IMG/VR virus record: IMGVR_UViG_2529292724_000017 | Strand: one strand, 5' to 3' | Length of the DNA stretch: 19,930 nt | Source: a virus | Taxonomy: Duplodnaviria; Heunggongvirae; Uroviricota; Caudoviricetes | In this document: piece after piece, positions 1-19,930 of the stretch | How the letters are laid out: every line of letters starts with the position of its first letter | Position numbering within the stretch: the first letter of the stretch is position 1 | Translations under genes and position numbers: made by a program | Notes under the pieces: model-generated | Databases searched by the model: none | What the model was told of the DNA's origin: nothing | What the model saw: the letters and a program-made list of their open reading frames with translations, nothing else

Positions 1-288
1 TTACCGCCGCAGCCGTTCCGGCTTCTTCCACTGGTAAGTATTTTTCGCGCTCTCCCTCCGTTGTTGAGAACGGCGACGGTATGCCAGCAACTCAAGGACT
101 CTTGTTCGTATGTTGCGCATATCCACGCCGTTAAGCTCAATACCGTCACGGAGCATCACCTCAGCCACCACACGCGCGTAATTTTCAGCGGTGACTGTAT
201 CCGGCTGCGCGGCCTGTTCGTCAGCCAACTGGCTGATTCCACCAGCACAGCGGATTAATCGCAGTATTTCAGATTCGGTCATTATCAT
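1..288 (-). CDS. hypothetical small basic protein (95 aa) immediately downstream of terS; possibly packaging-associated
   Basis: Complete ORF with stop at 1..3; start overlaps terS stop by 4 nt (ATGA coupling); basic C-terminus (RRRSQQRRESAK). No family recognised. Confidence 0.45.
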   Translation of the reverse strand: MIMTESEILRLIRCAGGISQLADEQAAQPDTVTAENYARVVAEVMLRDGIELNGVDMRNIRTRVLELLAYRRRSQQRRESAKNTYQWKKPERLRR

Positions 289-770
289 GCCTGTTTTGCG
301 ACCTCATTCACTACGTCATTTTTTACCATCCGGCTGATAATCTGATTACGCAAATCGTCAATAATTGACTGCACTCTGTTTACTGCCATCGGTTTAAGCC
401 CGGCATCACGTGCCAGAATATTGGGGAGTTTTGCCAGTTCCTCGCTTACGATTTCCCCCCATATAGCCATCTCTTTTCGCACATCATCGGCGGGTATGAG
501 TTGCGCCGTTTCCTGTTCGAACCTGAGGCGCTCACGTTCGGACTGATACCAGGCCTTACGGTCATGTGGCTCCATTTCTTCCAGTGATGCCGGAACGGGA
601 AGATCAAGAAAACAGGTCAGAATGTCAGTCACCCGATAGAGTTTTAGCTTGTCATGCCCTCCGGCTGGCTGGATGTTTTTCAGCCTTGCCGCCGCAGTCT
701 GACGACATATTCCCGCTATCGCCGCCAGTTGATTAATGTTCAGCATCAGATTTTTCAGTTCTCGATCCAT
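285..770 (-). CDS. terminase small subunit, lambda Nu1-like (N-terminal winged-HTH DNA-binding domain)
   Basis: N-terminus MDRELKNLMLNINQLAAIAGICRQTAAARLKNIQP...YRVTDIL resembles lambda Nu1 as recalled (KKQLADIFGASIRTIQNWQEQGMP...YDSAAVIKWY); later ERERLRFEQE resembles Nu1 ERHRLTRAQAD. Start placed at the internal ATG (Met30 of the track ORF, whose own start at 857 is TTG). Confidence 0.6.
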   Translation of the reverse strand: MDRELKNLMLNINQLAAIAGICRQTAAARLKNIQPAGGHDKLKLYRVTDILTCFLDLPVPASLEEMEPHDRKAWYQSERERLRFEQETAQLIPADDVRKEMAIWGEIVSEELAKLPNILARDAGLKPMAVNRVQSIIDDLRNQIISRMVKNDVVNEVAKQA

Positions 771-922
771 ACCCGCTCCAGAATGTTTTAAACATGCATC
801 TTGCGAACAACTTTCAGAAGAGGTCAAAAAATGCGCTATATGTTGAGCATAAAACAAGCAAAATTAACATGCTAAAAATAAAAATACTTAAAATTCAATA
901 CAATGGAAAGATGATGATGACG

Positions 923-1022
923 AATGAAAATGCAAAAACTAGCCTTTTTCCGCGCCGCTCCCGCCCCGTGGCAGGTCACTACACCGGGAGGACCCGCAAA
1001 AAAAGGCGGCTATCGCCGCCCT
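923..1022 (-). promoter_or_regulatory. conserved ~100-bp element, copy 1, between capsid stop and terS; contains intrinsic-terminator-like hairpin (GGCGGC-tatc-GCCGCC plus T-run on minus strand, about 997..1021)
   Basis: Near-identical to 13777..13850 and related to 4568..4668; GC hairpin followed by T7 on the minus strand directly after the capsid stop. Confidence 0.5.
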
Positions 1023-1027
1023 TGTTG

Positions 1028-2629
1028 TCATGCTCCACTCGATTTCAGTAATCCGCGATAGTCGAGGGCCGCGACACCTGCATCTATGCGCACCTTCCAG
1101 GCGACGCCATCAACAGTAAATCCCTCCTGCTCCTCAAGATATGGCGTATCAATACCATCAAGATAAGCGACCTCTATCGTGTCCATCCCCTTCGCCGCTG
1201 CCACATACCACTCCTTGTTATTGGCTTTATCAAGACGCGGCTCGACGATAACCTCTGCCATATCTTTCACCACGTTAATGATGCCGGGGTTCTGATTGAT
1301 AGTGCCTCCACCATCAATCGGAAAGAGTGATGACGATGACAGAATGGCGCGATGTGCGGCAGACTCCAGCGCAGCAGGGACCAGAACAAAAGCGGGGGTA
1401 ATATTCAGGGAGTCGCCGTTGCCATCCTCCTGTAATCGCATCAGCTTACGGGCTTCGTTAAGCCCCTCCATGTCCATATCCTTCGCAATAAGATTTTTAT
1501 GATCGGCATGGAATAACGCTTTACCATCCGTAAATTTGCCGTTGCTGGTTAACAGAAGATAAACCAGATTACCTACTGTTCTGGCGGCCGCACGCCCCAT
1601 CGCCATGGGGATTGTAGTTAACTGGGTCAGGTCATCGTTGATAATGGCCTGACGGGTAACAGAAAAAATATTACCGTATGTGGCCAGCGCAATAGGTACA
1701 CCTTTATCGCTGGTGGTGATGTATTTATATTCCGCACCTTCCGGTACTTTATCCAGCTTTGAAAAACCATTCAGACCAACGCGCTTTGCTTCATGAAAGT
1801 TTGAAAGCGATCCGGTACACGTCCATTTCTGGAACGTTTCGCCGCTGTCCTGCCAGCCTTTCAGCACTGATTTTTCAGCACCACCAGCCAGAATATGAGA
1901 AAAATCGCTGCTGCTGTGTGTGAAAGCTGCATTAACGACCTGCGAGCGATTTAAAAAATTGCCAACACTGATACCACGATCAGTTAGTGATGCCTGGGCC
2001 ATTTCAAAAAGGCTCATCATCGCGTAAGGATTTCCCCGCTCTGGGCGTTCATACCCGAGACGAGAATAAAGCCCCTGACGAATTGCATCGCCTGTTATGT
2101 TCCCGTTACCGGCATAAATATGAGTCGGGATATTTTTATTGGATGGCGTGGACTCGCGCCCCAGCTCGTTCAACAACTTTTCACGGGCCATCTCCGGTGT
2201 ACATGATGCATCCTCCAGGCACGCCATTTTGATCCCGTCGTAACGACTGCCGAACAGGCTAAACACTTCACTTATTCCGTTGATGCGCTTCTGTTCATTA
2301 CCAGCAATATTTGCCGCTCCCTGTGGCGGTGTAATCATTCCTTTAATGGTTTCCGGCATATGTAAAAAATCTCCTGTGCGTTTCGATTCAATTCGCGCCA
2401 TTACTCTGACGGATGGCAACAATTCATCAGCAAAACCGTGCTTAAGGCATTCTTTCCCATCCATCCAGGTTTCATCCTCCAGCATGGCGGTAATTTCCTG
2501 TGCTGATTTGCCCGTTTTTCTGGCATAAGCAGGGATTAACACGGTTTCCACCTTATCCAGCAAATCAGCATAATCACGCATATCGCCAGCATTTCCGCCA
2601 GAGATCCCCCACGGTTTATGGATCATCAT
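1028..2629 (-). pseudogene. ClpP-like prohead protease / HK97-like major capsid fusion, 3' portion only (gene interrupted by nested element)
   Basis: Colinear with the intact 638-aa paralog (4671..6587) from MMIHKPWGISGG onward; homology stops exactly at the 12-bp repeat 2618..2629; the first six codons of the track ORF lie in insert DNA. Confidence 0.75.
2618..2629. repeat. 12-bp direct repeat ATGGATCATCAT, left copy (putative att core / junction)
   Basis: Identical 12-mer at 12935..12946; capsid homology ends and begins exactly at the two copies. Confidence 0.65.
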
Positions 2630-2696
2630 GCAATACATTGAAATCATCCTACTGATAAATAAGATTAAAAATCACAATACAGATACGTTTGAGCTT

Positions 2697-2721
2697 CATT
2701 GCAATACGCATTGCAATACAC
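2697..2721. repeat. tandem repeat cattGCAATACgcattGCAATACAc (arm-type-like sites) near left junction; GCAATACA also at 2630..2637
   Basis: Same motif tandemly repeated at 12784..12807 immediately upstream of the integrase start. Confidence 0.5.
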
Positions 2722-2965
2722 GGTTGCTGGGTGATTTCAAAAGATGAATGCTGCGAAGGATGGAAATTTGGGAACTAGGTGGTGAATAGCACAACAAAAA
2801 ATCAGAATTCTACTAGCTTAAAATGATGCAAAAAGCATTCGTGGCATCGCAAGCGCTGTACAATTCGTTCTATAATGAAGAAAATTTCTAACAGACTTTA
2901 TCATTCAAAGGTGGAGGAGATGACAGCAATGCAACATGCATCACGCTCATACTTGAATTGTAAAG

Positions 2966-3010
2966 CTATCGTTAGAATCACAGCCTTTTTGTTCCGCTGA
3001 TCTAACGATA
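2966..3010. promoter_or_regulatory. perfect 10-bp inverted repeat TATCGTTAGA / TCTAACGATA with ~25-bp spacer, about 60 bp upstream of the cargo operon
   Basis: Seen directly; AT-rich intergenic region preceding ORF 3070. Confidence 0.3.
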
Positions 3011-3069
3011 AAACTAGTGGTAAAAGGTATATTTTTTAATTTTTCAGACGCTGGCGCGGGGTAATTAAA

Positions 3070-3372
3070 ATGAAATTTGTAAATATACGGTCATCCGAGT
3101 TGCCTGAAATAGATACCTTTGTAAAAGAATGTATCAACCAAGGACAATGGACTCTTTTCAAGGCCGAGAAGGGTGCAGTTAATGATAATAAAGTTGCTTT
3201 TTTTCTAAAGGCTGGCAAAGATTTCTTTGCATTAAATAACAGAGGAAGTGTTATCTCTGTATTTCAATCATTAGATTATAATCTTGAAATGAATGAGGTA
3301 ATTCATTTTTCAGATATTCCTAAACCTGAATCGTTGAGCAATATTGCTAGCTTAGGATTTGCTAGAGTTTAA
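3070..3372 (+). CDS. hypothetical protein (100 aa), first gene of AT-rich two-gene cargo cassette
   Basis: ORF in AT-rich block; 18-nt gap to the next gene, which has a good SD; no family recognised. Confidence 0.55.
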   Translation: MKFVNIRSSELPEIDTFVKECINQGQWTLFKAEKGAVNDNKVAFFLKAGKDFFALNNRGSVISVFQSLDYNLEMNEVIHFSDIPKPESLSNIASLGFARV

Positions 3373-3390
3373 TATATAAGGATATGTACG

Positions 3391-4281
3391 ATGGGATTAA
3401 TATCTGGAAATACACATTGGGTATTATTTTTACCTTGTGAGCACCAACCAGAAGATCGCCATGTTCAAGATTTAGTTCATGGCGTCTTTTGCTTAGAATC
3501 CTCAGGTATACAGCCATCTAATATTAGCATATATATTGATGGCCAAAATAGAGCCAACTTTAATAAGTTAATTTCGATTGCAACCCAACATAATTATACT
3601 ATCAAGCCTACATCTGAATTTTTCACCGACTGCGATACAAATAGTTATGAAAATCTAGTTATGTTTGTGACCGGACACGGAAGTATGAATGGTTTGGACT
3701 CTGCGCCGATCATAACCCCATACCGTTTATTGGACAGGTTAAAAAACACTCCTGTTCTCAAGCAAGCAATCGTTTATCTTGGTCAATGTTTCGCTGGTGT
3801 TTTCAACTACTTACCTGCTGGGCAGCGTAAGAGAGGTGAAGATGCCGACCCCGATGTCATTCTTATCGGGGCTACGAGTCTTCATGAAAGTTTGAGTAAT
3901 CCAACAACGGAAAATATTAATGGTATAGATTTTCCTTGGGTTGCAAATCAATTTTTATATCATGTATTTAAGTGGATATCATCCCCGAATGATATCGATG
4001 GGGATGGAAAACATACAGTAATTGACTCTTATAAGTATGCTGGAATCTCATCAAACATGACCAATCGTAGAATGAAGATAGGTTCTTTTGTAGCTTCGGT
4101 AGACTTGCATGAGCAATGGAATACTGCAAAAAAAGATCATGAAGCTAACTTGGCTGATCCACAAAAACTACTCCGTTATAGAGCATTAGATCAGCAATAC
4201 TATGAAAAACTGAACATTAACTATATTCATCAAGAGTGCTGGATATTAAATTCTGTACCTGCACAATCTGTTGAATTCTAA
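3391..4281 (+). CDS. caspase-like (clan CD cysteine peptidase fold) protein, 296 aa
   Basis: Hydrophobic strand then His-Gly (LVMFVTGHGS, H96) and hydrophobic strand then Gln-Cys (AIVYLGQCFAG, C133) about 37 residues apart, the pattern of caspase/clan CD catalytic dyads; SD AAGGA 8 nt upstream; EF-hand-like loop DIDGDGKHTVID at residues 201..212. Confidence 0.6.
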   Translation: MGLISGNTHWVLFLPCEHQPEDRHVQDLVHGVFCLESSGIQPSNISIYIDGQNRANFNKLISIATQHNYTIKPTSEFFTDCDTNSYENLVMFVTGHGSMNGLDSAPIITPYRLLDRLKNTPVLKQAIVYLGQCFAGVFNYLPAGQRKRGEDADPDVILIGATSLHESLSNPTTENINGIDFPWVANQFLYHVFKWISSPNDIDGDGKHTVIDSYKYAGISSNMTNRRMKIGSFVASVDLHEQWNTAKKDHEANLADPQKLLRYRALDQQYYEKLNINYIHQECWILNSVPAQSVEF

Positions 4282-4285
4282 TCCT

Positions 4286-4456
4286 TTACTTTTTTGAATA
4301 GATTGCTGCAAGTGCCGTTTTGAGGTCGTAATTTCGGCACTTGCAACTGCAACCAGAAATAGGGCGAACGTTTGACAAACGTTTAGCTATAGTCTGCCGA
4401 TGAAATCCAGTCACTTCCGCCAACTCACTTAAATTTAGAACTATCTTTTTCATCAT
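4286..4456 (-). pseudogene. truncated Nu1-like terS remnant (56 aa, DNA-binding domain only)
   Basis: Not in the supplied ORF track (below its length cutoff); translated by hand from the minus strand as MMKKIVLNLSELAEVTGFHRQTIAKRLSNVRPISGCSCKCRNYDLKTALAAIYSKK, which matches the N-terminal HTH region of the 285..770 product and Nu1; about a third the length of the full gene. Confidence 0.5.
4307..4345. other. perfect 11-bp inverted repeat TGCAAGTGCCG / CGGCACTTGCA (17-nt spacer) between convergent genes
   Basis: Seen directly; lies just 3' of the cargo operon stop and inside the terS remnant; no flanking T-run. Confidence 0.35.
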
Positions 4457-4567
4457 AATTACCCTTCAGATGTCGAACAAATAACATACAATCCATCATC
4501 TTTTCCACTTTTATAAAGTTTTACCTAATAAAATTCAGTTAGTTAGCGAATGATGATGATGTCTATA

Positions 4568-4668
4568 AAATTCAAAAACTAGCCGTTTCCCGCGATGCCG
4601 CCGCCCCGTGGCAGGCATCCCCGCCGGGAGTACCTTTTAAAAAAGGGCAGCATCTGCCGCCCTCCTGT
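4568..4668 (-). promoter_or_regulatory. conserved element, copy 2 (diverged), between capsid stop and truncated terS; terminator-like hairpin GGCAG-cat-CTGCC plus T6 on the minus strand, about 4638..4664
   Basis: Shares the aaaaactagcc...ccgccccgtggcagg...ccgggag core with copies 1 and 3. Confidence 0.45.
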
Positions 4669-4670
4669 CG

Positions 4671-6587
4671 TCATGCCGCCCCGCTCGACTTCACCATGCC
4701 CCGATAATCCAGCGCCGCCACGCCAGCATCGATACGCACCTTCCATGCAATACCGTCCACAGTGAAGCCCTCCTGCTGTTCCAGATACGGCACGTCCATT
4801 CCATCCAGATATGCCACCTCGATAGTGTCGGTGCCTTGCGCTGCAGTGACGTACCACTCCTTGTTGTTGGCCTTGTCCAGTCGCGGCTCAACCACTACCT
4901 GCGCCATATCCTTCACGACGTTGATAATGCCTGGGTTCTGGTTCAGCATACCGTTCTGGTCTACCGGGAACAGCGAAGATGATGACAGCACAGCTCGATT
5001 GGCTGCGCCTTCCAGCGCGGCAGGTACAAGGATATAGGCTGGGATAACATTAATAGGATCGCCGTTCGCATCCTCCTGCAGACGCATAGCCTTACGGGCC
5101 TCATTGAGTCCGTCTGTATCCATCCCTTTAGCGATGAGGTTTTTATGGTCGGCGTGGAACAACGCTTTACCATCTGTGAATTTGCTGTTGGCGGTCAGTT
5201 GCAGGTAGACCAGATTGCCAACCGTTCGTGCGGCGGCACGCCCCATTGCCTGTGGAATGGTCGTGAGCTGGCTCAGGTCATCGTTGATAATGGCCTGGCG
5301 TGTAACAGAGAAGATGTTTCCATAGGTGGCCAGCGCGATCGGCACCCCGCTGTCGCTGGTAGTGACATATTTGTATTCAGCACCTTCCGGGACTTTATCC
5401 AGTTCTGAAAAACCATTCAGACCGACACGTTTAGCCTCATGGAAATTCGACAGAGAACCGGTCTTTGTCCACTGCTGGAAAGTTTCCCCGCTGTTCTGCC
5501 AGCCAGTCAGCACCGACTTTTCAGCACCACCAGCCAGGATATGAGAGAAATCACTGGTGCTGTGCGTAAATGCCAGGTTCACGATCTGCGAGCGATTCCC
5601 GAAACCACTGACGCTGATACCACGATCCACCAGCGAAGCCTGCGCCATTTCAAACAGACTCATCATGGCGTAAGGGTTTCCCCTTTCGGCGCGTTCGTGA
5701 CCCAGACGGGCAAAAAGCCCCTGGCGGATAGCATCGCCGGTAATGTTGCCGTTACCTGCGTAAATGTGCGCGTTACTGGTTTTATCCGATGGGGTCGAGG
5801 TCTTACCCAGTGCCGTCAGCAGCATGTCTTTTGCTTTTTCAGGCGTGCAATCCACATCCTCCAGACACTGCATCTTGAGAGAATCATGCTTGCCGCCGAA
5901 CATGGCAAACAGATCCTTAATCTCGTTGATGCGGTTCTGTTCCGGTACAGCGCTACTGGTGGAACCTTTCGGGCTGGTGATCATCCCTTTAATTTCTTTT
6001 GGCATATGCTCAAAATCCTCAATTCGTTTTGACTCAATACAGGCCATTGCCCTGACGGCGGGTAACAATTCGTCAGCAAAACCCTGCGCTACACATTCGC
6101 GGCCATCCATCCATGTTTCATCCTCCAGCATTTCCGCCAGTGATTCGGCTGATTTTCCCGTTTTGCGTGCATATGCCGGGATCAAGACACTTTCGACTTT
6201 ATCCAGAAGTTCGGCGTAGTCGCGCATGTCGTTGGCGTTCCCACCAGAGATTCCCCACGGTTTGTGAATCATCATGAGTGCGTTTTCGGGCATAACGATA
6301 CGGTCGCCAGCCATTGCAATAACTGACGCCATAGACGCGGCGAGACCGTCGATCTGCACTGTAATTTTTGCCGGGTGTTTATTCAGAAGGTTATAGATAG
6401 CGATGCCGTCAAAAACATCGCCACCGGGTGAATGAATGTGCAGGCTGATATGGGAGATATCGCCTAGGGCTTTCAGGTCTTCGGAGAACTGCTGCGCCGT
6501 AATACCCCAGCCGCCGATCTCTTCGTAGATGCTGATATTGGCGCTGGTGCCATCGCTGGCCGCTTTGATGGTGTACCAGCCTTTCAT
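4671..6587 (-). CDS. prohead protease (ClpP-like, serine motif GLAASMAS) fused to HK97-like major capsid protein, 638 aa, intact
   Basis: N-terminal ClpP-like block (IHSPGGDVFDG...GLAASMASVIAMAG); long C-terminal region typical of major capsid proteins; colinear with both fragments of the interrupted paralog. Confidence 0.7.
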   Translation of the reverse strand: MKGWYTIKAASDGTSANISIYEEIGGWGITAQQFSEDLKALGDISHISLHIHSPGGDVFDGIAIYNLLNKHPAKITVQIDGLAASMASVIAMAGDRIVMPENALMMIHKPWGISGGNANDMRDYAELLDKVESVLIPAYARKTGKSAESLAEMLEDETWMDGRECVAQGFADELLPAVRAMACIESKRIEDFEHMPKEIKGMITSPKGSTSSAVPEQNRINEIKDLFAMFGGKHDSLKMQCLEDVDCTPEKAKDMLLTALGKTSTPSDKTSNAHIYAGNGNITGDAIRQGLFARLGHERAERGNPYAMMSLFEMAQASLVDRGISVSGFGNRSQIVNLAFTHSTSDFSHILAGGAEKSVLTGWQNSGETFQQWTKTGSLSNFHEAKRVGLNGFSELDKVPEGAEYKYVTTSDSGVPIALATYGNIFSVTRQAIINDDLSQLTTIPQAMGRAAARTVGNLVYLQLTANSKFTDGKALFHADHKNLIAKGMDTDGLNEARKAMRLQEDANGDPINVIPAYILVPAALEGAANRAVLSSSSLFPVDQNGMLNQNPGIINVVKDMAQVVVEPRLDKANNKEWYVTAAQGTDTIEVAYLDGMDVPYLEQQEGFTVDGIAWKVRIDAGVAALDYRGMVKSSGAA

Positions 6588-6796
6588 TTTTCCCCTTCCG
6601 TTACAGCGAAGCCATTTTCATCAAGCCATGCGTTGACTGCGTGCCGGACTACCTGTGCCACTCCGGGCAATGGCTGGACAGGAAGATTTTTCAGATGATC
6701 GTTGCGGTATTGCTTAAGGCGTACAACGGTTTGCGCGTCCAGATGTACGGAGCCGCCTTTAGTCTCGCCAGTGTTTAAATCGTTAATGTCACTCAT
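6584..6796 (-). CDS. small conserved protein (70 aa) translationally coupled to the protease-capsid gene
   Basis: Homolog of 13258..13464 (MS.INDLNTG...GGSVHLDAQTV.RLKQYR...PLPGVAQ.VRHAVN.WL..NGFA); ATG at 6794..6796 with SD GAGGA; 4-nt overlap with the capsid start. Confidence 0.6.
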   Translation of the reverse strand: MSDINDLNTGETKGGSVHLDAQTVVRLKQYRNDHLKNLPVQPLPGVAQVVRHAVNAWLDENGFAVTEGEK

Positions 6797-6941
6797 GATG
6801 TCCTCTACTGTATAAGTAAACAGGTTATGATGATTGATCACCAAAAGTGGTAAGTGAACAATTTTTTATCTGAAAAATAGATTTATGATGAAAAAAAATT
6901 TTTGTATGGTCTTAGATTGGAATAAACAGAAAGGTTAAAAA
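6797..6941 (-). promoter_or_regulatory. putative promoter region of the small-protein/capsid operon, with conserved TTACCACTTTT box
   Basis: Boxes aaaagtggtaa and aaaaatagatt recur at 13500..13550 upstream of the paralogous operon. Confidence 0.3.
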
Positions 6942-7655
6942 ATGGATCTCACTCGTAATGACGAACTCCTTTTGAATGATGCAGCTAGACGCTCATTTCG
7001 GGATATGGCAGACCAGGATTATCTCTCAGCTCGTCTGTGTTATAAGCACAAATTGAATTTTCAATTTTTATGGCTTTCGCAACAAGCCGTAGAGAAATAT
7101 ATTAAAGCGATTTTACTTTATAATAGAGTTCCAGTATTAAAATTAAATCACAATTTAAACAAAGGGCTGGCAAAGATTAAAGAAATCCCATATCTTGAAT
7201 TAGACCTAGATGTAAAAAGTGAGCGATTCATAGATTATCTCAATGAGCAGGGCCCAAATAGATACTTCCAAAACACTATGTATACCGAAGGCTTTGAAAT
7301 TATAACCTTGGATAGAACCATCTGGGAATTAAGAAGATACTGCAAGCCACTAAACTACTCAATTACTAACCCAAAAGGTGAAGTGATAGAAATGTTAGAA
7401 CATGAATTGAGTAGCATAAAAAATTCGAAGTCGAGGCCTTATCATACGTTCAAACTATTTGGAGGTTACTTAGAAAAAAGATTAAAAGATAATAAATTCA
7501 ATCAGGGCGACATACTTACATGGAAAAATTTATTTTTTGGAAGAAATAAAAAAAATGCAATTAGAATTGGAAGATCAATGCATGTAACTCATCCAACTCA
7601 TTATATGTACCCAAATGCAACGGAAATGCTCAGTCGTTTCTTTAAAATAAAATAA
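6942..7655 (+). CDS. HEPN-domain protein (237 aa), single-gene AT-rich cargo
   Basis: N-terminal region matches the HEPN pattern as recalled: helix, then SQQAVEKYIKAILL, then NHNLNKGL, then ...NRYF (compare hQQAvEKalKAll ... tHdL ... RYP); SD AAAGG; opposite strand to backbone. Confidence 0.5.
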   Translation: MDLTRNDELLLNDAARRSFRDMADQDYLSARLCYKHKLNFQFLWLSQQAVEKYIKAILLYNRVPVLKLNHNLNKGLAKIKEIPYLELDLDVKSERFIDYLNEQGPNRYFQNTMYTEGFEIITLDRTIWELRRYCKPLNYSITNPKGEVIEMLEHELSSIKNSKSRPYHTFKLFGGYLEKRLKDNKFNQGDILTWKNLFFGRNKKNAIRIGRSMHVTHPTHYMYPNATEMLSRFFKIK

Positions 7656-7743
7656 TTACATTCCAATTTTATTTACCGCTGTTAAATAAGTAAGGTATAT
7701 CTTTATTTATCGACATTGATAATCATGAAAGAGTATATCTTTT

Positions 7744-7960
7744 TTGCCGCACCTAGCGCATTTCTCACCGCACTTTCATCCCGCGCACTTAGGTGCGCAA
7801 TCCAACATGCACCGTACAGCCATTAAAACCAGTAATGGGGCGGGTTTGCAGGTGATTAATGCCAAACCGCGCACTTTCTTCGTATATACATGGAAAAAGT
7901 GCGGCAAGTGTATGTTTTATGAGCATTTCGCGCATCACGCGCATTTCTTGCCGCACTTTT
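7744..7960. repeat. iteron-type origin region: repeats of (T)TGCCGCAC / CGCACTTT in both orientations plus palindrome GCGCACTTAGGTGCGC
   Basis: Five or more copies within ~220 bp immediately downstream of the replication gene ending at 7965. Confidence 0.5.
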
Positions 7961-7964
7961 CAGG

Positions 7965-9374
7965 TTAAATTATCGTGATATCTCCTGAATCATCGATAAA
8001 GATAATATTCTCCCTAACGAGTTTATCAAGCCAGCGTTTAAAACCTTTGCGGCCGTTCTCTCCAAACAGAGTGGTAATATCATCACGTATAACAGAGACA
8101 TTACACGGTTCACCTTTGGCTTTTCGGCTCCGGATTGACTGCCAGAGTGCAGCGTGGTTCCCAGTCAGGTGCTTGATATCAGCAAGTTCCGGATCAGGTT
8201 CTCGTGCCTCTCGTGGCAGGTCCTGCACCACCAGCGACGAAATAAGCTCACCATCACGATCTGTGAACAATTCGATCGGACGCAGATCGAATGCGGCCTG
8301 TTTCGGCTCCTCCGCATCTTTCATCTTCGTACAGGTCAGGATTATCGCCCCACCATCCCCCTCGCGCCGGACATTGAACTCTGCATCGAGCGCAGCCCTG
8401 AAAGCACTGGAACCACGTGCGCCTTTGGTATCGTCTTTTCCTGAATGATGCACCACCAGCAACGTGGCGCCAGTCTCACGCTTGATGACGTCGCAGCCTT
8501 CAATAAACGCCCCCATGTCACGAGCATCGTTTTCATCGTTACCACCAAAGCACCGCGCTAGAGTATCTATGACAATCAGGCGAACCGGCTGCCCCGTTTT
8601 GGACTTAACGTCACGCGCAGCTTTGATCATCTCCTGCATTTCCTCACGGCGAACCGGGAAAACCGGACGGTTTACCAGATACAGATTATTTAGTTTCACA
8701 CCATGTTTTTTCTCCCACGCCTTTATTCGCCGCGGAACGCCAATACCACCTTCACCTACTACGTACATCACAGCGCCGGCTGATACCGACTTCCCCGCCC
8801 ACTTCATCCCGGCTGCAACGTGACAAGCCCAGGACACCGCCAGAAAACTTTTATACGAACCGCTCGGGCCGTAGATACTGCTCAGGCTGTTAGCGGGAAG
8901 ATAACTTTTTAACGTGTAATCCTGCTCCTGATCGTACCCATCAGAGCCCACGCTTAAAGGAAGGCTGTGCCGCAGTGACTCCTCTCGCACAGAGACTTCA
9001 ACCTGTTCACGCAGACGAGAAAGATATTCCCTCCAGTCCTCAGGCTCATGGTCGGGGATTCCTTTATACAATTTGGCATCCTGCACGCCAGCCAGCGCCA
9101 GCTTTTCAGCAATGTTATTAATCTGGATAGGCTTTATATTCCCTGCCAGGTAAATCCGCACGGCACGACGGCCATCATCCACAATGCGCAGGTTATCCAG
9201 CTCTGCCAGTTGTTTTGGCCCAAGGTAAACAGGAGGAGTGGTATCTTCGGCAATCTGTTTACCAAGCCCCTCTTCCCAACCCTTCGCATGGGCGTATGCT
9301 TCTGACCCGGCAAAAATAACTGCCTCCGTGAATTTTTCTTTTGGCAGGTGTTTCAGATTCGGTGCGTTTTTCAT
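7965..9374 (-). CDS. replication initiator: primase-associated N-terminal domain fused to RepA/DnaB-like RecA-fold ATPase (469 aa)
   Basis: Walker A GPSGSYKS and Walker B-like LIVIDTL; first ~125 aa shared with the 14246..16063 product. Confidence 0.65.
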   Translation of the reverse strand: MKNAPNLKHLPKEKFTEAVIFAGSEAYAHAKGWEEGLGKQIAEDTTPPVYLGPKQLAELDNLRIVDDGRRAVRIYLAGNIKPIQINNIAEKLALAGVQDAKLYKGIPDHEPEDWREYLSRLREQVEVSVREESLRHSLPLSVGSDGYDQEQDYTLKSYLPANSLSSIYGPSGSYKSFLAVSWACHVAAGMKWAGKSVSAGAVMYVVGEGGIGVPRRIKAWEKKHGVKLNNLYLVNRPVFPVRREEMQEMIKAARDVKSKTGQPVRLIVIDTLARCFGGNDENDARDMGAFIEGCDVIKRETGATLLVVHHSGKDDTKGARGSSAFRAALDAEFNVRREGDGGAIILTCTKMKDAEEPKQAAFDLRPIELFTDRDGELISSLVVQDLPREAREPDPELADIKHLTGNHAALWQSIRSRKAKGEPCNVSVIRDDITTLFGENGRKGFKRWLDKLVRENIIFIDDSGDITII

Positions 9375-9694
9375 TTCAGCCCCTTATCCCATCCGTCAGA
9401 TCCAACACTCAGCGGCAGAGAAGAGCGCAGAGCAGCGATTTTTTTACGCACGTTTTCTTTTACGGTCTCCTGCCACTCCCTGCTTTCCTCAGGGAGATAA
9501 ATAAATTCTTTTCGGAACCGGTACTCAGAAAAAATACACTCATGTGAATACCCATCCCGGACATACGTAATACGGCTATCCGTTATGCATGTGACAGTAA
9601 TTTTTTCTCCGCGAGAATCTTTCCAGCGACTGTTAAGCTCGATTTTTGGTTGAGCGATGCCCTCAAGCTGAACCTGATTGAATTTTTTAATCAT
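9371..9694 (-). CDS. conserved hypothetical protein (107 aa) translationally coupled to the replication gene
   Basis: Homolog of 16060..16359 (shared block TV..I...R.Y..RDGYS); 4-nt overlap with downstream start. Confidence 0.55.
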   Translation of the reverse strand: MIKKFNQVQLEGIAQPKIELNSRWKDSRGEKITVTCITDSRITYVRDGYSHECIFSEYRFRKEFIYLPEESREWQETVKENVRKKIAALRSSLPLSVGSDGWDKGLK

Positions 9695-9698
9695 GAAT

Positions 9699-9878
9699 TT
9701 ATTCCTTGTCGGTAGCCGTTAAACCGTATGCTTCAGCAGCCTGACGAACTGCCTGGATAAAACCTTCCGGTGTGGCCACGATTTCGTCCGGACGAAGGCG
9801 GCGCTCTGTAACCTGACCGTTTTTAACCGTCACCAGTACGCGGATCTCGTAATCAGCAGGTAAGGCGGAGTTATCCAT
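9699..9878 (-). CDS. hypothetical small protein (59 aa)
   Basis: Internal ATG of track ORF 9699..10004, overlapping the stop of the upstream Ash-like gene by 8 nt; clean composition ([16 protein letters not shown]...). Confidence 0.4.
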
Positions 9879-10158
9879 GGCGCACCTCCATTGGCACAGC
9901 TTCATTGCTGTAAGGATCGCTACCCAAGATGCTCCATAGGGTGCGATGTTCAGGATCCATAAACGACACTGAGAGCGGGCTTTCTGTTCGGATTTTGGCG
10001 GCAAAGGTCAAGTCCCAGCCGCAGAACTTTGCACGGGCAGTATCTTCAGTGTCTGCAATGGTGCGCAGAACTATCGGGAGACAAGAGTGACCTCGCGGCG
10101 TGCCAAGGAATAGCCATGTAAATTTTGGGCGAGTTTGGGTATGCTGTTGATCAGCCAT
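9871..10158 (-). CDS. Ash/Icd-like small protein typical of P4-type elements (95 aa)
   Basis: [12 protein letters not shown]...[17 protein letters not shown] resembles the KFTW(R/L)F...E.EAR pattern of Ash/Icd-like proteins as recalled; ATG at 10156..10158 with SD GAGGT; first gene of the replication operon. Confidence 0.45.
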
Positions 10159-10190
10159 AACTGTTACCTCAACTAACGGTTTGTGGTTAG

Positions 10191-10235
10191 ACGTCCCGTG
10201 AGTGGTTCCAAGCACTTCCGGGACGTTGCTTTTTT
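10191..10235 (+). terminator. conserved hairpin ACGTCCCG-(20 nt)-CGGGACGT followed by TGCTTTTTT, terminator-like on the plus strand
   Basis: Paralogous hairpin at 16919..16952 has ACGCCCCG/CGGGGCGT, a compensatory base-pair change; both sit ~40 nt upstream of an Ash-like start. Confidence 0.45.
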
Positions 10236-10251
10236 CACGTCAAGCGTGATA

Positions 10252-10296
10252 ACGTACGTACGTAATAGCAACATCCTATGAGGTTACGTACGTACA
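10252..10296. promoter_or_regulatory. two palindromic operator-like sites (ACGTACGTACGT and TACGTACGTACA) flanking the promoter of the RHH gene
   Basis: Two near-identical palindromes ~33 bp apart; the second overlaps the RHH start codon; region lies between divergent genes. Confidence 0.45.
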
Positions 10297-10487
10297 TGTC
10301 AACAATAAAACGAGATAAAACACCCAAAGGAGAGGGCTTGTCTCCGACATTCCAAATCCGAATAAGTCCTGAATTGCGCCAGCAGATGAATGAAGCTGCT
10401 GAGCGTGAGGGAGTAAGTCTTGGTAATTGGCTTAAAGGTCTGGCTAGAAATGAACTTATTAAGCAAGGAATTGAACCTAAAGGTTAG
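10296..10487 (+). CDS. ribbon-helix-helix (Arc/CopG/HicB-type) DNA-binding protein, candidate repressor of the inner element
   Basis: FQIRISPELRQQMNEAAEREGVSLGNWLKGLARNEL fits a beta-strand plus two helices RHH; divergent from the replication operon; start placed at the second ATG (track ORF begins 10278). Confidence 0.55.
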   Translation: MSTIKRDKTPKGEGLSPTFQIRISPELRQQMNEAAEREGVSLGNWLKGLARNELIKQGIEPKG

Positions 10488-10540
10488 TTTTCACAAGCAC
10501 TCTTTGATTTTTTCAGTAAAAATTAAATTAAGGAAATTCT

Positions 10541-11251
10541 ATGGATGATTTATATACACCATCTGAATATTTTATGTTCGTAGAGAAATTTGATCATTAC
10601 TTCCCACGAAAAAGCCCTTTTAACTCATTATTATTCGAGTTCAATTATAGATTAGAAGATATAGTTGTTTTTCATCGCTTTGTTATCAACACCTATTCAA
10701 AAAATAAAAAAGCAATTGATGTACAATATAATAAATTTAATTTTCTTGATGATAAACAAAAAAATTCCCTTTCTGATGACGAGTATGAAGCGTATCAACT
10801 CAGGTTTGCAAGGCATATGGAATACATTAACCATCAAACTGATTTGAATGAAAAAGCGTCTTACATTGCTAACGATAGTGTCGTTATAAACTTATGGGCC
10901 ATGAATGAACAATATATGACTAGAGGATTGGCCAACCTAATATCTCAAAAAGAAAATAAAAATTTAAATGAAGTTAAAACGCCTTACAAATGGGATACAA
11001 TCAAAAGTAAATTCCTGTCATATGGAATCAACTTTGAGACATTGCCATCTTATGATGACATTAATGAATGTAGAGTACTGAATAATAAAATAAAACATCT
11101 GAACATAGTAGATTCTGGTTTAGAAGTTTTCCCTCCCTTCAAAGGTAAGCTTAACGAATCACTTACTGGCATGGCCTTTCCTCTTCAAAAATATATCATA
11201 GGCTCTCATCACTTTATAGGAATGCTATTAGAAGAGTGCTCATTAAAATAA
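10541..11251 (+). CDS. hypothetical protein (236 aa), AT-rich cargo downstream of the RHH regulator
   Basis: SD AAGGAA; 53-nt gap after the RHH gene with no obvious terminator; no family recognised. Confidence 0.55.
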   Translation: MDDLYTPSEYFMFVEKFDHYFPRKSPFNSLLFEFNYRLEDIVVFHRFVINTYSKNKKAIDVQYNKFNFLDDKQKNSLSDDEYEAYQLRFARHMEYINHQTDLNEKASYIANDSVVINLWAMNEQYMTRGLANLISQKENKNLNEVKTPYKWDTIKSKFLSYGINFETLPSYDDINECRVLNNKIKHLNIVDSGLEVFPPFKGKLNESLTGMAFPLQKYIIGSHHFIGMLLEECSLK

Positions 11252-11297
11252 ACGCATGGCAACGTATAATTTATCGCTTAATACGTTGCCATATCTC

Positions 11298-11543
11298 TCA
11301 TTTATTTTTATCGAACCAATCTCCTTTAATCCAAGCTTGCATCTCTGAGAGCCGGTAAGCAACTGCTGACGGCCCAATTTTGATTCGCTTAGGAAATTTT
11401 CCTTCCTGTTCCATGCGCCAGCGCGTTGAGTTAGACAACGTAGTCATAGCCCGGCATTCAGGTTCGCGAATCATTCTGTCAAGGTCAGGCATGTACTGGA
11501 GATCTTCTTTTTTCACAACGGATAACATAGCCATATCAGGCAC
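11298..11543 (-). CDS. alpA: AlpA-family small DNA-binding protein (transcriptional regulator/excisionase-like)
   Basis: IREPECRAMTTLSNSTRWRMEQEGKFPKRIKIGPSAVAYRLSEMQAWI matches the AlpA HTH pattern; SD AAGGAG; start overlaps the integrase stop. Confidence 0.65.
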   Translation of the reverse strand: MPDMAMLSVVKKEDLQYMPDLDRMIREPECRAMTTLSNSTRWRMEQEGKFPKRIKIGPSAVAYRLSEMQAWIKGDWFDKNK

Positions 11544-12771
11544 TCCTTTTCTTAATTACTTTTACTGTATTTTCTTCACCCACCAGCCCATCAAGGTAGT
11601 CAACCCATCGGTCCAGTGCTTCTTGCTTTTGAGGGATATACTTGCTGCGGTTATAGACTCCGGCCACGCCCTTTATGGTATGCCCCAGCAGCTGCTCTAC
11701 GACCATAAAATCAACGCCCATATCGTTAAGGCTTGTCGAGAACGTTCGTCTCAAATCATGTAATGACCAGCGTTTTTCATGTTTCAGAGAGATAAAGTTT
11801 GTGCATCCCATCGTACTGACGGTTGAATCAGATTTCAGTTCGCCAAATATGTAGCCTCTCCTTTTAGTCTCTTCGTGCAGGTTTACGATCCACTGGCGCA
11901 TTTTTTGAGGAACGGGGCGAATAATTTCTTCGCCGTTTTTACTGTGCTCTTTAGGTACTGTCCAAATCCACTTATCGAAATCCCACTCATCCCATGTAGA
12001 TAAACGCGCCTCACTCAGCCTGCAGCCAAACACGAGACACAAAATCGCCATCCTTTTTTTGTAATTCATTACACGGGTTTTGCCTTTACCATGAAAGTAC
12101 ACTCCCCACAGATCGGCGACGTAGCTTTCCTCAAGTAGCCGCTCTCTCTTGTTCTGATACTTACCGATATCACCAGGGCTCAAATCATCAAGCACATTGC
12201 ACCGCACATACTGGCGCACCCGGCAGTATTTGAAGATCTGCTTTAACTCAATCAGCATTGCAGCAGACTGAACCGGCGCGATTTTCTTTATGCGGTCGAA
12301 GCACTTGATCCAGTCTGACAGACCGCATTTCTCGACAGGAAACCCGCCGATGTAGGGAAAAATGTATCTCTCATAACGGCGATAGAGCCGTAAAGTCTCT
12401 TTGCGCTTTTCCCTGGCATAGTTATCAAACCAGTAATCGATAGCGTTCTTCACAGTTACTGGAGTGAACAGGTTCTCTTTGGTGAGTTTGTTCTCTATTC
12501 GTGGGTCGAGTCCCTGAGATAGCCATGCCCGGCACTCGTCCCTTTTCTCTCTGGCCTGTTTAAGGGTCATATCTGGATACTTGCCTAACGTCATCCAGAC
12601 GGGGGCGCTTTGTCGGCCGGAATGTCTGAAGAAATACACAAAGCTCACAGTGCCACTAACGCTCACTCTGACAGACAGTCCACGACCATCTGCCACCATC
12701 TTTTGACGCGGCTGGGGTTTACCATGTAAGGCCTTTAACGCCTTGTCGCTTAACTTGTTCTCGCCCGCCAT
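11536..12771 (-). CDS. int: tyrosine site-specific integrase, P4-type (411 aa)
   Basis: Length and motifs of phage integrases (C-terminal LHDLRRTF, LLGH, then Y in VYNRSKY); paralog at 18701..19930. Confidence 0.8.
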   Translation of the reverse strand: MAGENKLSDKALKALHGKPQPRQKMVADGRGLSVRVSVSGTVSFVYFFRHSGRQSAPVWMTLGKYPDMTLKQAREKRDECRAWLSQGLDPRIENKLTKENLFTPVTVKNAIDYWFDNYAREKRKETLRLYRRYERYIFPYIGGFPVEKCGLSDWIKCFDRIKKIAPVQSAAMLIELKQIFKYCRVRQYVRCNVLDDLSPGDIGKYQNKRERLLEESYVADLWGVYFHGKGKTRVMNYKKRMAILCLVFGCRLSEARLSTWDEWDFDKWIWTVPKEHSKNGEEIIRPVPQKMRQWIVNLHEETKRRGYIFGELKSDSTVSTMGCTNFISLKHEKRWSLHDLRRTFSTSLNDMGVDFMVVEQLLGHTIKGVAGVYNRSKYIPQKQEALDRWVDYLDGLVGEENTVKVIKKRSA

Positions 12772-12783
12772 AAAACCTCATTC

Positions 12784-12807
12784 TGCAATACACATTGCAA
12801 TACACAC
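12784..12807. repeat. tandem repeat TGCAATACAcatTGCAATACAcac immediately upstream of the integrase start
   Basis: Same motif as 2697..2721 at the other end of the inner element. Confidence 0.5.
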
Positions 12808-12934
12808 TTAACTGCAACGCCGAAAAACAGTAGAAAAGCAATGCAAACAACACCTCTTCTTTCTTCATAATTAACAATAAGTTAATGAATGAATACGGTT
12901 CTTCATGCGTACCCATGAGGTAGTGTGAAGGATA

Positions 12935-12946
12935 ATGGATCATCAT
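12935..12946. repeat. 12-bp direct repeat ATGGATCATCAT, right copy (putative att core / junction)
   Basis: Identical to 2618..2629. Confidence 0.65.
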
Positions 12947-13258
12947 CATGGCGTTCTCCGGCATCACTACACGATCGCCAGCCATTGCGACCACCGAAGC
13001 CATTGAAGCCGCAACACCATCGATATAAACCGTAATGTCTGCCGGATGATTCCGTAGCAGGTTATAGATGGCGATGCCTTCAAACACATCACCACCTGGT
13101 GAATGGATCCTCAGATTGATATGTGAAACATCGCCAAGGGCTTTCAGGTCTTCCGCGAACTGCTTTGCAGTAACACCGAAGCCGCCAATCTCCTCATAGA
13201 TAGATATATCCGCCGCTCCACGAACATCCGCCGCCTTAATGGTGTACCAGCGATTCAT
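12935..13258 (-). pseudogene. ClpP-like prohead protease / capsid gene, 5' portion only (N-terminal ~108 codons)
   Basis: MNRWYTIKAADVRGAADISIYEEIGGFGV...GVAASMASVVAMAGDRVVMPENAMMMIH is colinear with the N-terminus of the intact paralog; the track ORF 12719..13258 reads on into insert DNA after the repeat. Confidence 0.7.
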
Positions 13259-13464
13259 TATTCCCCCACCGATGCAAAACCATTCTGATTAAGCCAGGTG
13301 TTTACGGCATGTCTGACAATCTGCGCCACACCTGGTAATGGTTTGTCAGGATGATGATTTATATGGTCGATCCTGTACTGCTTAAGGCGCATAACGGTCT
13401 GCGCATCCAGATGAACGGAACCACCCCTGATATCGCCCGTGTTCAGGTCATTAATACAACTCAC
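13258..13464 (-). CDS. small conserved protein (68 aa) preceding the interrupted capsid gene
   Basis: Homolog of 6584..6796; probable GTG start with SD AGGAAG. Confidence 0.55.
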   Translation of the reverse strand: MSCINDLNTGDIRGGSVHLDAQTVMRLKQYRIDHINHHPDKPLPGVAQIVRHAVNTWLNQNGFASVGE

Positions 13465-13562
13465 AGTAACTTCCTCTTACTGACTAAACTGTGCACATTA
13501 TTGATCGATAAAAGTGGTAAATAAATATATTTCTATCATAAAAATAGATTAATCAGATTCAG

Positions 13563-13589
13563 ACACAAAAAAGCCGGAGAAAATCCGGC
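13563..13589 (-). terminator. intrinsic-terminator-like hairpin GCCGGA-gaaaa-TCCGGC followed by T6 on the minus strand
   Basis: Seen directly. Confidence 0.4.
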
Positions 13590-13776
13590 ATAAATACCCC
13601 GCCATCTGAACACGTTTTGACACTGGCAACTCCACCTGGCAGGTGAAAAACAGATTTATTTATATATTTCAATTAATTGCAAGCTGGTCTAATGACAGGG
13701 AGAAAAAAATATTGTACAGGTGAAAACAGAAATAATTTTTAATTATCAATAAATTATCAAACATGCTGCCGCCGCC

Positions 13777-13873
13777 ATGAAAATGCAAAAACCAGCCTTT
13801 TTCCGCGACGCTCCCGCCCCGTGGCAGGTCACTACACCGGGAGGACCCATAAAAAAGCCGGATTGCTCCGGCT
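13777..13873 (-). promoter_or_regulatory. conserved element, copy 3 (near-identical to copy 1 over ~75 bp) with terminator-like hairpin GCCGGAgcaaTCCGGC plus T6 on the minus strand (13850..13873)
   Basis: Direct-repeat copy lying upstream of the small-protein/capsid module rather than downstream of the capsid gene. Confidence 0.45.
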
Positions 13874-14005
13874 TCTGTTACTCGTTGCTTAAAACGGTAT
13901 GTTATCCCCGTACGGATCATCATTCCCCGCCTGTTGTTTTGGTGTGCTTCGCTGTCATAGGCTTTATCTCACAGCAGTAAATTAAAATTTTTGCGTTTTA
14001 ACCCT

Positions 14006-14232
14006 TCACCTGTTCACCTTTTGATATTTTCTCTTTTAATTCATAATGTTAAGGGGTGAACAGTTTCACAAAAACTATTCACCAACTGTTCACCACTGTT
14101 CACCCTTGAAGCTCAATAAACAATCAAAAAGGTGAACAGTGAATAGTTTGGTGAACAGTTCATAAATAACTGCTCACCCTATAATATACTGATATAAAAG
14201 ATATTTATGACAGGGTGAACAGTGGTGAACAG
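14006..14232. repeat. iteron-type replication origin: eight or more copies of GGTGAACAG / CTGTTCACC in both orientations with AT-rich spacers
   Basis: Copies near 14009, 14055, 14086, 14096, 14131, 14151, 14214 and 14224; immediately downstream of the primase-helicase gene. Confidence 0.65.
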
Positions 14233-14245
14233 TTATTCCATAAGT

Positions 14246-16063
14246 TTAATTTTTGCTATCGTCATTAGTGACCGATACACATGATGGCATCCAGTCTTCT
14301 GATTCCTCCGTCAGTGTCACGTTTGAACGCAAACCGTGCTTCGTTTTCCGTTTCATATACTCCCTGCCATATTCCGCCATTGCCCCCGGCATATCTTTAC
14401 CGAAGCGCGTCAGTGTTACAGGTTTACCAAACCCATGTGCCCTCATATAAGCCAGATAGGCATGATAGAGATACCTGCGTGGGCTGAATGGCACAATTTC
14501 AGCATTACCCACTAACAGGCCATCACACATTACCGACGCCATGAGATAGCCGCAGAAGTCCACCAGCGAATCCCCCTCTCGCTTTATCGCCAGTGCTTCT
14601 TCAGATTTCTGCTGCTCATATAACAGGCGTCTGGCTTCGTCCTGGTCAGCAAACCGTGTAAGCAGATGGCGAATCACTACCGCCAGCTCACCTTCTATTT
14701 TTTCCGCCAGCATTGGATCACGTTCGTTCTCCGGTACAACTTCCGAAAAATTGAATATCACCCGACGACGTGAGATCCCCCCGCTGCGGTCACTGAATGA
14801 CATGGCGTTATTGTTAACCGCCAGCACTACTGCCGGAATACGCGTTGAGTAGGGGGCTTTGTGTTTCGGGTCAATTGCCACCTTGTCACCGCCTGTAATA
14901 GCCTTAATCCCTGCCCCATCACCAGCGTAGCGGGTCATATCCGGCATGATAATCAGCGAAAAGCCAACCACTAACGCGCGTTCCCTTGCATCTTCCAGCG
15001 CCTTCATGCTTGCCGATACTGTGTTGGCCTTACCCGCCAGCATGGTGCAAATCTCCGCCATCACGCTTTTACCACTTCCCCCTGGACCTGTTACCTCAAT
15101 GAATAACTGCCAGTCGTACCGGTTCGCCAGCACCATGAATAATGCAGCCAGTACGCGATCCGCCTTGCGGTCATTCTCAGCCACCGAACGGCGTAACCAC
15201 TTCCAGAAATTCGGCGCATGTGTTGCCAGCGTTTCCCCCTCTGCTGGTGGGCTGAAAGGTAATTCACTGGCAATTAACAACCAGTCGTTTTTGTTATGCT
15301 CCCGAAAATTACCTGTTCTGGTATCAAATACCCCGTTACTGAATCCAATCAGGTTACGGGCTGTATTCCCCATTACAGGCAAACTTAACTTCATGGTATC
15401 GACCGCCGATTTAATGGCGTTCTGCGAATAGCTGATCTCCGCATCAATGAAAATCTGTGCCATAGCTCGCTGTAATTCTTTATCCTGTACTGGCTCCCAT
15501 ACAACGCCGTTGTAATGGTGAACAGTGTCAGAGTCAGCATGAATCGCCAGTTCACCGCCATAATGTGCCAGGAGAACTTCGCCGCGTTGACTTGCTCCCA
15601 TCTGGTTAAGCGCCAGTGATGAAGCGTTATCGTCTTTTACCCGCTCTTTTTTCTTTACAGGCAGTTCAACTACCTTTTTCTTTTCCGCCTGCTCTGCCCG
15701 TTCACGTTCCAGATATTCGCGCCAGTTCTCCCGTTTCTGGCTGTGCATTCCTTCAGGATAATAATCAGCATCCCTGACACCTGCCGCTGCCAGTTTCTGC
15801 CCGATGGTATTAACAAGTCCCGGACGCAATAACCCCGCCTGGTAGAGACGCACGCGATAGCGTCCGTCTGGTACGATTTGCAGGTTGTCCAGTTCGGCAA
15901 GTTGTTGCTCTCCAAGCCAGACAGGTGGCACGTTATCGCCAGCCAGTCGCCCGTCCTGTTCCTGCCACTGCTTCGCATGTGCCCACGCATCACTACCCGC
16001 AAAAATGATGACTTCCGTCATTTTGTCACGCGGTTGGTGTTTTAAATTTGGCGCTTTTTTCAT
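14246..16063 (-). CDS. primase-helicase replication protein (P4 alpha / D5-like, SF3 helicase Walker A VTGPGGSGKS), about 605 aa
   Basis: N-terminal domain shared with the 7965..9374 product; central primase-like region; Walker A and DEAD-like motifs; start placed at MKKAPNLKH (second Met), overlapping the upstream stop as ATGA. Confidence 0.7.
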   Translation of the reverse strand: MKKAPNLKHQPRDKMTEVIIFAGSDAWAHAKQWQEQDGRLAGDNVPPVWLGEQQLAELDNLQIVPDGRYRVRLYQAGLLRPGLVNTIGQKLAAAGVRDADYYPEGMHSQKRENWREYLERERAEQAEKKKVVELPVKKKERVKDDNASSLALNQMGASQRGEVLLAHYGGELAIHADSDTVHHYNGVVWEPVQDKELQRAMAQIFIDAEISYSQNAIKSAVDTMKLSLPVMGNTARNLIGFSNGVFDTRTGNFREHNKNDWLLIASELPFSPPAEGETLATHAPNFWKWLRRSVAENDRKADRVLAALFMVLANRYDWQLFIEVTGPGGSGKSVMAEICTMLAGKANTVSASMKALEDARERALVVGFSLIIMPDMTRYAGDGAGIKAITGGDKVAIDPKHKAPYSTRIPAVVLAVNNNAMSFSDRSGGISRRRVIFNFSEVVPENERDPMLAEKIEGELAVVIRHLLTRFADQDEARRLLYEQQKSEEALAIKREGDSLVDFCGYLMASVMCDGLLVGNAEIVPFSPRRYLYHAYLAYMRAHGFGKPVTLTRFGKDMPGAMAEYGREYMKRKTKHGLRSNVTLTEESEDWMPSCVSVTNDDSKN

Positions 16064-16359
16064 TTCTGCTCTCTCCACGCGGCAATCATGTTTTTCAGTT
16101 CCTGTAGTTTTTTATCCACATCCACACGTGACACATGGTTATTTCTGGAAGGCGGGATTTCCCGCCGGAATCTGCTAATAAAGATCTCCACGTTCAGCGA
16201 GCTATGAAATGAATAGCCATCACGAATAAAGTACACACGGTCAAACATTATCGATTTTACTGTTACTCTGTTGCCGTTCTTATCCCGATAAATAGCGCCG
16301 GGGATAATTTTGGGATGTGCATAACCGCTGGCAGTCAAGCCAGATAAATATGTTCTCAT
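16060..16359 (-). CDS. conserved hypothetical protein (99 aa) translationally coupled to the primase
   Basis: Homolog of 9371..9694. Confidence 0.55.
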   Translation of the reverse strand: MRTYLSGLTASGYAHPKIIPGAIYRDKNGNRVTVKSIMFDRVYFIRDGYSFHSSLNVEIFISRFRREIPPSRNNHVSRVDVDKKLQELKNMIAAWREQK

Positions 16360-16365
16360 GATTAT

Positions 16366-16686
16366 TTATCCCCGATTTGAATCAGTATTCGCTTTCTTTA
16401 TGGCATTTAATGCATCTGTGGCATTTTCAATGGTGCACCGTAACGAAATATCAAACTGCCCAAGCATTGCCAGTAACAAACCGATATTACCCATATCAAT
16501 GCGCATGGCCTTTTCGTCATAGTCCTCATTTTCTGACGCATGCCACATCAGGCTACCAATTGACGCAACAGCCATTGATATATTGTCAGTAGCCCCATCC
16601 GCAGCGGAATAAACCTTTTTAGCAATATCATGCTCACAGTTAAAATGCGGATTAATCAGGTACTGGTAATTTGACATATCAGGCAT
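16366..16686 (-). CDS. hypothetical protein (106 aa)
   Basis: Clean composition; start overlaps the stop of the upstream Ash-like gene. Confidence 0.45.
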   Translation of the reverse strand: MPDMSNYQYLINPHFNCEHDIAKKVYSAADGATDNISMAVASIGSLMWHASENEDYDEKAMRIDMGNIGLLLAMLGQFDISLRCTIENATDALNAIKKANTDSNRG

Positions 16687-16882
16687 GGCGCACCTCCTTG
16701 CGGATACGGGCGGTGAACACCATCACGCAGCCAGCCGGGGATTGCTGGCGGGCTTCCTGTTCACTGGTGGCCACGATGGTAATCACACGCGGTTTTGCGG
16801 CGCTCAGGGCGATAAAACGCCAGGTGAATTTATTCAGGTTGTGCGAATCCCGCCCTCGCGGGTGTATGGTATGATTTCTCAT
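16679..16882 (-). CDS. Ash/Icd-like small protein (67 aa)
   Basis: MRNHTIHPRGRDSHNLNKFTWRFIALSAAKPRVITIVATSEQEARQQ...; ATG at 16880..16882 with SD GAGG; paralog of 9871..10158. Confidence 0.45.
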   Translation of the reverse strand: MRNHTIHPRGRDSHNLNKFTWRFIALSAAKPRVITIVATSEQEARQQSPAGCVMVFTARIRKEVRHA

Positions 16883-16901
16883 AGCTGCCTCGATACTCTC
16901 G

Positions 16902-18092
16902 TTATCGTTGGTGGTTAGACGCCCCGTATGTGTTTCCGGCACTGCGGGGCGTTGCTCTTTGTATTTCAACAATCCTTTCGGTGTGTTTCATGTTATGAGC
17001 GCATGAAACACACGTCAAGGCTTTTTGTATTTCTTTTTTTGTGTATACTGAAACACACCGATGATTAGGAGTTTCAGAAATGGCAACGGCTAACAAAAAC
17101 GCAAAATCACAACTGACAACTGTCAGAGTCCCACTAGATGTTATGCAAGGGATGGAATCCGTTAAGCTGGACGGCGAAAGCAATGCCGGATTTATCGTAA
17201 CCGCCATGCGCGGAGAAATAGCCCGCCGCCAAGCAGAAGGCAGCGGAGAAAATCCCCTTGTGTCGTCACTGGATGCCCTGGCTAAGGTCGAACAAATCGG
17301 CATCAAAGCAGCGGAAGAAATCGGGCAGCTTGTCACCGTTGCACGCGAAGAACTCCAGCGTCGCAAGACCAAAGAACCAGAGTAATCACCATCAGCGCCG
17401 TGGTGTAAGGTATTACGGCGCATTGCTATGCAGGACAACACAATGACCGATAAAGAATTGACCAAAACATTATCACCGGCACGGAAAAGACGGCGCAGAA
17501 AGATAGAGCATGAATCAGAAAGATTCGCGCCATGTGCTTTTGCTCTTGAGAAATTCCTTAAAGAGCACAGGAAAAAGCTCTCGTTGCAAACCTTGGAACG
17601 AACCAAATCTGACTGATCACATTGCCCACCAGCCGCAAATGTGGCATTGTTGGTGATGCTCATGCGTTGGGGATAACGTGTAGCTTGTGTCGAGGGGCCA
17701 CCGTAGCGGGTGGCCTTTGTTTTGCCTGTTATCCGGCAATTGTGGCGCTTCGCCACACGGTTGATATAATCCCACTGCTCAGATTCATTTTTTGCGCAGT
17801 AGGTTAATTGTTCACAAAGGCGCTCCGGCAACGGGGCGCTTTTTGTTTTTATTAGTTTGTAGAAACCTGACTCAGAGATAATGCTCATATTCTGATTGCC
17901 GTCAGGGGTGTAAGTTAAATTTACTCCCTTTTTATCATCAAACATCTGCAACGCTCTGGCGTTAACAATATTGGTTTCACTCCCGCCAGTAAGGCCGGAA
18001 ATAACCGGAATAATTTCGGCAAAATTTTGCAGATTCTGTTTTTCAGGACGAACGAAGCCCCGCCCTTGTTCGGGAGAATATCCAGTATTCAT
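16902..18092 (-). CDS. uncertain long ORF (396 codons): the N-terminal ~150 codons look protein-like, the rest is Ser/Arg/Cys-rich and overlaps plus-strand genes
   Basis: Only 17620..18092 looks coding by composition; probably a gene remnant or a spurious extension. Confidence 0.2.
   Translation of the reverse strand: MNTGYSPEQGRGFVRPEKQNLQNFAEIIPVISGLTGGSETNIVNARALQMFDDKKGVNLTYTPDGNQNMSIISESGFYKLIKTKSAPLPERLCEQLTYCAKNESEQWDYINRVAKRHNCRITGKTKATRYGGPSTQATRYPQRMSITNNATFAAGGQCDQSDLVRSKVCNESFFLCSLRNFSRAKAHGANLSDSCSIFLRRLFRAGDNVLVNSLSVIVLSCIAMRRNTLHHGADGDYSGSLVLRRWSSSRATVTSCPISSAALMPICSTLARASSDDTRGFSPLPSAWRRAISPRMAVTINPALLSPSSLTDSIPCITSSGTLTVVSCDFAFLLAVAISETPNHRCVSVYTKKEIQKALTCVSCAHNMKHTERIVEIQRATPRSAGNTYGASNHQR
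16919..16952 (+). promoter_or_regulatory. conserved hairpin ACGCCCCG-(18 nt)-CGGGGCGT upstream of the Ash-like gene
   Basis: Paralog of 10191..10226 with a compensatory base-pair change. Confidence 0.4.
17080..17385 (+). CDS. hypothetical protein (101 aa), possibly an RHH-type regulator divergent from the replication operon
   Basis: SD AGGAG; balanced composition; TTVRVPLDVMQGMESV suggests a beta-strand plus helix; same position and orientation as the RHH gene of the inner element. Confidence 0.45.
   Translation: MATANKNAKSQLTTVRVPLDVMQGMESVKLDGESNAGFIVTAMRGEIARRQAEGSGENPLVSSLDALAKVEQIGIKAAEEIGQLVTVAREELQRRKTKEPE
17428..17616 (+). CDS. hypothetical small basic protein (62 aa)
   Basis: Same frame as and downstream of 17080..17385; basic (ARKRRRRK); weak support. 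Confidence 0.25.
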   Translation: MQDNTMTDKELTKTLSPARKRRRRKIEHESERFAPCAFALEKFLKEHRKKLSLQTLERTKSD

Positions 18093-18144
18093 GGTTAGAT
18101 CTCTGTATTAGTGGATGGGTGGCGGCTGTGTGCCGCCAGCCTGA

Positions 18145-18333
18145 TTAGTGAACTGCCTCGCAGCTTTCCTTCCATGCCAGAACTTCGGATAAAGACCAGC
18201 CAACGGAACGACCGCCGAGCTTACGCCGTGATGGGAATTGTCCGGTTTTTTCCAGGCGGTACCGACATGAACGGCTCAGGCCTGTAAGTTGCTGACATTC
18301 TTTTTCACGTATAAAGCGATCTGTGCTTAACAC
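18145..18333 (-). CDS. alpA: AlpA-family small DNA-binding protein (start uncertain; track ORF extends to 18501)
   Basis: STDRFIREKECQQLTGLSRSCRYRLEKTGQFPSRRKLGGRSVGWSLSEVLAWKES aligns with the 11298..11543 AlpA; GTG at 18331..18333 preceded by AAAGGGGGA. Confidence 0.55.
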   Translation of the reverse strand: MLSTDRFIREKECQQLTGLSRSCRYRLEKTGQFPSRRKLGGRSVGWSLSEVLAWKESCEAVH

Positions 18334-18375
18334 AATTCCCCCTTTGATATTTCTTAAAGAGTTATTTGGTGTCCT

Positions 18376-18678
18376 ATTGTGTTGTGGTGCGTCGGATTGT
18401 GTCAGGGTGTTTATGGAATGGCAAACACTGGCGGCGGTCATTTTACAGAAGTGTGGTAATGAGAATAAAAACTCTTTTAATTCATTGTGGTGCAAAGGCA
18501 TAAAATTCTGTTTTTACGCCTTTTTTACATGTTTTTAAGAGTGATTCGCCAATGTACAAAAAGCCAGTAAAACGACTGAAAATCAACTTTTTAGGGTGTC
18601 AGTCAGATGTTAATCAAGTTTGTTCCAGATTGTTCGCCGTTGTTCGTCGTGGTGTCTCGTTGTTTCACGTTGTGTCAG
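18376..18678. promoter_or_regulatory. TTGTGT / TTGTGTCAG / TTGTTCG repeat clusters in the int-alpA intergenic region
   Basis: Motif (A/G)TTGTGTCAG near 18396, 18595 and 18670, plus TGTTCG runs at 18620..18660. Confidence 0.3.
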
Positions 18679-18700
18679 TTCTAAAAAATCGCAAAAAAAA

Positions 18701-19930
18701 TTATATTTCTCTGGCTATTGGCAGTGTGGTTACGTTTTTGTGAGTACCCGCCAGTATCTCTAACCGCTCTGTCCACATGTCCAGCGCATTACGTTTCGCA
18801 TCGAGATAACGGGAGTGGTTATAGACTCGCTGCATCCCTGGCATCTGGTGAGCGGTGAGTTGTTCGACAATATGCGGATCCACGCCTAAATCGTTCAGCA
18901 TCGTGGTAAACGTGCGCCGTATATCGTGTAGTGACCAGTGCGGATGGTTTAATTTTTTGTGCATGAATCTGCCGTATTGCGACACACTGGCTTCCTGTTT
19001 CAGTTCCCCGAGTAATAGCCCTGTGTGTCTGTTCTGCTCCACCAGCTGCGTGACGAACGGTAAAATGCTTTCCGGTATTGGCCTGAATATGGCGACCTTC
19101 GTTTTGCTGTGCTCTTTCGGTACTGTCCAGAGCATTTCCTTAAAATCCCACTCCCTGATCTCCGATAATCTCAGTTCTCCGGTTCGGCAGCCGAACACAA
19201 TCAGGAGGCGGATTAGTGCGCTGTAGTAGGGCGGGAATATTTTTTTATCCAGCGCCTGTAATAATTCGCCAAGTTCTTTGTTGCTCAGCACGCGTTCGCT
19301 TATGCCTGGTTTTTTGCCAACGTCCACCACGTTAAGATCATCCAGAACGTTACTGACTGCGTAGCGACGTTTACGGCAGAACTTAAGCGCCTGTTTACAC
19401 GCCTGCATCATGTGACCAGACGTTACAGGGGATTTTTTGCGTATCCGGTCAAAACAGGCCAGCCAGTGACGTAACTCGCATTTATCCAGTGGCATATTGC
19501 CAATATGCTGTATGACGTGATTATTCAGGCGGCTTTTCAGGCATACGTAATCGACACGGTTTTCCTTTACGTGCATTTCCAGCCAGTAGCTGATCGCATC
19601 ACCCACCGTTACCGGCTTTAGTGCTTCCTGTATGGAGTAATTAAGCTCATGGCGTGGATTTTTTCCTTCTGCCAGCCATGCGCGACACTGTGCCGCTTTT
19701 TCCCTGGCTGCTTTCAGGCTCAGATCAGGATAATTTCCCAGCTTCAGGCGTTCCGGTGATACCTGGCGTCCAGCTCCTGCCCTGTAGGTGAAATCCCAGG
19801 TTAACAAGCCGCTGGTGGAATGCCTGACGCTCAGGTTTCCCCCGTCATTAAGAAATGTGGTTTTTGGGGCTGGTGTGCCGTTGATTTTTCTTAGCTGTGT
19901 ATCGCTCAGTTTGTTAAGTGCTCTGCTCAT
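18701..19930 (-). CDS. int: tyrosine site-specific integrase, P4-type (409 aa)
   Basis: Homolog of 11536..12771 (diverged); C-terminal HDIRRTF and Y in VYNHSRY; start codon at the window edge. Confidence 0.8.
   Translation of the reverse strand: MSRALNKLSDTQLRKINGTPAPKTTFLNDGGNLSVRHSTSGLLTWDFTYRAGAGRQVSPERLKLGNYPDLSLKAAREKAAQCRAWLAEGKNPRHELNYSIQEALKPVTVGDAISYWLEMHVKENRVDYVCLKSRLNNHVIQHIGNMPLDKCELRHWLACFDRIRKKSPVTSGHMMQACKQALKFCRKRRYAVSNVLDDLNVVDVGKKPGISERVLSNKELGELLQALDKKIFPPYYSALIRLLIVFGCRTGELRLSEIREWDFKEMLWTVPKEHSKTKVAIFRPIPESILPFVTQLVEQNRHTGLLLGELKQEASVSQYGRFMHKKLNHPHWSLHDIRRTFTTMLNDLGVDPHIVEQLTAHQMPGMQRVYNHSRYLDAKRNALDMWTERLEILAGTHKNVTTLPIAREI

Follow-up and report, generated by a model that had tools for sequence, protein, structure and literature searches.

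The three copies of a GC-rich repeat that lie in one orientation in the window (the whole 19,930-nucleotide stretch of DNA analysed here) are very probably lambda-type cos sites, each comprising cosQ, cosN and the start of cosB, as far as can be judged from sequence. This assignment draws on sequence homology, on the register of the subsites, on gene context and on the positions at which related phage records start. It gives probable DNA ends and a probable packaging direction to two nested E. coli satellites, and it tells the cos part of the repeat apart from a terminator part. The cosQ-cosN core, common to many lambdoid phages and satellites, combined with swapped cosB modules, offers a sequence basis for the match between helper and element in packaging.

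The window contains two phage satellites, one nested within the other, in an E. coli chromosome. Of these, the outer is a PICI-like satellite of ~10.3 kb that adjoins a tRNA(CAU) gene. Read along the minus strand, it consists of an integrase (18701-19930), a D5-type primase (14246-16078), GGTGAACAG iterons (14010-14232), copy 3 of the repeat, a 68-aa gene, a protease-capsid gene, copy 1, terS and a 95-aa gene. The iterons, of which there are about ten directly after the primase gene, are ori-like. A second satellite, also of ~10.3 kb and located at ~2630-12934, splits the ClpP-protease/capsid gene of the outer element and is flanked by a 12-nt direct repeat (ATGATGATCCAT, at 2618-2629 and 12935-12946). 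The same protease-capsid gene is uninterrupted in locus L022. The inner satellite encodes an integrase (11536-12771), a RepA helicase, a HEPN protein and its own protease-capsid fusion, and carries copy 2. Features of PICIs and of helper-embedded satellites (HES) are thus present, namely an integrase, a replication module with iterons, captured late genes, a size of ~10 kb and no tail or lysis genes. We considered and rejected a cf-PICI of the EcCIEDL933 type, which would encode a complete head and packaging set (capsid, protease, portal, connectors, HNH, TerS and TerL), as only the protease-capsid fusion, the 68-aa protein, TerS and the 95-aa protein are present, with no portal, TerL or HNH. 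For the 68-aa protein, no homology was found to the cdtI gene that follows terL.

An HES-invaded PICI in tRNA-Met, with attB within a CLP_protease gene, has already been described (Tommasini, Mageeney and Williams, bioRxiv 10.1101/2022.07.18.500453). These HES-invaded PICIs likewise have an outer PICI in a tRNA(CAU) gene and a ClpP-protease gene holding the helper-embedded-satellite attB, and the paper also notes a cos-bearing segment common to satellite and helper. The cos subsites and the dual-cos arrangement are not dissected there.

The repeat cores, of ~80 nt each in the minus-strand reading, lie at 924-1003 (copy 1), 4564-4643 (copy 2) and 13777-13856 (copy 3), as expected from the original prediction of three copies. 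Over 80 nt, identity to copy 1 is 95% for copy 3 and 74% for copy 2. The capsid and terS neighbours that had been proposed are also in place, as ClpP-protease/major-capsid fusions at 1028..2647 and 4671..6587 and a DUF1441 TerS at 285..770, all on the minus strand. So too is the predicted hairpin with a minus-strand T-run at each copy (1005-1020, 4646-4658 and 13857-13872). The parts of each copy are as follows, with slashes marking predicted nick positions.

1005..1020, minus strand: copy 1, terminator hairpin of the outer protease-capsid gene (GGCGGC GATA GCCGCC), with its T-run at 998-1004; outside cos
989..995, minus strand: copy 1, cosQ GGGTCCT, the sequence found in lambda, located upstream of the predicted nick at a distance of 22 nt
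953..968, minus strand: copy 1, cosN CG/GGGCGGGAGCGG/CG, with the predicted 12-nt 5' end at 955-966 and the predicted top-strand nick at 967/966
771..952, minus strand: copy 1, I2-like GGCTAGTTTTT and satellite-specific cosB, with (TCA)4 at bp 45-58; ends at the terS ATG, bp 197
285..770, minus strand: TerS of the outer satellite, DUF1441 / PHROG 141; its C-terminal half alone aligns with cdtI TerS
4646..4658, minus strand: copy 2, terminator hairpin of the inner protease-capsid gene, with its T-run at 4640-4645
4593..4635, minus strand: copy 2, cosQ AGGTACT (4629-4635), 22 nt, then cosN CG/GGGCGGCGGCAT/CG, with the predicted cohesive end at 4595-4606
4286..4592, minus strand: copy 2, cosB with (CAT)4 and a 56-aa ORF (4286-4456) that corresponds to the N-terminal helix-turn-helix of TerS only
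13857..13872, minus strand: copy 3, terminator hairpin GCCGGAGCAATCCGGC, with its T-run at 13851-13856; just downstream of the ori-like iterons
13806..13848, minus strand: copy 3, cosQ GGGTCCT (13842-13848), 22 nt, then cosN CG/GGGCGGGAGCGT/CG, with the predicted cohesive end at 13808-13819
13600..13805, minus strand: copy 3, helper-type cosB, ~94% identical to cdtI bp 13-194; a terminator (13573-13589) follows

On the minus strand, every copy reads as cosQ, 22 nt, ACG/GGGCGG-NNNNNN/CGCGG and then GGCTAGTTTTT. The 14-mer CTGCCACGGGGCGG has exactly three occurrences, all on the minus strand and one in each copy; by chance, ~1 match would be expected even with three mismatches permitted. Both predicted nick positions are flanked by CG dinucleotides in all three copies (ACG/GGG.../CGCGG), and bp 1-6 of cosN are GGGCGG in the three copies and in lambda. 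The predicted cohesive ends, with cores ACG/GGGCGGGAGCGG/CG in copy 1, GGGCGGCGGCAT in copy 2 and GGGCGGGAGCGT in copy 3, differ from one another at bp 7-12 (GAGCGG, GAGCGT and CGGCAT). Copies 1 and 3 have cosQ GGGTCCT; copy 2 has the same layout with a 2-bp variant, AGGTACT, at the same distance from the nick.

When aligned with lambda, using what we take to be the lambda cosQ coordinates, the core matches lambda cos subsite by subsite. The lambda row reads ACGGGTCCTTTCCGGTGATCCGACAGGTTACG/GGGCGGCGACCT/CGCGGGTTTTCGCTATTTATG and the copy 1 row reads GCGGGTCC-TCCCGGTGTAGTGACCTGCCACG/GGGCGGGAGCGG/CGCGGAAAAAGGCTAGTTTTTG. Common to copies 1 and 3 and lambda are cosQ GGGTCCT, the flanking CG pairs and an I2-like GCTA-TT-T, and the spacing from cosQ to the nick is 22 nt in the three copies versus 23 nt in lambda. 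The lambda cohesive end, GGGCGGCGACCT, had been given correctly in the original prediction. In a blastn search of lambda cos against the 19.9-kb window, the three copies rank as the best three matches and share one register. Given that their E-values (0.002, 0.36 and 1.3) are weak or marginal alone, the case for cos rests on register, bridging sequences and context. The distance from the cohesive end to the terS ATG is likewise similar, with the ATG at bp 197 in copy 1, 191 in lambda and 185 in cdtI.

The concept of a 7-bp cosQ in lambda-like cos sites has been published (PMC4669245), and in such sites bp 1-6, cosQ and the flanking CG are conserved and bp 7-12 are variable (Feiss and colleagues, PMC4669245). 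The copies share with the lambda-like cos group (lambda, 21, phi80, N15 and Gifsy-1; PMC4669245, PMC9026076) a 7-bp cosQ, a 12-nt end starting with GGGCGG, CG at both nicks, variation at bp 7-12, an I2-like segment and a terS gene ~190 bp downstream. In contrast, the cosB of the copies is unrelated to the lambda R sites, and the satellite TerS belongs to the DUF1441 family, with no BLAST similarity to lambda Nu1 detectable.

The element is also found in lambdoid phages, where it lies between the lysis genes (Rz) and terS (mEp460, Ayreon, VT1-Sakai, Stx phages and Fels-1, among others). The group formed by cdtI, mEp460, Ayreon and Tritos consists of lambdoid phages with a DUF1441 TerS, a gpA-like TerL and a ClpP-capsid fusion. 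Compared with the cdtI/mEp460 group, the satellites differ in having a terminator hairpin that abuts cosQ and in having no TerL gene following. In GenBank, the cdtI and Tritos phage records both start exactly at the base homologous to 13819, where the cohesive end of copy 3 is predicted to begin, although this start may itself have been set by homology. The cdtI record terminates in ...GGGTCCTTCCGGTGGGGTGGCCTGCCACG. The 12-nt end of copy 1 is identical to that of mEp460. We rejected the record ends of mEp460 and Ayreon as evidence for the position of cos, as these records were opened at terS by convention (PMC5764929). In the record of mEp460_4F5 (LR595868.1; L008 1-30 and the end of L009), the break lies 5 nt upstream of the predicted nick. 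With GGGCGGGAGCGCGG, this record is also 3 nt short of mEp460 in the cohesive-end region, probably through an assembly artefact at the physical ends.

A pattern scan of IMG/VR, in which CCACGGGGCGG and CGCGG were fixed, returned 103 homologous sites; bp 1-6 and the flanking CG are set by the search pattern, and their conservation cannot be judged from these sites. Both cosQ and GGCTAGTTTT lie outside the pattern and are largely conserved among the sites. The cohesive end varies at bp 7-12 only, which fits the published lambda-like cos pattern (PMC4669245). A DUF1441 TerS lies within ~200 nt downstream at most of the 103 sites that have enough flanking DNA. In the phage loci a gpA-like TerL comes next after TerS, and in the satellite loci a protease-capsid fusion lies upstream of cos. 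In three loci (L010, L019 and L111), a cdtI-type left half meets, at cosN, a right half whose sequence is that of lambda bp 13-45 (CGCGGGTTTTCGCTATTTATGAAAATTTTCCGG), so that cdtI-type and lambda-type cos are exchangeable at this point. The AGGTACT cosQ of copy 2 recurs at the standard spacing in 14 of 83 distinct sites, and in a few others it is shifted by 1-2 nt. Loci with this cosQ include L034, L035, L038, L080, L103 and L112, among others, and some of them are phage loci with TerS and TerL. The literature consulted states that cosQ shows no apparent natural variation. A literature search with the exact predicted cohesive-end 12-mers returned unrelated papers only.

Behind their common cosQ-cosN, the three copies have three different cosB modules. 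A short trinucleotide repeat is present in all cosB types at bp ~44-62, where R3 lies in lambda (window ~905-922, ~4545-4562 and ~13758-13776). This is (TCA)4 in copy 1, (CAT)4 in copy 2, (GGC)3 in copy 3 and cdtI, (CAC)4 in cos1 of the satellite EcCICFT073 (L133 37605-37622), CACCAC in the mEp460 type and (CTT)3 in lambda, at bp 55-70. The cosB modules of copies 1 and 2 differ from those of cdtI and mEp460, and no clear R-type repeats could be defined in either. The copy 1 type recurs in loci L022, L052, L055 and L090 together with a TerS that is 96-99% identical, and a related cosB is found in the phage-like locus L110, where TerS is 72% identical and TerL is also present. The outer terS likely starts at the ATG at 770, not at the TTG at 857. 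Its product aligns with cdtI TerS over the C-terminal ~80 residues only, at 46% identity. Thus, in satellite copy 1 versus cdtI, unrelated N-terminal DNA-binding domains of TerS match unrelated cosB modules.

Copy 3, which had been thought to lack the cohesive-end motif, has a real cosN (GGGCGGGAGCGT) and is the most phage-like of the three. A near-complete cdtI cos, its identity to the start of the cdtI record (bp 1-194) is ~94%, and it carries the entire cdtI cosB, up to the terS start of the phage. Copy 3 and cdtI share a match to the IHF consensus at bp 64-77 and two TTTTCACCTG repeats at bp 94-103 and 171-180. Copy 3 ends in what is left of the phage terS start (at ~bp 185), its first ~8 codons in mutated form, with no intact TerS adjoining; phage homology ceases after this remnant, and the second terminator (13573-13589) follows. 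On the plus strand, the cosB repeats of copy 3 (13640-13655 and 13717-13730) read CAGGTGAAAA(A)CAG and resemble the GGTGAACAG iterons.

The 56-aa ORF of copy 2 (4286-4456, minus strand; MMKKIVLNLSELAEVTGFHRQTIAKRL...) starts at ~bp 151 and matches PHROG 141 positions 13-63 only. It could be a shortened terS or encode a stand-alone cosB-binding protein. This ORF is absent from the RefSeq annotation.

From these sequences we infer how cleavage, the direction of packaging and the pairing of TerS proteins with copies would work. A lambdoid helper of the cdtI/mEp460 group would supply TerL, portal and tails. TerS on cosB would position the helper TerL at cosN, where two nicks would be made 12 bp apart. 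The top-strand nick (here in the minus strand) would fall after ...CCACG, at 967/966, 4607/4606 and 13820/13819, and nicking would leave the 5' overhangs GGGCGGGAGCGG, GGGCGGCGGCAT and GGGCGGGAGCGT in copies 1, 2 and 3, respectively. Packaging would proceed toward terS, that is, toward lower window coordinates, and would stop at the next cosQ-cosN. Because cosB differs, the copies are expected to answer to different TerS proteins. Copy 1 would pair with the TerS that the outer satellite itself encodes. As a complete cdtI-type helper cos in sequence, copy 3 should be usable by the helper terminase unaided, and any terminase of the cdtI/mEp460 group could terminate there. Copy 2 would be the cos of the inner satellite, of the helper-embedded type, whose TerS gene is cut down to a DNA-binding stub of 56 aa. 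Each of the three cores could act as a packaging stop signal. Points against reading the copies as cos are the 2-bp cosQ variant and shortened TerS gene of copy 2, the lack of an intact TerS beside copy 3, and the splitting of the outer satellite by the inner one.

Precedent comes from EcCICFT073, in which cos sites have been experimentally tested (PMC6092414, PMC6739421), and PICIs with lambda-like cosQ/cosN, divergent cosB and two cos sites are in this sense already published. EcCICFT073 is a PICI with helper-like cosQ/cosN, a different cosB and two tested cos sites (PMC6092414, PMC6739421, PMC9026076). It is packaged through Rpp-TerS (PMC6092414, PMC6739421), and deleting cos2 raised its transfer (PMC6092414). 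In the CFT073 genome (L133), cos1 lies at 37555-37574 on the plus strand, ~100 bp upstream of the gene at the position published for rpp, and cos2 lies inverted at 38292-38311 on the minus strand. At cos1, which directly precedes the gene for the specificity protein, terminator and cosQ are joined as they are in copy 3. The cosB of cos2 has three CCGGACAT repeats and looks like a complete phage-type cosB. The two systems differ in arrangement, since in EcCICFT073 the inverted cos2 is ~740 bp beyond cos1 and the sites flank rppA, whereas here direct repeats surround the capsid gene. They also differ in that EcCICFT073 encodes Rpp and the outer satellite here a full TerS homologue. Considering the effect of the cos2 deletion, the variant cosQ and TerS stub of copy 2, and the lack of a TerS at copy 3, one or two of the copies may be dispensable or costly.

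Before the insertion of the inner satellite, copy 3 and copy 1 were direct repeats ~2.7 kb apart around a capsid cassette. The earlier suggestion that two direct copies bracket the capsid module of the outer element is therefore correct, and the same arrangement is found in other satellites. Loci L022 and L090 have the same direct cos pair and the same capsid module. In L101 (1660-1679 and 4100-4119, minus strand), a direct cos pair surrounds a lambda E-like capsid protein and a decoration protein, and the same is seen in L061. The type of the upstream cosB differs by satellite, being cdtI-type here and mEp460-type in L061 and L101. A sibling of the outer satellite, L055 (IMG/VR UViG 2654587792_000035, 7341 nt; primase 99.7% and TerS 97% identical), has a single hybrid cos at 6371 and no capsid cassette. 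This hybrid combines the left flank of copy 3 with the cohesive end and cosB of copy 1, as would be expected if the two sites had recombined or had been cut by terminase and re-annealed. The arrangement of L055 is rare among complete genomes, and there is a small chance that it is an assembly artefact.

Only the recurring direct cos pair, in which a helper-type and a satellite-type site enclose a captured capsid gene, goes beyond published descriptions. The pair may be functional or may be just a scar of late-gene capture. It provides a lead on how satellites acquire helper late genes and on the benefit or cost of a second cos for transfer; neither point changes the current understanding of cos packaging. 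As a tentative proposal, to which we assign a low probability, the two direct sites could mark the points at which a mobile 'capsid cassette' is joined and at the same time give the satellite two packaging specificities, one through its own TerS and one through the helper TerS. Terminase cutting and the annealing of ends would graft onto a satellite a phage left arm (cosB-terS-...-head genes) that was later deleted down to the capsid gene, and the same route would excise the cassette to leave a capsid-less, single-cos sibling such as L055. Grafting and excision could both occur because the cohesive ends are common across the phage-satellite group. The downstream cos would then serve the satellite TerS and the upstream, helper-type cos the helper TerS. 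Consistent with this proposal, the upstream cos has a phage cosB and a terS remnant, the upstream cosB types vary, and two unrelated capsid modules are bracketed.

Alternatively, copy 3 and possibly copy 2 may be functionless relics of a captured and internally deleted phage left arm (cos-terS-...-head genes), such that only copy 1 is used in packaging. The dead phage terS remnant in copy 3 is what such a history would leave, and both the increased transfer of EcCICFT073 upon deletion of cos2 (PMC6092414) and the single hybrid cos of L055, without a capsid cassette, point the same way. We nevertheless suspect that this alternative is unlikely, as copy 3 retains cosQ, both CG pairs, bp 1-6 and a whole cosB that is ~94% identical to that of a live phage. 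Moreover, the copy 3 arrangement is present, at a coverage of at least 80%, in 162 of 5426 complete E. coli genomes, and the cos pair recurs around a different capsid module in L101. Given that termination in lambda requires cosQ-cosN alone and no matching cosB (PMC4669245), an intact core would hardly be inert.

The hairpins, on the other hand, are ordinary terminators of the upstream operons and lie outside cos. In the satellites the T-run of a terminator abuts cosQ each time, namely in the three copies, in cos1 of EcCICFT073 and in L022, L052, L055, L061, L090 and L101. The sequences that had originally been put forward as the cohesive end, GGGCGGCGATAG in copy 1 and GGGCGGCAGATG in copy 2, are stems of these terminators; we rejected them as cosN, as the stem is different in copy 3 and absent from phages. 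A real hairpin with a minus-strand T-run directly after a gene or the ori region at each copy is what a plain intrinsic terminator would show, and the conserved DNA beside it could in principle be regulatory (a terS promoter or operator), with no role in packaging. This is highly improbable, because it is the core and not the hairpin that is conserved: no two of the three hairpins are alike, and the cos-core homologues in phages lack a hairpin altogether. Furthermore, the core corresponds to lambda cos at each subsite, and phage records start within it. No sigma-70-like promoter was flagged in the conserved element.

Least probable of all is that either strand encodes a structured or small RNA, which would suit a GC-rich, conserved, non-coding sequence adjoining a terminator, but Rfam gave no match at gathering thresholds (and chance-level matches only at E up to 10), single-sequence folds of both strands were unremarkable, with z-scores of -0.5 to -2.7, and the RNAalifold consensus over 30 diverse homologues reached -5.4 and -7.4 kcal/mol, with short weak helices only. 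The consensus contained no extended helix. Of the two possibilities first raised for this repeat, a cos-like site or a structured element, the former is supported and the latter is not. A small protein encoded on the plus strand (MKMQK...PAPWQ) was also rejected, as copy 2 has no start codon in frame and the differences between copies 1 and 3 are non-synonymous.

The inner satellite carries cargo genes on the opposite strand, at 3070-3372, 3391-4281 and 6942-7655 (all on the plus strand; the last encodes the HEPN-domain protein). No Pfam match was obtained for the 100-aa and 296-aa cargo proteins. These genes may be accessory or defence genes.

In phages, a palindrome, (GAT)GATAATCATTATC, lies just upstream of cosQ, as in L005 253-275 (lambda 48452-48474), in L131 ~970-990 (cdtI) and in many IMG/VR loci. 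It resembles a Fur box. In the satellites, the terminator hairpin occupies the position of this palindrome.

Follow-up and report, generated by a model that had tools for sequence, protein, structure and literature searches.

The locus analysed here raises the question of how one satellite element came to lie inside the protease-capsid gene of a related one. The window, by which we mean the whole stretch of 19,930 nucleotides, had been read in an earlier note as a nested insertion made by a site-specific recombinase. It is very probable that the inner element is a gram-negative helper-embedded PICI (HE-PICI) of site group C:CLP_protease:110, inserted by its tyrosine integrase into the protease-capsid gene of a sibling PICI. 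HE-PICIs, including this site group, were defined by Tommasini, Mageeney & Williams (2023; NAR Genom Bioinform 5:lqad036; PMC10111431). The split gene and its junctions are arranged as follows.

1028..2629, minus strand: 3' fragment of the outer protease-capsid gene, with the C-terminal part of CLP_protease and with Phage_capsid_4 (Pfam)
2618..2629: att identity block at the junction with the 3' part, attR in gene orientation; the minus strand reads ATGATGATCCAT, encoding Met-Met-Ile-His (exact match, homology end)
12935..12946: att identity block at the junction with the 5' part, attL in gene orientation (exact match, homology start)
12935..13258, minus strand: 5' fragment of the outer protease-capsid gene, with CLP_protease (Pfam); its reading frame runs into the insert to 12719

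String matching within the window places ATGGATCATCAT exactly at 2618-2629 and 12935-12946, in agreement with the perfect 12-bp direct repeat noted earlier. The repeat cannot be extended on either side (ggttt before and gcaat after the first copy, ggata before and catgg after the second). About 12 repeated 12-mers are expected by chance in 20-kb shuffles, and the repeat alone is unremarkable; what makes it significant is its location, at each of the two breakpoints of a single split gene, and the external evidence given below. Removal of one copy together with the intervening DNA (10,317 bp) yields an intact 637-aa ClpP-protease/major-capsid fusion gene. The minus-strand join of 1028..2629 and 12947..13258 is an uninterrupted 637-aa reading frame that reads ...PENAMMMIHKPWGISGG... 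and is colinear with the paralog of the inner element at 4671..6587 (...PENALMMIHKPWGISGG...), with 79% amino acid and 73% nucleotide identity; the in-frame rejoining proposed from the sequence is thereby recovered. Homology to unsplit genes ends at 2629 and starts again at 12935, exactly at the boundaries of the 12-mer. Both outer fragments are annotated as pseudogenes in RefSeq, the 5' fragment lacking a C-terminus and the 3' fragment an N-terminus. The CLP_protease match of the 5' fragment stops near profile position 123 and covers residues 31-119 of the 179-aa ORF, and the read-through tail from 12934 down to 12719 adds no protease-domain match. No database record uses the start codon of the 539-aa ORF of the 3' fragment, for which gene callers use a 536-aa version. 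The core overlies the catalytic-histidine codons of the protease, which is a small addition to the published account.

The insert has the following features.

2630..12934, minus strand, same orientation as the split gene: inner element, assigned to HE-PICI site group C:CLP_protease:110, 10,317 bp including one core copy
3070..4281, plus strand: two cargo ORFs of 100 aa and 296 aa, with no Pfam or PADLOC match
4671..6587, minus strand: intact ClpP-protease/capsid fusion gene, with the equivalent of the site at 6264-6275
7965..9694, minus strand: replication module, with a DUF4222 protein (9371-9694) and a RepA-like AAA_25 helicase (7965-9374), from Pfam and RefSeq names
11298..11534, minus strand: AlpA, excisionase/regulator family (Pfam Phage_AlpA, E = 3.5e-14)
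11536..12771, minus strand: tyrosine integrase of 411 aa, apparently intact (Pfam Arm-DNA-bind_3 and Phage_integrase)

The integrase, in which the R/HxxR/H/Y signature is visible in an alignment, starts 163 bp from the right repeat, close to the earlier estimate of about 165 bp. From int (11536-12771) and alpA (11298-11534) the gene order continues through HicB-like and other ORFs and through Icd-like, DUF4222 and RepA-type helicase genes to the capsid fusion gene, which is the published PICI zone order of integration (int, alpA), dynamic, replication and late genes. As in HE-PICIs, the element interrupts a phage-type late gene, has the same orientation as that gene and supplies no replacement end for it; its int, alpA, helicase and capsid genes are all on the strand of the target. 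Its own capsid gene reads ATGATGATTCAC at 6264-6275 and differs from the core at two positions, both synonymous, as had been noted. The T that it has in the overlap region is predicted to block recombination there. The 296-aa cargo protein accompanies C:CLP HE-PICIs in E. coli and in Klebsiella-type contexts. Besides HEPN and HicB, Pfam and PADLOC searches gave no matches for the cargo ORFs, and we therefore make no claim of a defence system.

The arm-like repeats noted earlier beside both junctions were confirmed: GCAATAC(A/G) occurs at 2630, 2701 and 2713 near one and at 12785 and 12797 near the other. Positions relative to the core centre are given below.

2630-2637: single half-site abutting the core, at -10
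2700..2722, minus strand: doubled (T/C)GTATTGC motif on the distal side, with half-sites at -93 and -81
12784..12806, minus strand: doubled TGTATTGC motif on the integrase side, candidate arm-type sites, with half-sites at +140 and +152 in the rebuilt attP

In published HE-PICIs, two co-oriented doubled tgTGTATTGCantgTGTATTGCa motifs lie about 81 bp upstream and 132 bp downstream of the attP centre (PMC10111431). The half-site centres of the inner element, at -93/-81 and +140/+152, correspond to this spacing, and its downstream doubled motif begins about 134 bp from the centre. The spacing of the doubled motif is identical in all five elements that were measured (the inner element and L002, L004, L011 and L012), and the distances of these GCAATACA repeats from the core are conserved base for base. 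Beside the core, the attP carries the conserved ends of the element itself, TTGC on the left and TATCC on the right. The excised attP junction TTGCATGATGATCCATTATCCWTCACACTACCTCATGG gave 0 matches in viral contigs and 0 in metagenome contigs. Because a control pattern found the element in the metagenome contigs, in integrated form only, this result reflects the assembled bacterial DNA and not an absence of the element. The attP junction is predicted to read ...GATTTCAATGTATTGC-ATGATGATCCAT-TATCCTTCACACTACC..., and the junction of the restored gene ...GAGAACGCCATG-ATGATGATCCAT-AAACCGTGGGGG....

Precise empty sites exist. The gene is unsplit across the rebuilt junction in 184 closed E. coli genomes, and one locus (L018) has the same outer PICI at the same chromosomal place with a single 12-mer and identical flanks. 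Elements of the inner type were also found in the protease-capsid genes of lambdoid prophages in four genera. In Klebsiella, Kluyvera and Rahnella this site is occupied by elements whose integrases are 93-95% identical to the inner one, and the same core was found at the same codons in K. pneumoniae prophages of two different backgrounds and in Kluyvera and Rahnella prophages, where TerS, TerL and portal genes were confirmed. In an E. coli prophage, an HE-PICI of 97-98% identity uses the same site, and an integrase of 74% identity sits at the same codon, with CTGATGATACAT as target. The free phages mEp213 and Kp4865-4 carry the target gene unsplit with the exact 12-mer. An integrase scan of species-representative genomes returned two loci, both informative, and only two because its peptide patterns were strict. 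Among 14 metagenome junctions, 10 were on-target and 4 off-target, the latter with a shared block as short as 7 bp. The relatives of the integrase use this site and not tRNA genes.

These recurrent junctions bear on two other origins of the repeat. Siblings share homologous genes, and in strain LR-31 a deletion fuses inner position 9923 to outer position ~16661; recombination between tandem or co-resident sibling satellites, with the 12-mer as the end of a shared stretch, might therefore be considered. However, identity is confined to 12 bp on both sides, the ends of the insert are not capsid-gene sequence, and the gene of the inner element does not match the core at exactly this place and is only 73% identical in nucleotides overall. 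Moreover, unrelated phage genes and off-target sites without homology show the same junctions. The limit of identity and the recurrence at unrelated sites effectively refute homologous recombination, to which we give hardly any credence. Transposon-like insertion with a 12-bp target-site duplication would also leave a perfect short direct repeat on both flanks, but the element encodes a tyrosine integrase and AlpA and no transposase, and the same repeat sequence is found at every on-target site and is part of the attP of the element itself. The shared block shrinks to 7 bp in our junctions and to 5-6 bp at catalogued sites (PMC10111431). Because the block shortens off-target, it behaves as an identity block and not as a duplication of fixed length; with no transposase and a variable block length, transposition is effectively refuted and is the least credible origin of all. 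Formation of attL and attR by a tyrosine integrase, as opposed to homologous recombination, is supported by the empty sites, the break of homology at the 12-mer, the insertions in four genera and the conserved motif spacing.

Site-specific integration would then proceed as follows. The integrase would recombine an attP, consisting of the core ATGATGATCCA(T) between two doubled TGTATTGC motifs, with an attB that lies in ClpP-type prohead-protease/capsid fusion genes and spans the Met-Met-Ile-His codons of the catalytic-histidine motif. Its usual targets are late genes of lambdoid prophages, such as those of mEp213-like phages; the outer satellite would have been hit as well because its homologous gene has the identical 12-mer, and insertion would have split that gene into the two pseudogene fragments. 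The insert brings no substitute for the lost gene end, and the outer gene should therefore be restorable by precise excision alone. The int and alpA genes are intact, and their products presumably still catalyse excision in this strain.

Integration into a structural gene of a related element, as the earlier note proposed, is upheld. Its reading as parasitism of a sibling satellite needs a qualification: because the usual target is a phage gene, the insertion into a satellite was probably incidental and not selected, as was also suggested for such insertions in the HE-PICI paper (PMC10111431). An adaptive nesting, in which the inner element exploits the sibling as a second helper through replication and transcription in cis and control of the capsid gene, forming a three-tier chain of phage, satellite and satellite of that satellite, is unlikely. 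It would agree with the shared orientation of the inner element and the outer late gene and with the persistence of the nested pair in several ETEC-type genomes. Against this, the integrase group of C:CLP_protease:110 is the most promiscuous one, to which 24 of the 28 catalogued off-target events belong (PMC10111431); in our metagenome junctions, 4 of 14 were off-target. Only 6 of 5426 closed E. coli genomes contain integrase DNA of the inner element, although 184 offer an unsplit outer gene. The left junction is present in 11 closed genomes and is 100% identical in all of them, which fits one ancestral, vertically inherited event. Only 3 of the 11 have kept both an intact integrase and the right junction; most have lost one or the other by deletion or IS insertion, suggesting that many nested copies are immobilised. 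Strains with an intact nested pair are E. coli 90-9280, ETEC-2264 and TW10828.

The wider form of this idea is a three-tier state in which the inner element uses the induction, replication and late transcription of the outer PICI in cis, sibling recombination is a regular route to hybrid PICIs, and the attB at the catalytic histidine is a strategy; we likewise regard it as improbable. If it were true, the LR-31 fusion would be an example of the hybrid route, and the mosaic right end of the window possibly another, and an attB at the catalytic histidine would give access to any element, phage or satellite, in which the ClpP-type prohead protease has stayed functional.

More generally, satellites inserted in late genes of a helper phage link their excision to the capacity of that helper to form capsids, a parasitism in cis as opposed to the classical one in trans, and a satellite within a satellite would add one level to the chain of parasitism.

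Outside the insert and the split gene, the window contains the following parts of the outer element.

1..857, minus strand: late end of the outer PICI, with a phrog_1561 protein and a DUF1441/small-terminase-like protein (PHROGs, RefSeq)
13258..16686, minus strand: outer PICI, with a phrog_4934 protein, a D5-type primase (14246-16063), a DUF4222 protein and a 106-aa protein
16684..19930, minus strand: right-hand module, with a 396-aa ORF, AlpA (18145-18501) and the integrase (18701-19930)

This gene content fits a gram-negative PICI (~10 kb; int, alpA, primase and late genes). The att site of the outer element itself is not visible because the window stops at the start of the integrase. The late and replication part is located at tRNA-Ile2 beside mug in closed genomes. 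The right-hand module is 99% identical to an EcCIDi14-type PICI module, has an integrase module of the type found beside abgR, and differs from its counterpart in closed genomes with the nested pair; CP024240 matches the window only to 16950. The right third of the window may be a recombinant or an assembly mis-join. If the stretch of 15.8-19.9 kb is genuinely linked to the nested pair, this would point to recombination or inversion between the loci at tRNA-Ile2 and abgR; if not, the shared primase repeat would have led to a mis-join.

Compared with known systems, the inner element shows no essential difference from the HE-PICIs of C:CLP_protease:110. It shares with them the attL/attR identity block, atgatgatccat, located near codon 110 of the CLP_protease profile, the doubled TGTATTGC motif on both arms, the order of int, alpA, replication and late genes, and the co-orientation with the target late gene; its integrase, judged by the 93-95% identity and the listing in the paper, falls in the same subclade. 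A PICI as host element instead of a prophage is a variant already covered there, with 24 E. coli cases inside the PICI at tRNA-Ile2 (Fig. 5A), and the element of the window (contig AQDG01000055.1) is in the supplement as Eco599.10.C_CLP_protease_110 with identity block "atgatgatccat"; the copy in a near-identical closed genome is listed as Eco7709.10... (CP024240.1/2403977-2393661) (PMC10111431). Because the element and its nested arrangement were all published in 2023, the window is a confirmation and not a discovery (PMC10111431). The element surrounding the insert in this contig was left unmapped in that paper, and its EcCIDi14-type integrase end differs from the "single genotype" reported for invaded PICIs (PMC10111431), maybe as an assembly artefact. 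Besides the position of the core, our small additions are the decay of most nested copies in closed genomes and a right third that may be recombinant or mis-joined.

Experimental excision was reported for 11capE, in capsid gene E, and not for the C:CLP group (PMC10111431). The founding HE-PICI, 11capE / 50icd in the lambda-like capsid gene E of E. coli NRG857c, shares with the inner element a homolog of the split gene, the lack of a replacement end and the integrase clade. It differs in its target gene and site (E:Phage_cap_E:80, with a 10-bp block) and its host, a 50-kb prophage, and in that its excision and replication were measured experimentally. Classical gram-negative PICIs such as EcCICFT073 and EcCIDi14, reportedly treated by Fillol-Salom et al. 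in 2018 in ISME J, which is reference 6 of PMC10111431, resemble the inner element: they measure ~10 kb, have the int-alpA-primase/helicase layout, carry a captured capsid gene and depend on lambdoid helpers. Unlike it, they are inserted in the chromosome, at tRNA genes, fis, hpt, an IS110 transposase gene or next to abgR, and their interaction with helpers is solely in trans. Disruption of a gene with no replacement end, restored only by precise excision, is also seen with skin in sigK and with the comK prophage of Listeria. Such regulated gene integrity by excisable elements is discussed in the HE-PICI paper (PMC10111431). In contrast to skin and comK-type elements, the gene split here belongs to a mobile element and not to the cell, and the benefit, if any, would go to the inserted satellite.

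The sequence ATGGATCATCAT was found exactly twice on the plus strand of the window (2618-2629 and 12935-12946), at the two ends of the inserted satellite, the inner element (2630-12934). The earlier note had described a perfect 12-bp direct repeat bordering the insert; the repeat is exact at both sites and, as the neighbouring bases on both sides are unlike between the copies, not extendable. About 12 repeated 12-mers are expected by chance in shuffles of 20 kb, and the repeat is meaningful because it is placed at both breakpoints of one gene, not because it is rare. This gene, the protease-capsid fusion gene of the sibling satellite (the outer element), is split as follows.

13258..12935, minus strand: 5' fragment, N-terminal ClpP-type protease part (Pfam CLP_protease)
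2629..1028, minus strand: 3' fragment, remaining protease part and HK97-type capsid domain (Pfam CLP_protease and Phage_capsid_4)

Without 2630..12946 the fragments rejoin in frame, as had been proposed, into an unbroken 637-aa ORF (...PENAMMMIHKPWGISGG...) which aligns colinearly with the intact paralog (4671..6587; 79% amino acid and 73% nucleotide identity). The inner element's own gene reads ATGATGATTCAC at the core position and indeed lacks an identical target, its two differences from the core both being synonymous. The start of the integrase, estimated earlier at ~165 bp from the right repeat, was measured at 163 bp, and GCAATAC(A/G) copies, the arm-like repeats of the earlier note, are present by both junctions. 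The original observation is thus confirmed. The 5' fragment ORF continues 72 codons into the insert, and this tail gave no extra protease-domain match in Pfam. The insert's distal end (2630-2647, minus strand) holds ATG codons in frame, at 2647 and 2638, with AGGA ahead. Because the insert end supplies these codons, the 3' fragment is an open ORF of 536-539 aa which is called by gene callers, and transcriptional read-through could yield a protease-capsid product truncated at its N-terminus. Since the insert brings no replacement gene end, the gene can be restored only by precise excision. An 80-bp direct repeat (924-1003 and 13777-13856, 95% identical), seen via the near-identical sequence of the closed E. 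coli genome CP024240, brackets the outer protease-capsid gene, one copy lying just downstream and the other ~0.5 kb upstream, and may have a regulatory or packaging-related role.

Each element is organised like a gram-negative phage-inducible chromosomal island (PICI).

Inner element (2630-12934, genes mostly on the minus strand):
11536-12771: tyrosine integrase with arm-binding domain
11298-11534: AlpA
HicB-like ORF and ORFs of unknown function
Icd-like protein and DUF4222 protein
7965-9374: RepA-type AAA_25 helicase
6942-7655, plus strand: HEPN protein
phrog_4934 protein and own protease-capsid fusion
3070-4281, plus strand: two unknown ORFs
Outer element:
small-terminase-like DUF1441 protein
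split protease-capsid fusion gene and phrog_4934 protein
D5-type primase and DUF4222 protein
AlpA and second integrase (only 42% identity to the inner integrase)

The accessory ORFs at 3070-4281, 6942-7655 and 10541-11251 (plus strand) and at 16902-18092 (minus strand) gave no PADLOC match, and no family was assigned to them except for the HEPN domain. The collection has 704 blocks with the 296-aa protein (3391-4281), which accompanies helper-embedded PICIs (HE-PICIs) of the C:CLP type in prophage, PICI and off-target settings. The exact sequence of the 396-aa ORF was found in only two contigs, with three samples listed for each. The L017 region (CAOKTL010000001.1) has another HE-PICI, with a TIR-domain cargo gene, inserted in a prophage's lambda-type capsid gene E; its primase protein is exactly that of the outer element of the window, which illustrates free exchange of PICI modules.

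A search for the empty site of the outer element, using the rebuilt junction with 700 bp per side as a query, matched an annotated uninterrupted gene end to end in 184 closed E. coli genomes (≤98% identity), and matches of the real-junction queries to uninterrupted genes end at 2629 and begin at 12935. An uninterrupted outer PICI (L018) was found at the same chromosomal position, adjoining mug and rpoD, with a single 12-mer whose flanks equal both junction flanks of the window. The exact 12-mer also lies in the uninterrupted targets of two sequenced free phages, E. coli phage mEp213, with flanks identical to those of an E. coli prophage insertion (L043), and Klebsiella phage Kp4865-4.

DNA of the inner integrase was found in 6 of 5426 closed E. 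coli genomes, every time in the nested context. The suggested searches for inner-type elements at other protease or capsid genes, and for the att cores of integrase relatives, located insertions in prophages of Klebsiella, Kluyvera, Rahnella and E. coli, relatives of 93-95% identity having the same 11-12-bp core at the same codons.

Insertions at the same codons, by integrase identity to the inner element
95%: K. pneumoniae; lambdoid prophages of two backgrounds, interrupted in the protease-capsid gene
93%: Kluyvera and Rahnella; same prophage arrangement, right-hand copy ...CCAC
74%: E. coli; prophage gene interrupted at the same codon (target CTGATGATACAT), with the doubled motif likewise upstream of int
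about 97% (nucleotide identity over the element's int-side end, not the integrase alone): E. coli L043; lambdoid prophage, insertion flanked on each side by the same 12-mer

Upstream of the target, the K. pneumoniae prophages encode a holin, a lysin, a DUF1441 TerS, a GpA TerL and a lambda-type portal; ATGATGATCCAT is present at both junctions (protein ...PENTMMMIH/KPWGFAGG...). The core shared in Kluyvera and Rahnella is 11 bp, so strand exchange takes place left of the last base. The L043 element is 97-98% identical to the inner element. Metagenome contigs added ten on-target junctions, nine of the phage type and one identical to the outer gene of the window, as well as four off-target junctions. 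In the Kluyvera element, its own capsid gene reads ATGATGATCCAC (L011, 16612-16623), with all 11 bp of the core retained, so synonymous changes like those in the window's element do not shield every HE-PICI from integrating into itself.

In an attP rebuilt from the element's two ends, distal and integrase-proximal, with the core placed between them, (T/C)GTATTGC half-sites lie at -93, -81, +140 and +152 from the core centre, with a spacing which is the same, base for base, in the elements of the window, Klebsiella, Kluyvera and Rahnella; the element ends adjoining the core are kept as TTGC-core-TATCC. The core codons ATG ATG ATC CAT encode Met-Met-Ile-His, and MMIHKPWG aligns on the MIHQP(M/W)G motif of solved ClpP structures, a motif that holds the catalytic histidine of the ClpP Ser-His-Asp triad. 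As the core overlaps this motif, attB coincides with the protease codons under the strongest constraint, a plausible reason for finding the same 11-12 bp in phages from several genera as well as in satellites with a captured copy of the gene.

Site-specific integration into the protease-capsid gene, as claimed earlier, is borne out by the junctions, the empty sites, the recurrence at the same site and the motif geometry, and int and alpA are intact. The data fit classical tyrosine-integrase recombination, in which the integrase would recombine attP with attB through the 11-12-bp identity block common to both; AlpA is likely the directionality factor. We infer that the inner element is active today and that it depends on a helper.

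The left junction is 100% identical in all 11 closed genomes having it, which fits a single event followed by vertical inheritance. The integrase and the right junction are both intact in only three of these 11. In LR882978 the inner integrase is broken by an IS21-family element (equivalent of window position 12642), and other decayed copies show truncations or an IS1-associated rearrangement. In strain LR-31 (AP027520) a deletion joins inner position 9923 to outer position ~16661, fusing the inner replication and late part to the outer regulatory and integrase part; the 5' gene fragment is lost along with the inner integrase and the outer primase, and the 3' fragment stays as a scar. Recombination between nested siblings can therefore give rise to a hybrid PICI. 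The evidence favours insertion into a sibling satellite being incidental and often a dead end.

Positions 1-15800 of the window equal CP024240 except for three SNPs; divergence is progressive over 15818-16950 and the sequences are unrelated past 16950. Over 16684-19930 the window shares 99% identity with the int/alpA module of EcCIDi14-type PICIs, a module which adjoins abgR in 43 closed genomes, and the outer regulatory and integrase end is unlike that of any closed genome with the nested pair. The outer element may be a true recombinant or an inversion in the strain; a true recombinant would imply rearrangement between the tRNA-Ile2 and abgR loci. A short-read contig may instead have been mis-joined through a primase repeat of ~1.6 kb. 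The primase protein is exactly common to many PICI types, and in a sister draft assembly the module is contiguous with abgR on a contig that stops 171 nt into the primase gene, ~90 bp past the first mismatch of the window to CP024240 (15818). The nested junctions are unaffected either way.

According to PMC10111431 (Tommasini, Mageeney & Williams, NAR Genom Bioinform 2023), HE-PICI integrases form a single clade with 14 target sites in prophage late genes, C:CLP_protease:110 is one of the site groups, and a doubled motif tgTGTATTGCantgTGTATTGCa at fixed spacing is reported. The integrase group of C:CLP_protease:110 is the most promiscuous (24 of 28 off-target events). The supplementary table lists Eco7709.10.C_CLP_protease_110 (CP024240.1/2403977-2393661), which, by the offset derived from the junction matches, corresponds to window 2621-12937, and Eco599.10.C_CLP_protease_110 (AQDG01000055.1/141156-130840), both with identity block "atgatgatccat"; the window matches AQDG01000055.1 at 100% identity in the part compared. 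Placement of the core on the catalytic-histidine motif was not found in the parts of the paper that were read, and a literature search for later HE-PICI work returned only citations. The modest residual value lies in the placement of the core on the catalytic motif, in the pattern of decay and in the possibly hybrid right end. Because PMC10111431 describes HE-PICIs and lists this element, the nested element is already known: the finding is real and correctly read, and it has a published precedent.

Follow-up and report, generated by a model that had tools for sequence, protein, structure and literature searches.

We have identified a family of free-standing small-terminase (TerS) DNA-binding domains, here called mini-TerS, encoded directly downstream of the cos site in PICI-type satellites of Enterobacterales. 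The family is under purifying selection, and its genes are accompanied by a cosB layout whose one satellite-specific feature is a second, inverted site. With slightly less than even confidence, we propose that these proteins act as TerS mimics at cosB that bias the helper terminase. As far as the literature searched shows, a terminase family consisting of the DNA-binding domain only, with a dedicated cosB layout, is apparently undescribed; the nested satellite that carries the present copy has already been published.

A 56-aa gene in the packaging module of a nested satellite

The window, meaning the whole 19,930-nt stretch that was analysed (IMG/VR record IMGVR_UViG_2529292724_000017), is E. 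coli chromosome beside tRNA-Ile2 and holds a satellite within a satellite. The ClpP-protease/capsid fusion gene of the outer PICI is split into two parts (12719-13258 and 1028-2647), and the inner element of ~10.3 kb is bounded by two copies of the core ATGGATCATCAT. A tyrosine integrase, an AlpA-type gene, insertion at the ClpP MMIH motif and the duplicated core identify the inner element as one of the C:CLP_protease:110 helper-embedded PICIs, located at the MMIH motif of a ClpP-capsid gene that here belongs to a tRNA-Ile2 PICI. A 20.6-kb composite of this kind (C:CLP_protease:110 helper-embedded PICI inside a tRNA-Ile2 PICI) has been reported in 24 E. coli genomes, and helper-embedded PICIs were reported to be without terS (Tommasini, Mageeney & Williams 2023, PMC10111431). 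The main text of that paper, in which small terminase, TerS and Rpp were looked for, holds no description of the mini-TerS gene. On the minus strand, the inner element is ordered as integrase, replication genes, a HEPN cargo gene (on the plus strand), the protease-capsid gene, a terminator, a GC-rich conserved block, an AT-rich stretch and mini-TerS. The features referred to below are as follows.

2618-2629, plus strand: 12-nt att core ATGGATCATCAT, right end of the inner element; second copy at 12935-12946
3070-4281, plus strand: convergent low-GC cargo, with a 100-aa gene (3070-3372) and a 296-aa caspase/legumain-like gene (3391-4281)
4286-4456, minus strand: 56-aa ORF (mini-TerS), a predicted stand-alone winged-helix domain with an ATG start, homologous to the N-terminus of DUF1441-type TerS
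4307-4317 and 4335-4345: perfect 11-bp inverted repeat TGCAAGTGCCG/CGGCACTTGCA with a 17-nt loop, inside the 3' part of mini-TerS
4462-4467, minus strand: Shine-Dalgarno-like GAAGGG, 5 nt upstream of the mini-TerS ATG
4466-4477, minus strand: third, weaker element TTCGACATCTGA at +133 from cosN, just before the ribosome-binding site
4489-4502, minus strand: inverted copy AAGATGATGGATTG (inverted GATGATG) at +108 from cosN, found only with the short gene
4550-4561, minus strand: (CAT)4 element, R3-equivalent of cosB, at +46 to +57 from cosN
4595-4606, minus strand: cosN-like 12-nt sequence GGGCGGCGGCAT of the inner element (lambda cosN, GGGCGGCGACCT), within a conserved cos block at ~4573-4634
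4646-4658, minus strand: terminator-like hairpin and T-run after the capsid gene
4671-6587, minus strand: ClpP-protease/major-capsid fusion gene, intact in the inner satellite and located upstream of cos
285-770, minus strand: 161-aa DUF1441 protein of full-length type, encoded by the outer element together with a separate cosN (955-966) and a (CAT)-type R3 (910-921)

The mini-TerS gene is part of a PICI-type packaging module made up of the capsid gene, cos and mini-TerS. Its stop codon lies only 4 nt from that of the convergent 296-aa cargo gene (4286 and 4281, respectively). The cargo had been described as caspase-like in the first-pass annotation, and the names given to homologues of the 296-aa product (caspase/legumain-like) agree with this. 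An identical cargo cassette was observed in E. coli and Klebsiella.

The 56-aa product (MMKKIVLNLSELAEVTGFHRQTIAKRLSNVRPISGCSCKCRNYDLKTALAAIYSKK) matched small terminases by their N-terminal part only, as had been claimed for it at the outset. Against Pfam DUF1441, it aligned with only positions 1-46 of the 147-position profile (E 8.8e-7), with a score of 29.4 bits that falls below the gathering cut-off of 35.1 bits. Against PHROG 141, "terminase small subunit", the match covered positions 13-63, the N-terminal third (E 1.8e-10). Identity to the DUF1441 protein of the outer element was 44% over 34 aa by BLASTP, and a profile of the mini-TerS family aligned with the helper TerS over residues 14-64 by hhalign (E 5.8e-5). 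Searches of NCBIfam and PADLOC gave no match for the ORF or for the cargo, and PDB sequence searches with the 161-aa outer protein and with the mini-TerS family profile gave no meaningful match. Alignment with DUF1441 proteins showed that the ORF ends exactly with the last helix of the winged-helix domain; the central MEPxDRKAWYQSExER region and the C-terminal part (TerL binding, oligomerisation) are absent from it. No remnant of this missing part was present downstream, and only 4 nt separate the ORF from the convergent gene on that side. A purine-rich equivalent of the GAAGGG ribosome-binding site was present in other family members, and a promoter scan of the region found no sigma-70-like promoter for the gene on its own strand.

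An AF2 model built with 50 homologues (pLDDT 80) had the order strand, helix, helix, wing, helix, so the predicted fold is a MerR-type winged helix. Foldseek matches of the model included the TerS DNA-binding domains 7lwr, 6hn7_B (the lambda TerS N-domain) and 1j9i (gpNu1) at TM 0.59-0.67, with E-values that were not significant. TorI, RdfS, BldC, CarA and MtaN scored like the TerS domains (TM 0.5-0.7, E > 0.06), and the modelled fold as such does not discriminate a TerS domain from excisionases or MerR regulators.

Conservation of the short form and nature of the inverted repeat

A profile search recovered 80 homologous protein clusters across Enterobacterales (Klebsiella, Enterobacter, Citrobacter, Salmonella, Kluyvera, Raoultella, Pluralibacter, Dickeya, Pectobacterium and E. 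coli), and every one of the 80 was short. Lengths counted from the conserved start were 54-66 aa, and the nearest relatives among representative proteins were mostly short as well (50-90 aa as annotated). Members share the core LTIxELAxVTGxHRQTxxKRLxxxxPxxGSSxKxKxYDLKxALxAIY, with 11 invariant columns among 50 sequences, and end in a short tail, parts of which are conserved within subgroups. By pairwise Nei-Gojobori estimates, in which dS was saturated for many pairs, dN/dS was 0.05 in one pair (11 synonymous and 2 nonsynonymous changes), 0.09 in another, and 0.16-0.32 in those more distant pairs for which an estimate of dS was still possible. At the family level, mini-TerS is under purifying selection (dN/dS 0.05-0.3) with a conserved reading frame, which is not the pattern of the decaying pseudogene that had been raised as a possible refutation; the window lineage, as detailed in the last section, does show relaxed or diversifying evolution.

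The upstream neighbours were constant, in that the mini-TerS gene always followed the protease-capsid gene and cos. Downstream, elements within the capsid gene of lambdoid prophages carried convergent genes of 287, 290 or 464 aa, and in a chromosomal tRNA-Ile2 PICI (locus L026) the downstream genes were co-directional. It had been supposed that the caspase-like cargo replaced the rest of an originally longer terS. Truncation by the cargo is ruled out, since every homologue is short whatever its neighbour; because all of the ~80 clusters are short beside such varied genes, the short form was neither created by the cargo nor depends on it. On the sequences compared, the short form is taken to be ancestral to the mini-TerS family and to predate the caspase-like cargo.

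The distribution of the gene was examined in several further collections. Searching a phage collection by tblastn with the 56-aa ORF returned, among the records listed, only N-termini of terminase genes or equivalent unannotated ORFs. A scan of genome contigs with the family alignment found two Kluyvera loci only. Complete E. coli genomes queried with another family member gave cos regions only, with the short gene confined to the element type of the window. At none of the mini-TerS loci examined did terL follow the gene. The short form was not found described in the literature on DUF1441 or on PICI cosB and TerS.

The perfect 11-bp inverted repeat that had been noticed in the ORF is present, with its 17-nt loop. 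Its position was corrected: it falls within the ORF, over codons 38-51 (CKCR...TALA) and 26 nt past the stop of the 296-aa gene, and not between the two converging genes. As a class, perfect inverted repeats with arms of 11 bp or longer (loop 3-40) occur more often in the window than chance predicts (8 against 0.19 expected from Markov shuffles). The hairpin is stable on either strand (-23.2 and -24.8 kcal/mol; z -2.2 and -3.2), lacks a U-tract, was not called by a terminator scan and had no Rfam match. Four variants of the window allele are known (the window itself, Klebsiella L003, L010 and L029), and the arm has its full 11 bp in the window and L003, is shortened to 10 bp in L029 and, in L010, consists of 8 bp and a mismatch, with no compensation. 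In other mini-TerS family members the repeat is absent, the best being 6 bp. Conservation in homologous loci, which had been proposed as a check, is therefore restricted to the window lineage, in which two of the four variants are eroded without compensatory change. These observations, with the lack of a U-tract and of an Rfam match, led us to reject the idea that the repeat marks a protein or RNA site conserved throughout the family. In other lineages, mini-TerS and the convergent cargo are separated by a spacer of 96-187 nt containing a hairpin that is perfect or nearly so (13 bp in L016, 9 bp in L019, 13 nt at 92% in L013), and hairpins also occur at other convergent junctions of the window (11256-11292 and 7895-7960). 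The repeat is probably a convergent-junction hairpin that overlaps the ORF because the window lineage has no spacer, the stops being 4 nt apart.

DUF1441 small terminases and the cosB layout

One lambdoid prophage encodes a 175-aa DUF1441 protein directly upstream of terL, and DUF1441 relatives in the phage collection lie at the left genome end of cos phages, where they are annotated as small terminase (cdtI, Tritos, mEp043, mEp213, Gifsy-2 and Fels-1). DUF1441 is the small terminase of lambdoid cos phages. The corresponding protein of the outer element, put at about 162 aa by the first-pass annotation, measured 161 aa. Mini-TerS is homologous to the N-terminal domain of these DUF1441-type proteins (PHROG 141), and the HRQT recognition helix of mEp043-like TerS is identical to its own, with the gene in the same place downstream of cosN and a (CAT)4 R3. 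The two differ in length (162-175 aa versus 56 aa), in the MEPxDRKAWYQSENER region and C-terminal tail that only the DUF1441-type TerS has, in the start of the gene relative to cosN (+131 versus +150 for mini-TerS), and in terL, which follows TerS but not mini-TerS.

The block between the capsid gene and mini-TerS (...CCACGGGGCGGCGGCATCGCGGGAAACGGCTAGTTTTTG...) is, apart from a few changes, the cosN region of lambda; by comparison, rppA in CFT073 (EcCICFT073) is preceded by a lambda-type cos that reads TTACGGGGCGGCGACCTCGCGGGTTTTCGCTATTTATG. The same cos block also precedes the DUF1441 gene of the outer element and the prophage TerS. Using the position of R3 in lambda and PICIs given in PMC9026076, we found (CAT)4 without variation at the R3 position of every short-gene locus and of mEp043-like helper phages. 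The layout was closely fixed at 12 assembled loci, with (CAT)4 at +46/47, the inverted GATGATG at +107/108 and the mini-TerS start 150-153 bp after the first G of cosN.

Viral contigs were scanned for the cosN type of the window, and the sites fell into two kinds. At 22 sites, (CAT)4 was accompanied by the inverted GATGATG at +108, and the short ORF was read at 21 of these, starting at +149 to +153 except in L088, for which the script took an upstream Met (+141); no ORF was called at the remaining site (L061). About 55 sites, many of them on phage-sized contigs, carried GTCATCATCATCAT at +47 and a 162-aa TerS that starts at +131 and has the recognition helix VHRQTVAARL. The inverted site at +108 was present at 22/22 short-gene sites versus 0/55 sites with full-length TerS, and the equivalent position in the helper holds a degenerate GATGTCG.

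Three contigs carried both a helper cos and a satellite cos. In one of these, both sites are on the same strand with 13.2 kb between them, the arrangement to be expected if a satellite resides within gene C of its helper, and the satellite (locus L029) is 97% identical to window positions 2345-7968. Because the helper phages and composite contigs carry (CAT)4 and HRQT, the right helper shares both R3 and the recognition helix with mini-TerS. A cosB that differs from that of the helper, as in the Rpp system, had been suggested by the cosB of a cdtI-like prophage (GGCGGCGGCAGCA) and was ruled out by the (CAT)4 of mEp043-like phages and of the helpers on composite contigs. The satellite-specific feature of cosB is the second, inverted site only. 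With two inverted sites ~60 bp apart and an AT-rich spacer, this arrangement recalls R3 and R2 of lambda (cosB R3-I1-R2).

Possible function at cosB and competing explanations

The explanation that we favour, if somewhat short of an even chance, is that mini-TerS is a conserved TerS mimic, reduced to the DNA-binding domain, that acts at cosB and biases the helper terminase. The protein would bind the CAT/ATG elements of the satellite cosB and may pair with the DNA-binding domain of the helper TerS through alpha1 and alpha3, the surface used by the lambda Nu1 dimer. The resulting nucleoprotein complex would favour assembly of the helper terminase on the satellite cos, possibly at the expense of the helper cos, making mini-TerS a minimal relative of the Rpp strategy with R3 specificity unchanged. 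A role at cos had been suggested from the start; it is plausible, and fits both the fixed position beside cos and the recognition helix shared with the helper TerS.

The lambda gpNu1 DNA-binding domain (residues 1-68, PDB 1J9I) has the same fold class as the mini-TerS model. It differs in being part of a larger protein, whereas mini-TerS is a free-standing gene product, and sequence similarity between them is not significant (hhalign E 0.08). In that predicted register, the dimer interface falls on V15, T16, G17, L45, K46, L49 and Y53 of mini-TerS, several of which are invariant or nearly so; the putative pairing residues V15-T16-G17, L45, L49 and Y53 are among the best conserved in the family. 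The lambda Nu1 sequence aligned here is consistent with each residue number given in PMC6739421, where the dimer-interface residues are listed as I11, F12, G13, S43, A44, I47 and A51.

Rpp (RppA/B/C; Fillol-Salom et al. 2019, PMC6739421; Murialdo & Feiss 2022, PMC9026076) is among the closest known systems. Like mini-TerS, it is satellite-encoded directly downstream of a lambda-type cos and has an N-terminal winged-helix domain that resembles the helper TerS DNA-binding domain. The RppA gene of the CFT073 genome (c1503) encodes a Nu1-like protein of 144 aa and lies downstream of a lambda cos; the next gene, of 93 aa, has a product with 73% identity to that of window ORF 1-288. The EcCICFT073 layout (cos, TerS-like gene, 93-95-aa gene) is that of the outer element, in which a DUF1441-type protein occupies the Rpp position. 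Mini-TerS had no BLASTP match to RppA and an hhalign probability of 5%, and the RppC chain was not returned by the PDB sequence searches. Rpp has C-terminal dimerisation helices, essential in RppA, which mini-TerS, a single domain of 56 aa, lacks entirely. R3 of Rpp satellites differs from that of the helper, whereas mini-TerS satellites have (CAT)4 at the same offset as the helper in the same contig; their cosB also has the extra inverted site, unlike the Rpp system. To judge from these comparisons, mini-TerS is not a member of the Rpp family, and it may work in an Rpp-like way. How cos-type satellites of Gram-negative hosts compete for the helper terminase is understood for one case only, Rpp, and a conserved, cos-linked, single-domain TerS copy with an extra putative binding site suggests a second, simpler route to packaging bias. 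Mini-TerS and its cosB together make up a very small and easily testable protein-DNA system.

Several observations count against such a mimic. Since R3 is identical in helper and satellite, the satellite should be packageable with no extra factor. The C-terminal dimerisation domain of RppA is required for TerS binding and function (PMC6739421), and mini-TerS has no such domain. In the window lineage, dN/dS is 0.46 to ~3, against 0.03-0.07 in adjacent genes. The altered near-invariant residues and broken Klebsiella capsid genes described below, the Foldseek E-values and equal scores of excisionases and MerR regulators, and the failure to find a sigma-70-like promoter weigh on the same side. A bolder form of the proposal is, in our view, rather unlikely: mini-TerS would be the smallest known satellite packaging hijacker, a free 55-65-aa DNA-binding domain that sits at the inverted site and pairs with the helper TerS bound to the shared (CAT)4. 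It would thereby lend the satellite cos a cooperative edge while needing neither a dimerisation domain nor an altered R3 specificity, and its fast evolution in some lineages would reflect an arms race with the helper TerS.

The shared recognition helix and R3 are also what would be expected of a pure decoy, which we consider unlikely. Such a protein would occupy the (CAT)4 R3 or cap the helper TerS domain and so lower helper packaging with no direct benefit to the satellite cos, the satellite gaining through its own capsid gene or copy number. Mini-TerS lacks every region able to recruit TerL, and Rpp and SaPI Ppi are precedents for satellite proteins that block helper TerS (PMC6739421). A decoy of this kind would, however, block the satellite cos equally, and the strict coupling of the gene to the satellite-only +108 site, together with its fixed start at +150, argues for action in cis on the satellite cos.

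The evolution of the window lineage raises the alternative that the gene is a functionless relic there, drifting while the cargo is kept. Pairwise substitution counts for the 56-aa ORF and neighbouring genes were as follows.

Window versus L010, 56-aa ORF: 1 synonymous, 10 nonsynonymous; dN/dS about 3
Window versus L010, 296-aa cargo: 16 synonymous, 2 nonsynonymous; dN/dS 0.03
Window versus L010, 100-aa cargo: 5 synonymous, 1 nonsynonymous; dN/dS 0.05
Window versus L029, 56-aa ORF: 3 synonymous, 5 nonsynonymous; dN/dS 0.46
Window versus L029, 296-aa cargo: 25 synonymous, 4 nonsynonymous; dN/dS 0.04
Window versus L029, 100-aa cargo: 7 synonymous, 2 nonsynonymous; dN/dS 0.07
Window versus L029, capsid: 8 synonymous, 1 nonsynonymous; dN/dS 0.04

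In both comparisons, the 56-aa ORF alone has more nonsynonymous than synonymous changes, which speaks for a relic. Nearly invariant residues are changed in single variants (T16A and K25N in L010, D44G in L003), the C-terminal tail is the shortest in the family, and the Klebsiella copies belong to elements whose capsid and primase genes are split and which carry IS insertions. The fast dN/dS, the changed near-invariant residues and the broken capsid gene of the Klebsiella elements mean that the window copy may be losing function. Against a relic, the reading frame stays open across the four variants and dozens of contigs, no change has touched the ribosome-binding site or any of the 11 residues invariant in the family, and the same element is found, its capsid gene unbroken, in a helper prophage that looks intact. 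Rapid substitution at surface and wing positions would also fit an arms race with the helper TerS. Over the four variants, the pattern fits either relaxed constraint or rapid adaptive change at such positions, and we hold a functionless relic to be improbable.

Less probable still is a small winged-helix transcription factor of TerS descent, acting as an autoregulator or as a repressor or activator of late or cargo genes with the CAT/ATG elements as operators: stand-alone HTH proteins of 55-65 aa are mostly regulators, the start codon of mini-TerS is closely preceded by the +108 and +133 elements, and the fold matches include MerR-type regulators, BldC and excisionases, but no promoter-like site was detected in the region on the strand of the gene, the cargo varies while the mini-TerS gene stays, and the elements keep a fixed register to cosN, the first of them at the R3 position also used by the helper phage.

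The match between mini-TerS and its helper can be placed among the wider set of phages. There, the recognition helix co-varies with the triplet repeat of R3, in the combinations HRQT with (CAT)n, NRNL with (CAG)n and HRDT with (GGC)n. This co-variation amounts to a readable specificity code for this terminase family, which could help to predict which phage mobilises which island, including islands with defence or virulence cargo, across genera.

Cos sites of the outer PICI and terminase specificity

The triplet repeat at the R3 position of cosB co-varies with the recognition helix of the DUF1441-type TerS, as seen in viral contigs L029-L119 and also in the E. coli loci L011 and L022. HRQT helices are paired with (CAT)4, NRNL helices with (CAG)3-4 and HRDT helices with (GGC)3AGC. 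The pairing appears to form a simple specificity code within the DUF1441-type terminase family.

The outer PICI has one cos at 955-966, adjoining its 161-aa DUF1441 gene; this cos combines a (CAT)-type R3 with a cosN of the same type as that of the second cos. The second cos and a further ORF of the outer element are as follows.

13700-13860, minus strand: second cos of the outer PICI, with cosN at 13808-13819
1-288, minus strand: 95-aa ORF that follows the DUF1441 gene of the outer element

Near-identity of the second cos to that of a cdtI-like helper prophage covers both cosN and cosB, the latter being GGCGGCGGCAGCATG. With two cos sites that differ in cosB, the outer PICI resembles EcCICFT073 with its cos1 and cos2, and this likeness suggests that the outer 161-aa protein is a genuine DUF1441-type counterpart of Rpp. 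The 95-aa ORF had no match in Pfam or NCBIfam. Its identity to the 93-aa gene that follows rppA in CFT073 is 73%, and it represents an uncharacterised but conserved companion of genes in the Rpp position.

The cargo cassette of the inner element

The cargo pair of the inner element (100 aa and 296 aa, 3070-4281), followed in the window and in the variants L003, L010 and L029 of this satellite, is under strong purifying selection, with a dN/dS of 0.03-0.07. Between E. coli and Klebsiella the pair differs by three synonymous changes only, whereas the capsid 3' end is ~80% identical, which points to a recent exchange of the cargo cassette that had one boundary close to GGCTAGTTTTTG. The 296-aa protein has homologues throughout the Proteobacteria, named by some sources Peptidase C13 or caspase family; neither cargo protein had a match in PADLOC.

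Repeated motifs and inverted repeats

Positions of the inner element's att core and of the further inverted repeats are as follows.

2618-2629 and 12935-12946: att core ATGGATCATCAT, encoding the ClpP MMIH motif
7895-7960, 10254-10295, 11256-11292, 14054-14141 and 16981-17013: further inverted repeats

The att core includes the cosB CATCAT motif as its reverse complement. With at most one mismatch, CATCATCATCA occurs five times in the window, where 0.65 occurrences are expected. The R3 elements of the two cosB sites account for three of these, including an overlapping pair at the outer R3; of the other two, one is at attL and one within the outer capsid gene. The likeness between att core and cosB motif may be a coincidence arising from the Met-Met-Ile codons.

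Besides the repeat in the 56-aa TerS mini gene, the window holds seven perfect inverted repeats of 11-14 bp, two of which lie at convergent gene junctions; the total of 8 compares with 0.19 by chance. The cluster at 14054-14141 resembles a set of iterons or a replication origin belonging to the outer element.

Related satellites and nested configurations

In E. coli strain 2A (L012/L022), a related satellite with the 161-aa form of DUF1441 has a cdtI-like lambdoid prophage as its host and is inserted in that prophage's large terminase gene, another helper-embedded configuration, which matches the published gene A site group. The nested-satellite DUF1441 gene of E. coli 19KM1776 (L011, 8561-9022) stops after ...ELETLPDIL, ~50 residues short of full length, and adjoins a cargo gene of 262 aa that converges on it. 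The cosB of this satellite belongs to the (CAG)/NRNL type, and truncation of the DUF1441 gene by the cargo is plausible. In E. coli F11 (L002) the equivalent of 2500-3608 is a decayed composite, in which the outer PICI has lost all of the inner element but its attR side; what is left comprises the 100-aa gene and the first part of the 296-aa gene, cut by IS1; the chromosome past this remnant is rearranged. Two identical cos and mini-gene modules are found in IMGVR_UViG_2767802151_000003 (L087), at 1138 and 12026, 10,888 bp apart, and represent either tandem satellites or a concatemer captured in assembly.

Follow-up and report, generated by a model that had tools for sequence, protein, structure and literature searches.

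The window, by which we mean the entire 19,930-nucleotide stretch of DNA that was analyzed, carries a gene for a 237-amino-acid HEPN-domain protein that is lodged among the backbone genes of a PICI-like phage satellite (Table 1). The protein is the product of an ATG-to-stop open reading frame and is named "HEPN domain-containing protein" by RefSeq/PGAP (WP_000366548.1). This segment of the window is 100% identical to the chromosome of E. coli O114:H49 strain 90-9280, and 9 of 5,426 complete E. coli genomes carry this allele at 99.8% identity or greater. At the 90-9280 locus, two satellites, both with integrase, AlpA, replicase, and capsid-fusion genes, are located between tRNA-Ile/mug and nfeF, with the inner satellite interrupting the protease/capsid gene of its outer counterpart. 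This annotated, nested arrangement indicates that the inner and outer elements are real.

Table 1. Features in and around the cassette that carries the HEPN gene (window coordinates)
Feature	Position	Strand	Basis
ClpP-like prohead protease/major capsid fusion gene	4671-6587	-	
86-aa satellite core gene (phrog_4934), conserved left flank of the slot	6584-6844	-	PHROGs match, 1.9e-23
Cassette-specific 5' leader	6887-6941	+	Direct sequence reading
237-aa solo HEPN-family gene, WP_000366548.1	6942-7655	+	ORF/translation, RefSeq identity, full-length homologs
Predicted HEPN (PF05168-type) helical bundle, aa ~5-131	6954-7334	+	Invariant D24, R31, E51, K55, H70, R107, Y108, R131
Family-specific C-terminal extension, aa ~132-237	7335-7652	+	Conserved in the 127-homolog alignment
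AT-rich spacer from stop codon to origin repeats; approximate right cassette end	7656-7742	.	Boundary by analogy with the sister-satellite alignment
Iteron-like direct and inverted repeats, putative satellite origin; conserved right slot flank	7743-7960	.	
RepA-type AAA_25 helicase gene	7965-9374	-	

The composition and orientation of the gene set it apart from the backbone, as an earlier reading of the sequence had stated. Its GC content is 33% versus about 52% for the flanks (0.33 at 7001-7500, compared to 0.51 at 6001-6500 and 0.53 at 8001-8500), and it runs antisense to the satellite backbone, whose flanking genes are all on the minus strand. Its immediate neighbors belong to this backbone, with the core gene on one side and the origin and RepA gene on the other. 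The left boundary of the cassette was set by eye and comes after a backbone-like sequence ending in AAAAATAGATTTAT. The conserved left flank of sister satellites ends at a similar backbone block, ATAAAAAT(A/C)GATT(A/T)AT, and the 86-aa core gene adjoins the slot in these satellites regardless of whether they carry a HEPN gene. A Shine-Dalgarno-like AAAGG is located 8 nt upstream of the HEPN start codon, and simple consensus scans revealed neither a consensus promoter nor an intrinsic terminator for the gene.

The right flank begins with direct and inverted repeats of (C/G)CGCAC/TTT that include a 34-nt repeat pair, four CCGCGCACTT-like units, and a perfect 14-nt inverted repeat (7895-7908/7947-7960). 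These repeats are positioned directly after the RepA helicase gene, which is the layout that would be expected of an origin beside its initiator gene and which fits the proposal that the HEPN gene lies next to a replication origin.

The sequence-only reading had also claimed that the gene has no counterpart in the outer element, and this agrees with our alignments. The equivalent interval of the outer element (about 13525-14245) is too short for a HEPN gene and aligns as a deletion relative to a HEPN-bearing sister satellite. Antisense alleles with 49-71% identity occupy exactly the same slot, between the replicase and the capsid-fusion gene, in enterobacterial satellites from Citrobacter, E. 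coli, and two metagenome assemblies. The replicase gene beside them encodes a RepA helicase in some cases and a D5-type primase in others.

To define the slot, we used a three-way DNA alignment of the outer element of the window with the satellites of CFSAN064035 and CFSAN061763. The left flanks (core gene) and the right flanks (GGTGAACAG iterons) are near-identical in all three elements, and the latter two satellites encode an identical capsid-fusion protein (WP_001017075.1). Between these flanks, the slot is empty in the outer element, holds a HEPN allele with 63% amino acid identity in CFSAN064035, and holds genes for a single-stranded DNA-binding protein (SSB) and a small hypothetical protein in E. 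coli CFSAN061763 (8003-9205 of that locus, L097). The slot between the origin and the capsid gene is a true cassette hotspot, which bears out the earlier suggestion of a satellite hotspot. Such a documented hotspot in a non-P4 satellite is new. Its cargo is not uniformly defense-like, as the SSB and hypothetical genes demonstrate.

We considered whether the HEPN gene might be a core gene of these satellites, but this was rejected because sister elements lack it and any HEPN allele was found in only 34 of the 5,426 complete E. coli genomes. By comparison, genes related to the protease/capsid fusion are present in 2,184 E. coli genomes, although three (69-72% identity) of the four matches that were inspected are lambdoid prophages and one is a satellite. 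Homologs of the fusion gene that are close to full length are found in roughly 200 E. coli genomes. The HEPN gene is therefore best described as accessory cargo. A phage origin for the HEPN gene was likewise rejected, since tblastn searches of 50,697 phage records yielded no matching relative.

Several other characteristics of the satellites were observed during this analysis. Their protease/capsid fusion and DUF1441 genes share approximately 70% DNA identity with the head module of common lambdoid prophages (loci L098-L100), and in those E. coli prophages the two genes are surrounded by portal, terminase, and tail genes. Prophages of this kind are likely helpers of the satellites or donors of their capsid gene. 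In the window, the inner satellite splits the outer capsid gene into two fragments (1028-2647 and 12719-13258), with junctions at 2600-2720 and 12790-12950. The N-terminal fragment ends with PENAMMMIH and the C-terminal fragment resumes with MMIHKPWG. At the DNA level, the 12-nt sequence ATGGATCATCAT is found at both junctions, and the 13-mer CATTGCAATACAC occurs at 12793 and 2709. Because the inner satellite interrupts this gene and its junctions share sequences, the inner integrase may target a conserved site in protease/capsid genes, a type of gene that lambdoid helper prophages have as well.

Two additional AT-rich regions are present in the inner element. At its far end is a cassette of two plus-strand genes (3070-3372 and 3391-4281; GC 0.34-0.38), where sister satellites instead have a DUF1441 gene and a gene for a protein of about 93 aa. 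The products are a 100-aa protein (phrog_30138, function unassigned) and a 296-aa protein that lacks any Pfam, PADLOC, or NCBIfam match and has a caspase-like His/Cys pattern (FVTGHGS ... YLGQCFAGVF). These two genes may form a further cargo system. A third cargo gene that is AT-rich and antisense (10541-11251, plus strand; GC 0.28 at 10501-11000) is situated between a HicB-like gene and an AlpA-like regulator, a position where the content of sister satellites differs and can include, for example, DUF6387. Its 236-aa product has no match in Pfam, PADLOC, NCBIfam, or PHROGs.

The assignment of the cargo protein to the HEPN superfamily was corroborated by two approaches. An HMM search matched residues 20-101 to Pfam PF05168 with a score of 25.4 bits (E = 1.6e-5), which exceeds the curated gathering cutoff of 22, and 112 of 127 diverse relatives independently matched this family (best E = 6.3e-12). 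Furthermore, AlphaFold2 modeling of the full-length protein gave a confident structure (pLDDT 92.8, pTM 0.90) in which the N-terminal part is predicted to form a classical PF05168-type four-helix bundle, with up-down helices that can be superimposed on solved members of the family. This domain call is not new, given that RefSeq/PGAP already labels the protein as HEPN domain-containing. The chance occurrence of an open reading frame of this length was ruled out by 50 homologs from a word-index search and 1,620 representative clusters, nearly all of which match over the full length.

Two family profiles searched against PDB sequences returned only a marginal match to ST0689 (E = 0.037) and two chance matches, and a library of viral structures gave no match at E ≤ 0.001 (best E = 0.98). 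The protein has no significant match to PADLOC, NCBIfam, or PHROGs models. Similarly, the 127 homologs gave nothing significant against PADLOC-DB v2.0.0, which covers systems described up to 2023, apart from one borderline match to OloB (E = 0.0098).

The family to which the protein belongs is large. With clusters defined at 50% identity, an exhaustive HMMER search recovered 1,620 representatives at E ≤ 1e-3, of which 410 reach E ≤ 1e-30. Their lengths are almost always 235-280 aa, and the matches span nearly all of them from end to end. A genome scan located members in Pseudomonadota, Acidobacteriota, Planctomycetota, Verrucomicrobiota, Nitrospirota, Desulfobacterota, Cloacimonadota, and Chlorobi. 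One metagenomic representative (P0061, 520 aa) carries an extra C-terminal helical region of about 270 aa after the normal 250-aa unit, and this region could be either an effector/sensor fusion or a merge introduced by gene calling. A literature search with the accession and with combinations of PICI and HEPN returned no study of this family.

Conservation was assessed with an alignment of 127 diverse homologs, whose identity to the window protein is 27-65%. Invariant residues occupy ten positions (D24, R31, E51, K55, H70, R107, Y108, R131, L192, and N196), another 19 are at least 90% conserved, and K52 is kept in 126 of the 127 homologs. The motifs quoted in the sequence-only reading are the most conserved positions of the family and include the invariant E51, K55, H70, R107, and Y108. 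The strict retention of charged and polar residues at such low overall identity argues for a working site rather than a decayed domain.

However, the expectation that a HEPN protein of this type acts as an RNase was not upheld by the sequence. The canonical Rx4-6H motif is absent from the window protein, in which R107 is followed by YFQNTMY with no His. Among the 127 relatives, 88 (69%) lack a His in the nine residues that follow the invariant Arg, and about 20% have a His at x5 or x6. RNase activity therefore cannot be assumed, and the protein is a PF05168 HEPN domain protein that is not a canonical Rx4-6H HEPN RNase. The invariant His of the family is H70, which is located elsewhere in the domain, and any catalysis might use an alternative site (H70, R107, Y108, D124, and R131). 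This pattern fits the tabulation by Anantharaman et al. (2013), who noted that the motif His of PF05168 ("HEPN-T") proteins is often replaced and that a conserved His is found elsewhere. The same authors reported that, even without the motif, HEPN proteins were scored as toxins by a genome-scale screen. The non-canonical set of invariant residues described here is new.

The C-terminal part of the protein is unrecognizable by comparison to existing collections, just as it had been described previously. Residues ~132-237 have no match in Pfam, PADLOC, NCBIfam, PHROGs, the PDB, or viral structures, and none of the structural neighbors found for the protein spans this extension. Regardless, the region contains conserved GGxLE (G175, L177, and E178) and LxWxN (L192, W194, and N196) motifs. 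In the full-length model these residues are predicted with block pLDDT values of 78-96, whereas the C-terminal 110 aa modeled alone gave a poor prediction (pLDDT 68, pTM 0.45). This difference suggests that the final ~105 aa are not an independent domain but an extension that relies on packing onto the HEPN core. The definition of a large, unnamed family whose members match over the full length and carry this conserved extension is new.

We also asked whether the HEPN gene travels with a partner. The family gene was recovered in 75 of 80 genome-scan loci, and the four neighbors on each side were compared all against all. No recurrent partner gene was detected in these 75 diverse loci, where the largest neighbor cluster comprises only 4 loci. 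A two-gene system was rejected on this basis, and the proposal that the cargo consists of a single gene was upheld. The lack of any partner gene, demonstrated over 75 loci, is a new finding for these proteins. One local arrangement deserves mention. In Marinobacter nauticus (loci L006-L008), a 42%-identical member is located 77 bp downstream of, and on the same strand as, a gene for an ABC-ATPase (AAA_21)/DUF4435 fusion of 505-534 aa with PARIS/OLD-like architecture (in L006, the fusion is at about 6319-7923 and the HEPN gene at 8001-8747). None of the other loci that were examined showed such a pair, which could therefore be an association of two genes specific to this lineage.

Gene neighborhoods outside satellites offer mixed, suggestive evidence for an association with defense. 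Two distant lineages have a homolog inside a BREX operon or at its end. In two metagenomic loci (L012 and L013), the operon is of type 1 and the homolog (6001-6768 in L012) is found between pglX and pglZ, where it separates PglX from a SLFN_AlbA_2/HATPase_c_4 gene that is upstream of PglZ and BrxL. In the other lineage, a Verrucomicrobia homolog (L091) starts 6 bp after a gene for a PglX-like methyltransferase (1876-5898). One homolog overlaps an Abi_C gene, another follows HicAB, and copies on conjugative or mobilizable plasmids adjoin Abi, antirestriction, and DUF4041 genes. A PADLOC scan of 126 neighbors identified MADS, AriA/Old/GajA-like proteins, PbeA, type I and IIG restriction-modification, PtuA (Septu), and PDC candidates. 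Many homologs instead adjoin housekeeping genes, including dnaE (twice), RNase J, a permease, nitrogenase, and 2-oxoacid dehydrogenase.

From these observations, we favor the interpretation that the solo HEPN protein acts by itself as an effector of immunity or abortive infection, is carried as slot cargo, and benefits both satellite and host, to which we assign a probability of about 0.5. In such a mechanism, the protein would be made in an inactive state, plausibly held by its C-terminal extension or by oligomerization. A phage component or an infection-induced change would then relieve this inhibition, possibly via the extension. The freed HEPN core would bind and probably cleave RNA (tRNA, mRNA, or rRNA), and this cleavage would stop translation to cause abortive infection or growth arrest. 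The defense role, the RNA target, the non-canonical catalysis, and the sensing or gating by the C-terminal region are all steps that we infer. A broader version of this proposal is more doubtful. The whole family might represent a large, phylum-spanning immune family in which a HEPN-T core is combined with a C-terminal phage sensor or gate that wraps around it. The core of such a family would tentatively have a non-canonical site where invariant H70, R107, and Y108, together with D124 and R131, replace Rx4-6H.

In a different explanation, the protein would be a regulator or adaptor whose non-catalytic HEPN domain binds RNA or a nucleotide, and it would be incidental slot cargo with no role in immunity. 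Roles of this kind have already been proposed for the HEPN domains of MtlR and human sacsin. However, the ten invariant positions, eight of which are charged or polar, are more typical of an enzyme or of an effector in conflict. So is the distribution of the gene, which is patchy (34 of 5,426 E. coli genomes) and linked to mobile elements, with copies in satellites, on plasmids, and as BREX insertions. Moreover, no regulated operon travels with it. We therefore view a purely regulatory or adaptor function as unlikely. Still less probable is that the protein serves as an addiction toxin that keeps the satellite in the chromosome, with its own C-terminal region acting as a fused antitoxin. The protein carries no MNT nucleotidyltransferase or other recognizable antitoxin domain, and sister satellites persist without the gene, although addiction and abortive infection are hard to separate in practice.

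Satellites carry genes for interference with their helpers, and the HEPN gene sits between the replication and capsid modules, in a slot that can also be filled by a gene for SSB, a replication protein. The protein could accordingly function in the satellite life cycle or in counter-defense, either by interfering with the helper (for example, by degrading late transcripts) or by inhibiting a host defense. This alternative is disfavored, and we judge it to be very improbable, because the family spans eight or more phyla, where most members are not in satellites and some are inside host BREX operons, and because none of the 50,697 phage records contains a relative. Moreover, most related satellites do not have a HEPN gene.

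HEPN domains are among the most common effector modules in prokaryotic conflict systems. To our knowledge, almost no functional data exist for the classical PF05168 branch, which often lacks Rx4-6H. If the broader proposal of an immune family with a non-canonical site is true, the protein would represent a second and mechanistically distinct family of solo HEPN immunity besides HepS, and would provide the first functional assignment of classical HEPN-T domains outside of MNT pairs. If its function is not in defense, then AT-rich hotspot cargo with a "toxin-like" domain could not be read as immunity by default. The E. coli allele offers a tractable entry point for either outcome, as it is a single gene for 237 aa with a confident model, defined invariant residues, and sister satellites with an empty slot as controls. 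The hotspot between the origin and the capsid gene of this non-P4 satellite could also be mined for further systems.

Comparisons with known systems place the family near, but separate from, several groups of HEPN proteins. Solved PF05168 members (TT1696, 1ufb; AF0298, 2hsb; TM0613, 1o3u; ST0689, 1wol) consist of the domain alone, at 120-150 aa, and most have a minimal nucleotidyltransferase as a partner or fused to them. The present family differs by adding the conserved ~105-aa C-terminal extension and by lacking an MNT partner, as no nucleotidyltransferase domain is found in the window protein or recurs among neighbors at the 75 loci. Type VII HepT/MntA systems (5yep, 7ae2) have a DUF86 HEPN toxin with an RX4HXY motif and an adjacent MNT antitoxin that AMPylates the toxin, whereas the window protein has no DUF86 match, and MNT genes and domains are missing both here and from the 75 related loci. 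The HEPN abortive-infection proteins, such as lactococcal AbiV, Abi2/AbiD/AbiF, and AbiJ/Abi_C, show no relation to the window protein at the sequence level, and their conserved residues differ.

A functional precedent for a solo HEPN defense protein is HepS ("HEPN Solo"), a defense protein of the Salmonella prophage Gifsy-1 (PDB 9oik) that is inactive until a phage structural protein triggers tRNA cutting (PMC13043305). The window protein shows no sequence homology to HepS and lacks its canonical R-x4-H motif. The two resemble each other in that each is a single HEPN protein of ~220-240 aa that has no partner and whose gene occupies an accessory slot in a mobile element. The slot itself is comparable to the defense hotspots of P4 and PICI elements, where AT-rich cargo is swapped between the conserved flanks of near-identical elements. 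One of these is the psu-int hotspot of P4 satellites (Rousset et al. 2022, PMC9122126), whose untested cargo was noted to include HEPN-domain genes. In contrast to P4, the satellite described here combines integrase, AlpA, and primase or RepA genes with a ClpP-protease/capsid fusion gene of its own, its slot extends from the origin to the capsid gene rather than from psu to int, and the anti-phage activity of its cargo is putative. HEPN genes in the hotspots of satellites and prophages are nevertheless an expected theme.

Follow-up and report, generated by a model that had tools for sequence, protein, structure and literature searches.

Two nested satellite elements at one locus

The window, by which we mean the whole 19,930-nt stretch of DNA analysed here, is 99.6-99.7% identical to E. 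coli chromosomes at a locus between tRNA-Ile/mug and nfeF. RefSeq annotates two satellite gene sets within it. Each set comprises an integrase, an AlpA-type regulator, an Icd-like protein, a DUF4222 protein, a replication protein, a fusion of a ClpP protease with a major capsid protein and a DUF1441 small-terminase-like protein. Both elements carry int, alpA and early genes that run in one direction, with the late/capsid genes downstream (RefSeq and Pfam), which is the organization expected of a PICI.

One copy of the protease/capsid gene is cut into an N-terminal and a C-terminal fragment that lie on either side of the second gene set. In an uninterrupted relative from E. coli D5 (L007), which is 98.4% identical to the outer region, positions 1-2629 and 12935-13948 of the window abut with a 12-bp overlap, and the 12-mer ATGGATCATCAT is found at both junctions (Table 1). 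The inner element (~2630-12934) is therefore a site-specific insertion in the capsid gene of the outer element, and the nesting proposed in the initial annotation of this DNA is real, with the 12-bp sequence duplicated at the split gene.

The same integrase occurs in another genome (L172), where it sits at the same codons (…TMMMIH; 3820-3840) of a ClpP-like head-protease gene in a lambdoid prophage. The inner integrase targets the conserved ...MMIH codons of ClpP-like head proteases both in another PICI and in a lambdoid prophage, and we infer that these codons represent the catalytic-His motif. The left end of the inner element supplies an in-frame ATG (MYCMMIH...), so a 539-aa ORF (1028-2647) stays open that encodes the rest of the protease and the entire capsid domain of the outer gene. 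Were the inner element to excise at the 12-bp core, the outer capsid gene would become whole again.

PMC10111431 describes helper-embedded PICIs at the site C:CLP_protease:110 and a nested composite of 20.6 kb, in which a helper-embedded PICI resides in another PICI inserted at tRNA-Ile. In all likelihood the window is one of these published composites. Its integration site matches C:CLP_protease:110, and the core duplicated within a late gene fits the helper-embedded PICIs, whose integrase clade targets late genes. The composites resemble it in location (tRNA-Ile next to mug), target (the ClpP-like protease codons ...MMIH), size (~20 kb) and co-orientation of the inner element with the interrupted gene, and no architectural difference from them was found. 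As far as we could read, the paper does not analyse the iterons, and the word 'iteron' was not met in it.

Several strains carry deletion derivatives of the same composite (L008 from E. coli HCM-25C-3, and the matches H5-H9). The integrases and part or all of the replication genes are gone and both capsid genes are kept, which points to decay of the composite at its locus. At its right end the window is variable: from 16950 to 19930 it diverges from the composites of strains 90-9280 (accession CP024240) and ETEC-2264, which are otherwise 99.7% identical and whose match stops at 16950. This segment carries the outer integrase and a 396-aa protein with a weak anti-repressor (Bro-N-like) match, and it fits the PICI 'Bro zone'.

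A conserved element of ~80 bp is found at 924-1003, 13777-13856 and 4567-4643. Identity is 95% between the first two copies and 78% for the third. It flanks the outer capsid gene on both sides and occurs once after the inner capsid gene. Because it matches lambdoid phages (for example mEp460) near the right end of the linear record, at ~120-190 bp from that end, it is probably helper cos-region sequence carried by the satellites. The inner element also encodes plus-strand cargo, oriented against the main transcription, at 6942-7655, 3070-4281 and 10541-11251. This set includes a HEPN-domain protein adjoining the predicted inner origin, two hypothetical proteins of 100 and 296 aa and another of 236 aa beside a HicB-like antitoxin, which may serve in defence or as accessory functions. 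At gathering thresholds, no Rfam family was matched anywhere in the window.

Table 1. Features of the inner and outer elements, by position in the window.
Feature	Position	Strand	Description	Basis
Left att core, inner element	2618-2629		12-mer ATGGATCATCAT	Junction comparison
Arm-type repeats, left end of inner element	~2699-2720		TTGCAATAC, just inside the att core
AT-rich stretch	7656-7743		20-27% GC, just past the distal inner iterons	Composition
Predicted inner-element replication origin	7744-7960		~10 iterons, core (C/G)CGCA(C/T)(C/T)T	Counts versus chance, layout in homologues
Inner iterons	7747, 7756, 7768, 7783, 7869, 7930 (degenerate), 7939, 7951	plus
Inner iterons	7791-7798, 7897-7904	minus
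Repeat TTGCCGCAC	7744-7752; 7899-7907 (reverse strand); within 7947-7956
Repeat CGCACTTT	7769-7776, 7871-7878, 7952-7959
Tenth inner copy	7930-7937		Degenerate, GCGCATCA
Dyad	7783-7798		GCGCAC-TTAG-GTGCGC
Inverted iteron pair	7869-7876 / 7897-7904		Brackets TATATACA at 7883-7890
Iteron sequences named in the inner family			AAAGTGCGG, AAAGTGGGG, AAAGTGAGG
Inner initiator-helicase	7965-9374	minus	469 aa	Pfam, structure match, model, covariation
Inner initiator, N-terminal domain	residues 1-105		Toprim-like domain
Inner initiator, helicase	residues ~146-360		RepA/DnaB-type RecA-fold helicase (AAA_25)
Inner initiator, C-terminal domain	residues 405-469		Predicted winged-helix-like origin-binding domain; specificity residue G444
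DUF4222 gene	9371-9694	minus	Directly upstream of the inner initiator
Inner integrase gene	11536-12771	minus
Arm-type repeats, right end of inner element	~12785-12805		Adjoin the inner integrase gene
Right att core, inner element	12935-12946		12-mer ATGGATCATCAT; encodes the MMIH motif of the interrupted ClpP-like protease
Predicted outer-element replication origin	14000-14240		Iterons GGTGAACAG	Counts versus chance, conservation, EcCICFT073 layout
Exact GGTGAACAG copies (n = 8)	14010-, 14055+, 14086-, 14096-, 14131+, 14150+, 14214+, 14224+	as marked
One-mismatch GGTGAACAG copies (n = 2)	14075-, 14170-	as marked
Degenerate outer copies	~14003, ~14138
AT-rich patches in the outer origin	14019-14054, 14179-14213
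Repeat variants named in the outer family			TGTTCACC, TGTTCATT
Outer initiator-helicase	14246-16078 (GTG start) or 14246-16063 (ATG start)	minus	605 aa from the ATG
DUF4222 gene	16060-16359	minus	Directly upstream of the outer initiator

The outer repeat cluster and its initiator

The initial annotation counted eight or more iterons downstream of the D5-like gene of the outer element, and eight exact and two near copies are indeed found at 14010-14232. The cluster stops 14 bp past the stop codon of this D5/P4-alpha-like gene and thus lies 3' of its putative initiator. Allowing up to one mismatch, GGTGAACAG has 21 matches in the whole window, against 3.5 expected, a number reached by no shuffle. 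The densest 230-bp span holds eight copies of TGTTCACC, compared with at most two in shuffled sequence. The sole exact copy of GGTGAACAG outside 14000-14240 is at 15517, inside the initiator gene. Between the iteron groups are patches of 22-25% GC, so the iterons flank AT-rich DNA.

The outer initiator-helicase is composed of an N-terminal Toprim-like domain, a D5_N domain, an SF3 helicase (DUF5906) and a P4-alpha-type origin-binding domain (aa 502-598), in that order; a Pox_D5 domain is also matched. Residues 150-600 (alpha ~320-770) are 51% identical to P4 alpha, and aa 502-598 match the solved P4 alpha origin-binding domain (1KA8, E = 1.8e-24). In the P4 reference record, the nonamer GGTGAACAG carries the annotation 'ori type 1 repeat' at both ori and crr. 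Presumably alpha binds the type 1 repeats via its C-terminal domain, as the GenBank annotation, the PDB match and the P4 literature lead us to assume. The outer initiator has no P4-type primase domain, and its residues 1-132 instead match the N-terminus of the inner RepA. The earlier label 'primase-helicase' therefore needs correction; the helicase is of the SF3 type and homologous to that of P4 alpha.

To survey the outer family, the 330 bp following the stop codon were compared across 83 loci, which gave 60 distinct downstream sequences. In 59 of these 60, six to nine copies of TGTTCACC are present; the window has eight, versus nine in most relatives.

The inner repeat cluster and its initiator

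The inner cluster begins 6 bp past the stop codon of the RepA-type gene and is likewise 3' of its putative initiator. The repeats and palindrome that had been reported downstream of this gene are confirmed at 7744-7960. The motif SCGCAYYT has 18 matches in the 19.9-kb window, against 6.5 expected, and half of them (9 of 18) fall within 7747-7958. No 217-bp span held more than three matches in 300 shuffles of the window, compared with the nine observed. Neither the inner nor the outer motif is found in the cluster of the other.

The inner iterons form two groups, with AT-rich DNA outside the cluster (7656-7743) and a small TATATACA centre. The spacer between the groups (7800-7866) has 45-52% GC, whereas the corresponding spacer is AT-rich in the E. 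coli islands L004 and L005. Since the inner spacer is not AT-rich, the melting site of the inner origin is uncertain, and the stretch at 7656-7743 is a candidate for its unwinding region.

The same origin plan recurs in all 80 of the 80 IMG/VR homologue loci (relatives 58-100% identical) and in L004 and L005. It spans ~230 bp after the stop codon. Direct repeats come first, ~4-12 bp from the stop; next are one inverted copy (~55 bp) and one direct copy (~84 bp) on either side of a TATA(T)ACA centre, and the distal part holds 2-4 further direct copies at ~140-180 bp. In both the inner and the outer family, repeats are present in all close and moderately distant homologues, so the proposal passes the check set by the initial annotation, in which their absence from close homologues would have counted against it.

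A 74-codon ORF with a TTG start (7744-7968) covers the entire inner cluster, and long stop-free stretches occur in many of the homologous regions, so the repeats might be the by-product of a small gene. We rejected this ORF as a gene and give the by-product reading hardly any credence. The ORF is unannotated in RefSeq, and the open stretches vary in strand, frame and position among homologues, where their translations are low-complexity echoes of the repeats. Conservation falls on the repeat core and the spacing, not on the reading frame.

The helicase core of the inner initiator matches AAA_25 (1.7e-41) and RSF1010 RepA (1G8Y, E = 5e-5). Residues 405-469 were modelled as two helices followed by a beta-hairpin with moderate confidence (pLDDT 68-90), and the model has a single long helix at the place where a helix-turn-helix would be expected. 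When the full-length RepA model was compared with the PDB by Foldseek, only weak whole-chain matches (Twinkle, E = 3e-4, TM 0.21) and matches of the core to RadA/Rad51 came up, and the C-terminal domain was not identified. The designation 'RepA-like' needs correction in that the protein is a helicase with a fused, predicted origin-binding domain and not an iteron binder of the plasmid RepA/RepC type.

Iteron sequence covaries with the initiator C-terminus

In both protein families, the sequence of the iterons covaries with residues of the C-terminal domain. The RepA-family repeat core reads AAAGTG-X-G on the rep-sense strand, where X is C in the class of the window and G or A elsewhere. One alignment column, residue 444, predicts X without exception in 40 distinct combinations of C-terminal domain and class, although these are related sequences that represent perhaps 3-4 independent switches and not 40 independent events. 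Gly, Ser or Ala at this position goes with C, His with G and Asn with A, and the mutual information of 1.54 bits equals the class entropy. The closest cross-class pairs differ at two of the last 110 residues, and only position 444 changes every time. The switch at this position is seen in at least three sequence backgrounds.

Residue 444 directly follows the invariant K443, and the model would place it at the start of the predicted recognition helix. Histidine usually contacts guanine and asparagine adenine, which makes a direct base contact by residue 444 plausible. Covariation is the strongest evidence that the C-terminal domain of the inner helicase itself reads the repeats, which it strongly suggests.

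The exception among the 60 distinct outer-family regions (L147, IMGVR_UViG_2784132061_000002) has an initiator 95% identical to that of the window and a collinear origin. Within 330 bp after its primase gene, every iteron reads CTGTTCAT(T/C), not CTGTTCACC, and its substitutions are clustered in the origin-binding domain (R577K, K578R, K580T, H581A, L583V). This looks like a natural specificity switch of the P4-type domain, in which the patch 577-583 would retune recognition from ...TTCACC to ...TTCAT(T/C). That origin specificity is set largely by residue 444 in the RepA type and by patch 577-583 in the P4 type is a proposal in which belief and doubt are evenly balanced. We found no prior description of the RepA-type origin or of the one-residue rule. 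They are the sole parts of this analysis with some novelty, and the rule is possibly new.

The repeats could alternatively be operator, regulatory or packaging sites and not origins: they might bind an AlpA or Bro-type regulator, act in termination or as a roadblock where the rep gene ends, or function as cos/pac sites. Both clusters are intergenic, between convergent or tandem genes, a setting in which regulatory sites are also found; the inner one includes the hairpin-capable dyad at 7783-7798, and PICIs are known to carry helper packaging sequences (PMC6092414). We nevertheless regard this as very unlikely. Covariation links the repeats to the C-terminal domain of the neighbouring helicase and to no regulator. 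In the outer cluster the repeat is the type 1 nonamer of the P4 ori, and the C-terminus of the outer initiator matches the solved origin-binding domain of P4 alpha. Scans of both regions for terminators and promoters yielded nothing above shuffles, with no terminator-like site found in either, and the separate ~80-bp element with its match to lambdoid genome ends is a better candidate for a packaging site.

Proposed function of the two clusters

We conclude that each cluster is very probably the replication origin of a Gram-negative PICI-type satellite, located immediately 3' of the gene for its self-loading initiator-helicase. Upon induction, the initiator would be made and its C-terminal winged-helix-type domain would bind the short repeats, whose copies face both ways around short AT-rich segments. 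Hexamers would then assemble on the repeats and melt the DNA, and the helicase module would drive replication without DnaA. No DnaA box was found in either origin, which fits a DnaA-independent start. For both pairs, the proposed binding, melting and firing follow the precedent of P4 alpha and of SaPI Rep (PMC9371898).

In the outer pair, an SF3 (D5/P4-alpha-like) helicase with a P4-type origin-binding domain would read the P4-type GGTGAACAG repeats. In the inner pair, an SF4 (RepA/DnaB-like) helicase with a different C-terminal domain would read (C/G)CGCACTT repeats. Comparison among homologues makes a strong case that each protein reads its own set of repeats. The pairing of two iteron sets with two helicase-type proteins put forward in the initial annotation is thus supported by adjacency, by homology to the P4 domain and by covariation.

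Similarity to known replication systems

The layout and the nested pair represent known biology that has already been described; the initial observation was correct and its interpretation largely so. In Gram-negative PICIs, the origin has been placed immediately 3' of the replication gene, and a pri-ori segment of EcCICFT073 maintained a plasmid only when gene and origin were both intact (Fillol-Salom et al. 2018, PMC6092414). Both elements here share with EcCICFT073 the origin 3' of the replication gene, the order int, alpA, small genes, DUF4222, pri/rep, ori and late genes, and short iterons in both orientations. In the outer element, as in EcCICFT073, these iterons surround AT-rich DNA. Over its full length, the outer initiator has 49% identity to the EcCICFT073 Pri-Rep. 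The EcCICFT073 downstream repeats (TGTCTACC / GGTAGACA) are collinear with the outer origin: two direct repeats, an AT-rich stretch, one inverted repeat, three direct repeats, a spacer and inverted copies. The iteron cores differ, being TGTCTACC in EcCICFT073 and TGTTCACC in the outer element. The inner element departs further from EcCICFT073, in that it has a RepA/SF4 helicase module and no AT-rich spacer between the iteron sets. Because the experiments on the EcCICFT073 origin concern the outer type, we found no close relative of the RepA-type origin that has been tested experimentally.

Besides the type 1 nonamer, the outer element and P4 have in common the 10-bp tandem spacing (GGTGAACAGTGGTGAACAG is present in both, in P4 within ori), homologous helicase and origin-binding domains, and a cluster directly after the gene, as in P4 crr. 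In contrast, the N-terminal primase region of P4 (~320 aa) is replaced in the outer initiator by the ~130-aa Toprim-like domain. P4 has two cis elements 4.5 kb apart (ori and crr), whereas the outer element has one cluster, and a motif scan of the window found no crr-like second cluster of P4 repeats. No homologue of Cnr was found; the 106-aa gene upstream of the outer DUF4222 gene has no similarity to P4 Cnr. The rest of the outer element is of the PICI type, unlike P4. The outer pair is a better match to a PICI replication module than to a full P4 replicon.

SaPI Rep/PriRep proteins are self-loading helicases with a C-terminal winged helix and 6-12 short iterons directly after their own gene; the iterons point in opposite directions on either side, and there is specificity between cognate Rep and ori (PMC9371898). 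The SaPI Reps have no detectable sequence homology to the proteins described here, and they are of the AAA+ SF3 type, whereas the inner helicase is of the RecA-fold SF4 type. The core of the inner protein belongs to the same family of RepA-type hexameric helicases as RepA of RSF1010 (IncQ). In RSF1010, a separate RepC reads the iterons and RepB' primes. The inner helicase, by contrast, carries a predicted DNA-binding domain of its own and a Toprim-like domain in the same polypeptide, and no separate RepC-like iteron binder or RepB-like primase was found among the annotated and Pfam-scanned genes of the inner element.

Independence of the two replicons

The initial annotation further proposed that the two elements replicate independently and without cross-interference. 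The two pairs have unrelated binding domains and unrelated repeats, so each initiator is expected to act on its cognate origin alone, and cross-initiation between the two pairs seems unlikely. The proposal is nevertheless supported only in part. The N-terminal ~126 residues of the two initiators (the Toprim-like domain) are 58% identical, and each initiator gene is preceded by a DUF4222 gene, the two copies of which are 39% identical. Given this shared equipment, the two initiators may compete for a common partner. Furthermore, the inner element lies within the outer one and would be replicated passively along with it each time the outer origin fires ahead of inner excision. According to PMC10111431, such passive copying has been measured for a related composite with a helper-embedded PICI, in which excision and replication of the whole came before excision of the satellite.

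Another possibility is that only one of the two origins still works and that the locus is a decaying composite in which the presence of two replicons is historical. The outer capsid/protease gene is disrupted, other strains have deletion derivatives without rep or int (L008, H5-H9), and the authors of PMC10111431 consider the integration into a PICI possibly accidental. However, the ORFs of both initiators are intact over their full length, and each iteron set is complete. The outer region is nearly identical to that of the uninterrupted L007, and the capsid gene would be regained by excision at the core. We therefore consider the loss of one origin improbable.

Implications for satellite biology

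Satellites that reside in one cell, and here at one locus, have to keep from firing or titrating the origins of their neighbours. In E. coli, the N-terminal domain shared by the two initiators is found attached to helicase modules of the RepA, DUF5906, DUF927 or VapE kind. The Toprim-like domain is a common front end onto which units of helicase plus binding domain have been swapped, and the two non-homologous pairs of binding domain and iteron on a shared N-terminal domain illustrate this module swapping among E. coli PICIs.

The practical value of assigning the origins of a published composite is modest. The rule that links residue 444 to an iteron base is testable, and it could be used for the design of orthogonal satellite-based replicons or for the prediction of PICI incompatibility. 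If it is true, enterobacterial satellites make mutually orthogonal replicons by changes of one or two residues, each matched by a concerted change of all ~10 iterons. This would explain how several PICIs, even nested ones, coexist in one cell.

Follow-up and report, generated by a model that had tools for sequence, protein, structure and literature searches.

SymR is the cis-antisense RNA of symE, an SOS-induced toxin gene of Escherichia coli, and is reported to lie on the strand opposite symE, across the symE ribosome-binding site (RBS) and start codon, and to block symE translation (PMC4147584). Experiments have shown RepX (75 nt) to be antisense to repA across its RBS and start codon; it controls the copy number of IncQ plasmids and binds FinO, and FinP resembles it (PMC8136791). 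FinP (RF00107) is also a two-stem-loop cis-antisense RNA over an RBS, with traJ of F-like plasmids as its target. In P1 immI, C4 masks the RBS of icd and thereby controls the genes downstream.

Here we describe two related hairpins upstream of icd-like genes in a 19,930-nt stretch of viral DNA (Caudoviricetes; IMG/VR record IMGVR_UViG_2529292724_000017), referred to below as the window. We consider it likely that each is stem-loop II, a combined terminator and stability hairpin, of a cis-antisense RNA, about 75-85 nt long, which prevents translation of icd and, through polarity, expression of the replication genes. In our best reading this RNA would group with SymR and RepX in both evolution and structure, and it probably keeps the replication operon of two satellite islands silent.

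Icd-like genes in two phage satellites

The window holds an inner and an outer element. By gene content both are capsid-encoding phage satellites, because integrases, an AlpA gene and a ClpP-capsid fusion gene are present. The inner satellite (about 10.1 kb) is flanked by a 22-nt direct repeat, TGCAATAC(G/A)CATTGCAATACAC, at positions 2700-2721 and 12784-12805. It is inserted in the ClpP-capsid fusion gene of the outer satellite, which PGAP annotates as two pseudogene halves (1028-2647 and 12719-13258). Between its capsid and replication modules the inner satellite encodes a HEPN-domain protein (6942-7655, plus strand) that may be defence or toxin cargo. A tRNA and tmRNA scan of the window returned nothing.

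Each replication operon is encoded on the minus strand and begins with an icd-like gene, at 9871-10158 in the inner satellite (NF033153, E = 4.4e-16; PGAP), where it is the predicted target of the RNA, and at 16679-16882 in the outer satellite (NF033153, E = 1.6e-18). The first-pass annotation had called these genes Ash-like; the Ash family is absent from their Pfam, NCBIfam and PHROGs matches, and they are Icd-like instead. Behind the inner gene follow a small ORF, a DUF4222 gene and a gene for a RepA-family (AAA_25) helicase (7965-9878), and behind the outer gene a 106-aa ORF, a DUF4222 gene and a gene for a D5-type primase/helicase (14246-16686). Both operons are tightly packed, and in each the ORF next to icd overlaps the icd stop codon by 8 nt. 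A gene for a YlcI/HicB-like regulator is divergent from the icd operon.

A hairpin upstream of both icd-like genes

In the inner satellite the arms of the hairpin are ACGTCCCG (10191-10198) and CGGGACGT (10219-10226), separated by a 20-nt loop; in the outer satellite they are ACGCCCCG (16919-16926) and CGGGGCGT (16945-16952), separated by an 18-nt loop. The pair had been picked out in the first-pass annotation, and the sequence reads exactly so at both sites. The compensatory change described there is also present: T10194/A10223 in the inner copy corresponds to C16922/G16949 in the outer copy, and the pair is retained. Alignment of the two copies reveals matching flanks as well, GGTGGTTAG on the 5′ side of the stem and TTGCT plus a T-rich run on the 3′ side. 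The hairpins begin 33 nt (inner, ATG at 10158) and 37 nt (outer, ATG at 16882) upstream of the start codon of the first gene on the minus strand, for which the earlier figure of about 40 nt is fair. The 8-bp stem exists as claimed but is only part of the helix, which in full comprises a G·U closing pair, the 8 bp, an internal loop and an apical stem of 4-5 bp. In the inner copy of stem-loop II (10190-10227, plus strand) the internal loop is a 1x1 loop formed by U10199 and U10218, and a 5-bp apical stem carries an 8-nt loop. The second copy folds at 16918-16953 (plus strand).

The 8-bp stem alone is not significant: a block-shuffled window contains about 8 perfect inverted repeats of 8 bp whose loops span 3-25 nt, and the window itself has 43 seed hits. 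A single compensatory change between two copies is likewise weak evidence. Repeats of this kind, perfect over 8 bp and with a short spacer, are not unusual, and comparative support was therefore needed. The first-pass claim that the structure is under selection holds on this comparative ground, its significance coming from 49 distinct homologous sequences in which pairing is kept by many compensatory changes.

Covariation and the strand under selection

Loci were collected via alignment of Icd-like proteins, 73 from viral contigs and 5 from genome contigs. The element is present in 60 of these 78 icd-bearing loci and is always antisense to the 5′ end of the icd-like gene. An alignment of 49 distinct sequences was drawn from them and the two window copies, comprising 42 of a main class and 7 of an outer class. 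RNAalifold predicted both helices from this alignment, and on folding all 49 sequences form two long stem-loops, with the predicted first nucleotide at most 3 nt from the base of stem-loop I. Over a 21-pair structure, 92.9% of the alignment cells are standard pairs, a count that overstates independent events because the 49 sequences share ancestry. Pairs changed on both sides number 13 of the 21, and the covariation score (0.309, compared with 0.156 in shuffles) was reached by none of 500 shuffles. When the 3′ partners were slid by 1-3 columns as a control, pairing fell to only 36-44%. One pair of stem-loop II, for example, is CG in 22 sequences, GU in 16, AU in 10 and GC in 1, and another is GC in 21, CG in 16, UA in 4 and AU in 2. 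Conservation of pairing in homologous elements, which had been proposed as a check, is thus borne out.

Two loci carry additional copies of the gene or the RNA. Locus L074 has two icd-like genes, of which the upstream one is accompanied by the antisense RNA (65 bits; 1625-1713 and 1705-1911). Locus L032 (1836-1921) has a second, decayed RNA copy (31 bits) opposite a degenerate icd-like remnant.

A G·U pair is acceptable in RNA, but its complement on the other strand is an A·C mismatch. Read on the plus strand, the 21 pairs include 137 G·U cells, spread over 13 of the 21 pair columns, and 10 A·C cells. Folding energies of the plus-strand RNA are -35.2 kcal/mol (inner; z -4.8) and -37.1 kcal/mol (outer; z -5.3), compared with -25.2 (z -2.4) and -22.5 kcal/mol (z -2.3) for the minus strand. 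Because of the 137:10 asymmetry and the stronger plus-strand z-scores, the selected structure is on the plus strand of the window, antisense to icd. One feature expected of a cis-antisense RNA, a conserved secondary structure on the antisense strand that is supported by covariation, is thus present at the locus.

These data also bear on a sense-strand role, in which the hairpin would stabilise or attenuate the icd mRNA from its 5′ untranslated region, or serve there as an RNase site, and there would be no antisense RNA. The minus strand does fold into a hairpin, and a consensus scan found minus-strand promoter-like sites that would place it in a leader, at 10273-10302 (TTGACA, 18 nt, TAGGAT) in the inner satellite and at 16990-17018 (TTGACG, 17 nt, TAACAT) in the outer satellite. 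Transcription from the inner site would put the whole region complementary to the antisense RNA inside the icd 5′ leader. On the sense strand, however, the 137 G·U cells become A·C mismatches and only 10 cells change the other way, and the folds lose about 10-15 kcal/mol in strength (z about -2.3). The sense-strand hairpin, moreover, has an A-run before it and no U-run after it, and the homologous SymR and RepX are antisense transcripts. We consider a purely sense-strand role improbable. The first-pass annotation had offered both a counter-transcript terminator and a leader structure; covariation, the G·U/A·C asymmetry, the fold z-scores, a promoter-like site at fixed distance and kinship with SymR and RepX (both below) favour the former.

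An inverted repeat between divergent genes could instead be a DNA operator that binds a dimeric regulator such as the divergent YlcI/HicB-like protein, and symmetric changes in the half-sites of an operator can mimic compensatory changes. Yet the spacing of the arms varies (18 and 20 nt in the window copies, other lengths among relatives), the arm sequences vary freely while pairing holds, and double-stranded DNA cannot account for strand-asymmetric G·U pairs. Better operator candidates lie further upstream, at 10253-10294 and 16981-17013, and we give the operator explanation very little weight. The former region consists of ACGT-rich palindromes overlapping the inner sense promoter-like site, and the latter is a 12-bp inverted repeat, GTGTGTTTCATG...CATGAAACACAC, overlapping the outer one. 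A small inverted repeat, TCACGTCAAGCGTGA (10236-10250), lies directly 3′ of the inner U-run. All three are likely operators for the divergent YlcI/HicB-like regulators.

Architecture, predicted promoter and predicted ends of the putative antisense RNA

On the plus strand the element reads, in order, AG(C)CAU, stem-loop I, a UUUG(UG)GUUAG block, stem-loop II, (U/C)GCU and a U-rich run. The AG(C)CAU at its 5′ end is the complement of the start codon. Model matches extend over 10150-10242 in the inner satellite (75.7 bits) and 16874-16968 in the outer satellite (73.4 bits), both on the plus strand. In inner stem-loop I (10153-10188) the 5′ AGCCAU, the anti-start codon, pairs with UUUGUGGUU, and the loop CCUCAAC (10167-10173) is complementary to the icd Shine-Dalgarno sequence GAGG. 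Placement of the anti-Shine-Dalgarno sequence (CCUC or CUCC) in the loop of stem-loop I is characteristic of the main class. In outer stem-loop I (16883-16917) AGCUGCC pairs with GGUGGUU; the stem-loop covers the icd Shine-Dalgarno sequence, with CCUC at 16888-16891.

A promoter for the inner RNA is predicted at 10117-10145 on the plus strand, with TGTAAA (10117-10122), a 17-nt spacer, TATGCT (10140-10145) and, 7 nt further on, a predicted +1 at A10153. The same arrangement, TGTAAA, 17 nt, TA(T/G)(G/A)CT, 7 nt and the A of AGCCAU, occurs in 42 of 42 main-class sequences. As a promoter it is weak, matching the consensus at 3 of 6 positions in the -35 hexamer (TGTAAA) and 4 of 6 in the -10. The site lies inside the icd codons for H-T-Q-T...K-F-T-W. 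Where the KFTW motif could be located (40 of the 42 main-class sequences), the Thr ACA and Phe TTT codons making up the -35 are fixed in 40 of 40, whereas the same codons vary in icd genes of the C4 class described below (ACC/ACT and TTC/TTT/TAT). Fixed synonymous positions only at the putative -35 point to constraint at the nucleotide level. For the outer RNA we predict an extended -10, TGgTATGAT (16867-16875, plus strand), and a +1 at A16883; all 7 outer-class sequences carry TG-N-TAT(G/T)AT.

The predicted 3′ end of the inner RNA lies in the tail UGCUUUUUUC (10228-10236, plus strand); the tail of the outer element is UGCUCUUUGUAUUUC (16954-16968, plus strand). In both, a U-run starts 3-4 nt after the strong hairpin, UUGCUUUUUU in the inner and UUGCUCUUUGUAUUU in the outer copy. 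The tails after stem-loop II of the 49 relatives have a T fraction of 0.48, compared with 0.32 overall, and in 22 of the 49 the longest T run is only 3. A simple terminator scan did not call the full hairpin, whose long interrupted loop exceeds 8 nt. From the predicted +1 and the U-rich tail, the antisense RNA is predicted to be about 75-85 nt long, with putative termination at the U-run.

Relationship to SymR, RepX and FinP

At gathering thresholds no Rfam family matches anywhere in the window. The RepX family, RF00043 (Plasmid_R1162; gathering score 55), matches the inner copy with 22.2 bits on the icd-sense strand and does not match the outer copy; at true IncQ loci it scores 73-98 bits. 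This model matches the repA-encoding strand, including the Shine-Dalgarno sequence and AUGGCU (locus L082, 1134-1208, plus strand; also L083 and L084), and appears to represent the target strand, published RepX being antisense to repA. The SymR family, RF01809 (gathering score 61 bits), has no match to the window copies at E<=10 and matches relatives on the antisense strand with 26-42.5 bits.

Model R1, which was built only from icd-associated sequences, matches E. coli SymR (locus L085) with 40.8 bits (E 9e-11, a rough value given the shortened calibration and small search spaces) and RepX loci of IncQ2 and IncQ1 plasmids with 33.8, 31.3 and 21.9 bits. Each is a full-length match that lies antisense to symE or repA, at the RBS/AUG. 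An IncQ locus that has no RepX region (L080) gave no match. Aligned with SymR and RepX, the element has several blocks in common with them: AG(C/U)CAU at the 5′ end, a central GUU(U/G)GUG(G/A)UUAG, an apical GUGUUGGCGCAC or GUGUUCCCGCAC and a CGCU tail.

The likeness to SymR extends to detail. SymR and the predicted satellite RNA both start 2-3 nt beyond the complement of the start codon, with AGUCAU in SymR and AGCCAU in the element, and the geometry of -10, 7 nt and +1 is the same, the SymR locus having TAGAAT, 7 nt and AGUCAUG. Both form two long stem-loops with the 5′ end paired to a UUGUG(A/G)UUAG block; several relatives have exactly the same apical GUGUUGGCGCAC, and the CGCU tail is shared. 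The targets differ, symE there and an icd-like gene here, as does the context, which is the hsd region for SymR and a phage satellite here, where a U-rich run follows the tail.

RepX is likewise antisense over the RBS/AUG of the first gene in a transcript of replication genes, about 75 nt long and folded into two stem-loops. The window elements have the same build, two stem-loops joined by a conserved linker and antisense across the RBS of the first replication-operon gene (and across its AUG in the inner copy). The linker block GUUGGUGGUUAG is identical in the outer element and RSF1010-type RepX, IncQ2 RepX has the same apical GUGUUCCCGCAC, and the inner operon also ends in a gene for a RepA-family (AAA_25) helicase. 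RepX differs in acting on repA of an IncQ plasmid in copy-number control, whereas the target here is an icd-like gene of an integrated satellite. RepX also lacks the U-run, and neither SymR nor RepX has a classical U-tract.

FinP shares the two-stem-loop cis-antisense design and differs in target (traJ) and context (F-like plasmids). Its model does not match the window, and it gives a sub-threshold match (31 bits) at an IncQ2 RepX locus.

Since SymR, which is the antitoxin RNA of symE, is the highest-scoring relative, the locus could also be read as a type I toxin-antitoxin system, in which the Icd-like protein would be a putative toxin and the antisense RNA its antitoxin, stabilising the island rather than controlling replication. 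Icd-like proteins are named host cell division inhibitors, Icd is an inhibitor of cell division in P1, and in L074 the icd-like gene with the RNA is separate from the second icd-like gene. On the other hand, the icd-like gene always opens a replication operon whose genes are tightly packed and have stop and start codons that overlap, and RepX is an RNA of the same type that controls replication genes. We judge an antitoxin function in place of replication control to be rather unlikely; the two roles are not mutually exclusive and can coexist.

Alternation with C4-type RNA

A second class of satellites has C4 (RF01695, 75-84 bits), isrK (RF01394) and c4-a1b1 targets ahead of the icd-like gene (L003, 2244-2432; L031, 2240-2432; L040, 2220-2435), which is the layout of P1 immI. 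The cis-antisense RNA is absent from these loci. C4 there occupies the same genomic position, directly upstream of icd-like genes; it differs in being sense-encoded, processed from a leader and paired in trans at short a/b sites, whereas the RNA described here is fully complementary to its target in cis. Evidently, the two RNA modules, C4/isrK and cis-antisense, alternate at one position in satellites.

The sister loci made C4/CI-type immunity RNA of the P1/P4 style a candidate for the window too, that is, a sense-encoded and processed RNA acting in trans on the icd RBS. This explanation holds for the sister class of loci. In the window there is no match to C4, isrK or c4-a1b1, either at gathering score or at E<=10, and the sequence and fold of the leader differ, so we discount a P1-type C4 RNA here almost entirely.

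Proposed mechanism

In the mechanism that we favour, the antisense RNA would be transcribed from the plus strand, from a promoter within the first codons of the Icd-like gene. The transcript would cross the icd start codon (inner copy) and the Shine-Dalgarno sequence (both copies) and end at the U-rich run past the hairpin. It would form two long stem-loops, and in the inner copy and the main class the loop of stem-loop I would expose the anti-Shine-Dalgarno sequence. First contact may be made between this loop and an mRNA loop containing the Shine-Dalgarno sequence. Pairing with the 5′ leader of the icd mRNA would then mask the Shine-Dalgarno sequence (and the AUG as well in the inner class), so that ribosome binding would be blocked. 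Once icd translation is lost, expression of the DUF4222 and helicase/primase genes would be lowered through lost coupling or Rho polarity; lower expression of the downstream genes is expected because the next ORF overlaps the icd stop codon by 8 nt and the operon is tightly packed. The RNA would in this way keep the replication module off, or impose a threshold on it, until sense transcription is switched on, and induction of the sense promoter would titrate it.

A broader proposal, which we advance tentatively, is that SymR, RepX and the icd-antisense RNA are one mobile cassette placed on unrelated first genes (symE, repA and icd), the cassette being an antisense promoter, a two-stem-loop RNA and the translation-initiation region of the target. 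In capsid-forming satellites it would act as a replication/immunity switch that can be swapped with C4/isrK at the same position, and it may need chaperones of the FinO/ProQ type, in the manner of RepX and FinP. The chaperone idea stays speculative because the literature on ProQ and SymR, including a paper on ProQ of EHEC, gave nothing usable.

Distribution and significance

Matches to the outer-type RNA region occur in 1590 of 5426 complete E. coli genomes (about 29%), and those to the inner-type region in 286. In some E. coli genomes an outer-type region lies at up to 6 places. Related copies also match more than 100 plasmids of Klebsiella, E. coli and Salmonella, with the same 124-nt match. 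On IncN plasmid pNL194 (L081, 3545-3632) a full RNA copy (89.9 bits) occurs with only a short 5′ fragment of an icd-like gene and adjoins IS3 and IS903B.

The window is at least 99.6% identical to E. coli 90-9280 (NZ_CP024240.1; locus L001) in every 500-nt block up to about position 16,000; identity drops to 84% by 16,500-17,000 and is lost beyond 17,000, which places a mosaic boundary at the RNA/regulator module. The outer RNA of L001 itself (18775-18868) has a stem-loop II with several compensatory differences. Three outer-type RNA regions occur in NZ_CP024240.1, one of which (1261244-1261359; H101) is 100% identical to the outer copy of the window.

The element also touches on gene annotation. 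Icd-like proteins in databases are often 95-118 aa long, compared with a 67-aa core (cf. 9871-10215 and 16679-16972 on the minus strand of the window). The long forms look like N-terminal over-extensions from GTG/TTG codons through the RNA hairpin, and the stretch upstream of the icd ATG is argued to be non-coding because the loop length differs by 2 nt between the window copies. The RNA hairpin would explain such false N-terminal extensions on many database Icd-like proteins.

In a literature search that covered few subscription journals, no report was found of antisense RNA against icd-like genes or in PICI/cfPICI.

The comparison ties three separately catalogued antisense RNAs, SymR, RepX and the icd-antisense RNA, into what would be one family, and satellites evidently exchange one mode of RNA control, cis-antisense or C4-type, for the other at a single locus. 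Should the proposed mechanism hold, the antisense RNA would be the gatekeeper of the replication module in a common class of phage satellites and would offer a direct experimental handle on the silencing and induction of satellite islands.

Follow-up and report, generated by a model that had tools for sequence, protein, structure and literature searches.

The inner element and its neighbours

The window, meaning the whole 19.9-kb stretch of DNA that was analysed, carries an inner element at ~2.6-12.9 kb. This element, nested in the ClpP/capsid gene of another PICI, belongs to the helper-embedded PICIs, which have been described previously as a type of satellite. The capsid gene is split into two fragments, both annotated as partial in RefSeq, so that the insertion interrupts a late gene of a satellite and carries int and AlpA at its upstream end. 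A hallmark of helper-embedded PICIs is a pair of co-oriented copies of the doubled motif tgTGTATTGCantgTGTATTGCa around attP (PMC10111431). On its minus strand the window holds the doubled motif twice, at 12784-12804 (0 mismatches) and at 2700-2720 (1 mismatch), where 0 copies are expected.

Gene calls place a ribbon-helix-helix (RHH) gene and a 236-aa gene on the same strand between alpA and the replication operon, the layout that an earlier note on this DNA had described (Table 1). The earlier note took the RHH protein to be the likely master repressor of the inner element, a role for which it is a candidate; in Gram-negative PICIs, AlpA acts as an activator (PMC6092414). The outer element that is co-resident in the window is without any RHH, and RHH control is therefore not universal among these satellites.

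Table 1. Genes, predicted control signals and hairpins of the inner element
Feature	Coordinates	Strand	Remarks
ClpP/capsid gene, C-terminal fragment	1028-2647		partial in RefSeq
RepA-type helicase gene	7965-9374	-	leftward operon
DUF4222 gene	9371-9694	-	leftward operon
Gene following the icd-like gene	9699-9878	-	leftward operon
icd-like gene	9871-10158	-	first gene of the leftward operon; predicted P_L would drive it
Leader hairpin (10190-10227) with T-run	10190-10235	T-run on +	conserved; leader of the leftward operon
Predicted rightward promoter P_R	10247-10255	+	extended -10, TGaTAACGT; for the RHH-cargo transcript
Putative operator O1	10252-10265		ACGTACGTACGTAA; position conserved; in 17 elements its sequence changes along with O2 and the RHH beta-strand
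Predicted leftward promoter P_L	10273-10302	-	-35 TTGACA 10302-10297, -10 TAGGAT 10278-10273, 18-nt spacer
Putative operator O2	10284-10297		TTACGTACGTACAT; inverted copy of O1, 32 bp centre-to-centre
RHH (Arc-like) gene, 63 aa	10296-10487	+	Pfam, PHROG and Arc profile matches; AF2 model
AT-rich cargo gene, 236 aa	10541-11251	+	candidate HEPN-like nuclease or defence gene
12-bp perfect hairpin with T-rich tail	11256-11292		between the convergent 236-aa gene and alpA
alpA	11298-11534	-	right of the 236-aa gene
Tyrosine integrase gene (int)	11536-12771	-	right of alpA
ClpP/capsid gene, N-terminal fragment	12719-13258		truncated, adjoins int; partial in RefSeq

An Arc-like ribbon-helix-helix protein

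The 63-aa protein belongs to the RHH superfamily. It exceeds the curated threshold of Pfam PF05534 (HicB, RHH part; residues 18-46) with 25 bits against a cutoff of 21, matches PHROG 228, "Arc-like repressor" (E=4.6e-5), and reaches 27.7 bits with NCBIfam YlcI_YnfO_N, slightly under its 30-bit cutoff. Among solved structures the best sequence match is P22 Arc (1b28), with which the family profile aligns over residues 11-58 on Arc 2-49 (E=0.028). The alignment sets T18, Q20 and R22 against Arc Gln9, Asn11 and Arg13, which are the DNA-reading residues of Arc. The AF2 monomer model has helices at 25-37 and 42-56 (pLDDT >90) preceded by an extended segment at 17-23 and, together with the Arc alignment, gives the strand-helix-helix topology. 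The strand is not called in the monomer model because it forms only in the dimer.

PGAP uses the same start codon in the identical RefSeq locus. A 69-aa form from an upstream start at 10278 was dropped, as relatives keep the MSTI start (GTG in one of them). RefSeq names the protein "toxin-antitoxin system HicB family antitoxin" or "YlcI/YnfO family". The match is to the RHH part of the HicB profile only (positions 19-47 of 51), and no HicA gene was found among the neighbours in Pfam and RefSeq annotation, so that HicAB does not describe the locus. In our literature search no paper assigned this RHH a regulatory role in PICIs; a survey from 2026 lists HicB and YlcI/YnfO only as accessory "toxin-antitoxin" genes of satellites.

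Paired sites upstream of the RHH gene

Two mutually inverted ACGTACGTAC sites, O1 and O2, lie upstream of the RHH gene. They are the two near-identical palindromes that had been noticed earlier, ACGTACGTACGT at 10252-10263 and TACGTACGTACA at 10285-10296; the second does overlap the start of the RHH gene, its final A being the A of the ATG. Together O1 and O2 form a perfect 12-nt inverted repeat (10254-10265 / 10284-10295) that lengthens to 14 nt with 1 mismatch, a length equalled by 0 of 200 shuffles. The pattern TACGTACGTAC, with at most one mismatch, has 5 overlapping matches against 0.12 expected, a number that 0 of 200 shuffles reach. All are confined to the RHH-upstream intergenic region, and the 19.9-kb window holds no other copy. 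O2 is situated between the RHH Shine-Dalgarno sequence (GAGG, 10280-10283) and the start codon.

The arrangement is conserved in related elements: each of 17 distinct ones keeps a pair of inverted arms, 10-16 nt long and spaced 30-36 bp, and the observed arm length is reached by 0-2 of 200 shuffles. Between the arms the sequence drifts from element to element, but the distance stays close to three helical turns.

The sequence of the sites co-varies with RHH residues 18 and 20 across five specificity classes. Both sites change together, and only where the residues matching Arc Gln9 and Asn11 change. All 12 distinct elements with the beta-strand PTFQIRI have ACGTACGTAC-type sites; PAFQIRI pairs with AGGTGTGTACCTAT/ATAGGTACACACAT, PLFNVRL with TGTATAGACC/GGTCTATACA, PPFHMRI with GGTGTACACC and TKKNIRF with GGTACGTACC. 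Because the loci are related, part of this co-variation across the 17 elements reflects shared descent, and the independent specificity classes number about five. For binding of O1 and O2 by the RHH protein the comparative evidence is strong, and the earlier idea that the palindromes are RHH operators gains support from it.

Predicted promoters and their overlap with the sites

Two promoters are predicted at the sites, both by consensus. P_L points towards the replication operon, with a predicted start site at ~10266. Its pattern, TTGACA with a 17/18-nt spacer and TAnnAT on the minus strand, recurs in 14 of the 17 elements, and two further elements have near matches (TATGTT, CAGTAT). Conservation of the -35 is confounded by coding, since TTGACA overlaps RHH codons 1-3. 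P_R points towards the RHH gene, with a predicted start at ~10262. It is without a clear -35 and was not called by the promoter scan. In 15 of 17 elements TGnTAnnnT occurs at -49/-50, counted from the RHH start codon; another element, L018, has TATAAT in its place. The "divergent promoter region" proposed earlier thus stands in that two opposed promoters are predicted, but they overlap and run face-to-face instead of back-to-back.

The sites do fall on the predicted promoter of the divergent replication operon, as had been claimed, and also on the predicted promoter of the RHH gene itself. O2 lies within the 18-bp spacer of P_L. O1 covers about +1 to +15 of P_L and, in addition, the -10/+1 region of P_R. 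Since O1 and O2 overlap two conserved face-to-face predicted promoters, the RHH protein is likely both a repressor and an autoregulator.

A variable slot behind the RHH gene

The 236-aa gene looks to be co-transcribed with the RHH gene, as the earlier note supposed. The 53-bp gap between them is unstructured (z = +0.7), the scan called neither a promoter nor a terminator in it, and homologous RHH/cargo pairs have a gap of only 24-27 bp. Downstream, the hairpin before alpA is strong (dG -16.1 kcal/mol, z = -4.1; 0 of 200 shuffles fold equally well). It is likely the terminator of the RHH-cargo transcript, and it may terminate in both directions.

Comparison with homologous elements, which had been suggested as a check, gives the 236-aa gene as variable cargo and not a universal component. 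A scan of the genome contigs with the RHH protein gave 5 loci. Of 12 loci found through the RHH alone, one has the 236/241-aa family; the other 11 have a SWIM zinc-finger gene, 41-147-aa ORFs or nothing in the slot. At least 104 RHH clusters are spread over Enterobacterales, whereas close relatives of the cargo gene make up 14 clusters. As the slot holds different genes or none, the 236-aa gene is best seen as co-transcribed cargo and not as a dedicated toxin partner. A minus-strand 236-aa ORF in one relative was dropped as a flipped homologue, since it resembles the 234-aa minus-strand ORF of another relative instead.

The 236-aa protein and its family

The cargo gene has a GC content of 29-33%, compared with ~50% in its flanks. 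Its product has no match in Pfam, NCBIfam, PHROG or PADLOC, and ten of its distant relatives have none in Pfam. At E<=1 in PADLOC-DB v2, the RHH protein, the 236-aa protein and three other cargo proteins are all without a match. The description "no recognisable family" is thus true for curated libraries, but remote-homology searching uncovers a broad unannotated family, with 342 representatives at E<=1e-3 in an exhaustive profile search.

In an alignment of 61 sequences with a mean column identity of 23%, R178, N182, K185 and H186 are invariant, giving the motif R-x3-N-x2-K-H, and E123, E176 and N181 are conserved at >=90%. The pattern R-x3-N-x3-H is present in most of 161 sequences checked, fragments included. 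The constellation E...E-x-R-x2-N-N-x2-K-H appears catalytic. The AF2 model is helical (pLDDT 94.5). Foldseek found nothing significant in the PDB and, in BFVD, one uncharacterised myovirus protein of no given function (E=5e-3). The family sequence profiles A1 and A2 returned only coiled-coil noise against the PDB.

The model has modest HEPN-like fold matches and may share the four-helix up-down bundle of solved HEPN domains. The family resembles the HEPN toxins and abortive-infection nucleases (HepT/DUF86, DUF4145) in having a conserved Glu-bearing helix and a later helix with invariant Arg, Asn and His; a DUF4145 protein from a sister satellite has, in its motif MRHLRNSAAH, the identical register R-x-L-x-N-x3-H. 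It differs from them in the motif itself and in having no Pfam HEPN match. The canonical spacing is R-x4-6-H, whereas R178-x3-N182-x2-K185-H186 amounts to R-x7-H, with N181 at the position of the canonical Arg. In HEPN proteins the active sites are built at dimer interfaces. Because hhalign probabilities are 1% or less (0.3% against the HEPN protein of the window, 0.9% against a single DUF4145 protein, 1% against a 37-sequence DUF4145 alignment), the family is not filed as HEPN.

Eight family members have no RHH upstream, and members without an RHH sit at several cargo-type sites, of the moron or defence kind. One such member is between the tail-fibre assembly and tail sheath genes of a P2-like phage, the Z/fun position, which is listed as a P2 defence locus (PMC13586616). 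Others adjoin a P2-type int/CI, an AAA_13 ATPase, an HD-CE/HATPase protein or an NTP_transf_6 nucleotidyltransferase. The islands with AAA_13 and HD-CE neighbours are chromosomal or metagenomic, the metagenome scan having used alignment A1. The 236-aa protein is probably nuclease-like and may serve in anti-phage defence.

Proposed mechanism and alternatives

In the mechanism that we favour, RHH dimers would occupy a pair of 14-bp operators in inverted orientation, set three helical turns from each other. O2 would be held within the P_L spacer, and O1 over the P_L start site and the -10/+1 region of P_R. With the operators so placed, occupancy would silence the replication genes in the quiescent state of the satellite and autoregulate the RHH gene. 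The RHH transcript would run, without a terminator, into the accessory-gene slot and stop at the hairpin before alpA; by this read-through, whichever gene fills the slot would be expressed with the repressor during satellite dormancy. Here that gene encodes a stand-alone protein, most likely a HEPN-like nuclease in phage exclusion or abortive infection. As a whole, an Arc-type repressor with O1/O2 operators and a co-transcribed slot carrying a HEPN-like nuclease or defence gene is the best explanation of the locus, and we consider it reasonably probable.

The earlier note also offered an antitoxin-first toxin-antitoxin pair. In a type II pair the RHH protein would neutralise the 236-aa toxin by direct binding and, through the palindromes, repress its own operon only. 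The RefSeq name suits such a pair, as do the gene order and short spacing, and in one distant family member the next gene encodes a nucleotidyltransferase. HEPN-type toxins, moreover, are common toxin-antitoxin components. The genes of such a pair should be conserved together, but the RHH gene persists beside unrelated downstream genes or none at all: the 236-aa family is missing from 11 of the 12 RHH-found loci, and the eight members noted above have no RHH upstream. The 63-aa protein ends a few residues past helix 2, leaving neither a toxin-binding extension nor the RNase H-like N-terminal domain of HicB, no neighbour is annotated as HicA, and O1 and O2 lie on the predicted promoter for the opposing operon. 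With the RHH occurring without the partner, the partner family without the RHH, and the RHH lacking anything beyond its DNA-binding fold, this proposal fares poorly and we regard it as improbable. Somewhat less improbable, yet still unlikely, is that the 236-aa protein is a life-cycle factor of the variable "Bro zone": an anti-repressor, or a helper-sensing or helper-interference protein. The gene does lie between alpA and the replication genes, a dynamic zone to which Tommasini et al. (PMC10111431) assign regulators and immunity functions; Bro-N proteins occupy neighbouring slots in relatives, and the defence library has no match for it. Against this role, the gene is missing from most related satellites, and the family extends beyond satellites to the P2-like Z/fun position, a P2-type integrase and the AAA_13 and HD-CE islands. 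The invariant polar constellation also suggests an enzyme over a DNA-binding regulator.

The paired sites themselves could have another purpose, as an RNA or DNA hairpin occluding the RHH ribosome-binding site or as sites for AlpA, integrase or a host factor. The arms of L007/L026 and L017 are not self-palindromic and complement only each other, as those of a hairpin would, and the Shine-Dalgarno sequence would be in the loop. However, both predicted start sites lie between the arms, so neither transcript would carry both, and an RNA hairpin is disfavoured on this account. The changes in the arms track exactly the two RHH positions equivalent to base-reading residues of Arc, and the near-constant spacing of about three helical turns across a drifting interval also counts against these alternatives. 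As for other binders, the integrase arm-type motif of these elements is different and sits elsewhere (PMC10111431). We think it very improbable that the sites serve anything other than the RHH protein.

Relation to known regulatory systems

The closest parallel to the proposed Arc-type control is the immI Pant/Pmnt region of phage P22, in which the Arc operator is located inside the Pant promoter spacer. Likewise, the protein here has the RHH fold and its DNA-reading beta-strand positions vary with the operator sequence, a putative operator lies in a promoter spacer at overlapping opposed promoters, all predicted, and the repressor gene would come first in its own regulated transcript. The match to Arc is weak, however, and two inverted sites replace the one 21-bp operator of Arc. 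The target would be the icd-like/replication operon of a satellite and not ant, and the regulation here is predicted from sequence.

The comparison with lambda cI-rexAB, made in the earlier note, fits a variable, co-transcribed cargo behind a repressor. As in lambda, a repressor transcript, here putatively autoregulated, carries a non-essential gene, plausibly for phage exclusion, and a cargo so placed would be expressed in the dormant state. Here, by contrast, the repressor is RHH whereas cI is HTH, the cargo is a single gene without similarity to RexA or RexB, its exclusion function is putative, and the slot is interchangeable between elements. The small divergent gene of a putative repressor that faces a satellite replication operon also recalls the master repressors SaPI Stl and Rpr of Gram-positive PICIs. 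Their fold is unrelated to RHH.

The inner element agrees with the helper-embedded PICIs of PMC10111431, which covers roughly 3,000 PICIs, in its int, AlpA, variable zone, replication zone and late zone with a capsid gene, and in the doubled motif TGTATTGCAnTGTGTATTGCA, both copies of which are in the inner element. Its position in a PICI ClpP/capsid gene equals the "HE-PICI in a PICI" configuration reported there. That paper differs in being without an RHH/HicB-type regulator, its operators or the cargo family ("HicB" and "ribbon" have 0 occurrences).

A broader reading, which we put forward tentatively and think less likely than the explanation of this one locus, is that the RHH protein, acting through its operator pair, keeps a large share of Gram-negative PICIs quiescent as the repressor that has been missing for them, divided into "heteroimmune" classes. 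Its transcript would be a defence-gene slot, and the 236-aa family a new kind of abortive-infection nuclease, HEPN-like and encoded by a single gene, whose active site R-x3-N-x2-K-H is non-canonical. If true, helper-embedded, capsid-forming and classical PICIs would all be covered, and heteroimmune specificity classes would let satellites coexist in one cell, accounting for how nested or tandem satellites escape cross-regulation. An Arc-like repressor with operator pairs is a testable candidate for the silence of many satellites. The slot behind the RHH gene offers a simple rule for finding dormancy-expressed satellite genes, where anti-phage cargo is expected, and the 236-aa family, whose motif is an unusual form of the HEPN type, is a candidate for a new family of nucleases or defence proteins.

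A conserved hairpin in the icd-like leader

The leader of the leftward operon contains a hairpin of 10 pairs, 5 of which have compensatory changes and 0 are broken among 14 sequences. No Rfam family was found in the window at gathering thresholds. A permissive scan of the leader gave only the Plasmid_R1162 antisense-RNA family, at 22 bits against a gathering threshold of 55 (E=0.54). An immunity RNA of the C4/CI type, as in P1, P7 and P4, was rejected, there being no match to Rfam C4 or isrK. The hairpin may terminate a short antisense RNA that covers the icd-like ribosome-binding site, and its conservation suggests a further level of control by RNA.

Structure of the Element

The window is E. 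coli DNA, its region 10100-11400 being 100% identical in four complete RefSeq genomes and 99.9% identical in a fifth; these genomes include ETEC-2264, O114:H49 strain 90-9280, and TW10828. The inner element, a satellite, has its genes ordered from right to left on the minus strand, with the RHH (ribbon-helix-helix) and 236-aa genes on the plus strand (table of features). It carries its own complete ClpP-protease/major-capsid fusion and splits the corresponding fusion gene of another satellite, an arrangement to which Tommasini, Mageeney and Williams gave the description "HE-PICI in a PICI" (PMC10111431). Two copies of the diagnostic HE-PICI doubled attP-arm motif, TGTATTGCAnTGTGTATTGCA, place the bounds of the inner element at ~2.6-12.9 kb, and the far end of the composite has a tRNA-Ile gene in the identical RefSeq locus. 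Relatives are located within prophage terminase or capsid E genes (L007-L010, L020, L023, L025, L026). The element type and its nesting are already known and published; the regulatory cassette of RHH, operators, and cargo is not discussed in that work (PMC10111431). Window 12800-19930 is unlike the RefSeq genomes sharing the inner element (best match 82% coverage, 94.7% identity), and no RHH homologue was found in the window's outer element.

Features of the inner and outer elements (positions in the window)
Feature	Position	Strand	Remark
Inner tyrosine integrase	11536-12771	-
Inner AlpA	11298-11534	-
Perfect 12-bp hairpin, T-rich tail	11256-11292		directly after 236-aa stop; dG -16.1, z = -4.1
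236-aa ORF	10541-11251	+
63-aa RHH ORF	10296-10487	+
Predicted leftward promoter	-35 TTGACA 10302-10297; -10 TAGGAT 10278-10273	-	promoter scan
Palindrome TACGTACGTACA (in O2)	10285-10296
Palindrome ACGTACGTACGT (in O1)	10252-10263
Predicted rightward extended -10 promoter, TGnTAnnnT	10247-10255	+	motif recurrence
13-nt inverted pair	10221-10233, 10264-10276		85% complementary
Leader hairpin	10190-10227
TAnnnT hexamer	10140-10145
Icd-like gene, then small ORF	9871-10158 (Icd-like)	-
DUF4222	9371-9694	-
RepA-type AAA_25 helicase	7965-9374	-
237-aa HEPN-domain protein	6942-7655	+	Pfam E=1.6e-5; ~32% GC
Inner ClpP/capsid fusion, complete	4671-6587
296-aa gene	3391-4281	+	32-40% GC
100-aa gene	3070-3372	+	32-40% GC
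TGTATTGCAnTGTGTATTGCA copies	12784-12804, 2700-2720
Second ClpP/capsid fusion, N-terminal fragment	12719-13258		adjoins integrase
Second ClpP/capsid fusion, C-terminal remainder	1028-2647
Outer int	18701-19930
Outer AlpA	18145-18501
Outer 396-aa ORF	16902-18092	-	without Pfam match; then icd-like, DUF4222, D5-type primase genes

An Arc-Like Protein and Its Probable Operator Sites

The 63-aa and 236-aa ORFs are real and co-oriented, as the earlier note had proposed. The RHH protein scores 25 bits against the RHH portion of Pfam HicB (threshold 21) and matches the PHROG "Arc-like repressor". For a profile of 41 homologues, the best solved-structure match, a weak one (E=0.028), is P22 Arc, with RHH residues 11-58 aligned to Arc residues 2-49. 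RHH T18, Q20, and R22 thereby align with Gln9, Asn11, and Arg13, with which Arc's antiparallel strand reads its operator. The AF2 model has confident helices at 25-37 and 42-56, preceded by an extended N-terminal segment. The family spans Enterobacterales with at least 104 clusters at 90% identity. RefSeq calls the protein a "HicB family antitoxin", which over-annotates it at the domain level; it has neither the HicB N-terminal domain nor a C-terminal extension, and HicA is absent among its neighbours.

Both palindromes reported earlier ahead of the RHH gene are present, and the putative operators O1 and O2 form an inverted pair that is perfect over 12 nt and reaches 14 nt if one mismatch is allowed. 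Across the whole window the 11-mer (≤1 mismatch) has five overlapping matches here against 0.12 expected, a count reached by none of 200 shuffles, and no further copy elsewhere. The stretch between RHH and icd was compared in 17 distinct forms, whose sources include E. coli, Klebsiella, Raoultella, Morganella, Moellerella, Trabulsiella, and Serratia. Each form retains a pair of arms, 10-16 nt long and inverted relative to each other. Their centres are separated by 30-36 bp, roughly three turns of the helix, and their distance to the RHH start is constant (17/17); the observed arm length is reached by 0-2 of 200 shuffles.

Arm sequence varies by class, and every class has its own RHH beta-strand (table of classes). 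The beta-strand changes concentrate at the equivalents of Arc Gln9 and Asn11, and the Arg that corresponds to Arc Arg13 does not vary across classes. This co-variation is the strongest evidence obtainable without experiment that the RHH protein reads the paired sites, and the classes are heteroimmunity-like. In strain 90-9280, the nested satellites each carry an RHH of a different class, PTFQIRI with ACGTACGTAC in the inner element and TKKNIRF with GGTACGTACC in the outer (L001 18926-19111), a heteroimmune-like pair within one composite.

Classes of RHH beta-strand and operator arm
Beta-strand	Arms	Loci
PTFQIRI	ACGTACGTAC-type	12 distinct loci
PAFQIRI	AGGTGTGTACCTAT / ATAGGTACACACAT	L007, L026
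PLFNVRL	TGTATAGACC / GGTCTATACA	L017
PPFHMRI	GGTGTACACC	L025
TKKNIRF	GGTACGTACC	L001, outer element of strain 90-9280

Predicted Promoters and Control

Two predicted promoters overlap face-to-face in the intergenic region. The leftward one would serve the icd-like/replication operon from a start near 10266; its TTGACA, 17/18-nt spacer, and TAnnAT recur in 14/17 elements, with near matches (TATGTT, CAGTAT) in two more, and its -35 overlaps RHH codons 1-3. The rightward one would give the RHH transcript from a start near 10262. It was not called by the promoter scan and is without a clear -35; its TGnTAnnnT stands at -49/-50 in 15 of the 17 elements, with TATAAT in its place in L018. O2 occupies the predicted leftward promoter's spacer, and O1 spans leftward +1..+15 and rightward -10/+1, so bound RHH should repress both the replication operon and its own gene. 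This predicted geometry resembles that of P22 Pant, whose spacer holds the Arc operator.

The leftward operon's leader hairpin has 10 pairs, five with compensatory double changes and none broken among 14 sequences. A T-run follows 3' on the plus strand in most elements, and the preceding TAnnnT hexamer is kept despite overlapping two different Icd N-termini. Together these features offer a lead to a candidate antisense RNA of ~85 nt, which could cover the icd-like Shine-Dalgarno sequence and start codon. Rfam gives a single signal in the leader, a hit below threshold along the full length of the R1162 antisense-RNA family (22 bits, E=0.54). A 13-nt inverted pair connects the hairpin 3' arm and T-run with the sequence between O1 and the leftward -10; it may be due to chance or may offer read-through transcripts a second way to pair.

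The Variable Slot Behind RHH

The 236-aa gene is AT-rich (GC 29-33% vs ~50% around), in keeping with the earlier description. Its suggested co-transcription with RHH is likely, given a 53-bp gap without significant structure (z = +0.7) in which the scan called neither promoter nor terminator, a gap of only 24-27 bp in elements with a 241-aa homologue, and the strong hairpin after its stop, between the convergent 236-aa gene and alpA.

Close homologues of the 236-aa protein all lie between a 63-64-aa RHH and alpA (14 clusters, all Enterobacterales). Loci recovered through RHH alone differ in what fills the slot: a SWIM zinc-finger gene in L020 and L021, an 84-aa Cys-rich ORF in L002, ORFs of 41, 51, 58, and 147 aa (L022, L016, L023, and L025, respectively), or nothing (L015, L017, L018, L019, L024). 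Only L026 among them has the 241-aa homologue; the slot is also empty in the outer element of 90-9280, a locus recovered otherwise. With content that differs or is absent, the gene is variable cargo by the yardstick that the earlier note itself proposed. That note had also considered an antitoxin-first toxin-antitoxin pair; in these loci the RHH mostly occurs without the 236-aa family in the slot, which argues against a dedicated pair.

The 236-aa protein has no match in curated libraries. An exhaustive profile search recovers 342 representatives at E≤1e-3, of which 53 reach E≤1e-30, and all ten distant members scanned lack a Pfam match. In a 61-sequence alignment (mean column identity 23%), R178, N182, K185, and H186 are invariant and E123, E176, N181, and L194 at least 90% conserved; nearly all full-length members have R-x-[LVI]-N-N-x-[IVL]-K-H. 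The AF2 model is all-helical and confident (pLDDT 94.5). The string MRHLRNSAAH, with the same R-x-L-x-N-x3-H register, occurs in a DUF4145 (HEPN) protein encoded in another cargo slot, in a sister satellite, and the profile-profile probability between the two families is only 1%. The modelled protein appears HEPN-like in fold and motif logic, a candidate rather than an established member of the superfamily.

Family members without RHH occupy moron or conflict-island settings. In a P2-like phage (L032), one lies between tail-fibre assembly and tail sheath, the Z/fun position on the P2 map. Z/fun is listed as a P2 defence locus (PMC13586616). In L039 a member directly follows a P2-type integrase and CI repressor, and in L034 one comes after a umuC-like gene. 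The L048 member lies downstream of an AAA_13 ATPase, and those of L043 and L042 lie upstream of an HD-CE/HATPase protein and an NTP_transf_6 nucleotidyltransferase, respectively. Our best guess for the 236-aa protein, at even chances or somewhat less, is a stand-alone, self-controlled nuclease for phage exclusion. The neighbour pairs in L042 (782-2225), L048 (1128-4666), and L043 (3084-6414) could be two-gene systems in other lineages, and the one with the nucleotidyltransferase would be reminiscent of HEPN-MNT modules.

Repressors of the RHH type, and operons that combine a repressor with exclusion, are classical, and the repressor of Gram-negative PICIs is said to be unclear (PMC6092414). 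Apparently new in the searchable literature are a conserved control module of these PICIs made up of an Arc-like repressor and paired operators, the specificity classes of that repressor, the expression slot that follows its gene, and an unannotated, widespread 236-aa family with a non-canonical HEPN-type motif.

Other Probable Cargo Sites

The AT-rich 100- and 296-aa genes, which lie beyond the capsid gene at the inner element's distal end, are probably a third cargo site; their products, hypothetical proteins in RefSeq, have no NCBIfam or PADLOC match. The AT-rich HEPN-domain gene is a second counter-oriented cargo gene, flanked by the RepA helicase and the capsid module. Its position looks like a second variable slot, which in the sister elements L011 and L002 holds a DUF4145 (HEPN-type) and a DUF3775 protein, respectively.

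Follow-up and report, generated by a model that had tools for sequence, protein, structure and literature searches.

A 396-codon reading frame antisense to a ylcI-type operon in an enterobacterial phage satellite: comparison with P4 eta

Introduction

The P4 genes eta and kil are nested within the left operon (Forti et al. 1999, J Bacteriol 181:5225, via PMC10111431), and the passages of PMC10111431 that deal with P4 describe eta as coupled to an alpA homolog, with its translation from the upstream promoter preventing premature termination. On the P4 genome, eta (8168–8812, minus strand) overlaps the end of vis (8764–9030). For Gram-negative PICIs, the same publication describes a ‘Bro zone’, the genes of which are essentially unidirectional in its account; it mentions neither YlcI nor an antisense overlap. 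The existence of a repressor in Gram-negative PICIs has been called unclear (PMC6092414). Long antisense overlapping frames in bacteria are disputed, and the genes reported from EHEC (PMC9927249) and Pseudomonas (PMC8850804) were studied by ribosome profiling, each in a single species.

Here, we analyse a window of 19,930 nt, the whole stretch of DNA taken from a Caudoviricetes record (IMG/VR IMGVR_UViG_2529292724_000017), and focus on the region between alpA and an Icd-like gene; all coordinates are those of the window. Our literature search returned no description of the antisense ORF treated below, no function for the YlcI/YnfO family and no paper linking that family to PICI regulation.

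Results

Reading frames on both strands

The coding features of the region are:
18145–18501, minus strand: alpA, encoding an AlpA-family regulator (Phage_AlpA); longest ORF, 118 aa
16902–18092, minus strand: eta-like leader ORF of 396 codons, 0 stops, with homologous open frames in relatives
17080–17385, plus strand: ylcI-like gene, ribbon-helix-helix (RHH) domain and long C-terminal helix, NF041551
17428–17616, plus strand: small basic ORF of 62 aa in the ylcI frame; likely start ATG 17443, giving 57 aa
16679–16882, minus strand: Icd-like gene of 67 aa, NCBIfam phage_ICD_like, the same family as P4 Kil

The long minus-strand ORF (396 aa, ATG start) and the two plus-strand ORFs (101 and 62 aa) lie exactly where an earlier sequence-only reading of this DNA had placed them. 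Over 16905–18092, the other two minus frames contain 26 and 21 stops and the plus frames 11–17 each, against none in the frame of the long ORF. In the inner element, which lies in the same window, the corresponding interval contains 21–27 stops per minus frame, its longest open run is 82 codons, and it lacks the eta-like frame. The length of the minus ORF is far beyond chance, because its 0 stops stand against 21–26 in the sister frames and the inner element offers no open counterpart. The plus strand is A-rich here, with an AT skew of up to +0.32.

The minus ORF and both plus ORFs have their third codon positions on shared bases, those whose coordinates are divisible by 3. The wobble positions are common to both strands, which can therefore be conserved at once.

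Openness of the minus frame among relatives

Across 13 representative loci, comprising the window, five E. coli classes and seven other genera, the shared minus frame contains 0 stops over 655–1221 nt, the other minus frames total 246 and 248 stops and the plus frames 117–210, in loci that are related and recombining, so that the counts are not fully independent. Homologous open frames occur in 162 of the 164 YlcI-anchored loci, with a median of 340 aa. Within E. coli, about 2,300 genomes contain DNA homologous to the region. The 198-nt divergent promoter region, which is non-coding on the plus strand, falls into 11 diverged sequence classes: the minus frame is stop-free in eight of them, and the class representatives carry four stops in total, compared with 56–58 in the other minus frames. 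The single stop of the window in this region is the terminal stop of the ORF. Within this part of the ORF, DNA identity between classes drops to 55–65%, with the frame still open. In the non-coding stretches of the window, no stop occurs in the minus frame over 17386–17427, 17617–18092 or 16905–17079.

Opposite the plus-strand genes, the antisense frame is open in 63 of the 66 distinct ylcI coding sequences and in all small-ORF variants (29/29). Synonymous resampling of ylcI returned probabilities of an open frame of 0.00–0.35 with E. coli codon usage and of 0.00–0.88 with the codons of the gene itself. One class, which carries inserted plus-strand cargo, has a broken frame, and the inner element, as noted, lacks the frame altogether, so such satellites can do without it. 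A dN/dS analysis of 17617–18092, where no plus-strand gene overlaps, had no power, the loci being 98.3–100% identical with three variable sites. Wider searches contributed little: tblastn of the YlcI N-terminus against phage genomes gave no match, the same search with Icd gave one weak match, leaving the lambdoid homologs unusable as a control set, and an AlpA-anchored scan of genome contigs found one distant Vibrio locus only.

That the long ORF could be a chance or compositional artefact, hitch-hiking with conserved DNA, is suggested by the A-rich plus strand and its skew and by the antisense frame in question being generally the least stop-prone. Yet the sister minus frames, equal in composition, accumulate 246 and 248 stops where this one has 0, the frame has remained open in seven genera and among diverged promoter classes, and the coupling of Shine–Dalgarno (SD) site and ATG to the upstream gene is conserved (see below). 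The first two of these observations contradict an artefact outright, and we consider it extremely improbable. Taken together, the comparative data alone provide very strong evidence that selection keeps the 396-codon minus frame open across related phage satellites.

The plus-strand genes

The product of 17080–17385 matches the YlcI/YnfO family model NF041551 over aa 9–50 with 63.2 bits, at twice the cutoff of 30, and covers the full profile. Its predicted structure, with a pLDDT of 79.9 (42 sequences), is an RHH fold followed by an extra long C-terminal helix (aa 59–97), in agreement with the possible RHH of the sequence-only reading; the SD site reported there is AGGAG, 7 nt ahead of the ATG. 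Because of this family match, the consensus SD site accompanied by a promoter and terminators, the confident RHH fold, the depletion of plus-nonsynonymous transversions (15/141 vs 46/164) and operator-like repeats that covary with the protein, ylcI is a real YlcI/YnfO-family ribbon-helix-helix gene.

The same observations bear on the proposal that only the minus gene is real, with the plus ORFs as its spurious shadow, which is already contradicted for ylcI by family, fold, signals and transversions and which we regard as very improbable. It gains some credit from the minus ORF being conserved at full length, with 59–83% amino-acid identity in hundreds of database entries, and from the small ORF, for which the wobble-class test did not discriminate between the strands and detected no plus-frame constraint. 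The sequence-only reading would have taken full-length conservation of the minus ORF as grounds for calling the plus ORFs spurious; the argument fails, however, as wobble positions common to both strands explain minus-frame identity without false plus genes.

The small ORF at 17428–17616 has no protein family match in profile searches. It is kept as an ORF in 97 of the 164 loci, with 29 distinct variants, and is annotated by PGAP in some genomes, and on this comparative basis it is probably a real gene.

A second suggestion, that plus-strand cargo had disrupted a minus-strand gene, is not borne out, since the ylcI-like gene and the small ORF form a conserved core module and not cargo: the antisense frame is open in nearly all ylcI sequences, and the module occurs together with it in seven other genera. 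Neither strand of 16902–18092 is spurious, and the interval holds two real, overlapping information layers.

The 5′ end of the long ORF

Two fragments make up the beginning of the ORF:
17946–18077, minus strand: AntA/AntB N-terminus fragment, codons 6–49 of the long ORF (BLASTP)
17802–17969, minus strand: Bro-N gene fragment, codons 42–97 of the long ORF (BLASTP, Pfam and DNA alignment)

Upstream, the alpA product matches Pfam Phage_AlpA at aa 61–110 (E 1.3e-17), and promoter-like sites are predicted for alpA on the minus strand at 18424–18396 and 18405–18376. In the genome of E. coli clone D i14, 98.6% identical over 16684–18600, PGAP gives alpA as 18145–18333 only (62 aa) and annotates nothing in 17386–18144. 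The long ORF begins with an ATG at 18092, 53 nt past the alpA stop, and its SD site, GAGA, is weak. Many relatives have a strong SD site and an ORF start that lies 5–15 nt after the upstream gene or overlaps it. There, SD site and ATG adjoin or overlap the alpA or antA stop upstream, and unrelated junction types each supply them, as in the alpA junction TAA-AGGGGAG-ATG and in the antA junction GGAGGAAAACAGCC-ATG, which has an 8-nt overlap. The same arrangement at the stop of the upstream gene is found in Photorhabdus, Serratia and Yersinia.

Residues 6–49 of the long ORF share 77% identity with aa 6–49 of the AntA/AntB protein of relative L006 (BLASTP, E 2e-20), and residues 42–97 share 59% identity with aa 57–115 of the BRO-N protein of relative L005 (BLASTP). 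The Pfam Bro-N match is partial, covering profile positions 37–85 of 96 with 14.4 bits (cutoff 25.6) and E 0.06; the Pfam search found neither a complete Bro-N (PF02498) nor a complete AntA (PF08346) domain in the ORF. The first ~150 codons had been described as protein-like, and detectable homology to proteins extends through the first ~97 but no further. The degenerate part of the minus ORF is its 5′ end only, in which pieces of AntA and Bro-N antirepressor genes are joined into a chimera. Relatives exchange or lack such N-terminal modules, and in many classes the ORF begins directly after alpA. The alpA–ylcI interval of relatives contains Bro-N, AntA, both, or AT-rich plus-strand cargo encoding a membrane protein, and the earlier idea of a hotspot therefore holds in the broader sense that its content varies.

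The 3′ end and the Icd-like gene

The 67-aa Icd-like product matches NF033153 (phage_ICD_like) with 66.5 bits against a cutoff of 25, and the last 48 aa of P4 Eta (161–208), corresponding to Kil, match the same model with 73 bits. The stop of the long ORF (16902–16904) lies 19 nt ahead of the icd ATG, atop the icd SD site (GAGG), and the two genes of the window are in different frames (icd, 16882–16679). Most relatives have an ORF of 425–528 aa fused in frame to a C-terminal Icd-like domain; in Yersinia, Photorhabdus, Klebsiella and Xenorhabdus the ORF is unfused and stops 14–18 nt before the icd start. One RNA feature is conserved at this junction:
16919–16952, strand unassigned: conserved hairpin ACGCCCCG...CGGGGCGT in the icd leader and the end of the long ORF

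Its stems are class-specific (GCCCCG, GCCCGG, ACCCCA, ACCCG) with pairing kept, and it is also predicted as a weak plus-strand terminator-like site.

Viewed in the window alone, these ends could describe a decaying relic, in which a deletion-fused AntA/Bro-N pseudogene reads, without function, into an antisense frame that costs little to maintain, YlcI being poor in Gln and devoid of Tyr and His. The chimeric 5′ end, the weak SD site, the lack of fusion to icd and the empty PGAP annotation of 17386–18144 in the 98.6%-identical genome agree with such decay, as do the probabilities of an open frame computed from their own codons for ylcI and the small ORF of the window (0.68 and 0.69). The antisense frame of ylcI in the K-12 prophage DLP12 is also open, over 90 codons, a single small case that is uninformative as a control. 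Set against this, other backbones (L008, L074, L131 and L155) carry this 5′ module in ORFs of 428–471 aa that are fused to icd, four other genera independently show the unfused state, with a stop 14–19 nt ahead of icd, and the non-coding stretches of the window are stop-free in this frame, with 21–26 stops in the sister minus frames over the ORF. We consider a relic unlikely. The stop-free frame, the SD-ATG starts at the upstream gene and the fusion or adjacency to icd instead offer comparative support for the genuine overlapping-gene arrangement that the sequence-only reading had set beside cargo disruption, with a minus frame that is presumably translated.

The predicted product of the long ORF

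AlphaFold predictions for the 396-aa product gave a pLDDT of 27.4 (52 sequences), with all 396 residues below 50 and a pTM of 0.13, and the product is accordingly predicted to be unfolded. In the wobble-class test on ylcI, transversions that are nonsynonymous on both strands were rarer (1/94) than those nonsynonymous on the plus strand only (15/141), and the Psyn/Mnon class stood at 0.18 vs 0.28 for Psyn/Msyn; this hints at some constraint on minus-frame amino acids, unexpected if translation alone mattered.

Such constraint would suit a functional Eta-like member of the ‘Bro network’ that acts in a sequence-specific way, for example by binding DNA or as an antirepressor, and that forms a true two-protein antisense pair with the plus-strand product. 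The homology of its N-terminus to AntA and Bro-N, the inclusion of P4 eta among Bro-network genes in PMC10111431 and the existence of >1000 database proteins of 400–540 aa with this layout point in the same direction. We nevertheless find a functional protein improbable: AlphaFold yields no structure, the Bro-N domain is truncated, the N-terminal modules are swappable or missing among classes, the promoter-region part remains open despite its low DNA identity between classes, and the composition is that expected from antisense reading of a Lys/Glu/Arg-rich gene.

Promoters, operator-like repeats and terminators

The following signals surround ylcI:
17040–17049, plus strand: extended −10 element TGTGTATACT of the ylcI promoter, read from the sequence
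16990–17018, minus strand: predicted leftward sigma-70-like promoter TTGACG-17-TAACAT, inside the long ORF and upstream of icd
16981–17013: operator-like inverted repeat GTGTGTTTCATG / CATGAAACACAC, overlapping the spacer and −10 of the leftward promoter
17049–17058: third operator half-site TGAAACACAC, directly after the ylcI −10 element
17693–17728, plus strand: predicted intrinsic terminator 1 of the ylcI operon, within the minus ORF
17816–17853, plus strand: predicted intrinsic terminator 2, 12-bp stem, within the minus ORF
17222–17247, minus strand: terminator-like hairpin within the long ORF, opposite YlcI codons 48–56

Of the ten promoter classes shown, nine contain the TGTGTATACT motif with no more than two substitutions, and the GTCAAG motif of the leftward promoter is present in six of the ten and one base off in the other four; relative L129 has TTGACA-17-TAAAGT at the leftward position. 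Relatives carry class-specific repeats at the same sites, giving three putative half-sites at fixed positions, and these repeats vary together with N-terminal residues of YlcI. YlcI is accordingly a candidate repressor of the leftward icd-primase promoter, and the position of TGAAACACAC suggests that ylcI may also regulate itself.

Terminator 1 has counterparts in L006 and L129, and the terminator 2 hairpin is also present in L006 at 3475–3500. On the minus strand, the hairpin at 17222–17247 has nine pairs, seven of them G-C, and is a candidate for a site at which translation would be needed for read-through. No Rho-loading signature (C-rich, G-poor) was seen on the minus strand, which has no marked C-over-G bias. 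An Rfam scan of the whole window (E≤1) returned no C4, isrK or other RNA family, and P4-type RNA immunity was rejected for this element on that ground.

Discussion

We think it rather probable that the locus combines a plus-strand operon of immunity type with a minus-strand leader ORF like P4 eta, the translation of which couples AlpA-driven transcription to the icd-primase operon. The plus strand would form a small operon with its own promoter, an RHH protein, probably the 57-aa basic protein and two intrinsic terminators. The RHH protein would most likely bind the three class-specific half-sites, two of which overlap the leftward promoter at 16990–17018, thereby repressing the icd-primase operon and controlling its own gene. 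The minus frame would be the satellite counterpart of P4 eta, running from just past alpA through the repressor operon and the internal leftward promoter to icd. Once AlpA is turned on by a helper phage, transcription starting at the alpA promoter would proceed into the region; ribosomes on the long frame would shield the RNA and so prevent termination by Rho or at hairpins, and translational coupling would hand transcription on to icd and then primase. Such read-through would be independent of repression at the internal promoter, and convergent transcription would also silence ylcI. What matters under this mechanism would be the act of translation and not the polypeptide, the first ~97 codons being leftover AntA and Bro-N fragments that supply the start. 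Translation of the long frame, its anti-termination role and repression by YlcI are steps that we infer from the comparisons above.

More tentatively, and with somewhat less than even confidence, we propose for enterobacterial satellites at large that selection keeps a 240–530-codon ORF antisense to the whole repressor operon, from promoter and operators through the RHH gene and small ORF to the terminator, with wobble positions common to ORF and sense genes, and that translating it, rather than its unfolded product, is the switch by which AlpA overrides repressor immunity to express icd and primase.

Read-through coupled to translation, as in P4 eta, would then give a specific and testable explanation of why the frame is kept. 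If the proposal is true, the locus is a protein-repressor counterpart of the P4 eta/CI-RNA circuit, and the YlcI/YnfO RHH protein is the long-sought repressor of Gram-negative PICIs; the window at least provides a candidate, an RHH protein with class-specific putative operators over the replication-operon promoter. Two annotation problems follow the locus: the >1000 database proteins of 400–540 aa are called ‘Icd-like’, with Icd accounting for only the last ~48 residues, and in other genomes the long frame is not called at all. The shared-wobble geometry also permits mutations that are silent on one strand and nonsense on the other.

Among described systems, P4 eta has a layout like that of the long ORF. 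Both lie upstream of a primase operon, with eta starting over the end of the alpA homolog vis and the window ORF 53 nt past alpA; the predicted leftward promoter inside the window ORF is the positional analogue of PLE, the constitutive internal promoter of P4, and Kil and the Icd-like gene belong to one family (NF033153). They differ in that Kil is nested in the eta frame, whereas the window ORF is not in frame with icd and stops 19 nt before it; in the CI (C4) and seqA (isrK) RNAs, found by Rfam in P4 but not in the window; in Phage_ASH (PF10554), which matches P4 Eta (E 4.5e-23) but not the 396-aa ORF, although some relatives carry it, for example P0099; in length, the window ORF being about twice as long; and in its antisense overlap of an operon that encodes a putative protein repressor and is equipped with promoter, operators and terminators of its own.

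The region also resembles the Gram-negative PICI ‘Bro zone’ (PMC10111431) in lying between an integration zone (int, alpA) and a replication zone, in the variable Bro-N or AntA gene content of relatives and in the placement of the satellite inside the ClpP/capsid gene of a tRNA-Ile PICI, a configuration described in that publication; in the window, however, Bro-N and AntA are only fragments. The repressor candidate matches the 42-aa N-terminal family domain of YlcI/YnfO proteins (NF041551) and shares with Arc/CopG-type repressors the RHH fold and a layout, typical among small repressors of phages, in which putative operators cover divergent promoters, but differs from both groups in its extra C-terminal helix (aa 59–97) and in being encoded within an antisense ORF. 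Like the long antisense overlapping genes of EHEC (PMC9927249) and Pseudomonas (PMC8850804), the minus frame lies antisense to annotated genes and has evidence of selection; unlike those cases, its evidence is comparative and drawn from many genera, the overlap takes in a whole operon with its regulatory DNA, and the role proposed for it is translation itself.

Locus and nested satellites

The window corresponds to the E. coli tRNA-Ile/mug locus and holds one phage satellite nested within another, the ClpP-protease/capsid gene of the outer element being interrupted by the inner satellite (halves at 12929-13258 and 1028-2629). A satellite inside a ClpP/capsid gene, a 'helper-embedded PICI inside a tRNA-Ile2 PICI', has been described (PMC10111431), but the outer element here has a different int-alpA module from the published type. 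The 396-codon ORF and the plus-strand genes overlapping it belong to the outer element, with the minus-strand genes in the following order.

Features of the outer element
18701-19930, minus: int, first in the minus-strand order
18145-18501, minus: alpA, AlpA-family regulator gene
16902-18092, minus: 396-codon (long) ORF
16679-16882, minus: icd, Icd-like gene, followed by two small genes
14246-16078, minus: primase gene, after the two small genes
17080-17385, plus: ylcI (101 aa)
17428-17616, plus: small ORF

The nearest genomes are 99.7% identical to about 16950 or 17659 and divergent beyond, whereas the int-alpA-ORF module has a 98.6% match in other strains, which makes the region a mosaic produced by recombination.

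The inner satellite (~10.3 kb, within 1028-13258) reaches from int (11536-12771) to a ClpP/capsid fusion gene of its own (4671-6587). Its AT-rich plus-strand cargo at 3070-4281 and 6942-7655 encodes a HEPN-domain protein as well as two hypothetical proteins in a region of 32-38% GC, and likely represents accessory or defence genes. The region equivalent to the long ORF (10159-11297) carries a HicB-family gene (10296-10487, plus) and a 236-aa cargo gene (10541-11251, plus) between the inner Icd-like and HTH genes. Each minus frame of the equivalent interval contains 21-27 stops and there is no eta-like frame, so the two nested satellites differ in their solution at the same position.

The plus-strand operon of a candidate repressor

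The plus-strand gene 17080-17385 is real. Its product scores at twice the cutoff of the curated YlcI/YnfO N-terminal model, and the gene has an AGGAG Shine-Dalgarno (SD) site, an extended -10 promoter and two strong plus-strand terminators downstream. At wobble sites, plus-non-synonymous transversions are depleted (15/141 vs 46/164). A 10-nt half-site occurs in three copies at fixed positions, two over the spacer and -10 of a predicted leftward promoter (17018-16990) and one directly after the -10 element of ylcI; among relatives the repeats are class-specific and vary together with the YlcI N-terminal residues. As judged from sequence, the arrangement is that of a small autoregulating repressor; a global repressor of Gram-negative PICIs has been reported as not identified (PMC6092414). 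The small basic ORF (57 or 62 aa) shows conservation in 97 of 164 loci, and some genomes have it annotated; our conservation and wobble tests gave no proof of coding.

Selection on the minus frame

The sequence-only reading of 16902-18092 proposed either a minus-strand gene disrupted by plus-strand cargo or overlapping genes, and its three ORFs are present exactly as described. The minus frame contains no stops in 1188 nt; its two sister frames on that strand contain 26 and 21. By their coordinates, all three ORFs, two on the plus and one on the minus strand, place their third codon positions on the same bases, so that amino acid conservation on one strand automatically yields conservation on the other, and a minus-frame stop is possible only where the plus strand reads xxY-TAN or xxT-CAN.

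A protein search with the 396-aa product returned 1490 matches, many of 425-540 aa at 59-83% identity and named 'Icd-like'. Because this set is skewed to open frames, YlcI was used as anchor instead, which gave 80 loci from viruses and 80 from metagenomes, in addition to annotated genomes. The antisense frame lacked stops over ylcI in 63 of 66 distinct coding sequences, while synonymous resampling predicted openness per sequence in only 0-35% of cases with the codon usage of E. coli, or 0-88% with that of the gene itself. An ORF spanning ylcI occurred in 162/164 loci (median 340 aa), and 13 representative loci showed 0 stops in the frame vs 246 and 248, the loci compared not being independent of one another. 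Across the divergent promoter region (198 nt, non-coding on the plus strand), 11 diverged sequence classes have four stops in total in this minus frame, eight of the classes having none, whereas each of the other minus frames has 56-58; the window's one stop within this region is the long ORF's own terminator. The frame is also open for 237-418 codons in all seven further genera (Yersinia, Photorhabdus, Xenorhabdus, Klebsiella, Edwardsiella, Serratia and Enterobacter), where no gene caller annotates it.

Collectively, these comparisons indicate that the minus frame is under selection to stay open, and the wobble test hints at some amino acid constraint. Overlapping genes are the supported reading; that of a disrupted gene is unsupported. 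The eta-like frame is missing where elements carry plus-strand cargo.

Several related observations concern relatives and their annotation. The name 'host cell division inhibitor Icd-like protein' is carried by more than 1000 database entries, each 400-540 aa long, in which only the last ~48 residues match the Icd model; the name is propagated through similarity to the long frame. In one genome (L007, 2891-3370), PGAP calls a pseudogene of the long 'protein' across ylcI. One metagenomic or viral locus (L070) has an 805-codon open minus frame (-1537 to +880 relative to the ylcI start), from alpA through ylcI and icd and beyond. In a large class of relatives (L111, 653-1189 from the ylcI start; locus 2271-2807), an AT-rich plus-strand gene between ylcI and alpA takes the place of the small ORF and interrupts the chain of minus-strand ORFs; its product, a predicted 178-aa membrane protein, is probably accessory or defence cargo.

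Start, course and end of the long ORF

The start varies by architecture: directly after alpA (TAA-AGGGGAG-ATG), in an 8-nt overlap with the stop of a complete AntA gene behind GGAGG, or overlapping a Bro-N gene. Most of the unrelated junction types compared have an SD site and start codon. In the window the start is weak and taken from gene fragments, an AntA N-terminus (codons 6-49) and a piece of a Bro-N domain (codons 42-97), after which the ORF passes in turn through both plus-strand terminators, the small ORF, ylcI and the region of promoters and operators, and stops on the icd SD site. Across the architectures compared, the ORF either continues in frame into Icd or has its stop 14-19 nt short of the icd start. 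Structure prediction finds no structure in the product (pLDDT 27.4, all residues <50).

The icd leader contains a conserved hairpin, ACGCCCCG...CGGGGCGT (16919-16952), whose stem varies by class (GCCCCG, GCCCGG, ACCCCA, ACCCG) with pairing kept, followed on the plus strand by a T-rich run; it may insulate the ylcI promoter or serve the icd leader as an RNA element.

Proposed mechanism

The analysis shows that the frame is selected to stay open, how its ends are coupled to the neighbouring genes, that icd is homologous to Kil, and how the ribbon-helix-helix (RHH) gene ylcI and its operators are laid out; translation of the long frame, anti-termination and repression by YlcI are inferred. In quiescence, YlcI would keep the leftward promoter off. 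Once AlpA is induced by a helper, transcripts from the alpA promoter would be translated along the long frame, shielding them from termination and letting ribosomes continue into icd and the primase operon, while convergent transcription would silence ylcI. No Rho-loading signature was found.

Comparison with P4 eta/kil

In P4 (NC_001609), eta occupies 8168-8812 and runs over the end of vis, the AlpA homolog. The CI and seqA RNAs lie within eta, whose product has a Phage_ASH domain. This domain (aa 37-161; 8330-8704) lies over DNA encoding the CI (C4) RNA (8420-8507) and the seqA/isrK element (8615-8692), so part of the conservation of the 'protein family' may come from constraint on the RNAs. 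The last 48 residues of P4 Eta are Kil; they and the product of the window's icd match one and the same Icd-like model. As summarized from P4 work, eta encloses promoter PLE, has Kil as its truncated form and is coupled to the alpA homolog, its translation preventing termination (PMC10111431).

The window's ORF shares with P4 eta its position, polarity, internal promoter and Kil partner, but lacks the CI and seqA RNAs and the ASH domain and is unfused to icd; in place of P4's RNA immunity it has an antisense overlap with the operon of a candidate protein repressor. Our literature search found no description of an antisense ORF over a repressor operon at this position. The window's ORF is best read as a variant of the P4 eta/kil kind.
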